Source of the DNA: Octopus vulgaris
Taxonomy: Eukaryota
Assembly (NCBI GenBank): GCA_951406725.2
Contig: OX597838.1
Coordinates: 42,098,001 to 42,162,000 of the forward strand
Length of the DNA: 64,000 nucleotides
Direction of reading: 5' to 3'
Below the pieces are notes generated by a model. It worked only from the letters and a program-made list of their open reading frames with translations, was not told where the DNA came from and searched no databases. This document shows positions 1 to 64,000 of this stretch, one piece after another (positions within the stretch are counted from its first letter, which is position 1; each line of letters begins with the position of its first letter). The position numbers and the translations under genes were made by a program.

Positions 1-362
1 TCATCATCAGCATTCTTCTGATGTTTCCAAGCAAGGTGATATTTGCCCCATGGCCAGAAATGTTTTCATGAAAGACTGGGAACGAATCACACCACTCGTA
101 TGAGAGTGACACTTGTTTACGCAATGTCAAGACAGGGTCTCTCTCTCACACATACACACATGGTTTCTTTCAGTTTCCGTCTGCAACACAAGGCACTGGT
201 TGGCTTAGGAGCCATAGTACAAAACACTTGCCAAAGTGCCATGAAGTGGGATTGAACTTGAAACCATGTGGTTGCAAAGGGAATTTCTGATCCACACAGC
301 CAAGCCAGCACCTGATGAAATGACAAAATGAAAACACAAAAAATTACTAAAAAGATATTTAC

Positions 363-457
363 TTTTGTTCGTAGATCCATGTCTTGAGATCTGGGCAGTT
401 TTGTAAGAGTTCCTTGGTCCATCGTTTCATAACATTTCTTATATCATCAAACTTACG
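363..457 (-). CDS. TRMT2A: TRMT2A coding exon 7 (RKFDDIRNVMKRWTKELLQNCPDLKTWIYEQK)
   Basis: Acceptor ttgcag, donor gtaaat; 95 nt, phase 0 to 2. Confidence 0.85.
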
Positions 458-3400
458 CTGCAATCAAAGAAAAAAAAAAGACAACTGGAAAGATTATAGA
501 AACCATCATAAAACAATGTTTCTGAGTGAAAGCAAGTGGTTTTGTGGTCAGGGTGTTGCATTTGCAATCATTAGATCATGGTTTCAGTTCCTACACAGGG
601 CACTGTGGAGTGTTCTTGAGCAAAACACTTTTTTGTGTGTTGGTCCAGTCCACTCAGCTATAAATGAGCCACCCTGTCACACACCAGCGTACCATTCAAC
701 AGGACTAAATTGATTTTGGTCACTTTTATACGACAGAGATAGTAACGAGTCTGACAAGGCCTACAGCTCAAGACAGAACGACTCCACATCTTTGCCTTTA
801 ATAAAAGCACAAACACTGTTCCCTTCCCCTTTAAATATCATGTACAGAAAGGGCTAGGTTGACTTTTTTATTTTTTGACATAAACCAGTGTCCAACACAA
901 CAGGAATTGTTCAGTCAACCAATTAAAACTTCTCTAAAGAATTTTAATGTGAGCCAAGAATTACAGAAATTCAGTCACAGCAGGAAGACCATAACCTCCA
1001 TGCGATTGAGGCAAAGTAATAAAACATTGACATTTCTGTATAGCTTGGTTCAAATGAGAGAGACTCAACCCTCTTGTTACCATATTTCTGTTGAAATTCA
1101 TGGCATTCTGTTTCAGTTAATTTTGAAAATGATGAAGAATTTAAGTAATATAACTTTATTATTATTATTCAGCTGAAAGATTTCAATTGAGATCTCTTGA
1201 AAACACCAAGTTTGTGCCATAGAACCACCAAGAGCAGGGTCAGGTGCCCTAGTATCAAAAGGGTTAAACAATCACGAAACAGAAACAGAGAGTCCTGCTT
1301 CAATAAACAAAACAAAACAAAGGTAACCAACTGTTTTCTGCTCGAGTATACCTGAGCTAAGACCACTTTTGATTGGCCTCTCTTGTGGTGACACTTCATT
1401 CTCAAAGATAGACATTCCTATACAAAGATTTATGTTTTTCATTTGTTTTTTTTCTAAACGATGATCTGATCATTATTTAAATGTACCTTATCTAATAATA
1501 ATCCCATCATCATCATTTAGAAACCCTATACACTCCCCCATTTCAAATACACAGAGGTAGGTGCAGACATGGCTGTGTGGTAACGAATTCCACTCTGCAC
1601 AGAACCAGTTGGTTCCAAGTTCAATCTCAGTGTGTTCTATTCTCTTAACCCTACTGACATGACTGAGCCCAGAGGGGGAAATCATTAAAGGAAATCCTGT
1701 CATTACATTAATTAAGTAGGTTTCACTGGCGATACTAAATTTCTGTTGAAAGTTTGGATTTATAACTAGAATTTGAAGCTGGTTGTAGAGTAAGAACTAC
1801 TGTGGTTAGGGGCTGCAGTTGTGTTGGTCATGTATTTAGAAAAGACAGCAGTTAGAATAAACTGCACTTTTTTTTATAGGGTTTGGGTGATTGAGGGCAT
1901 TCAGAAAACATTCTTTACCTTTAGTTGTTCCTCATATGTTAAGTCATACAGTGGCATCACAGCTTTTCTGACTCTGAAATGATAATAAAAACAATGTGCC
2001 CTACAGATTGGTTTCATGGAGTAACCCTGCAAGTCGAATTTCTATGCAACGAGTCATGCCCCCTTTTAACACCAACCATTTCACTGAGTGGACCAGGTTC
2101 TCACTATGTGGTACTAGTATGAGTGAGGTTACCAAGACAAGATCCCGTAACTGAAGGGAGGGAGTTTTGAAGGAGGAGGCTTCACACCAGGTGATGAGTG
2201 GTTAGAGAATAAGAGGACAAGAACAGGTTGTATTGCTGTAGGGGAGATACACAGCTACCCCAGTTGGAAGAAGAGGAGGAGGATACATCAGGGTATACAC
2301 CCTCAAAATAGAGCCAAATTTACACTTTCATAAACTACCACAACCATCATCATCATCATTTTAATATCTACTTTTCCTTACTTTGCACGAGTCAGATGGA
2401 ATGCATTAAAGTAGATTTTCTTTGGCTGGATGCCCTAACCCTAACCCTAACCAAGCAAGGGACTACTTTCCTCAGTGTTGGACATCTTTTCAAGGAAGAC
2501 TGGCAACAAATGACACCCATTTACTACTATCATGCAATGTCAAAGCAACGAGACACAAACACACCCACTCAGACAAGAAGCTTCTTTCATTTTCCATCTA
2601 CCGAATCCACTCACAAAGCATTGGTTGGCCTGGAGCTATAATAGAAGACCGAATGTCATATCAAGTGCTTGGGAGGCAGATTTAACCACACGACCATGCT
2701 TGCATTTTCATATATACATATATATATATATGTATGTGTGAAAACTTGGTAATGTAATAATTTGTGGGTAGAAGGACTTAGAATTGCATTTTCAGGTGAT
2801 ATTTGTAACTTACCTTTCATCGGGGGTCGGTTCATCATTAGCATCCACCAAGTCTTCAGATTCCTTAAACTTCTTAGCACTAGGCTCATCATTGGTTAAT
2901 CCTGTAAAACCAACAGGGATAAGTTGAATCAAATTGAACGGAAGAGAAACACTTTCATAGCAGTTAATTCTAATCTTTTTAAAAGACTTTGCTGTGTGGT
3001 GAAGAAGTTTGCTTCAGAACCATGTGTTCCTAAGTTCAATCCCATTGTGTGGCATCTTGAAAGGATGAAAGACAAAGGTGACTTTGGGAAGATTTCGACT
3101 CAGAAAGAAAAGAGCCTAAAGAAATGTTGCTAAGCATTCTTCCAGAAGGGCCAAGGATTCTGTCAACTGAAAGCCTTGATGATGATGACAATGATGATCC
3201 TTTCTACTCTAGGCACAAGGCCTGAAATTATGAGGAGAGGGGCTAGTTGATTACATTAACCCCCAGTGCTTGACTGGTACTTATTGACCCAGGAATGTAA
3301 AGCCAGGAGAAAAGCTGCTCAGCACTTTGTCTGGCATGCCTTAATAATAATAATAATAATAATAATCATTATCATCATCGTTTAACGTCCGCTTTCCATG

Positions 3401-6400
3401 CTGGCATGGGTTGGACGGTTTGACTGAGGACTTGCGGCTCCAGTCTGATCTGGCAGAGTTTCTACAGCTGGATGCCCTTCCTAACGCCAACCATCATCAT
3501 CAGGAATTGCAATACACCATAATCATCCTTTATAGTCATCCAAGGGAAGCAATGAAAATATGAACAAACAATTCACAAATACAACAACAAACAAAATAAA
3601 AGTTTCCTTTAATTTCATTTAACCCATTAGCACTCAGATTACTCTTATTTATTTACATTGCCTCAAATCAGTCAATGATGTGATTGTGTATTCTTTGAAT
3701 GACATTGTAGGGTCGGTGTAAGAGGCCAGATCTGACCTGTACAATATTTGGGGCATTTATGGCCGGTTTCAATGGTAAAGAGTTAACGTCCCTTAAAAAG
3801 TTCTCTCTTATATTTCTGAACGAATAAGCCTTTACCACTAAATCATGCAATAACTTGATGCAAGCAAGAGCAATGGCATACGAGCAAAGCACAGCACACA
3901 AGTTCAATTCCTAACCAAGTAACAAGAAGAATCATACTTTGATGATAATAATGAAAAATTGAAGCAACTAAATTGGGAAACATTAGAACTTACCAAAAGA
4001 TTTTCGCTTTAAAACCAAAGGATCAGCAGTTGGATGGGATTTCTGAAAAAGGGAAAAAAAAAATGGTAATAGATAATGCTTTAAAGATGAAATATTTCTA
4101 TTTTCTATATACATAGCACCCCCCCCCTATCTCCTATTGTTCCTCTCAGTAGAGCAGAGTTGTTTAGTCGAGAGAGTAACAAGGTGATGTCACTGAACAA
4201 GGTGGTGTCATGAAGGCAAAAAAGAAAAACCATCCAGTACCATCATCATCATCGTTTAACGTCCGCTTTCCATGCTGGCATGGGTTGGACGATTTTGACT
4301 GAGGGCTGGCGAACCAGATGGCTGCACCAGGCTCCAATCTTGATTTGGCAGAGTTTTACCATCAATCTTCAATTAACAGCTTCCTTCCATGCTGGCAAGG
4401 GTTGCATGGTTTGGCAAGATCAGGCAAGTCAGAAGACAGTGCTGTCTGCTTTGGCATGATTTCTATGGCTGGATGCCCTTCCTAAAACCAACCACTTTAC
4501 ATTGTGCACTGGGTGCCTTTTACGTGGCACCAGAACAAAAGTGTCATCAAGTAACTTGCAAGACAAACACCCCACCACCAACCAGAAGCGGGTATTGATG
4601 GAGTTGGTTTTGTGCCGGTTGATGAGAGATATGTCAGGATACCCCAACAAGATACAGGGGGGTGGGGTGTCCCCCTCTAACCCATTGGATTCTGTTCAAC
4701 CCACAACCCATGCCAGCATGGAAAGTGGATCAAAAGTAATGATGATGATGATGACATACATGTATAATACAAACAAACACATCTACTTAACCGTGATGAA
4801 AGGAGGAGTGTAAAATTTTAACTTCCAAAGATCAAGAGAAAACATGGAAAAGCCGAAGTTAAAACAATGATGAGAGAAGGCAATTCATAATTTACTTTAG
4901 ACACCAAGAAACAAGACGTCTGATAAAGAGACCCTAACAAGGCTAACGACAGTGCATTACAAGAGACATCAAGCGTATAAGTAAACTTCCTCTATTGAAT
5001 TTGCTAGGCCTGCTTTATTTAACGGAGAATGAGGATGATTGAAGTGGATACCCAGACAAAAGATGAATGGTTTGTCACAAGCACTTAATTCTTATTTCCT
5101 TATTGCCCACAAGGGGCTAAACATAGAGGAGACAAACAAGGATGGACAAATGGATTAAGTCAATTACATGGACCCCAGTGCATCACTGGTACTTAATTTA
5201 TCGACCCCGAAAAGATGAAAGGCAAAGTCAACATCGGCAGAATTTGAACTCAGAATGTAACGACAGACAAAATACCGCTAAGCATTTCGCCCAGCGTGCT
5301 AACGATTCTGCCAGCTTGCCACCTAGCACTTAATTTTGTCACCACAAAACCAAACATTTGATTTTCAATGGCCAAATGTCTCTAATTCTCAAAACAAGTG
5401 AACCAACCTTAGCAGTGACATCATGTCCTTTCCATTGGAATCGATTCAAAATGTTCAAAGCTTTCTCACGTGCTTCTTCATCCCTATAAATAGAGAAAAA
5501 CAAAAAGAACAAAAGTATGAACTGCAGCATATTCATAAATGGAATCGTCCATTTTAACCTTGTGTCATTCTTATTTCTGAACCTTCACCTTCTTAAAGGT
5601 ACCCTTCCCAATAAACTTCCTTGTTTTACCTTAGCACTGGCAATTCACAAGACATTTTTTTCTTTTTATATCAGCCCATTTGTCTTTCTTGTCAACCTGT
5701 TTTTGCCAGGCCCCTTTTGCAGTTCATTACTTGTCAATCTTAGACATAAATCAACACTAAACACTTACTAGAGCACATCCAACACACCCTTTCCTCTTCT
5801 CATACCAAGTCACATCATTACTCCCACAGTTTTACCCATTCCACGAAGAGAGAGAAAACTATTACGGCCAATACGGTTCCATGAATTTTAGTTCATACTT
5901 TACTTATTCATACACTTTGACTATTAACTACTTCTAACAATTACATCAACTGTACTGGCCGCTTCCTTCATCCTTTCACTTCTCATCTCCTTGCATAAAA
6001 CTACCTTCCTCAAGCCCCACTAAACTGAAAGGGATTTTAGTCTCTTACATGGTGACCCTACTAATACTGATGCCATAAAAAAAACAACCAGCCCTTTCTG
6101 TAAAATGGTTGGCATAAGGAACAGCATCAAACCATAGAAATCATACCAAAGCAAGCACTGGAAGTCAATGCAGTGCTTCGGCCGTTTGGAAACTGTTAAA
6201 TGGTTCAACCCATTGCAGCAGAGAAGATGGATGTTTACAAGATAAAGACGATGACACAATCGTTATTTCTGTTAACGCTTCTGGTACTAACCCACCCACC
6301 TGCTTTAAAGTGATCCATATTACAATTTTTCATTAAAAATTTCATGTTAACTTGTTCCAAACACCAGCTTAATAACGAAAAAAAATCCTTTTATCAAACT

Positions 6401-9400
6401 TTTGACAACTGGTGCTGGTTTGTTTACATCCCCTAATGTAGCAGTTTGGCAAAAGAGATTGTTAGAAAAACTATCAGCCTTAAAAAAAATAAGGTTGATT
6501 TGTTGGATTAAACTCTTCAAGACTGTGCTCCAGTATGGCCAGTATAATGACTGAAACAAGGAAAACACAAAAACTTAACATAAACACACACACACACACC
6601 ATGGCGAGAGAGGTGGGGGTTGAGGTAAGGTAACAGGACATAAATTAAGATGCAAACGAGAAATGAAAGGAGATGAAAAACAAGAGAGAAAACATCTTTA
6701 CCTGAACGTGACGAAAGCAAAACCTTTGTGTGGGAAACCTTTCACTTTGATTGGGTTCAGGTCAAGGTTGACCAGCTTCCTTTTCAGTTCCTGGGGAGAA
6801 AAAAAAAAAAAAAAGAAAACAGAAAAAAATAAACAATACAGATAAATAGAAATTGAAAATGTTCATTGTTTAACGGACTTTACACTCACACACCACCACC
6901 ACCATCACTGTTTTAAAGAAACCCACTTTTCCCAGCTTGTATAGGATCAGGTGGAATTTGCTGAGGTATATTCTCCATGACCAGATGCTCTTCATGTCTG
7001 GATATGTTTCCAAGGAAGAGGAGAAATAAATAACATTGCTCTTGTGAAACTCATTTACGTTTATTATTTAATCAAAGCAAGGACACACACACACATACAT
7101 GTGCCTGGCTCCTCTGATGAAGATATTGTGACTTTGCTATGTCAATCTACCAAAATTTGTATTCGTTGACATGTTGCCTTTGTTTATGTATATATATATA
7201 TATATATACCTACAATACTAACTTAATATTAGACTTCCTTGCATAATATACATGGTTATATCAACCAGTCATCGATTATCCAAAACAGCTGTAAAGATAG
7301 GACTTGTATGCACCTCTTCCTATAAATACATTCTTCACTGCCTTTCTACTTGTATATATACTGTATGTGTGTATGTATGTATATATCTATCTATCTAGCC
7401 ATCACCACCACCATCATCCAAAGCCCATATTCCATGCTGGCAAAGATTGAATGGTGTGACCGGATTTGATGGATCCAAGAACTGCATCATGGTTGAGTGT
7501 CTGCTTTGGCAAGATTTCTGCAGCTGGATGCCCTTCCTAATGTCAACCATTCTACAGAGTGTACCGGATGCTTTTCTCATACCATCAGCATTATATATGC
7601 ATGCATGTAGTACATGGGATTCCTTCATTCCCCATGTACCAATTCCATTCACAAGGCTATAATAGGAGAGACTTGTCTCAGATGCCACATGGTGGCATTG
7701 AACCTAAAACCATGCAGCTGGGAAACAAGCTTCTTAACCACACAGCCACCTTATCCCTATCCTTGCCTGCACATAATTAAGCAGAGATAATTGCAAGTAA
7801 CCTAAAAAAAAAACCTCATCAAAGAAGTATGTAGTCTAGGAACACCAAATAAGGACAAGTAATTAGGTGCAGAGATAATTGCTTGTAGACTCAAAAAGCA
7901 GTTTGCAAACAGTAGAGAGAAACGGTAAGGTAAAGAAAATGGATTGGACTAACGAGATCAAATTATTATTGCCAGTAACGACTAGATTTTAGACCACACA
8001 AATATAGACTCATAAAAAGATGGCAAGAGATACATTGTTATGGAAACATGCCTGGTCCATGCAAGGGGAAATGGTTACATCGATGATGATGATGATGACG
8101 ATGGTGATGACGGCGGCAGTGGTGACTGATTGCATACAAAGCAGTTGCACATCTTAATTAAGACCAGCAAAAATCTTAGCAAGAAAGAGAAAATACAGAT
8201 TTATATCTTTTATTTGTTTCAACTCATTGGACTGTGGCCATGCTGGGGCTTTACCTTCAAAGACTTTAATCAAACAAATTGACCCCCATTACAGTCTGGT
8301 ACTTGTTATGGGGATACAAACAAACCAATACTGGTTGTCAAGACGTGGACGGGTGGTGGCGGAACAGACATACACACAGTGGGCTTCCACACAGTTTCTG
8401 CCGATCAAATTTATTCACAAGGCATTGGTGAGCCCAAGGCTATATAGTAGAAGACATTTGCCTGAGGTGCCATGCAGTAGAATTGAACCCAAGACCACAC
8501 AGAGACGCCAGAAAAGCAAGCTCCTCTTAGCAAATAAAAAAGGCATTTTACATTTATTCTATGAAATCCCGTCCCTTAGGGCTCAGCAAGAGTGTGTCTT
8601 CCTTAAAAGCCACCAGACTTCCCAGCCCCACATGAGACCCCTTTCAGCACTCAAACGCAACAACAACAGTGCTTTAACTCTTTTGTTGTTACCATATTTC
8701 TCTTGAACTACTTTGCTTCTGCTTTCAATTAATTCTGAAAATAACGACAAACTTAAGAAAATATATTTGTCATTATTAAGACAGTGTTTGCAACAAATTA
8801 ACACAATTAATTTAAATCACTTTGAAACAAGAAGCTTGCATCATTAAAACCAGCAGAGGTAGTCTTAGGCAAGTTGGTATTAAAAGGGTTAATTACGAGA
8901 AAAGGAGAGAAAAAATTAACAGGTGCAAATGTGACTGTGTGGTAAGAAGCTTGCTTCCCAACCACATGGTTCTAGGTTCAGTCCCACAAAGTGGCACCTT
9001 AGGCAAGTGTCTTCTTTAACCTCAGGCTGACCTAAGCCTTGTGAGTGTATTTGGTACATGGAAACTAAAAGAAGTTCATCATATATATATATGTGGATGT
9101 ATGTATGTGTCTGTGCCCTAACCACGACCACCACCACTTGACAACTGGTGTTGGTGTGTTTATGTCGCCATAACTTAGCAGTTCACCAATAGAAACTGAT
9201 AAAATCAGTACCAGGCTTAAAAACGAAAAACCCCAAAAACTTCATCCAACTAAAAACTCTTCAGGGCGGTGCTCCATCATGGCCACGGTCTAATGATTGA
9301 AGCAAAATAGAAAGGAGAGGATAAAGGAAAACCTGACTCACAGAGAAACCAAACCTTGGTAAGTTTTGTATTTCTATCTTGAAAATCTCAGAAGTGAACT

Positions 9401-9716
9401 CATCTCTTTTGATGTAGGAATATTCATCCTGAATCACAGAAGTCTTCTTAGAATTTACATGTTGGTCACATTTGGAACTTTCTGTAGGTTTTGACTCTTC
9501 ATCTGTCATTGGAACATCAGGGGATATTGTACATTCTGCAACCGTGGAGTCTTCATTGTCTGCTAATTTTTCTTCACATGCAACCAATTCGTTACCATTT
9601 TTGATAAGTTCCACACCAGTTTCAGTTGTTAAAGAACCGTCATGGCTATTTCCCACTGAACTTCCAGCACTACCAATGGCATCGTTATTGGCTTCTTTTT
9701 CTGCACTCACTTCCAT
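363..9716 (-). CDS. TRMT2A: tRNA (uracil-5-)-methyltransferase homolog A, 5' part (spliced; continues beyond the window's left edge)
   Basis: join(9342-9716,6702-6790,5408-5483,3994-4042,2814-2901,1919-1973,363-457). All introns are GT-AG and phases are consistent. Translation contains YIKRDEFTSEIFKIEIQNLP, an RRM with KGFAFVTFR, ADPL, VMPLYDLTYEEQLKRK and WIYEQK, which are recognisable TRMT2A motifs. Confidence 0.92.
1069..1263. mobile_element. piggyBac-type MITE
   Basis: TIRs CCCTCTTGTTAC / GTATCAAAAGGG, flanked by tcaa and ttaa. Related copies at 8678-8888, ~6270-6400, ~24715-26380, ~33690-33840, ~38470-38620 and ~48270-48465. Confidence 0.6.
1919..1973 (-). CDS. TRMT2A: TRMT2A coding exon 6 (VRKAVMPLYDLTYEEQLK)
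   Basis: Acceptor tttcag, donor gtaaag; 55 nt; matches the conserved V-x-PL...Y-x-EQL motif. Confidence 0.9.
2814..2901 (-). CDS. TRMT2A: TRMT2A coding exon 5 (LTNDEPSAKKFKESEDLVDANDEPTPDER)
   Basis: Acceptor ttacag, donor gtaagt; 88 nt; its phases bridge the neighbouring exons exactly. Confidence 0.85.
3994..4042 (-). CDS. TRMT2A: TRMT2A coding exon 4 (KSHPTADPLVLKRKSF)
   Basis: Acceptor tttcag, donor gtaagt; 49 nt; ADP motif following the RRM. Confidence 0.87.
5090..5324 (-). mobile_element. tRNA-derived SINE (family A)
   Basis: Head GGCAAGCTGGCAGAATCGTTAGC...GAGTTCAAATTC with a B-box, and core CTTTCATC-TTTCGGGGTCGATAAATTAAGTACCAG. A near-identical copy is at 59270-59506 and many decayed copies occur elsewhere. 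Confidence 0.8.
5408..5483 (-). CDS. TRMT2A: TRMT2A coding exon 3 (DEEAREKALNILNRFQWKGHDVTAK)
   Basis: Acceptor ttatag, donor gttggt; 76 nt; C-terminal half of the RRM. Confidence 0.9.
6702..6790 (-). CDS. TRMT2A: TRMT2A coding exon 2 (ELKRKLVNLDLNPIKVKGFPHKGFAFVTFR)
   Basis: Acceptor ccccag after poly-T, donor gtaaag; 89 nt; RNP1 motif KGFAFVTF. Confidence 0.92.
8678..8888. mobile_element. piggyBac-type MITE
   Basis: TTAA on both sides; termini CTCTTTTG / AAAAGGG; homologous to 1069-1263. Confidence 0.6.
8921..9310 (+). mobile_element. tRNA-derived SINE (family B), near full-length
   Basis: GTGTGGTAAGAAGCTTGCTTCCCAACCACATGGTT..GGTTCAGTCCCAC head, internal (TA/TG)n, and tail GGCGGTGCTCCA.CATGGCC. 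Many fragments occur across the window. Confidence 0.75.
9342..9716 (-). CDS. TRMT2A: TRMT2A first coding exon (acidic N-terminus plus start of RRM)
   Basis: ATG at 9716 with an upstream in-frame TAA at 9762-9764. The exon's acceptor (ttttag) places its start at 9782, so it also carries 5'UTR. Donor gtgagt at 9341. Confidence 0.9.
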
Positions 9717-10404
9717 CGTGTCATCAATATTCAGATCACAGCCTGACTTTTTGGTCTCTTTTTAGTAATTTCGTTTTTGATTCTAAAAAGAAAGAAAAAA
9801 AAAACTAAAGGTAAACAAAATAACAAAACATTGAGAGAAAAACATAAAAGTTAGGCACAATCATGGCTGTGTGGTTAAGAAGTTTGCTTTCCAACCACAT
9901 GGTTCCGGGTTCAGTCCCATCATGTGGCATCTTAGGTAAAGTTACAAATGTATAAATCCAAGAATAAGACACTGTCTTTATTTACGAGGAGACGGACATT
10001 AATATTTTTGAACTGAGTCACCAATTGTCTGTCTGTGTTAGGAAACTGAGGAAGCCCACAGCATCTACATATACGAGTGGGGTTGTTGTTTGTCCCCACT
10101 CCTTGATAACCGAGGAGAGTTTCTTTACAGCCGCAAAATCCAATGGCTTTGGGCAAAGAGACCAACAGAAGTTACCAGACTTTAGAAATCAGCGAATGGG
10201 GTTAATCTGTTCAACCAAACCGTTGTCTGAGTTGAATCTCAATTTTCCCTTTCACTTCTTCAAAGGAGGTTCAAACACACGCACCCACATATTGATGGCC
10301 GTGCTTGTTTGTTTATTCTGCTCACACATGAACATGCTCATTGGAGAACTATGGGCATATATTTATGCACAAACACACACAGATAGATAGACCGATCGAT
10401 CGAT

Positions 10405-12458
10405 ACCTCAATGACAGAAGACAATGATGTTCTCATCGAGGCAGGGAACTTCAATGACCATGTTGGAAAACATGGTTTTCATGGCATGGCTACAGATTTT
10501 GTTCTAGAAATGAGGCGGGAACAAAGATGCTGGAGTTCTGTGATGCAAGTGATTTAATGGTTTGCAACACTCAACTTCAGGAAACCTGCCAGCCACCTAA
10601 TCCTTTCTCAGTCTGGTGGGCACACTAGCCAGATAAACTACATCCTCATCAGGACAGGCGTATGCTCGTGAATGTAAAGTCTCTCCCATGTGAAGAATGT
10701 ACAACTCAGCATAGGTTAGGGGTTAGCGACTTTGGACTTACGGGTAGAAGGAGGCCGAGACACAAACCAATATAGAAAAGGAGGTTATGGAAGCTCAAGG
10801 ATCCTTCGAAAAGGCAGAGATTTAGAGATGTCCTTGATGAAGCTTTTGATGAGAAGGAGGTAAGGATGGAGACATATGACATAGAGGACAACTGGAAGTT
10901 CTTGTGGGACAATCAAATGGGGGCAACTAAGCATATCTGCGGTTGGAGCAAAGCTTTCTCCAGACCAAGGGTGACATGGTGGTGGGACAGTGAGGTCAAT
11001 AGGACTATAAAAGAGAAGAGATGGGCTTGGAAAAAGTGGAAGGGTTGGGGAAGCAAAGAACCATATCATATGAGATAGCTAAAAGAGAAGCTAGGTGTCA
11101 GGTATATCTAACAAGGGCAGCAGCCAAAAGGAAGAGGTTTGCCAATGTCTTACAGCACGAAGATCAGAGACTCGAGGAATCAAGATGGTGTGAAAGAGAG
11201 AAGTGTGTACGGACAGATAATGGTACGGTTGCTCTTAGCGATCCTGAAAAGAAAGAAACCTGGAAGAGATACTATGAAAGACTTAAATGTAGAAAATGAA
11301 TGGGAGAAAGAGAGTCTTGTGCATGTGAACCCAACAGAGGGACCAGCTATCCTAGTAGACAGCAGCATGATAGATGAGACAAAGATATGAAAACAGGGAA
11401 GGCCCCTTGTCTATCAGGTGTCACTGCTGAGATGATTAAGATATCTGGTAGAGTTGGATAGTCACTCAGATTATTCAGGGAGAGTCCCTAGTGACTGATG
11501 CAGAAGCATCATAATCAGCTGCCACAAGGGCAAGGGAGATGCCTTGGCTAGAATTATAGGGGCATCAAATTGCTGGACCAGGAGATGAAAGTTACAGAGA
11601 GAGTTATGGCCCAATTAATTAGGATGAGAATTAGACTAGATGGCTTTTTCCACAGAAAGAAGCATCACGGATATTATTTTCATAGTCAGACGACTGCAAG
11701 AAAAGTATTTAGCTAAGAACAAGCTGTTGTACTTGGCATTTGTTCATCTAGAGAAAGCCTTCAACAGAGTGCCTTGGTCTGTGATATGGTGGTCACTGAG
11801 GAAGCTAGGGATAGACGAATGGCTTCTGAAAGTAGAACAGGAAATGTATGGAGGTTCTATTAGTAAGATAGAGTTAACAGCCATGAGTACAGTGATGAAT
11901 ATAGCATATATGTAGGCATTCACCAAAGCTCAGTCCTCAGCCCCCTCCTATTCATCATTATCCTCCAGGCTATAACAGAGAAATTTAAGACTGGAGCTCC
12001 ACGGGAACAACTATATGCTGATGATCACAGCAGAATCTGTAATAGAATTAGAAAAGAAATTCTAGATGTGGAAAAGGAAGCTGCAATGAAAGAGTCTTAA
12101 AGTAAACTTAGCGAAAACCAAGGACCCTTCACCCATCAGGTAAATGGCTCTGCTTGACATGTAGGAAGGGTGTCAGCAGGAATTCCATTTGGTGTACCCA
12201 GTGCAAGCTATGGATACACAAGAGGTGCAGTGGAATAAGAATAAGATGGAGAAAGTTCAGAGAGCTTTGACCTCTGTTGGCAACCAAAGGTCTCTCTCTG
12301 AGTGAAAGGAAGATTGTATGATGCACATGTATGGACAGCAATGCTACATGGTAGTGAGATGTGGGCCCTGAAAACAGAGAATATACGAAGACTAGAGAGG
12401 AGCACAGCTGCAATGCTCTGCTGGGTGTGCAATGTCAGTGTGCATGAGTGACAAATGT
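10405..12458 (+). mobile_element. Decayed RTE-clade LINE (APE endonuclease end plus RT)
   Basis: Frameshifted motifs AGNFNDHVG, GTKMLEFC, TWWWDSEV, YRGIKLLD, TDIIFIVRRLQEKY, LAFVHLEKAFNRVP and LYADD. Confidence 0.9.
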
Positions 12459-12479
12459 ACAGGTGCAGTTTGCATGTCA

Positions 12480-14057
12480 ATAGTTAATGGGTTGTAAACA
12501 CAGCTCAAAATTATTTTTCTGTATTTCAAAGCAGGAAAACTCTGAGAATTTTCCCCCAACTTAGTCACCGCACCTCTGTATGATAAGGCTTGTCACCAAA
12601 CTCTGAATCTATTTTCGGCAAATAAACACTGAAATTGGTGGGGATTAAAACCTTTGGCCCTAATAAAGTTGATGGTTTGTGTGACAGTGCTCATTACATG
12701 TTCCATGTTTAGGACTTTACCACACAGCAATCCTTGGTGTATGATGCAGGGATATGCTATCAACTCACCAGTATAGTCCTCCTGCATCGTTAACCACATC
12801 CTTCCTCCTTGTCCACTTTTTTTGCTGCACATCGCCATTATAAGTCCAACAAGTTTGCTCCAAGCCAGATTCACATCAGTTATACTTTGACATATGTTGT
12901 CAAAAATGTCTTTTCCTGTCATTGTCTCATGAATGGATTTCATGTCCAATATTTCTTTTGTAACATTTAAACTGGAGTCCACTCCATGGATGAAGATGGT
13001 GAGCTGTGCAGTGTCAGCCAATCATTACTTTCAACAACAAGAGAATATGCAACAAAATCTTTGTCCTTTTCAATCAGTGACCATCTCACAAACTCAATCA
13101 GCAATTGTATTTCTGCTAAGGCTTACATTTGCAAACATCTCCTTTTCGTCTGGACACAAGCCGTCACACAAAAACATCCGCTGTGATGTTAGGTTCCTCT
13201 TCAATTCTTCTGCCTTCATCATCATCATCATAATCGTTTAACGTCTGCTTTCCATGCTAGCATGGGTTGAATGATTTGAATGAGGGCTGGCAAGCCTGAT
13301 GGATGCATCAGGCTCCAATCTTGATCTGGCAGAGTTTCTACAGCTGGATGCCCTTCCTAACGCCAACCACTCCGAGAGTGTAGTGGGTGTGTTTTACGTG
13401 CCACCAGCACGGGGGCCAGTCAGGCGATTCTGGCAATGACCTCGCTCAAATCTTTTTACACGTGCCAGTGAAGCGACGTTGGTAACGATCACGCTCGAAT
13501 GGTGCTCTTGGCACCCTGCTCTGCAATTTGTCTTGATTAGTCTTGTAGTGCCTTCGTAGATTATATTCCTTGATCACAGTCACATTATCTCCACAAATTA
13601 GACACACAGGTTTACCGCCAATATCAGTAAACATATATTGAGCCTCCCAGTGGCATTGAAAGGCTCTGTTTTCAGAATCAACTTTTCTCTCGGTCATTTA
13701 CTAGCTAGCTTTGATTTAAAATTAAGACTGTGCATCTATTGATAGACGATTGATATGGCATAAACGGGAAGGAGTGATGCAATATCTGGGCACTACACTA
13801 CTTTCATCTCTTATGTGCCAATCTAAAATGAGCAACAGGATGTTGCTAGGTTACTGTAATGATGAACATCCATGCACTACACAACTTTCATCTTAACTTG
13901 TTCTGATCGATGCAGGAATGCTCTCTGGCAGCTTTTTGTTCGACAAGGCTGTTAAATTGTGGTTTGCACTTCATATTGCCAGGCCATTAAAAAATATTTG
14001 TCTAAAATTCTGTCGTGGGCCAGATGTGGCCTGCAGGCCTTGAGTTTGACACCTGTG
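12480..14057 (-). mobile_element. Truncated hAT-Charlie (SPIN/OC1/GTF2IRD2-like) DNA transposon
   Basis: ORF pieces RKVDSENRAF..W...KPVCLIC...KEYNLRRHY, DTAQLTIFIHGVD, CIIHQ..LC and NFIRAKGFNPHQF. Terminus CACAGGTGTCAAACTCAAGGCC at 14057 lies next to a Charlie-type target site CTCTAGAG (14058-14065). Confidence 0.88.
13217..13515 (-). mobile_element. RTE 3'-tail repeat inserted into the hAT ORF
   Basis: (CAT)n followed by CGTTTAACGTC.GCTTTCCATGCT...CTGGATGCCCTTCCTAACGCCAACCACTCCG. Confidence 0.8.
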
Positions 14058-14541
14058 CTCTAGAGAGACAAAGTTTCAGCAATGTTTATATCCTTAGAGG
14101 ACACACACACACGTGTGAAAGAGATAGTCCCCCCCACCGCCCACTAAATTCTTTTGTTTGATACAGGATAATGGTAGATGTTTAAAGTGTTGCACATTGG
14201 GATCAAACCCAGAACTGTGTAGTCACATAGATAACATTTTAACTCTCCGGTTACTCTTAACCTTATTTTTGTCATGGCTCCCTTAAGAACTCTGTTCAAG
14301 TTTCCAAGTCTCCCTGTGGAACTGAGTAAATTTCTTCACCTCATTTCCCCAACACAGACAGACAATCGGTGACTCAGTTCAAAAATATCCGTCTCCTCGT
14401 AAATAAAGACTGAGTGTCTTATTCTTGGATTTATACATTTGTAACTTACTCAACCCACCAGGGGTCCTGGAAGGATGAAAGACAAAACTGACCAGAATCA
14501 TGGGAAGTGGAACTTAAGGATCAAAACTAAATACAATGCAT

Positions 14542-15640
14542 GGATCTGTTCAGTTTGGCTCACAGATTTTTTTATTAAATTTTTTTTTAACTAAACAGTC
14601 TGAAACTTTGTATACTGGTGGAATGTCTCATGCAGAACATGGTTTACTTTGAACATTTTTGACAAAATTTTGTATTTTAGAAGTTATTTCGTGTTAAAGT
14701 TGTTGTATTTGGGTAATTTCAACCAACCAACGACGTGTATTTGGTTGAAGAAAGCTACTGCTGTTTGCGATTGTAATCAAGGAAGAACAACTTCTGGGTC
14801 ATCTCTACTAAATATCACCACTCTGTTCTATTCGTATGTCCAGTGAAGACGATGCCACCTTTATCCTTTCTAGTCAACACCGTGCATTCCTTACTCTTTT
14901 CCTATCAACTAGCAACCAGTGAGCAAACTTGTCACAGCCACTACAATTACTGTATTTTCCGGTGTCTAAGCCACTAGTTTTGTTTTACCTTTGTGTTTTG
15001 ATGATGTTATTTTTAATCTAATAAAGACTTTTATATTGACGAAATTTGTTGATTATAATGAAATAAAATCATGACAATAACAATACATCTCATAGATGTA
15101 AAATAAGGCATTTTGAAACTACGTCAACAACAAAAAGCTAGCTGTGGACTGGTAGCTCTATAGGTCTTTTAAACACTGGTGCACTTTGTGTGTGGATAAA
15201 ACACTGATATGGGACAAACAAATGAATATATGTAAAGAATCTTATTTTTTCCTTCCTGGTGTTGATTCTTCAATGTTTACTGGTGACTCTGACGCGAGAA
15301 CAAAAAAAAAAAAAAAAAAGAAAAAGCATGCAAAATGCAACACAGGCAGGAAACAAAAAATAAAATAAAACAGAATGGTGACATTTAGGAGAGATGACCC
15401 AGAAGTTGGTGCTCTTCTTTCGATCACAATCGCAAACAGCAGTAACTCTCTTCAACTGAATACACGTCGTTGATTGTTACTCAAATACGACAACTTTAAC
15501 ACGAAATAACTTCTAAAATACGAAAGTCTGTCAAAAAGTAAACCGTGTTCCGCAGGAGACATTCTACCAGTATACAAAGTTTCAGACTGTTTAGTTTAAA
15601 AAAAAAAATCAGAAATCTGTGAGCCAAGCTGAACAGATCC
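14542..15640. mobile_element. Merlin-like foldback MITE with ~290-bp TIRs
   Basis: GGATCTGTTCAG(T/C)TTGGCTCACAGAT at both ends in inverted orientation; homologous to 24829-26268. Confidence 0.75.
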
Positions 15641-15914
15641 CAATTTCCACCAAACCTTTACTGTTTTTCGTTTTTCATTAAATGAAATATTCCTTCCATT
15701 TCTGTGATTGCATTTTGTTCTCCGACAGAAGCACATCGCTCCCGATGTTCTATTGTTTAGCTCCAAATCAGCCTCGATCGAGCAGACTTACTATGATCAA
15801 AAGCTTTTCCAACGGGAATCGACCCAACCACAAATACCTAAGATGCCACACTATCCAATGTGTCATTTCTCTATGACGGTAACGAAGGATCTGAGGGAGA
15901 TTCGGCTGCTACTG

Positions 15915-16423
15915 CAGATTGGTGCCCATTCGAATTTGTTTCCCTATAAGTTTCTGACAAACACATATTTTAAAATTAAATTTTAAAGATACGCTTTGGA
16001 AGGTAATGTCGATAACTTTAAAAACTCGCCAGAGATTTTCAGTTTTGGATAATTGCTTTCCCCCCCTCGCGATTTTCCTTCCTCATAACGCTCTTTAAAA
16101 AGCACATTTTTTTAATGACATTCTACAAAGATACGTTTTCAAAAGTGTACATTACATAATATTGATGATTTAGACATAGGTCTGAAAAGCAAAAAAAAAA
16201 AAAGGAGAAAAGTGCTAAAATTACCAAAGTTAGTGGTAACGAAATCTGGACAAGGAAAAAAAAACCGATTTGAAACTTCTTCGAAAAAGCCTTTTTTGTC
16301 TAAATTTTACCAGCATAAATGTGATTTAAATCCGCGAAAATATATTTCTGAAAAATGTCATTAAAAAATATGCACTATTCAGAAAATTGTGAAGAAACAA
16401 AGTCAAAGTGGGGCACCAAACTG
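15915..16423. mobile_element. Tc1/mariner-type MITE
   Basis: Imperfect ~28-bp TIRs CAGATTGGTGCCCATTCGAATTTGTTT / AAACAAAGTCAAAGTGGGGCACCAAACTG, flanked by tg and ta. Confidence 0.45.
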
Positions 16424-17988
16424 TAGATAGGCCCGATGCTCCGCGTTTACCTAAATACTGTAGATTAATAATCATCTCTTGGGTAGCCTCAAGGCCTATA
16501 GATTAACGATATACATTACTATCAAAATTGACAATGATAAATAAATAAATGTCAATAACTATCGTATATAATGAATAACTGACCCTGTGATCTAGTTCCT
16601 CGTGTGTTCACTAATGAGCCACATGGCCATGATACCAACCAGAATATAAGGAATTTATAAAACCGATGACGCGGCAAAATAAATATTTCAAATCTATAGA
16701 TTTTATCCTATAATAACAATATAAATTTGAAAAATCATAAGCCATCAAATTTGCGAGGGTGATGCGTTAGTTGATATAAAAGAATTCGGATCTCAGCAAA
16801 TAAATATTTTCGAACAAGGCCGAGTGCAGCAAAGTGGATTTGAAAGAAATATAAAAAAAAATCGCAAATGTCCCCTCAAATAATTTCCCCGATCCTCTTA
16901 AATAAAGAACAAATTCGACAATGTAGTTTCTTTATGTATCTATACACGTATAAGACAAGATGGTCACAATTGGAACGGTTTTGATCATAGATCCAACCGA
17001 ACACGGAGGCGATTTCCGGCTTTATGTTTAATAAACACCATATGTACACCTAAAATATATGAAGACGGGTATCCTCGCTACCACGGTCCTAAGATCACGT
17101 TGGTCTTTTACTAGGGTCCAATAGATAAGCATCCCGGGGGAGGGGGACACTTATGTAGGTATATCTTCTATATATATATTATACTTGGTCGGTGGTAAAG
17201 AACACGTACACCACCCTGAAAAGCTTAACTAAAATGCCAACCCTAAACACCGGGTATACGTAGTCTTTACTTTCGCCACATCTACAAATTTGTGCCGGCA
17301 AGTTTATTACGGGCAAGAAGTTCAGTCGACCCACAGCGAAATCTGGACATGGAACAAGAAATACATTGAAATAAGGAATTAATCGGTTTTACATTAAGAT
17401 ATTCATTCGTTTAAAAGAATTAATGAAAATAACAAATCCAAAAACGAAGTCGCAATCCCTTTGTAACTCAACGAGAAAGACATGAATACATAACATTTAT
17501 AAGGCTTATATAATAGGGGCAATTTGGATTTAAAGGCATAGAAACGAAGAAGCGCAGCCAAAAGAGAAAATTTGAATTTAAAACCGTGAAAGAAATGAAA
17601 TAAAGTCGAAACGCCTCAACTGGAAACTCTGATTAAATCTAGAAGAATAAATGATTAAATATTGAGACATCGCTTTTAAAATGGAGCTAATTCAGTGTTT
17701 TATGAAAAAGTTGGTTTTTGGATAAATTAATGTTTTTTGTTTTTTTTTCCCAAGATTTTTTCTCTTTTAAAATGTTTTTGGCGTCTAAAAAGTTGTTTTT
17801 GGGAAAGTTTTGGTCGAATAAAAGCGAGAAGTGCGAGGAAAAAAAGTTGTTTTGCTGAGCTTCCATAGAAAATCGACCAATAACAATAAACATTTGTGTT
17901 GTATCTCGTAAATGATTAAATATGAAAAGAGAAAAGGAAATAAATGCCGAGTTATTCGCGGCAAGAAGAAGACTTTTCCCATTTTTAC

Positions 17989-18070
17989 CTTTTTGCGACG
18001 AGCGAAGCGTTGAAATATTGTTGTTGTTGGTCAACAAGGTGACACGCATACAGAGCCACCACTTTTAGTT
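17989..18070 (-). other. TRMT2A: Candidate non-coding first exon of TRMT2A
   Basis: The ATG exon begins with an acceptor, so an upstream exon is required. A donor AAG|GTAAAA lies at 17989/17988 in CpG-rich, repeat-free sequence. The TSS position is only approximate. Confidence 0.5.
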
Positions 18071-18330
18071 TACCATAGCGGTATCCTCTGTCTTTTTTAA
18101 TATCGATAAGATATTACAGTTTAAAACGAGAAACATTTTTTTGAACAATATATTTAGATCTATAAAATTCAAAATTCAATATATTGAATAGAAAAAAAAT
18201 ACAAAACCAAAATAATCTCACCTTCTCCGAAACTACAAAATGACTCGTTAGTTCCCCTGCTTTTGAAACCAGCGGGAATCTTTGTCCAGAGGAGATTGTC
18301 TTTTATAATCTTTAACCATCTGCATCGAAA
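17990..18330. promoter_or_regulatory. Putative bidirectional promoter of TRMT2A/RANBP1 with a DRE palindrome (TATCGATA, 18101-18108)
   Basis: Lies between the candidate TRMT2A exon-1 donor and the RANBP1 ATG; repeat-free; perfect DRE motif. Confidence 0.55.
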
Positions 18331-18345
18331 ATGGCTGATGACAAG
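18331..18345 (+). CDS. RANBP1: RANBP1 first coding exon 1a (MADDK)
   Basis: aaaATGGCTGATGACAAG|gtaaat; phase 0 matches exon 2. Confidence 0.75.
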
Positions 18346-21300
18346 GTAAATTTCCACTTTGATGGATTTTACAAATATTCTTCTTGTTTTAGAAATATTC
18401 TTGATGCATTCTTGCTTGTTGTTCTAGACAAATACTATGTTTTAAACTTTTATATAAAGAATAACGTGGTTGGGGGTTAGAGTTTTAACTTATCTCCAAT
18501 TGTTAATAATTCTGCAAGAAATATCCTATCCTTATGTCTCTTCTCCTTTAAACTAGTTTTATAATTTAATATGGCTTACAAATTATCCCGTTATTGTTTT
18601 ATTTCCAATATCAAACCCCGAACGACCCCTTCGTTCCCGAAGCCTTTCTCTCCTCAGATGAATGGATGAAGAAGCTTTACCACAATTTCAAACTTTGCTC
18701 CTGCAAAAACCACTTTGAACCGATTTCTATTCCAGTTTAATGCCTCCGCAGCTCATCAAGTGTTGTTGAAGTGTGTCTATGTTAAAAATAAAATGTCTAA
18801 ATATTCTCCGAACCCATTTTACTGCCAGACGTATTTCTTCAGACTCCAAGACTCGTGTCTTGTGCTGAATCCTGAGAGGCGCCTAATTTCTCTGTTTCTC
18901 TCTAGAATAATGTAAATACTTCCATTCACAGACACACTGCTGCTCTTCCATCTTCTATTAAACACAAACAAATCTGCGACCAGTGAATGTTGCTCCTCAC
19001 CATTCTCTTCATAATTATTATTATTATTGTCTCTTTTCTTCTTTTTTATTTATTAAAACTGAATTTCTTGCATTCTTAGAAAGTTTCTTAGATTCATTTC
19101 GCTTTCGCTTCGATTTTACAATCTTATAAATACTAAATTATTTTGAAGCAAACTTGAAGCATTCTTGGAGTTACCATTTATTTGAAAACCTTATTCATTC
19201 ATCTTTTATTTGCTTTCACAAAACATTTTTCGTTGCTCTTTTCTTTTCTCGTTTACATCCACAAATTATTTGCTCTAAATTTATCAACTTCCAGACGTTT
19301 TATTAACTCTCTTTCGCTTTTCTTCCCCTGAAATTATCCACCATTTACTGCAAACGAACTTTTCCTTTCCCCCGTCTTCTTTGCTATTATTACCCATCAG
19401 TGGTTTTTTTTTTGTTGTTGTTTTTGTGGTGGTTGGGGGAGCAGGGTTCCCCCCCCCTCTCGACACTTCTGCCATGGTTTCCATATTGGTAAGTCATTCA
19501 AAAACTCACGCACACAGATCCTCACCCCTCTCTTCGTCTTTCCTTCAAACATGCCTCCGTGTTTTTCTATCGCAACCGAGATCAACGATTGTAAAAATAA
19601 ATAAATCCTCTAAACTATATTTTTAATCATTTGAGGCGTCCATAAAGATAAAAGACATTATTATTTCCCAGGGGTGTGACGCAAGTGTACCCTAAATCCC
19701 GGCAGTGGGAGTGCTTATTATTTGGCAATAGTACAAAGAATCCAAAGCAACAAGCCTATATCATCTTGCCCATTAATTTTTTTTTTTTTTGTTCTTTGGT
19801 TATTATGGACGTGAGATTGCAACATAAGATACTGAAATGTTTTGCGAATTTTATTCGTTGTCTGGAACAGCAGGGAGTGTTTTATTATATTTTCGTATTT
19901 TGTTTTCATTGGCAAAATATAAGCATTGAATGCCAGCAATTACGATCAAATTATAGTTTGTTCGTTAGGCTGTGTGTAATAGAAGCAGTGCCCCCCATAA
20001 CCTATTGTATACTCCTATGCTGGAAGACAAGTTTAACTGGATGAAGTTAAATGAATTTCTGCTCTAAAACCGAATGAGTAAATCAGAAGGAAGCCATTGT
20101 TGTTTTTATTGTTTGAAGTTGATGCCTGATTTGTGTTGGTTGTGATTTCAGGTGAAAACCATTGAGAATAATGCTGAGGATGTTGTTGAAAGTCCAGAGA
20201 TACATTTTGAGCCAATCGTGCAGCTTGCCCCAATTGATGTGAAAACGATGGAGGAAAATGAAGAGGAACTTGTCAGACTGTAAGTTGTATTGGTTTTTCT
20301 TTCTATATATATGATGGGGGCCTGTAGCTGTGTGTGCTCATATTACCTTGTACAGGTGCACCAGGGATTTTCAGGTGTCATTGATTCCAAAACCTTGAAC
20401 TAAATGTTTTGCTGTATCATCCTTGGCCACATAACCCTAAACTCGGATCTTTTCGGTTTGAACGGCAGTTTTTTCTAGTGGTGTCATGAAATTGTCACCC
20501 ATAATTATGACCCTAGAATCGATCTATTGCATTTCAATCTCTTTTGGGGTTAGGGGTGAGGGAAGGGTATCTTTTGTTTCATAAACGAGGGACATATTCA
20601 TACGGCACAGAATGTTGTTTACCTCAATAGATGTCATTGATTGGTTGAAGTTGCAGAAATTGAAGAAAAACAAAACAAATATCTTACAAACTATAGAATT
20701 TTCTCAAAGTCAAGAGAAAAAGATGTTTTATAAACACATTCTACCAGTATACGAAGTTTAAAATTTTTTAGTTACCTAGAAATTGTTAAAAACTGCCATT
20801 CAAACCGAAAAGGTCCCTTAACTATTCTATCTCTTTCCTTCTCATCCCAAACGATAAACAGATGCCTTAGATATTGCACAGCTTACAGTCCTTCTGTATT
20901 CAATAGTCCTATTTGGATTGTTATAGATTGGTGTTTATGTTGGATGCTGCCACTATTGCCTGCTGTTCTTTTATTTGCTCTTAGTCATGGTAAGAGTAAC
21001 TTTAAACTAAATAAAAAGAGGATCTCTAAAATTGTATTGTTATTAATATGTGCATGGTTATTAAGGCATCTAAATACATGGAACACAGTGCCACCTGTGG
21101 TTGCATAGTGAACTAGGCTTGTGGCTGAGAATTTGAAGCTCCTCTTTGTAACTTATCCATAAGATGCTGAGAAATCAATGGTGTACCAGTGGATAGTGTG
21201 TGTGTGTGTATATATATATATGTGTCTGTGTATGTGTATGTATATATATGTGTGTATGTATATATATATGTATGTGTGTATGTATATATATGTATGTGTG

Positions 21301-22264
21301 TATGTATATATATGTATGTGTATATGTATATATATATGTATGTGTATATGTATATATATGTGTGTGTGTATGTATATATATGTGTGTGTGTATGTATATA
21401 TATGTGTGTGTGTATATATATGTGTGTATGTATATATATGTATGTGTGTATGTATATATATGTATGTGTATATGTATATATATGTGTGTGTGTATGTGTT
21501 TATATATGTGTGTATATGCATGTGTGTGTATATATGTATATCATCATCATTATCATTTAGCGTCCGTTTTCCATGCTAGCATGGGTTGGACGGTTTAACT
21601 GGGGTCTGTGAAGCCGGAAGGCTTCATCAGGCCCAGTCAGATTTGGCAGTGTTTCTACGGCTGGATGCCCTTCCTAATGCCAATCACTCCGTGAGTGTAG
21701 TGGGTGCTTTTTATGTGCCACCTGCACAGGTGCCAGACAGAGCTGGCAAACGGCCACGAACGGATGGTGTTTTTACGTGCCACCGGCATGGGGGCCAGGC
21801 GAGGCTGGCAACGGACACGAACGGATGGTGCTTTTACGTGGCAACGGACACGAACGGATGGTGCTTTTACGTGGCAACGGACACAAATGGATGGTGCTTT
21901 TACATGCTACCAGCACGGGGGCCAGGCGAGTCTGGCAACGGACACGAGCGGATGGTGCTTTTACGTGCCAACGGCACGGGGGCCAGGCGAGGCTGGCAAC
22001 AGACAAACGATCGGATGGTTCGCTTAACCACAGCTGCAATTTCCACTGATGTTGATTTATATGTATATATATATGTGTATATATATGTGTGTATATATAT
22101 GTGTGTATGTATGTATATCTGGCAACGGACACAAGCGGATGGTGCTTTTACGTGCCAACGGCACGGGGGCCAGGCGAGGCTGGCAACGGACAAACGATCG
22201 GATGGTTCGCTTAACCACAGCTGCAATTTCCACTGATGTTGATTTATATGTATATATATATGTG

Positions 22265-22301
<37 letters not shown>

Positions 22302-22475
22302 ATGTATGTATATCTGGCAACGGACACGAGCGGATGGTGCTTTTACGTGCCAACGGCACGGGGGCCAGGCGAGGCTGGCAACGGACAAACGATCGGATGG
22401 TTCGCTTAACCACACCTGCAATTTCCACTGATGTTGATTTATATGTATATATATATGTGTATATGTATATATATA

Positions 22476-22506
<31 letters not shown>

Positions 22507-22519
22507 GTGTATATGTATA

Positions 22520-22592
<73 letters not shown>

Positions 22593-25500
22593 GTGTATGT
22601 ATGTATATATCGTAATCTATCAACATCAATGGAATTTGTAGCAGTGATACCAGTGCCGGTGGCACGTAAGAGAACCATCCGAATGTGGCCGTAGCCAGCG
22701 CCGTCCGACTGGCCTCCGTGCCGGTAGCACGTAAAAAGCACCATCCAACCGTGGCCGTTGCCAGCTTCGACTGGTCCCCGTGCCAGTGGCACGTAAGAAG
22801 CACCATCTGATCGTGGCTATTTGCCAGCCTCGTCTGGCACGTAAAAAGCACCCACTACACTCACGGAGTGGTTGGCGTTAGGAAGGGCATCCAGCTGTAG
22901 AAACACTGCCAGATCAGACTGGGCCTGGTGCAGCCTTCTGGCTTCCCAGACCCCAGTTGAACCGTCCAACCCATGCCAGCATGGAAAGCGGACTTTAATT
23001 GATGATGATATATATATATTTGTATTCTTTTTCACATACCCAGCAACCCTGGTTGCCTACCCTGAAATATAAAAAGAACTTTTTTCAATTTATCGTACTT
23101 TGATAAGAAAACTATCCACAGCTTTCCGTCTCAATGAACCACTATTGTCTCTGGAAGTTGTTTTTTTTTTTATATATATATATATTTACTACGGTTTGCT
23201 TGTAGCTAACTTTCTTCCTACACCTCGATCCTTGGATCATATATATATATATATTGCTGTCCATGTATATGGGCATGTCCTCTACATCCATCCCTCGGCC
23301 GAGAGATTTAAGTCTTGCAGGCCATGGGTGTTGGTGTCATGAAAGCACCCGTGTCAGTGTCTTGGAGTAACACCCAGTGCCACCCTGTAATGTGGTTGGC
23401 ATTATGAAGGGCCTCGTCCAGCTGTAGACACCATACTGAAACAGACAACTGGTGCTTGGGCAGCTCTCCAGCTGGCTAGTGCCTCTCGCACCATTCAACC
23501 CATGCTCGCATAGAGAATGGATGTTATTATGATATGCATCTGCTTTCCCTGTTAGCCTAGGTTTAATGGTTTGTTACAGTTGGTCCTCATTTGGACTAAC
23601 TTTCTATCGGGATTGGCGACCTCCTTCTTGCTTGTGTATTTCATTTTGGCTTGAAGTTTGCTTCCAAACCATATTATTTCAGGTTCAGTCCCACTGTGTG
23701 GCACCTTGGGCATGTATCTTTTGTTATAATGTTGGGCTGACCAAATCCTTGAGTTATGCTTGTGTGTGTCCTTCCTTGTCTTGATGTCACATAATAGTTG
23801 TAAACAATCACCATACAGGCATTGTTGTACATCTTTTGTGAAAACGTGTTCAACCAAGGAGAAATATTGTTGCCTTACTTCATAACGGGCGATGTGAAAG
23901 GTATGAAACCATGGAAACTCTACTTCACTGCATGGAAAAGTGGTTGTTAAAGCAACAATCATGATGATGACTGTTATTTGGTAAGGGAAGCAACATTGAA
24001 TTGTCGTTTCAGTTCCAGGCAGCAGGTAAAGCATTCATATAAGTTTTCTAAAGAAATGGTGGCTCCTTAAATCTGATGTGCCATTCTGGTACGACTTGGT
24101 TATGACATAAAAGCTTCAACAAAATCTGCACAATTCCTAAAGAGAATATTCGGGAGGAGCAGCTAATGAGTTCCATCAGTGGTTTTATTGTCTTTACCAG
24201 GCACGTGTTGGTTGTCATGAGTTGTAAAATAATTCAATCCATCAACAAAAGCTCTTATTCCTTGTTTTTTCCTCAACTTTTCATCATCATTATTATTATT
24301 ATTGAATTTCTATCTCCCATGCTGGCATGAATTTGGCAGTTTGACAGGACCTAATAAGTTGGAGGACTGCTCCAAGTTCCAGTGTCTGCTTCAGTATAAT
24401 TTCTAAGAATAATCAGAAGGCGGCAGTGACTGGCAATCTGGTAGAATTAATAGAACACCAGAGAAAATGGCTTTGCAGTATTTGTTCCATCTGTTTACAT
24501 TCTGAGTTCAAATCCCTGCAAGATCAACTTCACCTTTCATCTTTTCAGCAGGTTAAGATGAAAGTTCCAGATAAGAGCTGGACTCTGAAATTGGTCATCC
24601 TTGTGTCTAAATCGGAAACCATTGGACTGGGGAATGGCACCAGAGATTGTAGTTCTAAAAACATTGGTTTCAGGATGGGATTGAATTTCAGAGCAATTTG
24701 AGGAAAGAGAGAGGCCATTTGATACTATCAACTCATCCAAGACCACCACCCCTGATTCTCTGAAACAAACTTCTGTTTTGAAGGGATTTAAATTAAACCC
24801 TTCCCTCAAAATTTCATGTTAATTTATGGGATCTTATCAGTTTCGCTCACAGATCTTTTAAATTCTTTTTTTAATCAAACAGTTTGAAACTTTGTATACT
24901 GGTGTCATTTCTCACACTGACCATGGTTTACTTTGAACATTTTTGACAAAACTTCCTATTTTAGAAGCTATTTTGTGTTAAAGTTGTATTTGGGTAATTT
25001 TAACCAATCAATGATGTGTATTCAGCTGAAGAAAGCTTCTTATGTATGCGATTGCAATTAAAGAGCAACATCTTCCTGGTCACCACTACGAAATGTCACC
25101 ACCCTGTTCTGTTTTATTTTTGTTTACTATCTGTGTTGCATATTACCTGCTTTTTTTTTTTTTTATCACCTATTTGTACATTTGCATAAAAAATGCATGT
25201 AATATGCAACACAGGTAGTAAGCAAAAATAAAACAGAAGTGTGGTGACCAGGAAGATGTTGCTCTTTGATTACAATCGCATACATCAGTAACTTTCTTCA
25301 GCTGAATACACATCATTGATTGGTTAAAATTACCCAAATACAACTTTAACACAAAATCTATATATATAAAACTCAACTTGTGTGTTTAACTTCCCAGCAC
25401 ATCTCCTCCTAGCCAGCAAATCGTACAACCACGAAAAATGGGTCACTTAAAGTTTAAGCGAATGAAAATTGAACTGCGCTATTTCTGTTCCGAAATTCAT

Positions 25501-28500
25501 CTCACAAGTGCAAAAATTGATAATGTGTTTGTTTAGAACTTATCCCATGCATTGAATAGTGAGCTTTACTCAGTCAGCTGTTTGACGTGAACTGTGTTCA
25601 CCACGCGTGCAAGCATGCGTAAATTGCATGAAAGATATAAAAACGAATCGCCGCAAACATTGTAGAAGTTCGGCAGAGAAATGAATTTTCGGGATGTAGC
25701 CTGGAGGGTTTTTTCGTATTAATCGTTTGGACTTTGTGAACACATACCAATTGTTTGCATAACATTTTTAACGCTTTGAATTAAATGTGACCATTTTGCG
25801 TTGAGTCTGCAGTTTGAATCACTTTAACCAAATTTTAGCAGGCCGGATTTTTGATCATCACGATACATCGCCAGCGACTCCCTGAAATCTCCGTTGAGAA
25901 ATACTGATCTAAAAGAATAATTCAACAATGCAATTATTTGATCAACAAAAATTTATGAAACACTTCTACGTACTTCCTATTGAGGAAATGGAACACATAA
26001 GCGCAAAAATAGAGGGCATTAAAGCTTGATTTTAAAACCAAAATAATTGAATTTTGATTGAACTTCATCCAAGTTTAGCTTAATTCGCGCATGCATAGAA
26101 TGCACGAGCCGGGCGATACTGCTAGTAGCTTCAAAAATAGGAAATTTTGTCAAAAATGTTCAAAGTAAACCATTGTCAGTGTGAGAAATGACACCAGTAT
26201 ACAAAGTTTCAAACTGTTTAGTTAAAAAAAAGAATTAAAAAGATCTGTGAGCGAAACTGAAGAGATCCAATTTATGTTCCAAACACCAGTTTAACAAAGA
26301 CTGTAATTTTATTAAATATTTCATTCTTTTCAAAATTAATTGAAACCAAGGCAATGTAATTTAAAAGAAATCTGGTAACAGCTATAGCATGCTGGTGTGT
26401 TTTTAGTAGGAATAATTGAATTTGTTGCCAGAAAGGAGCCCCCCTCCCCCATTTAGCCGAGTAACTACACAACCTGACTAGTCATTGCAGTTGTTTGATA
26501 TTGCTTTTTACTTGAGCCCCTTCAGAACTCCCTGTATAGCTGAAGCCATTGGAAACTTTTCTGCTTCTCTCCAGTCGGATCCCTACTTTTTCAGGTCAGG
26601 TCCTGGCATGTATTGCAGGATGTTGACTTCCTTGGAGGGATGGGGGGTTAGGGGGCGTCCATCCCTACTTGCTGTCCTGTGTTCTTGAGGGAAGGCTTTC
26701 TGCTCCCTGGTCTTGTTGGTTTGAATTACCATTGATGCTTCGGTATCTTTGCTGGTTTTCTAGCTAAGGGTGTTCGCCCTACACAAACCCGCTTTCACCT
26801 CTGGGAAGAGGTTTATATTAGTCTGACCTCTATCCTTTCCCCTATCCACTATGGTAGGCTCTACCAAAAGCTTGAACTCTGCTGGTGTAGGCTCTCAGGG
26901 TCATTGAGGCATATGAGCCATCACATCACAATGAGGATTGGACCTCATAGATGTAAGTATTCCTCACTAAGAAATGGATATTTGACAGAGGAGAAAGGGT
27001 TTAACTCTTTTGGCCATATCCAGCCCAAATATTCTGTCTTACATTCAAACTGCCAGCTCCAGCCTCTCACACTTATCCTGCAATGTCATTATAAAAATAA
27101 ACATTGTGTCAGTGCATTGAAATCTCTGCTATGATTAATTCAAAATGTGATGTGAGTAAGTTTTACATTTCCAAAAAAAAAAATGCTTTATATTTTACAA
27201 TTAAAAAACAATATATAGAATAGTATTAAGCTTTACGTTTGACAAATTAATCTCGATGCTAAAAGTGTTTAAACCTCATTCAGTTTATCTAAACTGGAAA
27301 TCTATAAAAAAGGTAATGTCTTCTCTATTGTAAACAACAGAGATTCTGATTTTAACGTTTTCTTACTTTATAAGTTGTAAACCAAGTTACCAAAAGGGTT
27401 GGATCCGTTAGTTGGGTTAGATGATTCTACATTCATCTTTTCAAATCAATCTGTTCATTTATTGGGTCCATTCACCTGAAGTGGTCATGTGCATCACAAT
27501 GCTTATTTCTCTTCTAAATCTTTGAAGTTTCCTGGAGGAGGAAACTGGAAACCATTCTAGCTTTCTTCTCTTTATTTCTCTTTGGAAGGTTACGTTTCAA
27601 ATTTGAGGATTTGCTTTCCTCACAAGTTTGGCTGCTGCTTAACCCCAGGACAGTTTGTGGTTGGTTTAAATGATTAAATCTTAAGAGGAGAGCATTGGAT
27701 ATATTTCTGATTCATTCTGATGTTATCGATGAAATGTTGCCTTGCCGAACTTTGTTGAATTGAGTGAATTACTGATACACTGGTGGTGGTGGTGGAAAGC
27801 TCTAGACTTTTGAAACTGGAATTGAAAGAAATATTTTGACAGTCTTATCTAGACTTACTGGTGAAATAGCTTTGTCTGCAAGATGTAACAGAAATCTCTG
27901 AAACTCATTACCCCACAAATTGAGTGTTAAAAAAATATATATATATAGTTTTTTTGTTTGTTTGTTTTGTTTCTTTTAACTGGTTGTTGTTGTTTCTTTC
28001 AGTCGAGCAAAATTGTTCCGCTATGTGAATTCTGATTCACCCGAATGGAAAGAGCGAGGTACCGGTGATGTGAAGTTACTCCGCAATAAGGACTGTGATC
28101 AAATCCGATTGGTGATGCGTAGAGACAAGACATTCAAGATTTGTGCCAACCACTACAGTAAGTGATTATCAGCCTCACACCTTGCCTTGCTCTTCTTTTA
28201 ACTCCTTTGCATTTTTTTTTTTTTTTTTTTTTGTCCCCATTTTTCCATTCTGCCACATTTCACTACAACTGAGTAAACACAGCCACAAACTGTAGCTGAA
28301 GTAAGACATTTTCTGCTTTTCTTAATCATTTTTAAAAAGAAACGCTCTACATCATCAGCATCCTAGCATGGCTGTGTAGTTGACCCTTTCGTTACTATAT
28401 CCCTAACCAATATGCACCCCTTATGTGTTTCAATTAATTCCTAACATAGTTATAAATTTAGTCTGGTTTCATTAAACAACTATAACTTTTTTATTTATCA

Positions 28501-31500
28501 ATATATTAATGTGATTTTTGGAAGATAATTTAACGAAAGGTTCTCAACCAATTCTATATCATAATTTTTGTCACAAAGTGACTCTAATTGCAGGTAGATA
28601 CAGGTAAATTCAACAAAATATGAAATTATTAAAATTTTTGTTCAAACATCGCTATAGAAAATGGGTTATTAGCTAATATTCAATTGGGTATACAACAAAA
28701 TTTTACTATAGAAGAGTTGTGCACATTACTGGATTCATCAGGTGATTTTAAACACACAAAAGGCAGGTGTGCCATGAAGGTATAAGTAAAACGAAAGACT
28801 GGAATTTATCTGTGAAGAAAACTAGAAAACAAAATACACACACACCATCAACTAGATTAAATAAGCTATCCCACATACATAGATACACAGATACAATAAT
28901 GATTTACAAAAGAAATTAATAAAAATTCGTTACTCACCTTACATATTAAAATAACAAATTAAAATTACACAAAGAAAAACAAAAACGAAGTAAATTTGAA
29001 AACATTTATAAAATCAAATCACACACATATACAAATCAAACAATATTCCTATTGTGAAAACTTGTAAAGCACCCTGTTCTACAGAATGCACATTGGAAAG
29101 TTGTTTCAGCAGCCCTTCCACTAGGAGCTTTCCTTTTTTGATGAAGGCATTCGCGACCCTTGATTTTTTTTTTCTAATTTATGGAGATTGGCTGAATTCA
29201 GAGGGATATCCCTTTGGCAGGCTTTGTTTTTTCTCCTTACAGTTATTTGTCTTGAGGAATAACCAGCTCGGAACTGCAGATGGTCGAGTCGGTCCCGATT
29301 TGGTATATAGTATAAACGCATTAGTAATACTCATGTTTACTAAATACCAAACCAGGTATCGCCACCATTTATTCCCCGGTCTGCCAACTGGATAGTAAGA
29401 CATCATCTGATTCAGCCAATCTACACCACCCATGTACCTGTTATAATCGAGGTTCACAAACGACGTGCCATTTTCATCCACATGTGGCCGTGCACAGGTA
29501 GACAGAAAATTGATCTGCCTCTTATCTCTGTATGCGGTCGCTAGCAAATTTCCTTTCTGCCGCTGAATTATTTCACCTTTTGCTCTTTTTTAATTTTGCT
29601 CTTTTTTATACCCAACGGCCGTCCTTTTCTGCTGGCGATCACCGTAGCACATGTATGTGTCACCACAGTATCTAAATTCTCCGCAAGTTTGACCGAACTG
29701 AAAAATCGGTCAAAAAATAATATATGGCCCTGGTTATGGTATAGAAGTGATAAATTCCAGATCACATCGTACCCTAGGCCATGCTGACTTACATAATTGT
29801 CTCTCTTGCCGGTATAAAATTCAAATCCCGAGCAGTACCCAGTATTTGATTCACAAATCTGCCAAACTTTGATCCCCCATTTTGTGGGCTTTCTTGGCAT
29901 ATATTGTCAAAAACGTACTCATGGGTATCTCCCCCGGTTCATAAACAGTTTTTTTGAACACAGTCAATGAGGGGTCTTATTTTAAATATGGGATCAAGTC
30001 TGGTTCTCCACGTACTGGTGCACTGATTGTGTCTCTTTTATGCAAATACTGAGTCAATTTCAAAAATCGTCTCCAAAGGGCTAATCGCTTACTCCAGTAA
30101 TTTGTTATTCTGGGTAACTTTCTAATGCCTATAATAATATTTATGGCAAAATATGCCTTAATTTCATTTAAGGTTGTGGGAAACTACAAACTGTCCTTTT
30201 TTTCACTTTGTTTACTTTCAGCATAACGGTTTGTTTCCACCGTAATTATTTCAAATAGGCTCATTGGAAAAAGTAAAAAGAAATAGTCTAATGCTTTACT
30301 CTCCTAGGAAAGACTGTGGCTTGGTCCAGTTTCCTCAGAAAAATCACTGAAAGAAACAGTTTTCAAATTTTCACTCCATTCAGGTGCCAATTCATTTCCT
30401 TTATCACTGTCATCGGAGCTCTCAGAGTCACTGCTTTCACTTTCGGAAATTGAAACATCAAATTCATTATCAAATACCATATGCTTTCCCCCCCCCCCCC
30501 CCCAGTCATAGAGTTAAATTTATCAAGGTCTTCAGTGGAAAATTCTTCGAATTCTGACTCGCTGCTTGACAGAATGAAATTCGTATCCATTTTTTGTCAA
30601 ATTACAAATTTTGAAAACACAACAGGAACAAATTTGGAAAAAAACCTCCCAAAATTCACAAAATTAAAATTACATGTCGATCGTTGTACAAAACTGTAAA
30701 TGAACTGTTTTCGAAGTATAATCACGTGTTTTCACGAATGTACTAACAAGATTTGCTCTGATATTCTTATTTAAATATGAATAGGTGATTACGGGCGGCG
30801 GCTTGGTCACATGAACCAAAATTTTTTTGGTGGTTTGACTCTCCCCTCCTCTCCCCACAGTTTTGAGCCTTGTGCCTATAGTGGGAAGAATTATTATATA
30901 CAGCTATGGAGATGATTCGTGTGAAATTTAAAATCCCATAAATCCATGATGTCGACTATTTTTGTTGGTGGTCAAGGTGGTGGTGGGGTGTGACATGGAA
31001 CTGAGGAACAGGCAGGGCTTTCAGGTAAGAAAGAAAAAAATCACCTGTATCATAAAATGAAACATTACCAAATATATTTAATTTTATATACACTTGTAAT
31101 ATAACCTATTTTTCTGACTGATTCATATATATACAACAATCAGTCACTAACACAACACATTGCTGGTTGTTTTAAAAGAAGAAAATATATATATAATGTG
31201 GATATTTTTGAAAGAGGGCATACTTATTTCAAATGCACATACTTTAGTATAGAAATATTTGAAAAGAAAATTATTTTATTTCATATGGATGGGTGGGTTT
31301 TATTGTTTTAGCTTCCAGTAACCTGTGGTGTAAACAGTTTGTCAAAAGACAATGAGAATTTTGCATTTATGATTTGCTTCTGTGATTGTCTTTCTCCTTT
31401 GTGTGGGTCTCCATTCACACTCCCCTAATCCTTAAGAAACCCTCACATTCACTGAATTGACCGGGTCTCTAGGCGAAGTAGTCTATGCTCGCATGGGTCA

Positions 31501-34500
31501 GATAGTTTGTGGTAGATTTTCTATGGCGGGATGCCTTTCCTGTTGCCAACCCATGCCTGTTTCCGAGCAAGATAAATATTTCTCCATGGCCAGACATATT
31601 TTCATAGAATATCGGAAATGGCACTGATTTTATAACAGTGACACTCATTTGCAATCCTACAATATCGAAACAAACCCACACATTCACAAATGCACACATG
31701 ATGAGTTTCTTCCTGTCTACCAAATCCGTTCATAAGGGCTTTGGTCAGTCCAGGGTTTAGAGTAGAAGGCACTTGCCCAAAATGTCACTCAGTGGGACTG
31801 AACCCGGAACCATGTGGATGGGAACTGCTAAGCCCCACAGCCACATCTGTGCACATAGATGCACACACACGTGAAGATGTGCAAGTACACACCTTGCTGG
31901 ATCATATTAATGCCAGAATTTGTATAATATGCGAAGCACTCGGCAATTACCAGCTGGTGCTCGTACTCAGGAACCATTGTAAGGATTTGGATTAAAGCCT
32001 GTTCGTTCCATCTCCTAGTCTTAAAAAAATTCTTTTGTATGAATTCTGCTGATATTAATGGATTTCCACATGTATGTTCATTAAAAGGAGAATTTCGGCT
32101 TTGGGGTGACATATGGTAGCTGATACCTGGAGAGGGGCTTTGGAAAGCATGCTTTAAGCTTATTAGCTAGATGATATTATTTATATATGCACACATACAA
32201 ATACACACTCTCAATACAAGGTTGTTTTTTTTTTTATAAACCATTTCAGACACAAACTACTGGCATTTATGAATTAATGTAAAATTTCCTTACTCCCCAC
32301 CTCCATTAATTAAAAATGCCATGTTTTTAGGTGAGAAATTTATCCTTGCTTTTCCCCATCGAAAACAATGGTTACTCCATTTTCTGTTATCGGTAAAACT
32401 AATTTCCTTTCTGGCAACTTGGATGTGTTTGTAATTGGGTTGGTTTCAGCCTCATTTCAAATCTTCTTGTCATCAGTTTCTCCTACCATTTGATTAATTT
32501 TTTTTATCAAACATCACATTTATATATTTTTCACTTCTTTCTGTCTGTTTGTCCATCTCTCCGTTCTGCAGTAACTAAAAACATGGAGTTGAAACCGAGC
32601 AGCGGCAGCGATCGGGCCTGGGTCTGGAGCACACTGGCTGACTTCGCTGATGAAAAAACCAAACCTGAGCTGTTGGCAATTAAATTTGCCAATTCTGAAA
32701 GTAGGTTTTTATAATTATCATCACTAATTAACACCATTCATTTTCTCCATCTGCACCTTTTTTTTAAATATTCTTTTTCTTTTATTTGGCCCCATCAAGT
32801 CAGTCTGTCAAAAAACAATAGGAATTTTGTGCTTACTCTTTTCTTCTGGGATCATCTCTCTCTTGTTGTGTGGTTCCTCGTTCACATTCCCCTAATCCTT
32901 AAGAAACCCTTACAGTCATTTTTTTTTTTTTTCTGGGTGTAGTTGATCTGGGACTACATCATTCAATGTGTTTGTGTGTCTTTTTTTAAGACAGTAGAAT
33001 GGAATTGAGCTATTTGACTATTATTACTAGCATGTTGATTGGCTGTATGGAGGCTCCCTTGTTAATTCCTAAGGTAGTTAACTGGCAGAAACGGTAGGAC
33101 ATTATTGGATTAAGGGTTTTTTGGGGGGGATTTAAATTTAATACTTTGCATTCAGATCCTACCCAAGTTGACCTGGGTTTTTTTTTTTTTTTTCATTGTT
33201 CCAGAGATATTCTTGTAACGTGTCCCTCAATCTTATTCATCTCACATCAGGCTAAAGAGAAGACTAACCTTTTTACTGTATTTCATTCCTTTTTCTTGCT
33301 TAATCCTGCCAGACTTTACCATTCGTCCACCTCGCCAACTACTTTAATCCCCGTTAGCATGGATCAAGTAGCAAGCAGGTTGGAACGGGGGGTTTCAATG
33401 ACTGGGTCCTCTTCCTGTTGCCAGTGAGGGGATAATACCTCCAAACAGCCCAGACATGTTTCATGTGGAAAACTGGAAACAAAATCACTTTCTGAAGGAG
33501 CTTTTTATTTAGAAAGATAATGCACGCATATGATGATGATACGTTTCTTTTCGTTTCTGTCCATATCCATATCCAAGGCTTTGATCAACCCCAATCGATA
33601 AAACGAGACCAGCAGGTGATTCACCCATCATCATATTTCTGTTGGAACACACGGCAGCCTTTGTCTTTTCCAGTTAATTATGAAAATTCAAATCAAATAT
33701 TTTTGTCTGGTGTTTGGAGCATAAATGAACATGAAATTTTAATGCAAGCTTTTAAGAAGTTTGTATCCTACAAACCAAGGATCATTTCAGGTGGATTGGT
33801 ATGGACAGGATCAAATGGATTAAACCACTTTGTAAAAACCGTTTCTCATCTTGTGATTGAAGTTAGAAAATCATTATTGAAGCTATTGGCCATTCCAACA
33901 TGAGGGGTTTTTTCTTTTTCTTTCTACTTTTCAACTATGAACGTTTGCACATTGTTAGTCAGGTTTGGCTTTCTCTGCTCCTAATCTCTCCAGACTGCAA
34001 CCATGAGATGATCTGTTGTCAGTTTGAGAAACCACTTGATTAGTATCTCACAATGGACATGTGATAAATCGGTCGTTACTGGGGAGCGGCTGTGATTAGG
34101 AAATCCAGCAACACTGCCTTGAGCAAGTTTGAACTTCCAACTGACATTTCTAACAACTGCAACATGATTTGAAAGGGATAAGGGGGCTGGGGTGTTAGGC
34201 ATTGGTTTGAGTGCAAAACAATGATTTTTTTTTTTCTTTTCTTTTTTTTAAAGATGCACAGTTATTTAAAGAGAAATTTGAGGAAGCGAAAAAAATAGTT
34301 CTCAGAAATTGTCCAGAGTCTTCCAGTAAGTATTTTATTTGGATTTGAAATTGGTGCTTCTGTGATAGATATGTATGTTTTTTATTGCAAAAATGTTTTC
34401 CTTTGAATTTCTTGAGCTGGAAGAAAGCTAAACCTATTTTCATAAAACAGTTTTAACTTTCTATCAGCTAAGTTATAGACCCAATTCCGTTTGGGGTTTT

Positions 34501-35510
34501 AGTTGAAAAATGAAACCATTGCCCCATCAAGGTGTGTAGCAATTAATATAATTAAGTGCACACACATTTTTCATGCCGGCATGAGTTTGAAGGGTCTTCT
34601 TGTATGACACCTGGTGTTATTTGTTCTGTCAGTCTTTCTGACTCCCAATCTGTGTCTTGTGAACAGTTTCCTGATTCTGTCGCTCATTCACTTGCTTCAC
34701 CACTCTTCCCTTCGCATTCAACATTTTATATTCTAAAGGAATATTTACCATTCTCTTGATTTCTTCTCAAGAAGATTAATAAAGAAGTGCGCTGGTCTCT
34801 GACTTAATCGGGGAAGAAGCTGATTGTCTTGTGCGCCTGTGTCTAACATTCCAAAGACTTTATACTCCTAAGCTTTAATTATCAAATGTAACTAATGAAA
34901 ATAACATGAGCATAATATACATTGTGTACTGTTGTTGTTGTTGTTGTAGTTATTGTGCTAACCCTCCTCCTTGCTCTGTCCTGGGTAAACTGTTATAGAA
35001 TTGATCTGAAAATGACAAATGATTAAAGACTCCTGGAAACATTTGCAGCACATTGATCTGTGTGGTTTGTCAAATGTGACTTTTGGGAGTATTGGCAGAG
35101 TGAAATGTTGCCTCTCTCATAAGAGGCTTGCTACTATTTCTAGCAGGTCAACAGATTATATAGAGGCTTTGTTGCCAAATTCTCTCTTGGGTTCAGATTT
35201 AGGCCTTAAACATCTTTTGGGAACCAGCTCCTTGGTCCCTTTCATTTGCATTTTTAATGGGATTTTTTTTTCTTGTGCTTATTTTTTTTTTTTTTTTTAC
35301 CTTAATGATGATAATAATAATAATCTAAATAATTCAGGTGAATCTGAAGAAGAACTTGCAGACAAGATTGATAAAATGAAAGTGTCGTCCTCAGAAAGTG
35401 CCAAGAAAGAAGAGAAAAATGAAACCAGTTCCCCAGAGAAAGAAACGGAAAAGTCGTCCTGTACAAAAGATGACAGTACAACTTCTGTCAGTGAAAACAA
35501 AGAGACTTAG
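18331..35510 (+). CDS. RANBP1: Ran-specific GTPase-activating protein / Ran-binding protein 1 (spliced, ~223 aa)
   Basis: join(18331-18345,20152-20279,28003-28157,32572-32700,34254-34325,35338-35510) = 672 nt, all GT-AG and in frame. RanBD motifs present: [80 protein letters not shown]. Confidence 0.95.
19474..19488 (+). CDS. RANBP1: RANBP1 alternative first coding exon 1b (MVSIL)
   Basis: gccATGG Kozak context; TTG|gtaagt consensus donor; phase 0 matches exon 2. Confidence 0.55.
20152..20279 (+). CDS. RANBP1: RANBP1 exon 2
   Basis: [43 protein letters not shown]; tttcag/gtaagt. Confidence 0.95.
20445..20816. mobile_element. Merlin-like MITE
   Basis: TIRs GGATCTTTTCGGTTTGAACGGCAGTTTTT / AAAAACTGCCATTCAAACCGAAAAGGTCC. 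Degenerate 8-bp TSD ctaaactc/cttaacta. Shares ACATTCTACCAGTATAC with the 14542 family. Confidence 0.7.
21195..21540. repeat. Compound (TA)n/(TG)n microsatellite
   Basis: Seen directly; source of the spurious Y/I/V/C ORFs. Confidence 0.95.
21541..23009. repeat. Head-to-head pair of RTE-tail elements with an internal tandem triplication and TA-rich spacers
   Basis: 21541-~22056 (minus) versus 22613-23009 (plus); near-identical units start at 21931, 22118 and 22313. Confidence 0.85.
24829..26268. mobile_element. Merlin-like foldback MITE with a perfect 8-bp TSD (AATTTATG)
   Basis: TSD at 24821-24828 and 26269-26276; GGATCT termini; arms are inverted copies of about 300 bp. Confidence 0.85.
25357..26125 (+). 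mobile_element. Non-autonomous Helitron
   Basis: 5' TC(TATATATATAAAA) and 3' GCCGGGCGATACTGCTAG. Inserted at A|T without a TSD; removing it restores the host MITE arm ACACAAAA|TAGCTTC. Confidence 0.85.
28003..28157 (+). CDS. RANBP1: RANBP1 exon 3
   Basis: [51 protein letters not shown]; tttcag/gtaagt. Confidence 0.97.
28384..30830 (-). mobile_element. Decayed piggyBac (PGBD4-like) transposon in RANBP1 intron 3
   Basis: [52 protein letters not shown] and KWWR. One terminus ttga|CCCTTTCGTTAC; the other end was not seen. Confidence 0.9.
32572..32700 (+). CDS. RANBP1: RANBP1 exon 4
   Basis: [42 protein letters not shown]; ctgcag/gtaggt. Confidence 0.96.
34254..34325 (+). CDS. RANBP1: RANBP1 exon 5
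   Basis: [23 protein letters not shown]; poly-T then taaag acceptor, gtaagt donor. Confidence 0.92.
35338..35510 (+). CDS. RANBP1: RANBP1 last coding exon (NES-like [11 protein letters not shown] plus acidic/Ser tail)
   Basis: attcag acceptor; in frame to TAG at 35508-35510. Confidence 0.88.
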
Positions 35511-36547
35511 CTATGCCAGCCCTCCCCCCATGCCCCTCCCTTTTCTTCCTTATACTACATTCTTTTTATCATATTCCCTTTTTGTCCCTTTCCAGTATGC
35601 TTGCATTCATCTTCTCAACTAATGTCGCCAGGATCAGCCAGGCCTCGTTGATTTATTTTCTTAATATAACTTCATATATAATAATAATAATAATAATATA
35701 AACAATTATCATGCTCTTTGGCTTTCATTTTCTTTCTCCATACTTTCTCTCTCTCTCTCTCTCTCTTTTATTATTCATTTCTATTTCTAACTCTGTGGGA
35801 CATTGTCCATGGCTGCCACATATATACTCCTGGATCTTGGAGACATTAAGTATTTGAATCTGTGGTTTTTTTTTTGTTGCTATGATTAAAAGATTTTTTA
35901 TATCATCAACAAAAGCTGTGTGAACACGGTTAGCTTTCATGTCATTGGCATCATTTAAGAGTTTTCAAAGTTCTCTTCAACCAACAGACACTGTTGATTA
36001 TATTTGGCTCCTGGATGAAAAAGTGTCAAATCAAGAATTGATTTGTAGGCCTCCACTAGACATTTTTTATATATACATATATATATATATAATTTGTGAT
36101 TTTTATTGTAAATATACAATTTCTAGCCACTCTGCTTTACTTTTTTTTTCCCCTTCTCTGAATTAATTTAACTTTCTTTACAGAGTTTTTTTTTTTAATT
36201 CTCTGTCTTTTTTAATTCTTGCAATTTTGTAAATGAAGAAAAGACAACTGCATGGTTGGTCATCTCATTTTTCTTTTTCTTTTTTTTTTGGTTCCACCAG
36301 CACATTTGCATCTTTCACCATTTTCTTATGTAAAGCTGAGTATGTGTTAGACTGTTCCTCCTGCCCCACCCCCATTGCTGGAGAGTAAGAAATGATGGTA
36401 AGTAGTCTTCAGGTGAGAATTATTTCCCCTAACCCCATCCCCCACTCTTCTCTCTGGCAGCCACAGCTGCCAACTTTGTATGATTGCTAATACAAGAATA
36501 GCTGTTTTTTCTTAAAAGGTTTCTATTTATTCCTTAACTTTTTTAAA

Positions 36548-36553
36548 AATAAA
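36548..36553 (+). terminator. Candidate RANBP1 polyadenylation signal AATAAA
   Basis: Ends a ~1-kb repeat-poor, T-rich region resembling a 3'UTR. Followed by a T-rich tract, after which repeats resume. Confidence 0.5.
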
Positions 36554-37160
36554 TATCACTATAGCAACAAAATGAAATTTGTTTTTTTTTATTTCGTTTG
36601 GGAGAGCTTTCATCATCGTCATTTTCACATCCAATTTTCCATGCTTTCAGGAAGTAGATGGAATTCATTGTGGAAGATCTTCCACTGTGGAGTGCCCTTC
36701 TTGTCATTGACCATCACCTGTTTATAAGTAAGGTAATTTTTCCTTGTAACCAGACCTGGTTTCACAAACTGTAAACAAAGGACTTGGTTGTTTATAACGA
36801 ACAATCTCCTTTCATGTTTCCATCTGCAAAATCTACTCACCAAGGCATTGGTCTACCTGAGGTTATAATAGAAGACACTTGGCCAAGGGTGCCACACAGT
36901 AGGATTGAACCCAAAGCTATGTGACTGGGGAGCAAACTTCTTGACCACACAACCATAGGGTTTATGATTGAAGTTTGCAAGGATTGGGTAATTGAAGAGG
37001 AGAGATACAAAGTACCACATTCACAGATGGTTCAGTGTCTTCCACTGCTTCTGGACGAAGTTAATTGGATTTGCTCTCTGGCTTCTTCCCAATAAGTTTC
37101 TTGGGAGTTGGACCTTCTGTAATAAGTAACAATGGCAAAACAGATTATTTCAGCATTTAT

Positions 37161-37329
37161 TCAACACTGACAATATTTTATAAGCTTTTCTAACATTTTC
37201 TTCTGGGAGTAGGTGGTGTAGAATGCAAATCTTTCAAACGCTGATAAGTGGTCGAAATTTTCTGAAAACAGGGTGCTGGAATCTTTTTCCAAAGTGGTTC
37301 TGTACTGGGCCAAACACTTTTCTGCAACT
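37161..37329 (-). CDS. SETD6: SETD6 exon 11 (last)
   Basis: [16 protein letters not shown]...[22 protein letters not shown]; ttttag acceptor. Confidence 0.88.
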
Positions 37330-40300
37330 CTAAAAGAAAAAAAGTTTAAATCATTACTTTTTGTTGTTGATCAGGTATATTTGGAGCTGAACCCAAAAAC
37401 TGTGGTTCAGAAGCAAACTTAAGCACAAAGCCATGACTATGGCCAGGCTGGGGCACTGCCTGGAAGAGTTTTAATTGATCAAATTGAACTCAGGGCTATT
37501 TTTTGCCAAACCACTTGTACAAACTCCAATTAGTATTGGAGGGGGACAAACGTGTGTGTGTGTATATATATATATATATGGCAGGCTTCTTTTAGTTTCC
37601 ATCTACTAAATGCATTGATCAGCACACAGGAACTGAACTCAAGGCCACAGTGGTTGGGAAGGGAACTTCTTAATCAGACAGCCACACCTTCACCTCAGTG
37701 AATAATCAGTTTAAACAAACTAAAGTATTTTTATGATGTGAGAATATTTGGTTTCCATGCCTACCAGCCTCTTTTACTGGTCCAAGTTCCTAAAGAGAAG
37801 CTGTTTGAAAGAAGTAAATTGTAAATGAGGTGGTGGGAGGAGGAGATTGATGTGACTTACTGAATGAGCAGCTTTCTCCAGGAAGGACATAAGGTTCGAA
37901 GGTCTTCTGCAAGAATCCAGAAACGAAAATACATTGAAATGAAATGAAATAGTAAAGAACAGCAGAATGAGAGAGAGTGACAGTGGTGGAGGTGATTGGT
38001 GGTAGTTAGACGAAGGTGTTGAGAATGAGTTGTGGGGTGGCAAAGGGGAAAAGAGACACAAGGGTAGCAGAGAAGGGGATGATGAAATACACTCCTACTC
38101 AATTGCAGTAGTTAGAGGGATGGAGATGGTAGTAGAGAAGCAGACTGGAATTGGAAAATATATTATTTGATTAATAATTGCTAATTGGCAGTTTTTGTTA
38201 ATAACTTGTGTAATTGACTTCAGGGGATGTCAGGTAAATAATGTTCATGCTTTTCTCCATTCTATTAATAATTGTTCTTAATTTAGACACCAGGTGAACA
38301 ATCTTGAATGTAGAGTCTTGGTTGATAGCATCACCACCACCACCCAAGTCCTTGTACATCAAATGGCACTACACCCAGAAAGAATGGTGATGTGCACCTT
38401 GGCAAGATTTGAACTCAGAATGTGAAGAGGTAGAAGAGATAGCTAATCCATTGCCTTCCTTTTTTTTACCAAATTTCTGCTGAAATGAATGGATTTCATT
38501 TAAATTCATTTTGAAAAGAATGAATTCAGCAAAATAACTTAAGTTGGTGTTTTGGAACATAATTTCATATGAAATTTTGATCCCATTAAAATGGAATTTG
38601 TATCCTAGAACCATAGGCAGGTTGGTATCTTTTAGGCTGAGGGCCAGCAATTTTGAGGGGAGGGGATTAGCTGAGACTATAGACCCCAGTATTTGACTGC
38701 AGCAAGATGAAAAGTCAACTTAACCTTGGTAGGAGGTGAACCCTGAATGTAAAAACCTGGAAGAAATACTGCAAAGCATTTTGTGAGATAGTCTGAGGAT
38801 TCTGTCAATTCATTGCCCTCCATTTCGAATTTTAGCACAAAGCCTGTAATTTTTGGGGAGGGTTTAGTCAATTACATTGACCCCAGTATGCAACTGATAC
38901 TTAATTTATCAGCCCTGAAAGGATGAAATGCAAAAGTGACCCCAGGGTATAAAACCAGAAGAACTGTTTCTGAGTATTTTGTTTAATTTGTTAACAATTA
39001 CACCAGTTCACTGCCTTTGCTTTCAAGTTTTGACACAAGGCCAGCAATGTTAGCAAAGGGGGTAAATCAATTATACACAACCTCGGCAGGATTTGAACTC
39101 AGAACATAAAGGATTGGAACAAGAACAGCAGAGCATTTCGTCTGCCAATTCTGCTCTTCCAATGATTCAGCCTCAACAAATGCAAACAAAAAAGAACCAG
39201 AGACTTGGCTTGTCTCCAATTGATGATGTTTGCAGATACAAGGATAACCATTCCTTCCTCCATGTTGTTGTAAAGTTTATCTCTTAATTAAATAATCAAC
39301 CTGCAAATAAATAAAATGAACTGCAAAACCACCCAATCTCTGCCAAATTATGGAAGCCGGAAGATTTCAAGAAATACTTACTAAAACGAAGCAGTTCTTC
39401 GTCGTCGTCGTCGTAACTCTCATCAGAATCCTCTCCGTCCTCATCGTCATCATTATCGTTGTCATTGTTATTTGTTTGGTTTGTTACATTTGGATCAATC
39501 TGGAAACTCTCTTTTGTTTTCAAAGTCACAAACTCTGAATCATTCAGAAATAAAATCTGCAAAATTGAGAGAGAGAGAGAAATACAATCACCATCGTTTT
39601 GGCTTTTGGCCTTGTGCCATTATTATCATTCTAGGCAGAAATGCCAAGTATACTGGACTAAATTCTTTGAAATATTGAGTTTCATCACTTTGATAAAATC
39701 GTAGCAGGTAAAAGCTGTCTCAATGTACAATTTAATTGGCTCTAATGCCTTGCCTGCAATGTGTGTGCCTTGTGCCAAATGGGGGGGGGGGGATCCTCAC
39801 CACCAAAACCATCGTTTTTAAGGTGAATTGTTAAAAGAGCTGGATAAACAGCTTGCAGTATTTCTTGTAGCTCTTTATCTTCAGAGTGGAATTATTAAAG
39901 GATGGTGAGCTGGCAGAATTATGAGAGTTCTCCTTTTGGCAGTTTTAGGCTACCCTGAGCTTTCTCTTAGGTTATATTATTATAGTATATTCTCTAATTA
40001 ATTTTGTTTACGTTATGCAAGGCTATTTATTGTGTTTCCTATTTGGAAATAGATAATTTTATTTGGCTTTTTAAGTAAGGGTGTATATAATGATTAAGCC
40101 GTCACTTAAAACTTAAGTGTTATCATTGTACGCAAATCTGAACTACAGTATATAACGCTATAGAGAAATATGCTTTATGGAACGCTAACGAATATCAGTG
40201 TCCTGTATGTATAATATTATCTTCGTGTTCATTTAACCGCTATAAGAAAATATAATTTAATGATTACGGAAATGCATATTTATACACAGTTGAAAAGCGT

Positions 40301-43300
40301 GAAGAGAAAACATTTTCTTAATTAGTTTTATTATATTGTACATGTGAAAGAAAAGATAATTTTCGTTGTGTAGAAGTACAACTATATATTCACTAGCTAA
40401 TTCATGAATCACAACAATTCAAAATAGACTTGTTGGATTTTCCTTGGACATGGCATGAAAACTCACCAATGTCCCAAAGGAGTGAGTGTCGTGGAGTTCA
40501 GTTACATCCAACAAACACTGAAGTTTTTCCTCAAATCCAGGGTTTTTATAACTGCTCAACTTGACTTTAAAGAATCGAAATTACATAAAATATTCTTTAA
40601 ATAACTCTTAGAATCCTTATATGAGCAGTTATATTAATCAATGGAAAAACGACAATAATATTTCTTCGGCAATACGTGACATTACGTCATATTGGCACCT
40701 TATTTAAAAATGGCTACTTGCTACAAGAGCAGCTGATTAATGCCTTACATTATTCGTTCTGGGTTCAAATCTTGCCATGCTCAACTTCGTCTTTCATCCT
40801 TTTGGAGTGGATGGCAGGTGTCAGTCGAGACTGGTTGATGTAATCAACTTGACTCCCCCTCTCCTCAAAATTACTGGACCTTCTGCCAAAGTTAGAACAA
40901 ATTATTATTTAAAGCAGTGAGCTAACGGAATCGTTAGAACACCAGACATGGAAATATACCACATTTCTTCCAGCTCTTTACATTCTGAGTTCAAATTCTG
41001 CTGAGGTCCACTTTGTCTTTCATCCTTTCGGGGTCAATAGTACTGAAGTCCATATAACCAACCTGCCCCCTCCCCACCAATATTTGAGGCCTTGTGCTTG
41101 AGTAGAAAGGATTATTATTATTAAACCATTGAAATCAGTGACCTGGCAGAATCATTTGCCAACCAGCATTTCGTCCGTCCTTGCATTCTGGGTTCAGATT
41201 CCACTGCAGTTAACTTTGTCTTCTATCCTTTCAGGGTCAATTAAATAAATACCAGTCATGTACTGAGATCAATAAAATTGAGTTACCTCCCCTTCCCCAA
41301 AATTTCCAGCCTTTTGCCTACATCTGAAGAAATTACTATTATTATTATTAACAACCAAACAAGAAGCAACACTGATCTCCAGCTCCGTCTTTCCCGTTTT
41401 TCTGCATCAGTTTCATTGATTTCTGTTGACTGTTTTCAAGGGAATTTCATCAACTGCTTGGTAAGATAACAGACAGCCCAAGCAGTGTGTCAGAGAATTC
41501 AAAATGATATTTGAAGGAGAAATGCATGAGATTGAGAGAATCAGAAAGAATGTAGTGAACAAGGACCAAGCGGATTCTACAAGAGTTCTCAAAGTTGGAA
41601 GCAGAAACTAATATTACTGTAGCAAACGAAACTTGTAGAAGACGAGTTATAAAGGAGCAGGTGGGGGCTTTGGGGTGAAGAAGCATACTTGCCGAATAAT
41701 GAGGTCTTGGTTTCAGTCCTACTGCACAGCAGCTTCGGCAAGGGTCATCTACTACAACCCCAGGCCAATTCATATCTTGTGAGAGGATTTGGTAAATGGA
41801 AACTATGTGGAAGACCATTATGCCACGTAAAAAGCACTTGCGTCAGGGCTATATGAAAGGCACCTGTGCTGGTGCCACGTTAAGTGCACTCACGGGGAAA
41901 GCATCTGTGCCAGTGCTGTGTAAAAAGCACCCAGCAGACACTCCTTAAAGTGGTTGGCATTAGGAAGGGCGTCTGGCCATAGAAACCATGTGTGCCTGTA
42001 TTTGTCACCTTCACAACTGACCTTGTAACTTAGTGGTTCAGCAATAGAGACTGATAGAACAAATACCAGGTTTAAAAAGAGAAAAAAAAACAAGTACTGG
42101 GGGTCAATCAGTTTGACTAAAATCTTTCAAAGTGGTGCTCCAGCATGGCCGCAGATAGAAACAACAACTGACGTGGTCTTCCTCTTCCTTTCTGCTGTGT
42201 TTTGTTAAATGTGATGACTTTCCTACGAATGTCTTGGGTGTAAATTGAGGCAGATTTGGCTGCTATTTTAGCATGACAAGCGACTGGATAGAAGGTCCCT
42301 CGCTGGCTTGAAACTAGTAATGGTGGTAGATGTGATGACAGGTGTTTTGTACACACATAAAATCATTAAACAATTAGAAAAAAACACCTGCTGATAAGGG
42401 ATATTTACCTGGAGAAATAAGATCAATTCATCTTTGGTAAGGAAACCACGCATGCCGAGAAGAAAGGAATCGTCCTCGCTTATGATGTTCTTGAAAGGAA
42501 AAGCAAAAAGAAGACAAACATAAAAATTTATCTTTGGTTTAGAAGAAGAAAGTTCATGATTTTTGTCTCCCAAACCAAAGAACTTTCTACATCATTGCTC
42601 GACCTGCTAGAAATAGCAGCCAAATTTCCCTCAGACTATCTAAGATCAGAGAAGGAACCAATGAGCAGGTTGTAAGGAAGTTATTTGAAATAATATTCTA
42701 TCAGACATATTAACCAGCAAACAACTCTGCTGGGGGACGTTGCGTTCCCTTTGCTTTCTTTTAATTGTTTAGGTTTAACGATTCGGAAGAAGTTGGGGTG
42801 GAGAGGTAGAAGGATACTAGCAGGAGGGTGGTAAGGATACCATGGACAGGTGGGGTGGAGGAGAGAACAGAGATGATGTGTTTGGATAGGCTGCAGAAGA
42901 TAAAACAGGCGTAATGAACGAGGAGAGATACTTTGGTGGTCTGGGGTGAGGGCCACATGTGGGTGTGGAGAACAACGTGAATGGATGAAGACTGGTTAAC
43001 AAGCCAGATGCTTTATATCTATCTAACTATATATGTGTGTATATATATATATAATAGACAGTTGATGGTGAAATGATCCTTGGTGTTGTGCTTCATGTGT
43101 GATGTTAAAACTTTATCCAGCTCCTGTATTTGTGCGTGTGTGTGCATGAAGGAATGTGGCTTAATATTTAGGGTCTTCGGCTCACAATCATATGGTTGTG
43201 AGTTCAATTCCCAGCAGCACATTGTGTCCTTGAACAAGACACTTTATTCCACATTGTTTCAGTCCACTCAGCTGGCAAAAATGAGTCGTACCTGTAATTC

Positions 43301-43524
43301 ACAGGTGTACCAGCCTTGTCACATTCTGTGTTATGCTGAATCTGCCTGAGAACTATGTTAAAGGTATGTGTGTCTGTGGAGTACTCAGCCACTTGCATGT
43401 TAATTTGATGAGCAGGCTGTTCCGGTTGATCAAGTCAACTGCCAGAAACAAGTCAGTAAATGATGCAGAACAGAACTTGGATCCAGAACACACACAAATA
43501 AACAAGCATATATGCATACATATA

Positions 43525-43557
<33 letters not shown>

Positions 43558-46500
43558 TGCATGCCAATATACAAGAAGCATATATACATACGCACAGCAA
43601 ACATAGGTTGCAAATACTCACAGACATTAACATCATTTGCCATTTCTGTTGTAGCAATTCTTCATTGTCTGCGTGAACGGCCAATTCGGCTGCACTGTCT
43701 TGGAAAAATTTTATTGGAATTTCAACCTAAGAAAGAAAGAAATCAGTAAAGAGTAAAATGTTTTCTTTTTACCTTTTAGTCAGAAGGGAAGCCAGGACCC
43801 AGGACTTTTTACAAGGTCTCTGTAAGTGGTGGCAGCAGGGGAGGTCCTTGAATTGCAGGCTTTACACCCGGGGGGGACTCTCCAAACATTATTTTTTGCA
43901 GAGATGAGACGGGTTTTGAACTCACAACATATAGATCCAGAGCAGTAACTTTTACTACAGACTAACATTCCTACAATGAATCATCCCAGACTATAACTTT
44001 ATATATCGGGCTCAAAAGAATGAAAGACAAATTTGGTCTAAGTGGGATTTGAACTCAGAGCACAGGCAGCCGGAATGAACACTGCAACGACTGCGACAGC
44101 AGTGTATCTGATACTCTAATGACTTTGCCAAAGACTATGCCACATATTCCTTTCTATTATGGGACCAAGGACAGAAATATTGGGCAAATGAGGATGGTTG
44201 GTGACACAGACTCCAGTGCTGCAGTGATACTAATTTTATCGACCCCAGAAGGATGAAACGCAAAGTCGACCTTGGAAGAATTTGAACTCAGAATATAAGA
44301 GATGAAACACTGCAAAGTATTCTGCCCCAGATGCTAACAATTCTGTCAGTTTTCAGCCTTCGACGATGCCACATATTGGCCACAACACAATCTTGTAATA
44401 ACTGTTCACAGTAAAAAAGATTGCAGCATTAAGATTAATTGGGTATGGCCGATCATGTATGGAAAAACGGAGACCACCTCCCGCTGTGGGATGAAGTTAA
44501 AATAATAGACAGAGAACACCACTGGAAAATACGAAAACTAAAAGGGGCAGCACATATGCTAGGACACAACAACTGCCTGAGTAGACCTTGTGCAGATATG
44601 AGTAGAATATGGGAACTAGTATTAAGAAATATCAAGTTTATAAGCCCAAAATTTCACTCTATAATTGCCCATGGACATGTAACTACTGGCCCTCAGATTC
44701 TGAGTTCGATTCCAGGCAGGGACTTGGGAAATAAAATCAACAGAAAAAAATAACATCAGCAAAAAAGAATATCTTAAAATGGGAACAGTGTACCCCATTA
44801 GTCAAATAAAGGGTTGGGTTCGAAATTCAACCAGGACACCTGAAGAAGGCTGGAGAGTACACCAGCCGAAATGTGGTAACAACAAACAGGGTGAGGACAC
44901 ATATCTGTCCGTTGTGATTAATGTACATAATTCCTCATCTCAAAAATATAGAATAGTAAGACTAACAGGTTTCTTCTGCAATGAAAGAATACAAACAAGG
45001 GGCATTTCACCAAACTGATCAACATGGGGTCTCTCCTCAGTTTATTGAAAACCTCAAATCAGAAAGACTGAAACCCCATAAAAGAAATAATTTTCAAAGT
45101 TAGAAAAAGAAGGACATTCATCATTGAAAGTGAGTGAGTTGATGGTCGGCACTTACTGTGTCATTCACATTCTTGGGATAGAGTTCTGCAAAACCATACA
45201 TGTGCAGCAGCTGAGAATTACTTAGCATTCCGTACGTGTTATACACTTCTTCTCCCTGTAAACAAATAACAAAAGTGCTTTACTTCACTGTTTGATGACA
45301 ACACTTTAACCATCAAACATGCAAATATATCCACAATATCACATTAAGCATCATCATCATCATCATCACCATTTAGCGTGTTTTTCCTTGCTGGGTGAGT
45401 TGGACAGTTTGACAGGATTTGATGAGCCTCAAAGCTGTGTCACACCCCAAAGTCAGCTTGGATATGGTTTCTATGGCTGGATTCCCTTCCTAATGCTAAC
45501 CGTTTCACAAGGTGTTCTGGGTGCCTTTTTAGTGTCACTGGCACAAATGAGGTCACAAGTAATTTACGAAACACAGAAGAGAGAAGAAAGGAAGACACCC
45601 TCTTGGCTGCGTGCGGAGGGTTGGCTTTGTGCCAAGTGTTGAAAGAGAGGGGGAAGGGCAAGTGTGTTGGGAGTGCCAGAGGGGAGGGGGGCTTATCTAT
45701 TTATATCATGGATTTGCATTAAGCTTATGTAAAAGTGAATTCTGGTTTTTGCAACGGTAAATATTGATTTGTTGTTTCTGTCAAAGTGTCAGGATTGATG
45801 GGGAAAAAATTCCTCAAAAATTGTAAAGAATTAACATCTCTAATTAAAAAAAGAAAAACAACAAGAAAGAAAGCAAAATAAATCGATCATCATCATCAAT
45901 TTAACATTCATTTTTCTGTGCTTACATGAATTGGACAAATGAAGCAGGTTTTCTTTGGCCCTTCTCGTTGCCAACACTCATCTGTTTGCATGGAAAAAAA
46001 TTACTCCACAACCAGACATGTCTTCATGGAAGATTGGAAATGGTAGAGACTGCTTGTAAGACAGGGACACTCATTTACAACTAACACCTGATGTCAAGGT
46101 GATGAAGCACAAACACATCCACACATACATATATGTGTGAGGTGTGTGTGTGTATATATATATCATATCTATAAAAGGGAGGATGTGTGTGCGTACGTAA
46201 TTGTAATTTATCCACGTCCACAAATTAGCATGCATGTTGCTCCAATTTTAGGAGGACATTTGTCAACACCCTATCTGGGTTTTGTCAACTTATTTTTTTT
46301 CCCGAGGTACCCGTGGATAGCGTAAATATCTATTTTCAGACATAGCTTTTAGCCACAAAAAAATATCAGCCTTAGCTTTTTTGATGGTGTCTAACAAAAA
46401 AGAATAAGATAAAGAGAAGTGGAAGAAGGAGGCAGAGAGTTTCACGGGAAAGACAAAGTGAGAGAGGGAGAGAGAGAGAGAGAGAGAGAAAGTAAGTGAT

Positions 46501-47005
46501 GACGTTCATAAAAAATAAAATGTAAAATGTTTTGTTTTTTGTTTTTGAAAGGCACACTATATTTTATAATCATAGTATATATAGTTTCTCACACAACAAT
46601 TACAATATATTTATTTTAAATCGTTCATCTTTCTCCCCCCCCTCTCTCTCTCACACACATTACTTTGGGTGCGAAAGAGTTTTGTTTTTATTTTACACCA
46701 AGTAAAAAAGTGTTTTGTTGACAATCCATTTATTTAACAACAAAGAAACAAAAAGGTGAGTAACAATTTGTCAGTGAATTACATACTATAATTGGGTACA
46801 ATTTGTGAGGCTTCCAGAGTAGTTGATTCCATGCAAAAAAAAAAAGAATTTTTTTTCTTAGTGAAAATCGTGCAAGTGTTAATCTACAAATTTAACAACA
46901 TTTTTACCATTCATTTCTGTTCATGAAAATGTATGCATGCACATGTTCAATAGGTGTACGTACGTACGTGTGTGTATATGTGTTCGTGTCTGTTGCCCAT
47001 ATATA

Positions 47006-47038
<33 letters not shown>

Positions 47039-50000
47039 AAGGCGGTGCTCCAGCATGGCCGCAGTCAAATGACTGAAACAAGTAAAAGAGTAAAAGAGTA
47101 TATAATATAACTAATTTCAATGGGTTTCGCCCAAATTTGACGTCTATATTACTTAGTTTGGTTTGAAATAAAGAACTTGATTAGCTTAATAATCGTAACT
47201 TAATCCCGGGCAAGGCCAGGTTATACTGCTAGTATATATATATATATATATTATCCTTTACTTGTTTTAGTCATTGGACTGTGGCCATGCTGGGGAACTG
47301 CCTTGAAGGATTTTAGCCAAACAACTTGACTCCAGTACATATGGTGAAGCCAGGTAATTATTCTATCAGTCTCTTTTTGGCAAACTGCTAAGTTATGAGG
47401 ACATTAACAAATCAACATTGGTTGCCAAGAAGTTTGGAGGACAAACACAAACACACAAAGATATATACTTTGTGCTGCTTTCAGTTTCTGTCTACCAAAT
47501 CCACATAGGGCTGTAGAAGAAGACGTTTGCCCAATGTGCCAAGCATTAGGAATGAACCTGAAACTATATTGTCAGGGACCGAACTTCTAAACCACACAGC
47601 CACAATGCAGTCCCACAGCTTGTCAGATCCTCTCAAACCATCCAACCTGTAACAGCATAGAAAGCTGACACTGAATGCTAACAATGATGATGATGATGAT
47701 GATGATGATGACAACAGCAGGCTTCTTTCAGTTTCCCTCCCCAAGCCTCCATCATTTCATGAAATGTTTTGCAGCATTTCGGTTTTGTTACGATGCAAAA
47801 ACGTTTTACCTTCTGAATATCTTTCACAGTGATCATCTTTAAGCAAGACACTTCGTATGACAGCTCAGCATTGTGGTTGGCAACATGGTTAAGGATGTCT
47901 GCTACAGGAACCATCATGGGGGGTGCAGTGACTTGGTCCTCATCGGAGCTGTCAAGCATAGGGTTGGTGGGTTCCATGAAGCTATAAGCCATCACAAATG
48001 CCACCATCTTGTGATAGAATTTCAAGTTTTGACATTTTGGCCTACATTAATGAATAAATCAAATAAATTAATGAACTGCAGAAGAAAAGGCTCAACGCCT
48101 GTGGAGATGTTGGACACGGGTTCGAAACAAACTTGGCTCCCTTTTTTTTTTCAAGACAAAAGTTGGGAGAAAGATAAACTGAAACCTGTACATACACTGG
48201 AATTCCTAAAAAAATAAAATTCTAATTAAATAACAAAATTTTTTAGCAATTTAATGATTTCAACACTGATCTACTAAGACCACCCCTGGTTCAATGCTAC
48301 AATCTTTCTGTTTCAAAGAAATCTAAATAAAAACTTTCCACTAAAATTTCCCAAATGTTAGCTTAATAATGACAAATTACTAAATTGAACATTATTTTCA
48401 AAATTAATCTGGAAGAAAAAAAAAGGCAGAGGATTTGAAGAGAAATATGATAACAAAAGGGTTGCATCTAGATATTAGATTTTATTAATTTCACTGTGAG
48501 TTCAAATTTCAAGTTCAGTTTTGATAATGTTTCAATTCATCCTCTCTGCTTTGTCAATTTGAAATTTTATACCAAAATATAAAGGAAACAAATTCTGAAT
48601 TGAAATTCCAAAGTTTATAGCCATTGTGTTACCATATTTTACTTAGAAACCAGGACGACTTTGGAGGACCAAAACTTTCATGTGAAATGCAGCAGGATTT
48701 GCAAAGACAGTGAATGCGGTTTGAATGCTTGCACTACATGTTTATGCTACATGTTTATGCTACATGGGCTTGTATGTTGGAAAATTTGCTCTACCCTGCC
48801 TCCTGCCCCCTACAACCAAACAAAATGTAATCTAATTGAAATAAGTGAAAAGGAGATTAAAGAGTGAGGTACCTTTTGAAAAGTCACCTGGCAGCGAACG
48901 GCTGCACTGAATGGTGCACCATAACTATTTGTACAGAATCTCATCTGTTAGCGACTGACGCATGATGGGTTGCATCAATCATAGTGATTGATAAAGAATC
49001 TTGTGAATTCCATTCTCTCTTTCTCTCTCATGTTACATACATACACACACACACATATACAATGCTACAATAAACACAATTCCCGTTAAGCACAGCCACC
49101 CTGGGCCTCCTCGTTGAAATGATAATTTATTTTGCCATTTTTCAAGCTGATAACAAGACCATTTGTGAGTGATTTGTTGATGCATGTGTTTTTTTTTATT
49201 TGGGGTGGGGGGTGGGGGGTATGTTTGCACGTGTTTTGTGCGGTGCATGTGTATGTTTACACTGACCTAAAAAAAAATGCCCAGTGTTGTTGCTTATGTT
49301 GTTTCTCTATAAATCTCAAAGCTAAGAGTTTCAAACCTAAGCAAAGTGGTGCTCCAGTATGGCCACAGTGCAATGACTGAAATTAGTAAAAGAATCAAAA
49401 TGATAACCTACGGGAAAGCTTCCGGGTGTTTCTTCACAAAAGGCAAAATGACATTGTTGAAATCAGAATTGATTGATTCCAAGTCTGACTCGACCAATTT
49501 ATTGATGTCCGTTCCTTGTAGTAACTCTGTCCGATTGGTCCTTGAGAAGAGAATTCAATAACAGATGAAGAAATATTGAAAAATGTGCAGAAAAAATATT
49601 AAAAGGAAAACAGAACAACAAAAAATACATGGATTTAAATAAAATACGAAGAACAATTTGTTTTGGTAAATGCCAATATTTTCAAAAACTCTGAGAATGC
49701 ATAAAATTGGAAGTAAGCTGATTACATCAACCCCAGTGCGCAACTGGTACAAAAGCTGACCTTGGCAGAATTTGAACCCGAAACATAAAGATGGGCAAAA
49801 TGCTGCTAAGGGATAAATATGAACAAAAGGAAATCAACCAAGATCAAATGGGAGGTGGGAGGTCTAGCACATCGCTGCATCCACCAATCGGTCAGCATTT
49901 GTTCAAGTGATCAGACGCAACCCTCCCAGTCAGTCCCTATCATTGCCACAAGCAAGAGGCATGTGGCCAACCAATACGAACCGTCACCCCAGCTGGCTCC

Positions 50001-50418
50001 TCATAGAAGCTCTAACATGGGGAATCGAGCAACATGTAACCGAATGCAGCCAAGGGACTGAATTAAAATACTACATACACATGTACATGGAACAGACAGA
50101 CATGTGAAGGAAAGGGTCATCGTCCAGCTGTGTGCTAGAAGAGACAATGTAGGGTTTGAGAAGGCATTTTAGTCTGAGAGTAGGGCAATGCCAATCCCTA
50201 TAGTGGTGCAGGCTTCCATAAAACTGCATCCAAAACACTCAGTAAAGTGGTTGGTGTCAGGAAGGGCAACAAACAGTAGAAACCCAAAAAGGAAACAGCA
50301 GAGCAAAACATGGCCCTCCAGCATCTTGGAATTCTATGAAATTGTCCTAAACATGCCAATGTGGACAGTGGACATTAATGATGACGAAGACAATGATTTC
50401 CTTTTTCGTTTTATATTG

Positions 50419-50455
<37 letters not shown>

Positions 50456-53400
50456 ATATATATATATATATATATACATATTTACACACATATATATATA
50501 TATATATATATATTGTTCTGCTGGATGTGTAATGTCAGTGTGCATACACGACAGAGTGTAAGTGCCTTGAGAGAAAAGTTGGACCTAAGAAGCATTAGAT
50601 GTGGTGTGAAAGAGAGACAACTGCGCTGGTATGGTCATGTATTGAGAATGGATGAGGATAGCTGTGTGGAAAAGTGTCACACCTTAGCAGTTGAGGGAAC
50701 CTGTGGAAGAGGTAGACCCAGGAAGACCTGGAATGAGGTGGTGAAGCATGACCTCTGAACATTGGGCCTCATCGAGGCAATGACTAGTGACCGAGACTTT
50801 TGGAAATATGCTGTGCCTGAGAAGACCTGGCAAGCCAAGTGAGACCGTAACCCGTGGCCTATGCCAGGGGTGTAACCAGCCCACTTATGTATACCTTTCC
50901 TTCATTGGACACTAAACTCTGCTTGTGAAGACCTGTTGAGGCAAGTGAAATCGAAATCGAATTCGCTGACATGGCCAATAACAGCACCACCTGCCTGGCA
51001 TCTGTGCTAGTGGAACATTAAGAGCGTCATCCGAGCGTGATCGTCGCCAGGGCCACTGGCTGGCTCCCATGCCGGTGGCACATAAAGAGCACCATTCCAG
51101 CATGATCGTTACCAGCATTGCCTTACTGGCACTTGTGCCGGTGTCCCATAGAAAACAACATTCAAGCGAGGTCATTGCCAGTGCCACTGGACTGGCTCCT
51201 GTGCAGGTGGCACGTAAAAATCACCATTCGAGCGTGGCTGTTGCCAGTACCGCCTTACTGGCCCTCGTGTCAGTGGCACGTAAAAGCACCCACTACACTC
51301 CTGGAGTGGTTGGTGTTAGGAAGGGCATCCAGCTGTAGAAACTCCGTCAGATCAAGATTGGAGCCTGGTGCAGCCATCTGGTTCGCTAGCCCACAGTCAA
51401 ACCACCCAACCCATGCCAACATGGAAAGTGAACGTTAAACGATGATGATGATGATGATATTTATTATTTTCTGCCTGAAATTAACCATTGTAGAGTTGCT
51501 ATGTCTTTGTCTACTTACTCTGACCAAAAGAGCGGCAGTTCTAAATGCTTGAAGTCAGGAACAAGATTAAAGTAAGGCCTCCACTTTGAGTTTGGTTTGT
51601 TATACTCATGTAAAATGCTGAGTAAGAGTGTGATCCAACCCTTATCACTTTTGGTAGCTGACAAATCAACTGGAGAAGACAGAAGCAAAAACGGTGAATG
51701 AAAGCCACAACATTGCAAAACAACAGTTACAGAGAAAGTCAATGTTTGGTCAGTATGGTAGGGTAATGTCCGAGGAAGCTTGACCAGGTGAGGATGAGGT
51801 AAGCTAGGCTCACTGATGAGATCAAATCTTATTACTACTACTACTGCTGCTACCACTACTACCACTGCTGTTACTACTACTACTGCTGTTGATACTGTTG
51901 CTGCTGCTGATACTACTACTACTACTAACTGCAACCACCACCTGTTGCATATAGACATATGTGTGTGTGTGTGTACGTGTGTGGTCTTTGCGTCTGTCCA
52001 CTGGTTGACAACCGGTGTTGGTATGTTTATGTCCCTATGACTTTGTGGTTCAGCAAAAGGGAACCGATAGAATAAGTAGCAGGCTTAAAAATACAAAAAA
52101 AGTACAGAAGTTGATATATTCAACCAAAAATTCAAAACGATGCCCCAGCATGGCCACAATCTAATGACTGAAACAAGCACAAGAGCAAGAAAGTAGAGAA
52201 GGGACACAAAAAGGCTTCTAACTGAAAGAAAACGGGAATGGCTGTGTGGTTAAGGAGCTTGCTTTGTAACTCTGTGGCTTTGGGTTCAATCCCACTGCAT
52301 GACATTTTGAGTAGGTGTCTTCTAATAGAGTCATGGGCTGACCAATGCTTTGTGAGTGGATTTGGTAGATGGAGACATAACATTGCAAGCATGGACTGTC
52401 ATGGCTGGAAAGGAAATCTCATCCTCAAAATTCTCAACAACTGAAAAAAACATGCAAGATTGGACAAGGTTTCCAAATTAGAGTAGAAACACCTGATTTG
52501 TACCCATGGGTGTATGGCAGTCGCATTCAAGGAAACAATAAGCAGACCAGAACCAACAATGGAACGGCTCCTGAACACGAAGAACCCTCAGATTCATTTC
52601 TTGGAATCAAAAACACCTGAGACCCACAAAATTATAGACAAATGACATCTTTACCAATATCATATAAACACATTAAATTTCCTCCATGACTTAGGGCTTC
52701 ACTGAGGAAATGAGAAGAGACAAGGAGTTGTGGTGATTTGCAGTACTTGAGAAGATGTGTCAGGCCAAGTAAAATCAGGGTCATTCATACGTATGGGCTT
52801 GTCTTTTGCAGGTGCTAATGTCACGTAAAATGCACTTGTGCCAGTGCCACGTTTAATGCACTTGAGGTGGTGCAGGTCAATGGCACATAAAGAGCACCCA
52901 ACACACTCTGTAAAGTGGTTGGTGTTAGGAAGGGCATCCAGCTGGAGCAACCATGCCACAACAGACAGCCAGAGTCTGGACAGCTCCCCAGCTCCAGTCA
53001 AACCATCTAACCCATGCCAGCATGGAAAACAGATGTTAAATGATTATGATGATGATGATTAAACATATGTTGCATATCAGGCTTAATACACATTTGGAGA
53101 AACCTCCATATAGATGCCACGGACAAACTATCAACAACCTCCTCTGTATGGACAAGTGTGAGTTTGTTAACATTTACACTTATCTGAAAGTCGCAGAGCA
53201 ACAAGTGGTGACGTTGCTGCCATTTCCCCTGTAAACAAAACATCCATTGGTTTTGTGCCTGCAAAGACGAGTGATTAATAGTTCCATTACTTAAGAAGCA
53301 GAGAAGGGTTAGTGAAAGGAAGGGCATCCAGTTGTAAAGCAAGGCTTCAATGATATATTTATCTAACACATGCTAGCATGGAAAAACAGACATAAAAACA

Positions 53401-53829
53401 AAGATCTACTTTCGAGGAATCACATATCAAAAATTTCCATTTGTTGTTCTTTGTCACTTAGAGATGTGAACAGTTTTTCTTAACATTAAACATAACTGAA
53501 AACAAGTTGCATAATTTTATATATATATATATATCATCATCATCATGGCTTGGCTTCGCGAATGAAGATCAGGAGGGCTGTCCATGTCGCGTGCATGCAC
53601 GCTCATGACTGACAAGTCCAATATGGGAAAGGCAGGTCCGTGAGCAGTGTCCACAGACGAAGGTAACATCCGGTGTGGTGTCAGAGGCGGCTCGCGCCTT
53701 CATCCTGCATCTCTTGTCTTTAAGTGCGTCTCTTCTTTGTTCCTCAAACTTGCTGACTGCGTTGAAGATCGTGTGGCGCCAGACATCACGGTCTGCAGCC
53801 AGGTCTGACCACCATTGGTCAAATTAACC

Positions 53830-53863
<34 letters not shown>

Positions 53864-54330
53864 TTGTTCACAAATAAACTAAAGAAGTACTCACTACAAA
53901 CATAAAGTACATTAGTTTCTTTAGGCTGGTCCAGTGGTTTCTTACCCTGGCTCTGCATGCCATGGAAATTCCTAAATAACAGACCCCCAGACTAGCCTAA
54001 ATATACACCCCCCCCCTCTCTCTGTTGACTTTTTCTAAGTAACAATTCCTTCAACATGAAACTAGTATGAACTGTTTGAAAGGTTTGCTTTACCTTCTTT
54101 GGTCAATTCGCTAATACTGGAAGTCTCTGCAATCAATATATGCGATCTTGGTATTTCAAAGAGACATTCTCCACAAGAGATGTCTTCTGTAGCTATCATA
54201 CCATATTTGGCAACAGAACCCTCTTCAGATATTTTTACCTGGATACAAAAACAAAATAAATATAAATATAATATTGGTCAGAAAAATAAAAGGCCCCTTT
54301 AACAACATAACATTGAGAGCAGCAAATTAT

Positions 54331-54371
<41 letters not shown>

Positions 54372-56288
54372 TATATATATCGGATCGTCCCATAAATAAT
54401 GCAGTTTTTTTTATACTTCTCTTATTTTTCAAAATTAAGATAAACAAAGTTCTTTTTTAATCTAAAATATACTCTCCTTCATTTTCTACACTGCTCTTCC
54501 ATCTATCTGGTAGACTTGCAAGACCCCTCTTCCAAGATTCACTTATCCATGACGAAAAATACTCCTCTAGTATTGTCCTGACCTCGTCTACAGAATTCTT
54601 ATTTTTCCGTGATTGCAGAATAAATGATAACCAGGTGGGGCAATGTCCGGCGAATATGGTGGGTGGAGCATTGTTTCCCAATCAAAACTACTCCAGTGTT
54701 TGGAATGTCATCCTCACTGTATGTGGTCAAGCATTATCCTGATGGAAGAACAGCTTTGGTCTTGAAACCAAAGATGGTCATTTTTCTTCTAGTGCTGACT
54801 TAAGCCACTCAAGCTCCCCACACTAGATCTCCTTTGTTATTGTTTGGTTTGGGTTAAAAATTTCAAAGTGGACTAAACCTTTTAAACCCCACCACATAGA
54901 TAACAACACCTTACATGGGTGAAGACCTTCTTTAGCCTGGGGTGCTGGTGTTTTTCTTTTCCCTACTCATTGTCTTCAGTGCTTGACATTTTTATAGAGA
55001 ACCTATTTCTTGTCACCAGTCACTATTCAGTGCCAAAAAGGTTCATTTGTGAGATGCAACAGCAAAGAAGAGCACATATTCACTCTGCATGCAATTAGAC
55101 TCAGAAAGTTTGTGAGGAACCCACTGACCCAATTTGCTGACTTTTCTGATGGCATGCAGGTGTTGATGAATGGTTGAATGACCAAATCCAAGCTTCTCTG
55201 TTAGTTCCTCAACAGTTACGATGGGATTTTGCTCCACCAGGGTTTGTAGGATGCCCTCGTCATGCTTTACAGATCTTCCAAGATGAGGCTCATCTTCTAG
55301 GCTGTAGTTTCCAGCTTGGAATTTCTGGAACCACCATTGACACTAGCTTACACATATTGTCCGATCTCCATATACTGCATTAAATATTCCTTGCATTTTC
55401 CATTGTGTTGTTGCTTTTATTGAACTCATAAAGCAAAATATGCCAAATATGCTCCTTTGTCATTTCCATTATAACTTTGAAAAAAATAACTGCTAAAATC
55501 GAAGTGTACTCTTCAAAACTTGCACTAAGAATAAGGACAAGGTAAAATTACTACCTGCTTTTACAGCAATTTGTTGCAGGCAATTTATCCCATCACTATC
55601 TGACTTTTAGTTCATGCAGTTAAAAAAAAAACACATTATTTATGAGATGACCCAATACAGACAGACAGACAGACAGACAAATACACACACTCATACAGAC
55701 GTGAGGCCCTGTTTCGCCTCCTCTCTGACACATCAAACATTTTCCCTCATCTATGGCACTACTTGGCTTCTGTACTTCATCTGAGAGCAAAATTGGCACA
55801 TATTTACATCTCAACCCCTTTCTACCAGCCTCGCCCACACTATTTCAACCAATCACCCTCAGGCAGTGCCTTCAGTTACTGCCCCACCCCTGCTATACTC
55901 CATCCTAAACACCTCTCTTGTCTGCTATCATCCTCAACACCCTCCCACCTACTACAGCCCTTTATGTATCCCTATAACTCCCCCTCCACTGCTCCTACAC
56001 CTTGTACATACTTTCTGTTCTATAATCCTTCCTGAACCACCTTACTCCACTCCATACTGGTATTTCCAATCATCTGCACTCCAACCTTTATTTACCACTC
56101 ACCACATTAATCTCTACCACCACATGTTTACTACCCCACCACCACCGCACACAGATTTCTATGAAAGCCTCCATATGCTCTCTCATCTCCTCCCACGACC
56201 CACTGTCTGAATCTTCTCTTTTGCTCATCCTCTTGTATCGTGAGAGTTTGTTCTAGCCTCCATCACTACTTTCCTCTTACCTCCTTCA

Positions 56289-56325
<37 letters not shown>

Positions 56326-56526
56326 ACCCTAGCAAGATGCCTGTGCTTATTCTTTTATCATACTTTAGCCTTTCAACACCTAGCAATACAACTTCCATCT
56401 TTCCCTTAGAATCACTCTTTACCTTGCTGACTTGATTCTCAGCAAACATGTCAGAGTGTAAGTTCAAATCATTTGAGTGCTACTGTTTTCTATATTGAGA
56501 TTTTCTCGGTTTCATCTGTTGATTCC

Positions 56527-56592
<66 letters not shown>

Positions 56593-58072
56593 CTATTATC
56601 AGTTAGTTAATATATTGTATGTTATACACCTGGTAATTTGACAGTAAAACCTGTTTACTGTCTCAGTGTTCATTAATTTACCACTTCTATATACGAATAC
56701 CAAGAAGAAATCGAGTGAAACAGAGTTTATTTTAACGAGATACCTATTGAAATCACCCGAGGAGTCACATCTATTCCGAGGGAAAGTCCTAAACCAAATG
56801 TTTCGTACCCAACCCGCAACGGATCGATGCTAGATGTGTGGAAACAACTGTAAAGATTCTTGTATCTCATTAATCAAATCGTTTCTGTACAGACAGCAAC
56901 CCTATCAATATGCGAAATACTAAGTGCAAAAGTAAACCTCTTATCCTCTCTAGCCACATACTGTCCTTTTACTATGCCAGTTTCTCCAGCAGTCACAAAG
57001 AAACTAAACATACACCACGAACTATGGAACCAGAGAATATCTTATTGCATCAACAAATAATAGCGTGTACACAAACAACTCGAAGCAGTTGTATAGTTCT
57101 TATATATTGTTACTAAGATTATAATCAACTTAATAAATGGCCATAATAACAATCAAGCAGATATTGTTCCTCGTTCATTTATCCGATGCATCTTCGTCTA
57201 TTTAAGTGCAAAACTTCTCTGTTATAATTGAAAAATTCTGTCACTATAATTAATAACGTAATATTTTTCCCCATTAAATATTTAACTACGTTTAACAGGA
57301 AAAAGGAAAGCGTAAAGGTTTGTCTCCATCGACAATTGGTGTTTTGGCGTCTCGATACAAATAGCAGCATTTCATTGCCAAAAAGTGCAATAAATAATTT
57401 GGATCTATCTTACACATTTGCGAGAGAGAGAGACGTTTGATATTGTAATAGTGAAGCCAATGGTAATTTTCTGGCCGGTTGTATGACATAACCAGGAATA
57501 CTCGGCATTATCAAAATAAAACCACTTGAAATCTCTTCGAGAATGTGTTTTTGATTTTCTGACTTATGGATAGCTGACCGATAACATGTGTGATATATTA
57601 TATCCCATGTGCGATAATAAATATATATGCTTTCATTTAAAAACATTCAATGAATGATTAATTCTTGTATTTTAACCGGTTCCTCGATCCATTTTCTGTT
57701 TCTGGTTAGAACAAAATAGTAAACAGTTTTTTTAGCCCCTTTTTATTATGTGTATTAAAGAGCAGAGTCGAAAGAGATATTAAAAAAAAAACAACATGTT
57801 AAACATTGAAAGGAAAAAAGGAAACAGGAGAAATGAAATGACAAACGTAAATGCCTGGGTGTGGAGACATAGAGACAGGTAGACAGGTAGACAGGTGTGT
57901 GTGTTATATTTCGAGGAAATACCTTGGGACTAAGATTGAAATTGGATTTACAACACCATTCTATAAATGCGTTCACAGTTTGGTCTTCTAATAAAGGCCG
58001 TTTCGAAAGGGAACAACCCGCGCTGCTATCACATATCAGCGAGCTCCGAACACGTTTCTGGTTGCTCTCCAT
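37161..58072 (-). CDS. SETD6: N-lysine methyltransferase SETD6 (spliced, ~493 aa)
   Basis: join(57923-58072,54094-54238,51519-51669,49412-49540,47810-48041,45157-45255,43622-43726,42409-42489,39382-39556,37861-37906,37161-37329) = 1482 nt, GT-AG and in frame. Motifs: [83 protein letters not shown]. Confidence 0.95.
37861..37906 (-). CDS. SETD6: SETD6 exon 10 ([15 protein letters not shown])
   Basis: ttgcag/gtaagt; 46 nt, needed to bridge phase 1 to 2; SWRxLL motif. Confidence 0.85.
39382..39556 (-). CDS. SETD6: SETD6 exon 9 (acidic/Asn-rich loop)
   Basis: [13 protein letters not shown]...[10 protein letters not shown]; ttgcag/gtaagt. Confidence 0.85.
41470..41655 (+). mobile_element. Possible Tc1 transposase HTH fragment
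   Basis: Reads ...[20 protein letters not shown], resembling the Tc1 'VS..TVRRRL' motif; heavily decayed. Confidence 0.3.
42409..42489 (-). CDS. SETD6: SETD6 exon 8
   Basis: [27 protein letters not shown]; ttcaag/gtaaat. Confidence 0.85.
43145..43445 (+). mobile_element. tRNA-derived SINE (family C)
   Basis: GAGTTCAATTCC B-box, then GTGTCCTTGAACAAGACACTT..CAGTCCACTCAGCTG; related piece at ~540-670. Confidence 0.6.
43622..43726 (-). CDS. SETD6: SETD6 exon 7
   Basis: [35 protein letters not shown]; tcttag/gtgagt. Confidence 0.87.
44420..44960 (+). mobile_element. Penelope-like element 3' fragment (GIY-YIG C-terminus plus pLTR)
   Basis: [36 protein letters not shown], followed by CCTGAAGAAGGCTGG..CCAGCCGAAA. 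Confidence 0.75.
45157..45255 (-). CDS. SETD6: SETD6 exon 6
   Basis: [33 protein letters not shown]; ttacag/gtaagt. Confidence 0.95.
46163..47232 (+). mobile_element. Non-autonomous Helitron
   Basis: A|TCATATCTATAAAA start; subterminal hairpin CCCGGGCAAGGCCAGG, then ATACTGCTAG|T; the 3' end matches that of 25357-26125. Confidence 0.7.
47810..48041 (-). CDS. SETD6: SETD6 exon 5 (SET catalytic core)
   Basis: [14 protein letters not shown]...[20 protein letters not shown]; atgtag/gtaaaa. Confidence 0.95.
49412..49540 (-). CDS. SETD6: SETD6 exon 4
   Basis: [43 protein letters not shown]; ctcaag/gtaggt. Confidence 0.92.
50515..51458 (+). mobile_element. RTE LINE 3' end (ORF C-terminus, 3'UTR minisatellite and (GAT)n tail)
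   Basis: [15 protein letters not shown]...GRGRPRKTW; the UTR has GTGGCACGTAAAAGCACCA subrepeats and ends in CGTTAAAC(GAT)n. Confidence 0.9.
51519..51669 (-). CDS. SETD6: SETD6 exon 3
   Basis: [49 protein letters not shown]; ctccag/gtaagt. Confidence 0.94.
52470..52680 (+). mobile_element. Short decayed non-LTR RT fragment
   Basis: [16 protein letters not shown] resembles the 'PKNYRPITCLPxxYK' motif. Confidence 0.45.
53535..53820 (-). mobile_element. 3' end of a second (BovB-like) RTE family
   Basis: [15 protein letters not shown]...[23 protein letters not shown] (C2H2-like) followed by a (TGA)n tail; sits within (TA)n. Confidence 0.8.
54094..54238 (-). CDS. SETD6: SETD6 exon 2
   Basis: [48 protein letters not shown]; atccag/gtaaag. 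Confidence 0.94.
54380..55655 (-). mobile_element. Full-length decayed mariner transposon (~1.28 kb)
   Basis: TA-flanked TIRs TCGGATCGTCCCATAAATAATGC / CATTATTTATGAGATGACCCAA. Motifs [17 protein letters not shown] and PYSPDIAP, with multiple stops. Confidence 0.92.
57923..58072 (-). CDS. SETD6: SETD6 exon 1
   Basis: aaaATGG start; [10 protein letters not shown]...[18 protein letters not shown]|gtattt. Confidence 0.88.
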
Positions 58073-58569
58073 TTTGCTCGTACAATCCAAGGGAAGACCA
58101 CTCTCATTGCTTTACCACGTGCACTTGCTTTTCGAATTAACCGCCTCTTGTTCTTCTCGCTTCTCTCTCTCTCTCTCGTCTCTAACGGTTGATTTACGTG
58201 AGCTGCTCATGTGTCTGTACGCTTGCACTATGATTTAATCATCGGTCTGTTCTCCCAAGTCATAAAATAGTACCTTATTTATTGCAGCAAGTATGGGTCC
58301 ACATAGCCTCGACTATGCCACCACGAACGTACCGACAACCTCCATCGGACATTATAATTATATATATTATTCCACTGCGATGATGCAACTGGAGAAAATC
58401 ATCGGCCTCATTACCCGAATGAAATGGAAAGCCTTCTTCTACAAGCACCCACCGATTTCGAATTAATTCCCCAAAATTCACTCCGAGAAAGCTTCGAATC
58501 GGACTTCTTAGATTTGATACTAAAGCGGAGATTTTGAAAGTCCTCTCATCCTTTCTACCGTAAGCTTTG

Positions 58570-59065
58570 ATGGAATATATGTAGACAAAAAGTAATTCTG
58601 ATAAGACTTTACTGTTATAGGGATACAAAATGAGGCCCATGAACGGCTACTACAAGATTGTATTACACAGAATTACTGGAGGGCAACCGCTTCCTGCCTA
58701 TGATGACATTAACAATAAAGCCAAGCAGATAGCAGCTAAGTTGGAAATTAACGATTAAATAGAGAATTGGGTTGAGAGGAATACCTTTACCATGTTTTAC
58801 AGGTCACAAACTGAGTTTTCGCTGCCAACCTCAGGAGCTCGGTTTAGTGATTAATCAGAGCTCAGTTTAGTGAGCAAACATCTACGAGGGAGAATTAACA
58901 ATGATCTAAAAAGAGCTTCCCACTTCTTTCTATAGCGCAACACCTCTGAACTCATCTCGTGGATCAACGATAACCGCAGTAGGGAAAGAGCATAAGGTTC
59001 ACCCAATTCAATACCGTGGACATCCATATCGAAGAGCTGTTGTATAAGGCTTGACTTTGCTGGGG
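58570..59065 (+). mobile_element. Decayed Penelope-like reverse transcriptase fragment
   Basis: INNKAKQIAAKLEIND.IE...SELSLVSKHL..RINN...RNTSELISW...FTQF..IEELL, typical of marine-invertebrate PLE RTs. Confidence 0.6.
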
Positions 59066-59269
59066 CAGAAATTATGGGCCACGAAAATCATGCTTTTAGA
59101 CACGACGACATCCACCACAGTTACATGTGATCAATGCAATCATCCTGCGTGACTAATGAGTTGCAGAGAAAAAGAAAGCAAAACAAAAACGGGAAATGGT
59201 AGCGTTGATCCAGTGGATTCACTTGGACTCCACAAGTCAATTCCTTTTTTGAGAAGAGCCATTTGACTC

Positions 59270-59506
59270 TATTCTATTTCTTTACTACCCACAAGGGGCT
59301 AATCACAGAGAGGACAAACAAGGACAGACAAACAGTTTAAGTCGATTATATCGACCCCAGTGCGTAACTGGTACTTATTTAATCGACCTCGAAAGGATGA
59401 AACACAAAGTCGACCTCGGCGCAATTCAAACTCAGAACGTAACGGCAGACGAAATACCACTAAGCATTTCGCCCGGTGTGCTTGTGATTCTGCCAGCTCA
59501 CCACCT
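59270..59506 (-). mobile_element. tRNA-derived SINE (family A)
   Basis: Near-identical to 5090-5324. Confidence 0.8.
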
Positions 59507-61079
59507 TATTCTTTATAATTCAGGTATGTGTGTCAGAGATTACCTGCAGAATAAAATGATTTCTGAGCTGTAATAATACCGTGGTTCATTGGTGCAATTT
59601 CCCGAGAGATGTGTGAGCTGCACTTGGAAGCTCAGCCATAACTTTGTGGATTGGATTATGCAGAATGTTCGATTACAGTGGAAATAGAAGAATCTAAATA
59701 TGTGCTTTGTAAACATTACTGAAGAGAGTGCAACAAAGAGTATAGGCTGTAGAAAATGGGTACAGAAAAAGGCTGCTTGATTGAGGCCCCTTATCACATA
59801 CACGAAACATTATAAGGCGTTGGATATCGCAAGAAACAGTTTTGATGATCAATGGATGAGCTTTCTGTGAGGGTCTGGCAACTCCTTCCAGTTTCTATCA
59901 CAATTTACTTTCACTTTTTTATAACAGTAAATTGCATGTTAACTACAAATACAACCTGATTATACATTTGCTGCCTTCTCTGCAGCATTTTACCTCATGT
60001 TAATGTTGGTGCTGGCATCGCTGTGCAATTAAGAAGCCTGCTTCCCAGCCATGTGCTTTCAGTATCAGTTCCACTGCATGGCACTTTGGGCAAGTGTCTT
60101 CTTCTATAACCTTAGACCAGCCAACGCTTTGGATGTGGATCTGTTTGACAGAAACTGAAAGCCCACCACACGTGGTTGTCCTTTGTTTTGCCATCTCACA
60201 TAATGGTTGAAAATGAGCTTCACCATCGTACAAACAGTGTTGTTTGTTTCCAATCTTTCATGAAAAGCAATGTCTGGCCATGGGCAAATATTTACACTGT
60301 GTGAAAACAGGTGAGGGTTGGCAACATGGAGGGCATCCAGCTGTAGACAATTTGCTTTTTTAAAATCCATCTGACCCAGATAAGCATAGAAAAGTGGACA
60401 GTAAAACAAGGATAAAGTCTGTGTTTCTACAAAATGGTAATTCCAACAAGATTCAGTGGAGACTGAATACAAACCAACTTCAGACACGGAAATTGCAACA
60501 CACACCTGTCAAGACTGCAAAATGACATTTTAGTGAAATACTTGTCGCTGCTGATTCTACTGTTGGGTCAGTTTCTGAAATTGATGCATCAACAGATTAT
60601 TTAAGCAAGAGAGGAATTCTGGAGGTGCATGTCCAAAGTGCAGTCTTGATTTTATGAGCAATCCATTGTCTCCATGAATAATGTAGCAGAAAAGATCTCC
60701 CACACATACAACACCTTCTGCAGTTAAAAGCAAGCATACTCTTACTCGGAGACAGTTAAGCAGTGACACTGAAAACTTGAAGCTAATGCTGCCAGCAGTG
60801 CAGCTCAGCAATAACTTGAAAGTGAAGCTTGCTACAATTAAGATTCAACCAGACGGCTGTTCAAAGACAGCTGGAGATGCCTGAATCATAGGCTCACATT
60901 CAACAAAATGCTAATAGATAGGCCATGGAGGGACACCATTAAATCACACAACTCAAAGACAAGCAGAAAATTCAAAGCTCAAGTACGCGTTTGAGCAATG
61001 GAAGAGAAATACCTTCAAATATGGTCCTGGACACAAACATGCTTCTGTAAAGATAATTTTTTTATTGGCACCAAGCTGA

Positions 61080-61262
61080 AAATTTGTGACAAGCGATTAG
61101 TCAAGAAGTGGAAACAAGAGGCAACTGCAATGTGTTGATCCAATGGAAAAGGTTATCTACCTGATGTTGATTCACTAGAGTCCACGAAACAGCTTTTTAC
61201 TGCCTTACTGAGGGATCCAGATATTTGCTGCAGAACATCAGAAAATACAGCTCTGCTTTCTG
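61080..61262 (+). mobile_element. Helitron RepHel N-terminal remnant
   Basis: CDKRLVKKWKQEATAMC*SNGKGYLP...LLTEGSRYLLQNIRKYSSAF resembles the Helitron 'C..C.A.KW..E..GMCCSNGKV.LP...FL.NIRKYNSAF' motif. Confidence 0.65.
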
Positions 61263-63714
61263 AAAAGCAGAGCTGTATGAAAGAGCTTTATGCGAACCCC
61301 AAAATGTTATGATCAACAGCTTTCACTGGTGTCTGTTGCAGGCACTTTCAGGAAATAGTCAAACCTACAACTGAACAGATACTGGACGAGGAAGAAGAAA
61401 TTTCTGATTCTACAGAACTTTGAAACGTTGATGTTTAAAAGCTGATGATTTCTTGGTTGTTAGAAACTTTTGCTTTTTAATCAATCAATTTTTAAGTGAA
61501 ATGCTACTGCTGGGCTTTTATAAAGAGTGGAATAAAGCCGAAAAATATTGGTTTTTAATTTTGGCACAAGGCCAGCAAATTGAGGGAGGGAGAAAGTTGA
61601 TTACATCAACCCCACTGTGCAGCACCTTGGGCAAGGGTCTTCTATGAGAGCCCAAAGTCAACTGGTACCTTGCAAGTGAATTTGGCAGATGAAAATTGCA
61701 AGAGGTTTGTCATATATGAGTGTATATATCACCATCATTGTTTGACATGTTTTCCATGCTGGCATGGGTCAGAGGGTTTGCCAGGAACCAATGAGCCAAA
61801 GAACTGTGTTGAGCTCCAGTGTGTGCTTTAGCATGGTTTTTATAGGTGGATACCCTTCACAGAGTGTACTAGGTGCTTCTTTTGGGGCACCTGCACTAGT
61901 GAGGTGACCAAGTAGATCACAAGACAAAATCCATCAACTGAGTGGGTGGGGGTGTATTGCGTGAAGTGGCTTTGTGCCAGGGGGTGAGAAGTTTAAGGGA
62001 CATAAACAGGTGTGTTGCTGTGGAGGAGATACGTGGCTACTCCAGCAGGAAAAAGAGAGAAGATAGGGGTCAAGATATATCAGGGTGTAGCCTCAAGTTA
62101 CAGTGAAGTGGGGCAACAGATTGGAGAGGGGAAAGAGTTTGTGAAAATGTGAAAGGAGAGTGGCAGATGGATAGAGATGAAGATCAAGGTGAATGCAGAG
62201 AATGTTGACCATGGGTGGAAGTGTGGTCAATGGTGAATATCAGTTTGATGGGGAAAGGGGGAGGTAATAGGTGGGTGGGGTGAGAAGTATACAGTGCCAG
62301 GGACAAAGTGAGAAGTACATAGGGATGAAAATAAAGGGACAGACAAAGGTAGTGGTTCCAAGGAGATGATAACTGCTTGGACAAAAAGGGGACAAAACAT
62401 GTGCAGTTCTGCTCTCTTAACAATTTCCACTGCTAAGAGGGGGGAGGGGACAATAGGAAGATGCTACACACATCTTTGTCAATGTTTTAATGTTGTCTTA
62501 AGGTATTGAACTGGTATAATCATTAGTATTCTGGGCAAAATGCATAGCGGCGTTCCTTTTGTCCTTGTGTTCTGAGTTCAAATTCTGCCAAGGTTGACTT
62601 TTCCTTTCATCCTTTCAGAGTTGATAAAATAAGTACCAGTTGAGTAGTGGGGTGGGGTCCTTCCCCTAAAGTTGTCGGCCTTGTGCCAATATTTGTAACC
62701 AATATTTTAATGTTGTATTCTATGCTTGCACGGTCCAAAGGAATTTATTGAAGCTTTGGTCAGCTTGGAACTGGTCAAAGGTGCTGTGCAGCAGACAGAA
62801 TCCAAGATCAAGAGGCTGTCAAAGGAACGTCTAAACCATACATCCATGTCTGGACACATACATATGTGGGTGTGTGATGTTCTTTGCTTGAGAGAACTGG
62901 TGATGTGTTTACTTTCCCTGTTGGACATCAAGATCAATGATTCAAGGCTTTTAAAGACCCATGGCATAAGAAATCACTTCCTTCAATAAACAGTTTAGAG
63001 TTGGCAACAGGAAAAGCATCAAACCCCTGCCTCAATTATGTCCCCTGTCCAGCCCATGCTTAACAGAAGGGACAAACAGTAAAAAAAATTAGGAAAAATC
63101 ACTGCATTTTATTTCCATTTGTAAATAGTAACAATTGAAATCTAAAAGTAATTTAAAAGTTAAGTCGATGTAGAGTTTAGATATCGTTAAAAAATTATAA
63201 ACTTGGTTAAGTTACATAAAGTGAAGTCTCGTTCGGAATTGTATAGCCCCCCCCACACACACACACACGCACATGCATCTTCAGTCAAGACTCTGAAAGC
63301 CAGAAACGAACCTGGTTTCCATGGTTCCATAAGTGACTAAGATCACACTAGTCCTTCCTGAATGAGACACTGGTCTGTCACACGGTTAACCTCCCAGCTG
63401 TTAGAGGATTATCCATTAACAGCTGAGAGGAAATGTTAAATAAAGGGCTTTTAGTCAAGAACCCAATGCATCATTCAGTCTGGAAATTGAAACCATGGTC
63501 TAACGATTATGACCACAACACCTTAATCACTTGGCTTGCACCTTCATGCATTCACACACACACATTCTTTTTCTGATTGTAAGGAATCCGAATATTATTT
63601 TAGATGTAAAACATATTATTATAATATATATCATCGTGTATATTACATAGCTTCTGTCCAATCAATAATATAAAAATAAATCTAATATCAAATTATTTCC
63701 GTTGATTCAAGGCT

Positions 63715-63816
63715 TTAATTGCTTCCAGTGACATTAACCGTTTTTGCAAATCCAATCGATTGCAGAGCTTCCCTGATGGCACTGTACACATTTGGATCTT
63801 CAATTGTCGGTGGAAT
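63715..63816 (-). CDS. Last coding exon of an unidentified gene (IPPTIEDPNVYSAIREALQSIGFAKTVNVTGSN*)
   Basis: Strong polypyrimidine tract plus ccag acceptor; 33 protein-like codons to TAA; candidate AATAAA at 63108-63113 (minus). The frame is inferred. Confidence 0.55.
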   Translation of the reverse strand: MPPTIEDPNVYSAIREALQSIGFAKTVNVTGSN

Positions 63817-64000
63817 CTGGAAAAGGAAAGGAAAAAAAAAAAGCAGAAATAAGACAAACTTATGGTGATATTCTTGAAATTTTGTAATATTTCAGGATCC
63901 AGCTTTTAACCATTTTTTTTTTTAAATGCAGGCACAGCCGTGTGGTAAAGGGGTTTAAAAAGTTTGACCCTTTAGCATTCAGATTATTGTATCAAGTGTA

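Follow-up and report, generated by a model that had tools for sequence, protein, structure and literature searches.

Divergent TRMT2A and RANBP1 genes with closely spaced 5' ends in Octopus vulgaris: a gene pair with a probable shared promoter, likely inherited from the mollusc–vertebrate ancestor

TRMT2A and RANBP1 on opposite strands

The window considered here, a stretch of 64,000 nucleotides of Octopus vulgaris DNA, carries two genes that point away from each other (Table 1). The minus-strand gene encodes an RRM-bearing TRMT2A that matches the O. sinensis protein at 98%. Residues 108–184 of the protein (P0001) match the RRM structure of human TRMT2A (7ntn, E 6.6e-13), and Pfam RRM_1 scores above its cut-off; the RRM exons lie within the window, while the gene extends about 18 kb further, beyond the left edge. 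The protein matches PF05958 (E 5e-19), and the FFQ, SAM-binding, DPPR, catalytic Cys and catalytic Glu motifs of the catalytic domain were all found in alignment with RlmCD structures. In a tree of 23 TRMT2A-named proteins, built without a TRMT2B outgroup, the gene clusters with other cephalopod sequences with a support of 1.0. A second TRM2-like locus, on C22, which we take to be TRMT2B, has no RRM match in about 60 kb upstream. By protein sequence, the minus-strand gene is the orthologue of TRMT2A, not TRMT2B, with methylation of tRNA U54 as its predicted function.

The plus-strand gene is RANBP1. Its six exons account for 223 of 223 residues of a protein with a single PF00638 domain (E 3.1e-49). 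Exon 3 scores 73–74 bits against RanBP1 chains, but at most 59 against single RanBP2 domains, so that the gene resembles RanBP1 more than it does RanBP2 domains. The other two Ran-binding matches in the genome lie in long open frames on C27, at 48–51%. The identities proposed in the initial annotation are thus supported for both genes, by protein and domain comparisons, the TRMT2A tree and the RanBP1 versus RanBP2 scores. The right-hand neighbour of RANBP1 is SETD6.

Table 1. Features of the TRMT2A–RANBP1 locus (window positions).
Feature	Position	Strand	Remarks
TRMT2A exons 3–8	362..6790 overall	-	Coding; tblastn limits, about 6701–6790, 5408–5482, 3992–4045, 2813–2902, 1904–1975 and 362–457
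TRMT2A exon 2	9342..9782	-	Start ATG at 9716; ends where the RRM begins
TRMT2A intron 1	9783..17988	-	8.2 kb, GT-AG; RT-bearing and hAT-like transposon fragments
TRMT2A exon 1	17989..18081	-	Non-coding 5' UTR, minimum extent; spliced contigs
CpG-retaining stretch	15001..18750	.	Observed/expected (o/e) up to 1.47; GC 34%
Gap between 5' contig ends	18082..18221	.	140 bp, 20% GC; putative core of a shared promoter
DRE palindrome	18101..18108	.	TATCGATA, perfect; candidate site, sole copy in the window
RANBP1 exon 1	18222..18345	+	Minimum extent; ATG 18331, five codons, donor after 18345
RANBP1 exon 2	20152..20279	+	
RANBP1 exon 3	28003..28157	+	First half of Ran-binding domain
RANBP1 exon 4	32572..32700	+	
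RANBP1 exon 5	34254..34325	+	
RANBP1 exon 6	35338..35510	+	Through stop codon

First exons and the gap between them

The first exons were placed with contigs from four runs. Their RNA origin is a guess, no listed run being recorded as RNA, and the end of a contig does not mark a transcription start site. In three of the four (X7, X12 and X20, from three studies), TRMT2A contigs end at 17989 with a 30-letter loose end that equals window positions 9753–9782, so that exon 1 is spliced to exon 2 from this donor, the best candidate of the initial annotation. Coverage of exon 1 reaches 18035, 18039 and 18081 in the three runs. Going by the loose ends listed, RANBP1 exon 1 joins exon 2 in at least two of the four runs (X9 and X20), and its coverage in X20 extends back to 18222. 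With the two 5' contig ends at 18081 and 18222 in one run, the gap between the genes is at most about 140 bp. The RANBP1 ATG lies 342 bp from the TRMT2A donor, close to the 340 bp first estimated.

The two genes are set head-to-head, one on each strand, with 5' ends less than 1 kb apart and no intervening gene, as the initial annotation had it; TRMT2A intron 1 alone intervenes. The contig evidence covers 16900–18700, and TRMT2A may have an alternative first exon within 9783–16899. A non-coding exon and a long first intron in TRMT2A put 8.6 kb between the two ATGs. Exon 1 is taken as non-coding because an in-frame stop directly precedes the ATG at 9716; it contains two upstream ATGs, neither of them in frame with the main ORF. 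The contigs support 5' ends near enough for one common promoter.

No 250-bp bin from 17283 to 20152 had a repeat match against 524 kb of flanking DNA, and 17800–18345 was single-copy in a genome search that skips very common words. In TRMT2A intron 1, an RT fragment and a Spin-doc zinc-finger (hAT-like) fragment were found, and no other gene was seen. The description of a transposon-free core amid transposon-rich introns holds for 17283–20152; intron 1 is rich in repeats, and a short one occurs at about 17239–17278, 0.7 kb into the intron. CpG o/e is mostly 0.1–0.5 in both gene bodies, compared with the peak over the shared 5' region, which is likely, from its CpG content, to be an unmethylated promoter region. 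This agrees with PMC9476566, in which octopus genes have methylated bodies and unmethylated starts.

The DRE palindrome lies at distances of 20 and 113 bp from the two 5' contig ends. DREs are tied to proliferation genes. The chance of a DRE per 140 bp is 0.3–1.1% in Markov simulations (2–6% for a looser consensus), for one of 14 motifs tried. In 524 kb, only one of 15 CpG-retaining stretches contains a DRE, and there is no enrichment: of six TATCGATA copies one falls there, a share that does not exceed that of control palindromes. The DRE by the paralogue falls within apparent LINE sequence, and run X7 includes a low-depth contig with a T>C change within the octopus DRE. The palindrome is a weak lead, and a role as a shared activator site of both genes would be speculative; no publication was found on DRE use in molluscs. 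The strict E2F consensus, TTTSSCGC, is absent from 17701–18500; a single loose match, at 17777, is intronic. No strict Sp1 consensus occurs in 17.7–18.5 kb, and no promoter motif common to the octopus and mammalian loci was found.

Occurrence and origin of the pair

The same adjacency is found in another octopod and across jawed vertebrates, in line with the ancestral linkage first suggested. The genes are represented by consecutive accessions in Argonauta (GAB1607959 and GAB1607960, on one contig) and in the frog Engystomops (GDO81_002256 and 002257), and in the elephant shark Callorhinchus TRMT2A (XP_007899968 and 970) is beside RANBP1 (XP_007899972); consecutive accessions show adjacency, not orientation or distance. 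The O. vulgaris accessions are also consecutive, but were not counted as independent, being possibly from the same or a close assembly.

A survey of 64 genomes, none from a mollusc, listed the divergent pair in eight of nine vertebrates (Davila Lopez 2010, PMC2871058, Tables S5 and S3) and in none of nine invertebrates (Ciona, two nematodes, three dipterans, Daphnia, Nematostella and Trichoplax). Invertebrates are seldom listed in its table at all, with eight rows for Ciona, two for Daphnia and none for Nematostella, and in a further study the RANBP1 homologue is absent from fly and worm. Fugu is listed by Davila Lopez 2010 without a match in the Fugu files of Li et al. 2006, and the positive was accepted. 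In zebrafish, the pair is split, with the genes 5.5 Mb apart. The vertebrate-type neighbours are not kept in octopus: TANGO2 is on C28 and none of 23 DHHC matches is on C25, although these searches give lower bounds, split genes being poorly detected by family profiles: PF05958 found nothing in the genome where the TRMT2A protein query did.

TRMT2A was found at none of 80 metagenome RANBP1 loci, an uninformative count, as only seven are at least 3 kb long and most are transcript-like. The best 150 matches listed in a 50%-cluster search included only multi-domain RanBP2-like proteins, cluster look-ups for eight invertebrate-like RANBP1 sequences (seven of them in the collection) gave no named members, and no species was represented by both genes among the invertebrate accessions obtained. 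No published report of the pair in molluscs was found in a search that took in the main text of Irimia 2012; TRMT2A had no match in the supplements of PMC9023564 and PMC13508932, and Table S4 of PMC2871058, possibly missing from the files searched, gave none.

The lineages compared are vertebrates and octopods, and inheritance of the pair from the bilaterian ancestor of molluscs and vertebrates is likely. Among 924 human divergent pairs, an estimated 0.02 would recur by chance under full shuffling; had every pair remained on a single chromosome, the number would be about 0.7 at most. The estimate assumes about 20,000 genes, and 700 per chromosome.

The reading we favor, at a probability of roughly 65%, is that TRMT2A and RANBP1 are transcribed in opposite directions from points about 140 bases apart or less, likely under a common promoter, and that the pair likely goes back to the mollusc–vertebrate ancestor. 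It starts from the observed gene identities, exon structure, spliced first exons, small gap and nearby CpG retention, and the remaining steps are inferred. One open, unmethylated housekeeping promoter would fire both ways, perhaps, more speculatively, with the DRE at 18101 as a shared activator. Insertions into the gap, harmful to two broadly needed genes, would be purged by selection, keeping the gap tiny within a transposon-rich genome. Rearrangements would then seldom hit it, and the pair would persist while its neighbours were shuffled away. The genes would share their promoter and a context of housekeeping or proliferation, but their proteins need not act in one pathway. Survival through the cephalopod rearrangements is weak evidence of function, because a break separating the genes intact would have to hit the gap, and because 275 ancient microsyntenic blocks persist in Euprymna.

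It is unlikely that the ancestral pair was kept because cell-cycle co-regulation is useful, with an S-phase switch turning up Ran-cycle capacity along with tRNA m5U54 methylation. In its favour, two E2F sites give the bidirectional mouse promoter its growth regulation, according to a review (PMC9857238), the octopus gap contains a DRE, the DREF site of active, often head-to-head fly promoters (PMC12302907), and ancient microsyntenies are on average co-expressed in squid and octopus. However, the human genes are not significantly correlated in expression (r = 0.20, p = 0.14, from the only data set that gave a value), their GO similarity is 0.14, and both the zebrafish split and the motif results above count against it. 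The initial proposal that the pairing couples Ran-dependent transport and mitosis to m5U54 methylation is not supported, in view of the split, the correlation and the missing strict E2F site. It is quite doubtful, too, that the Htf9 unit is a bilaterian-age proliferation module whose genes stayed joined while its switch was rewired, with E2F sites in mammals and a single palindromic DRE, read both ways by a DREF-like factor, in octopus; if true, a mollusc would for the first time show a sign of DRE-type promoter control, and a bidirectional promoter would have outlived its own transcription-factor code.

That the genes were joined on two occasions, once in the vertebrate line and once in octopods or coleoids, aided by a shared ancestral chromosome and a tendency of housekeeping genes to share promoters, is very unlikely. 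It would account for the lack of a common promoter motif and for the negative invertebrates of the 2010 survey (PMC2871058), but these are mostly from fast-rearranging lineages, where not many ancient pairs survive (12 in nematodes, 46 in flies and 54 in Ciona). Coleoids did gain 505 new microsyntenic blocks, and clade-specific head-to-head pairs exist, such as EIF2S1 and V-ATPase subunit D in vertebrates (PMC13508932). Nevertheless, the same genes, divergent orientation and sub-kilobase gap would all be required twice, with an expected count below one per genome against hundreds of inherited pairs. An artefact, either a misjoin or the first exon of another transcript, is largely refuted: the nature of the runs is guessed and both junctions occur together only in X20, but the TRMT2A exon 1–exon 2 junction is exact across three studies, a single X7 contig crosses the gap (18012–18222), a separate Argonauta annotation has the same gene order, and there is not one N in 524 kb.

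Comparison with known bidirectional pairs

RANBP1–TRMT2A is a classic mammalian bidirectional promoter, located inside the 22q11.2 deletion. The pair is on record as vertebrate-only (PMC2871058), and the octopods likely move its origin back to the protostome–deuterostome ancestor. In practical terms, the gap offers an AT-rich candidate cephalopod promoter that is small enough to dissect and compare with that of mouse.

In mouse Htf9 (Ranbp1, or Htf9-a, and Trmt2a, or Htf9-c) and at human 22q11.2, the same orthologues diverge as in octopus. The 5' ends are 256 bp apart in human and -23 in mouse, against at most about 140 bp in octopus; the human coding sequences are separated by 744 bp, against 8.6 kb between the octopus ATGs. 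TANGO2 and DHHC genes are not near the octopus pair, unlike at 22q11.2. The mammalian Htf9 promoter is a GC-rich CpG island; a CpG-retaining 5' region is common to both, although GC is low in octopus. The mammalian promoter is E2F-regulated (PMC9857238), while the octopus gap has a DRE and no strict E2F site. In Drosophila DRE/DREF and BEAF-32 promoters, TATCGATA likewise lies between divergent housekeeping genes.

A general parallel is offered by conserved ancestral microsyntenic pairs, or CAMPs (PMC3514665, Irimia et al. 2012), for example HSP60/HSP10, in which unrelated genes are likewise joined 5' to 5' across a short gap in distant phyla. RANBP1–TRMT2A is not in the main text of that study, and CAMPs require four or more major lineages, whereas the octopus pair is so far known from two. 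The octopus pair is likely a further example of the known ancient shared-promoter pairs, which number in the hundreds.

Gene identities and the shared 5' region

The window (G000:C25:42,098,001-42,162,000) lies within a 2.8-Gb genome of 227 contigs, and its proteins match Octopus records, which bears out the octopus origin proposed in the initial annotation. The minus-strand exon at 9342-9716 shares 98% identity with the beginning of TRMT2A isoform X3 from O. sinensis (P0001), the remainder of which maps collinearly onto exons extending about 18 kb to the left of the window. The octopus protein has intact catalytic motifs and an RRM, detected by Pfam and by a match to the human TRMT2A structure 7ntn. 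Its last exon terminates in short Glu/Pro/Val/Cys-rich units repeated in tandem, in a number unlike that of the O. sinensis protein. RANBP1 encodes one Ran-binding domain, which scores higher against RanBP1 than against single RanBP2 domains. SETD6 is arranged tail-to-tail with RANBP1, with a CpG-retaining stretch of its own at 56.5-59 kb.

Translation of TRMT2A starts within exon 2, where an in-frame stop precedes the ATG, so the first exon can be found from transcripts only. Contigs from four sequencing runs, guessed to be RNA, were placed over 16900-18700. In three of the four, from three studies, contigs break off at 17989, where the next 30 letters are those that begin exon 2; this junction was not seen in the fourth run, X9, which carries another organism label. 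The loose ends listed show the junction between RANBP1 exons 1 and 2 in two of the four runs. Although the RNA nature of the runs is a guess, the junctions are spliced and the 5' region is single-copy in the genome. Contig cover reaches 18081 at the furthest for TRMT2A and extends back to 18222 for RANBP1, leaving a gap of at most about 140 bp. These contig ends are not start sites, and the true starts may be closer together or overlap. The head-to-head arrangement proposed in the initial annotation is real, and more sharply defined than it was there.

Matches to repeats fill much of the interval 9.8-15.7 kb, with one further short segment near 17.2 kb, and no bin from 17283 to 20152 has any. 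The inverted copies in TRMT2A intron 1 are likely dispersed repeats in opposite orientation. A 40-bp stretch at 17,239-17,278, common to many unrelated contigs in three runs, is a short repeat within the CpG-retaining region. The CpG observed/expected ratio rises to 1.47 across 15.0-18.75 kb, compared with mostly 0.1-0.5 in gene bodies. This peak fits an unmethylated start beside methylated bodies, a pattern described for octopus in the sections available of PMC9476566. Upstream ATGs in the TRMT2A 5' UTR, one of which opens a 35-codon uORF spanning the exon 1-2 junction, may damp translation.

Features of the TRMT2A-RANBP1 region and TRM2-family relatives (window positions unless a contig is named)
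Feature	Position	Strand	Remarks
Perfect DRE	18101-18108		sole copy in window; six in 524 kb
Three upstream ATGs, TRMT2A 5' UTR	18076, 18049, 9724	minus	
Inverted copies, TRMT2A intron 1, pair 1	14,560-14,800 and 15,410-15,640		seen by eye and as repeat cover
Inverted copies, TRMT2A intron 1, pair 2	9,940-10,010 and 14,380-14,450		seen by eye and as repeat cover
RANBP1		plus	six exons; 223/223 residues of annotated octopus RANBP1 recovered
Broken piggyBac-like transposase, RANBP1 intron 3	~29,200-30,400	minus	PF13843, E 8.9e-20
SETD6	~45,100-58,100	minus	E 6.7e-18 to PDB 3qxy
Last TRMT2A exon	G000:C25 ~42,079,900-42,080,400 (locus L005)	minus	
Tandem TRMT2A paralogue	G000:C25 ~42,049,000-42,077,000 (loci L004-L009)	minus	21-49 kb left of window, directly downstream of TRMT2A
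Third TRM2-family gene	G000:C22:47,369,000-47,386,000 (loci L134-L136)		no RRM match

TRM2-family relatives

The tandem paralogue of TRMT2A has no RRM, and its FFQ, SAM-binding, DPPR and catalytic-Glu motifs are altered while the catalytic Cys is kept. The same changes are found in O. bimaculoides and Argonauta, and the Argonauta paralogue likewise has a consecutive accession. A tree joins the paralogue, which has a long branch, to the octopod TRMT2A sequences with support 0.86. It is likely an octopod duplicate retained as a catalytically impaired pseudo-enzyme, and is possibly more novel than the gene pair itself. About 155 of its residues lie in a single exon (G000:C25:42,060,183-42,060,655, within L007), compared with several exons in TRMT2A; one reading is intron loss via partial retro-conversion. 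The third family member, on contig C22, is probably TRMT2B.

Ancestry of the pair

TRMT2A and RANBP1 are side by side in Argonauta and elephant shark, where their accessions follow one another on one contig, and the frog Engystomops likewise has them under consecutive accessions. Such numbering is evidence of adjacency, not orientation. In the portions available of Davila Lopez et al. (2010), the divergent pair is recorded in human, mouse, chicken, Xenopus, Fugu, Tetraodon, stickleback and medaka, or 8 of the 9 vertebrates surveyed and none of the 9 invertebrates, in a table that seldom lists invertebrates at all and samples no mollusc, annelid, amphioxus or echinoderm (PMC2871058). Excerpts of Li et al. 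(2006) give distances of 256 bp in human and -23 in mouse, and a head-to-head pair in chicken (PMC1487180). According to part of Guna et al. (2015), zebrafish trmt2a and ranbp1 are separated by 5.5 Mb, and a RANBP1 homologue was not found in fly or worm (PMC4487986). A literature search, with most matches judged by title or start of abstract and the supplement of Irimia et al., the likeliest prior record, outside its coverage, returned no description of the pair in non-vertebrates; neither gene is named in the main text and two supplements of Schultz et al. (2026), as far as these were accessible (PMC13508932).

Octopus TANGO2 was located on contig C28, not C25, and none of 23 DHHC matches fell on C25 (genome searches, both lower bounds); thus, as far as these searches reach, octopus shows the pair without the rest of the 22q11.2 block.

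The adjacency could also have arisen twice by chance. We estimate, assuming about 20,000 genes in all and 700 per chromosome, that complete shuffling would bring a given pair back head-to-head with a probability of about 1 in 40,000; with both genes confined to a single chromosome this becomes 1 in 1,400. Among 924 human pairs, 0.02 to at most 0.7 chance recurrences per genome are then expected. Against these low numbers stand hundreds of inherited pairs, and the 275 ancient blocks that Euprymna has beside 505 new ones, as stated in the available text of a 2022 study (PMC9023564). We put inheritance from a common ancestor at roughly 85%, which would likely extend a gene pair famous in vertebrates back to the bilaterian ancestor.

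Probable shared promoter and proposed functional link

The most economical reading of the pair's persistence is a shared housekeeping promoter, which would tolerate interruption poorly and, being so small, would seldom be broken. The initial annotation had proposed a co-regulated unit linking Ran transport and mitosis to tRNA methylation. This finds no support in what the analysis covered: evidence of a selected functional link is thin, given a human expression correlation of r = 0.20 (p = 0.14), a GO similarity of 0.14 and the zebrafish split. Ranbp1-null mice have a normal Trmt2a level, according to the accessible part of a review (PMC6554986).

The gap contains a perfect DRE, the Drosophila-type palindromic element bound by DREF. 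Its chance per 140 bp is 0.3-1.1%, for one among 14 motifs tried; it occurs in only 1 of 15 CpG-retaining stretches, and its sequence is changed in one low-depth contig. The fly proteins DREF and BEAF-32 bind sites of this kind at active promoters, frequently ones that lie between head-to-head genes, as described in the text available of PMC12302907; our literature search found no papers on DREs in molluscs. On sequence grounds the octopus element is a candidate site, a lead rather than a result.

The mouse Htf9 promoter is under E2F control, according to sections of PMC9857238, whereas a motif scan of the octopus 5' region (17.7-18.5 kb) found neither an E2F nor an Sp1 site matching the strict consensus. 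The octopus pair is one more case within a known class of gene pairs.
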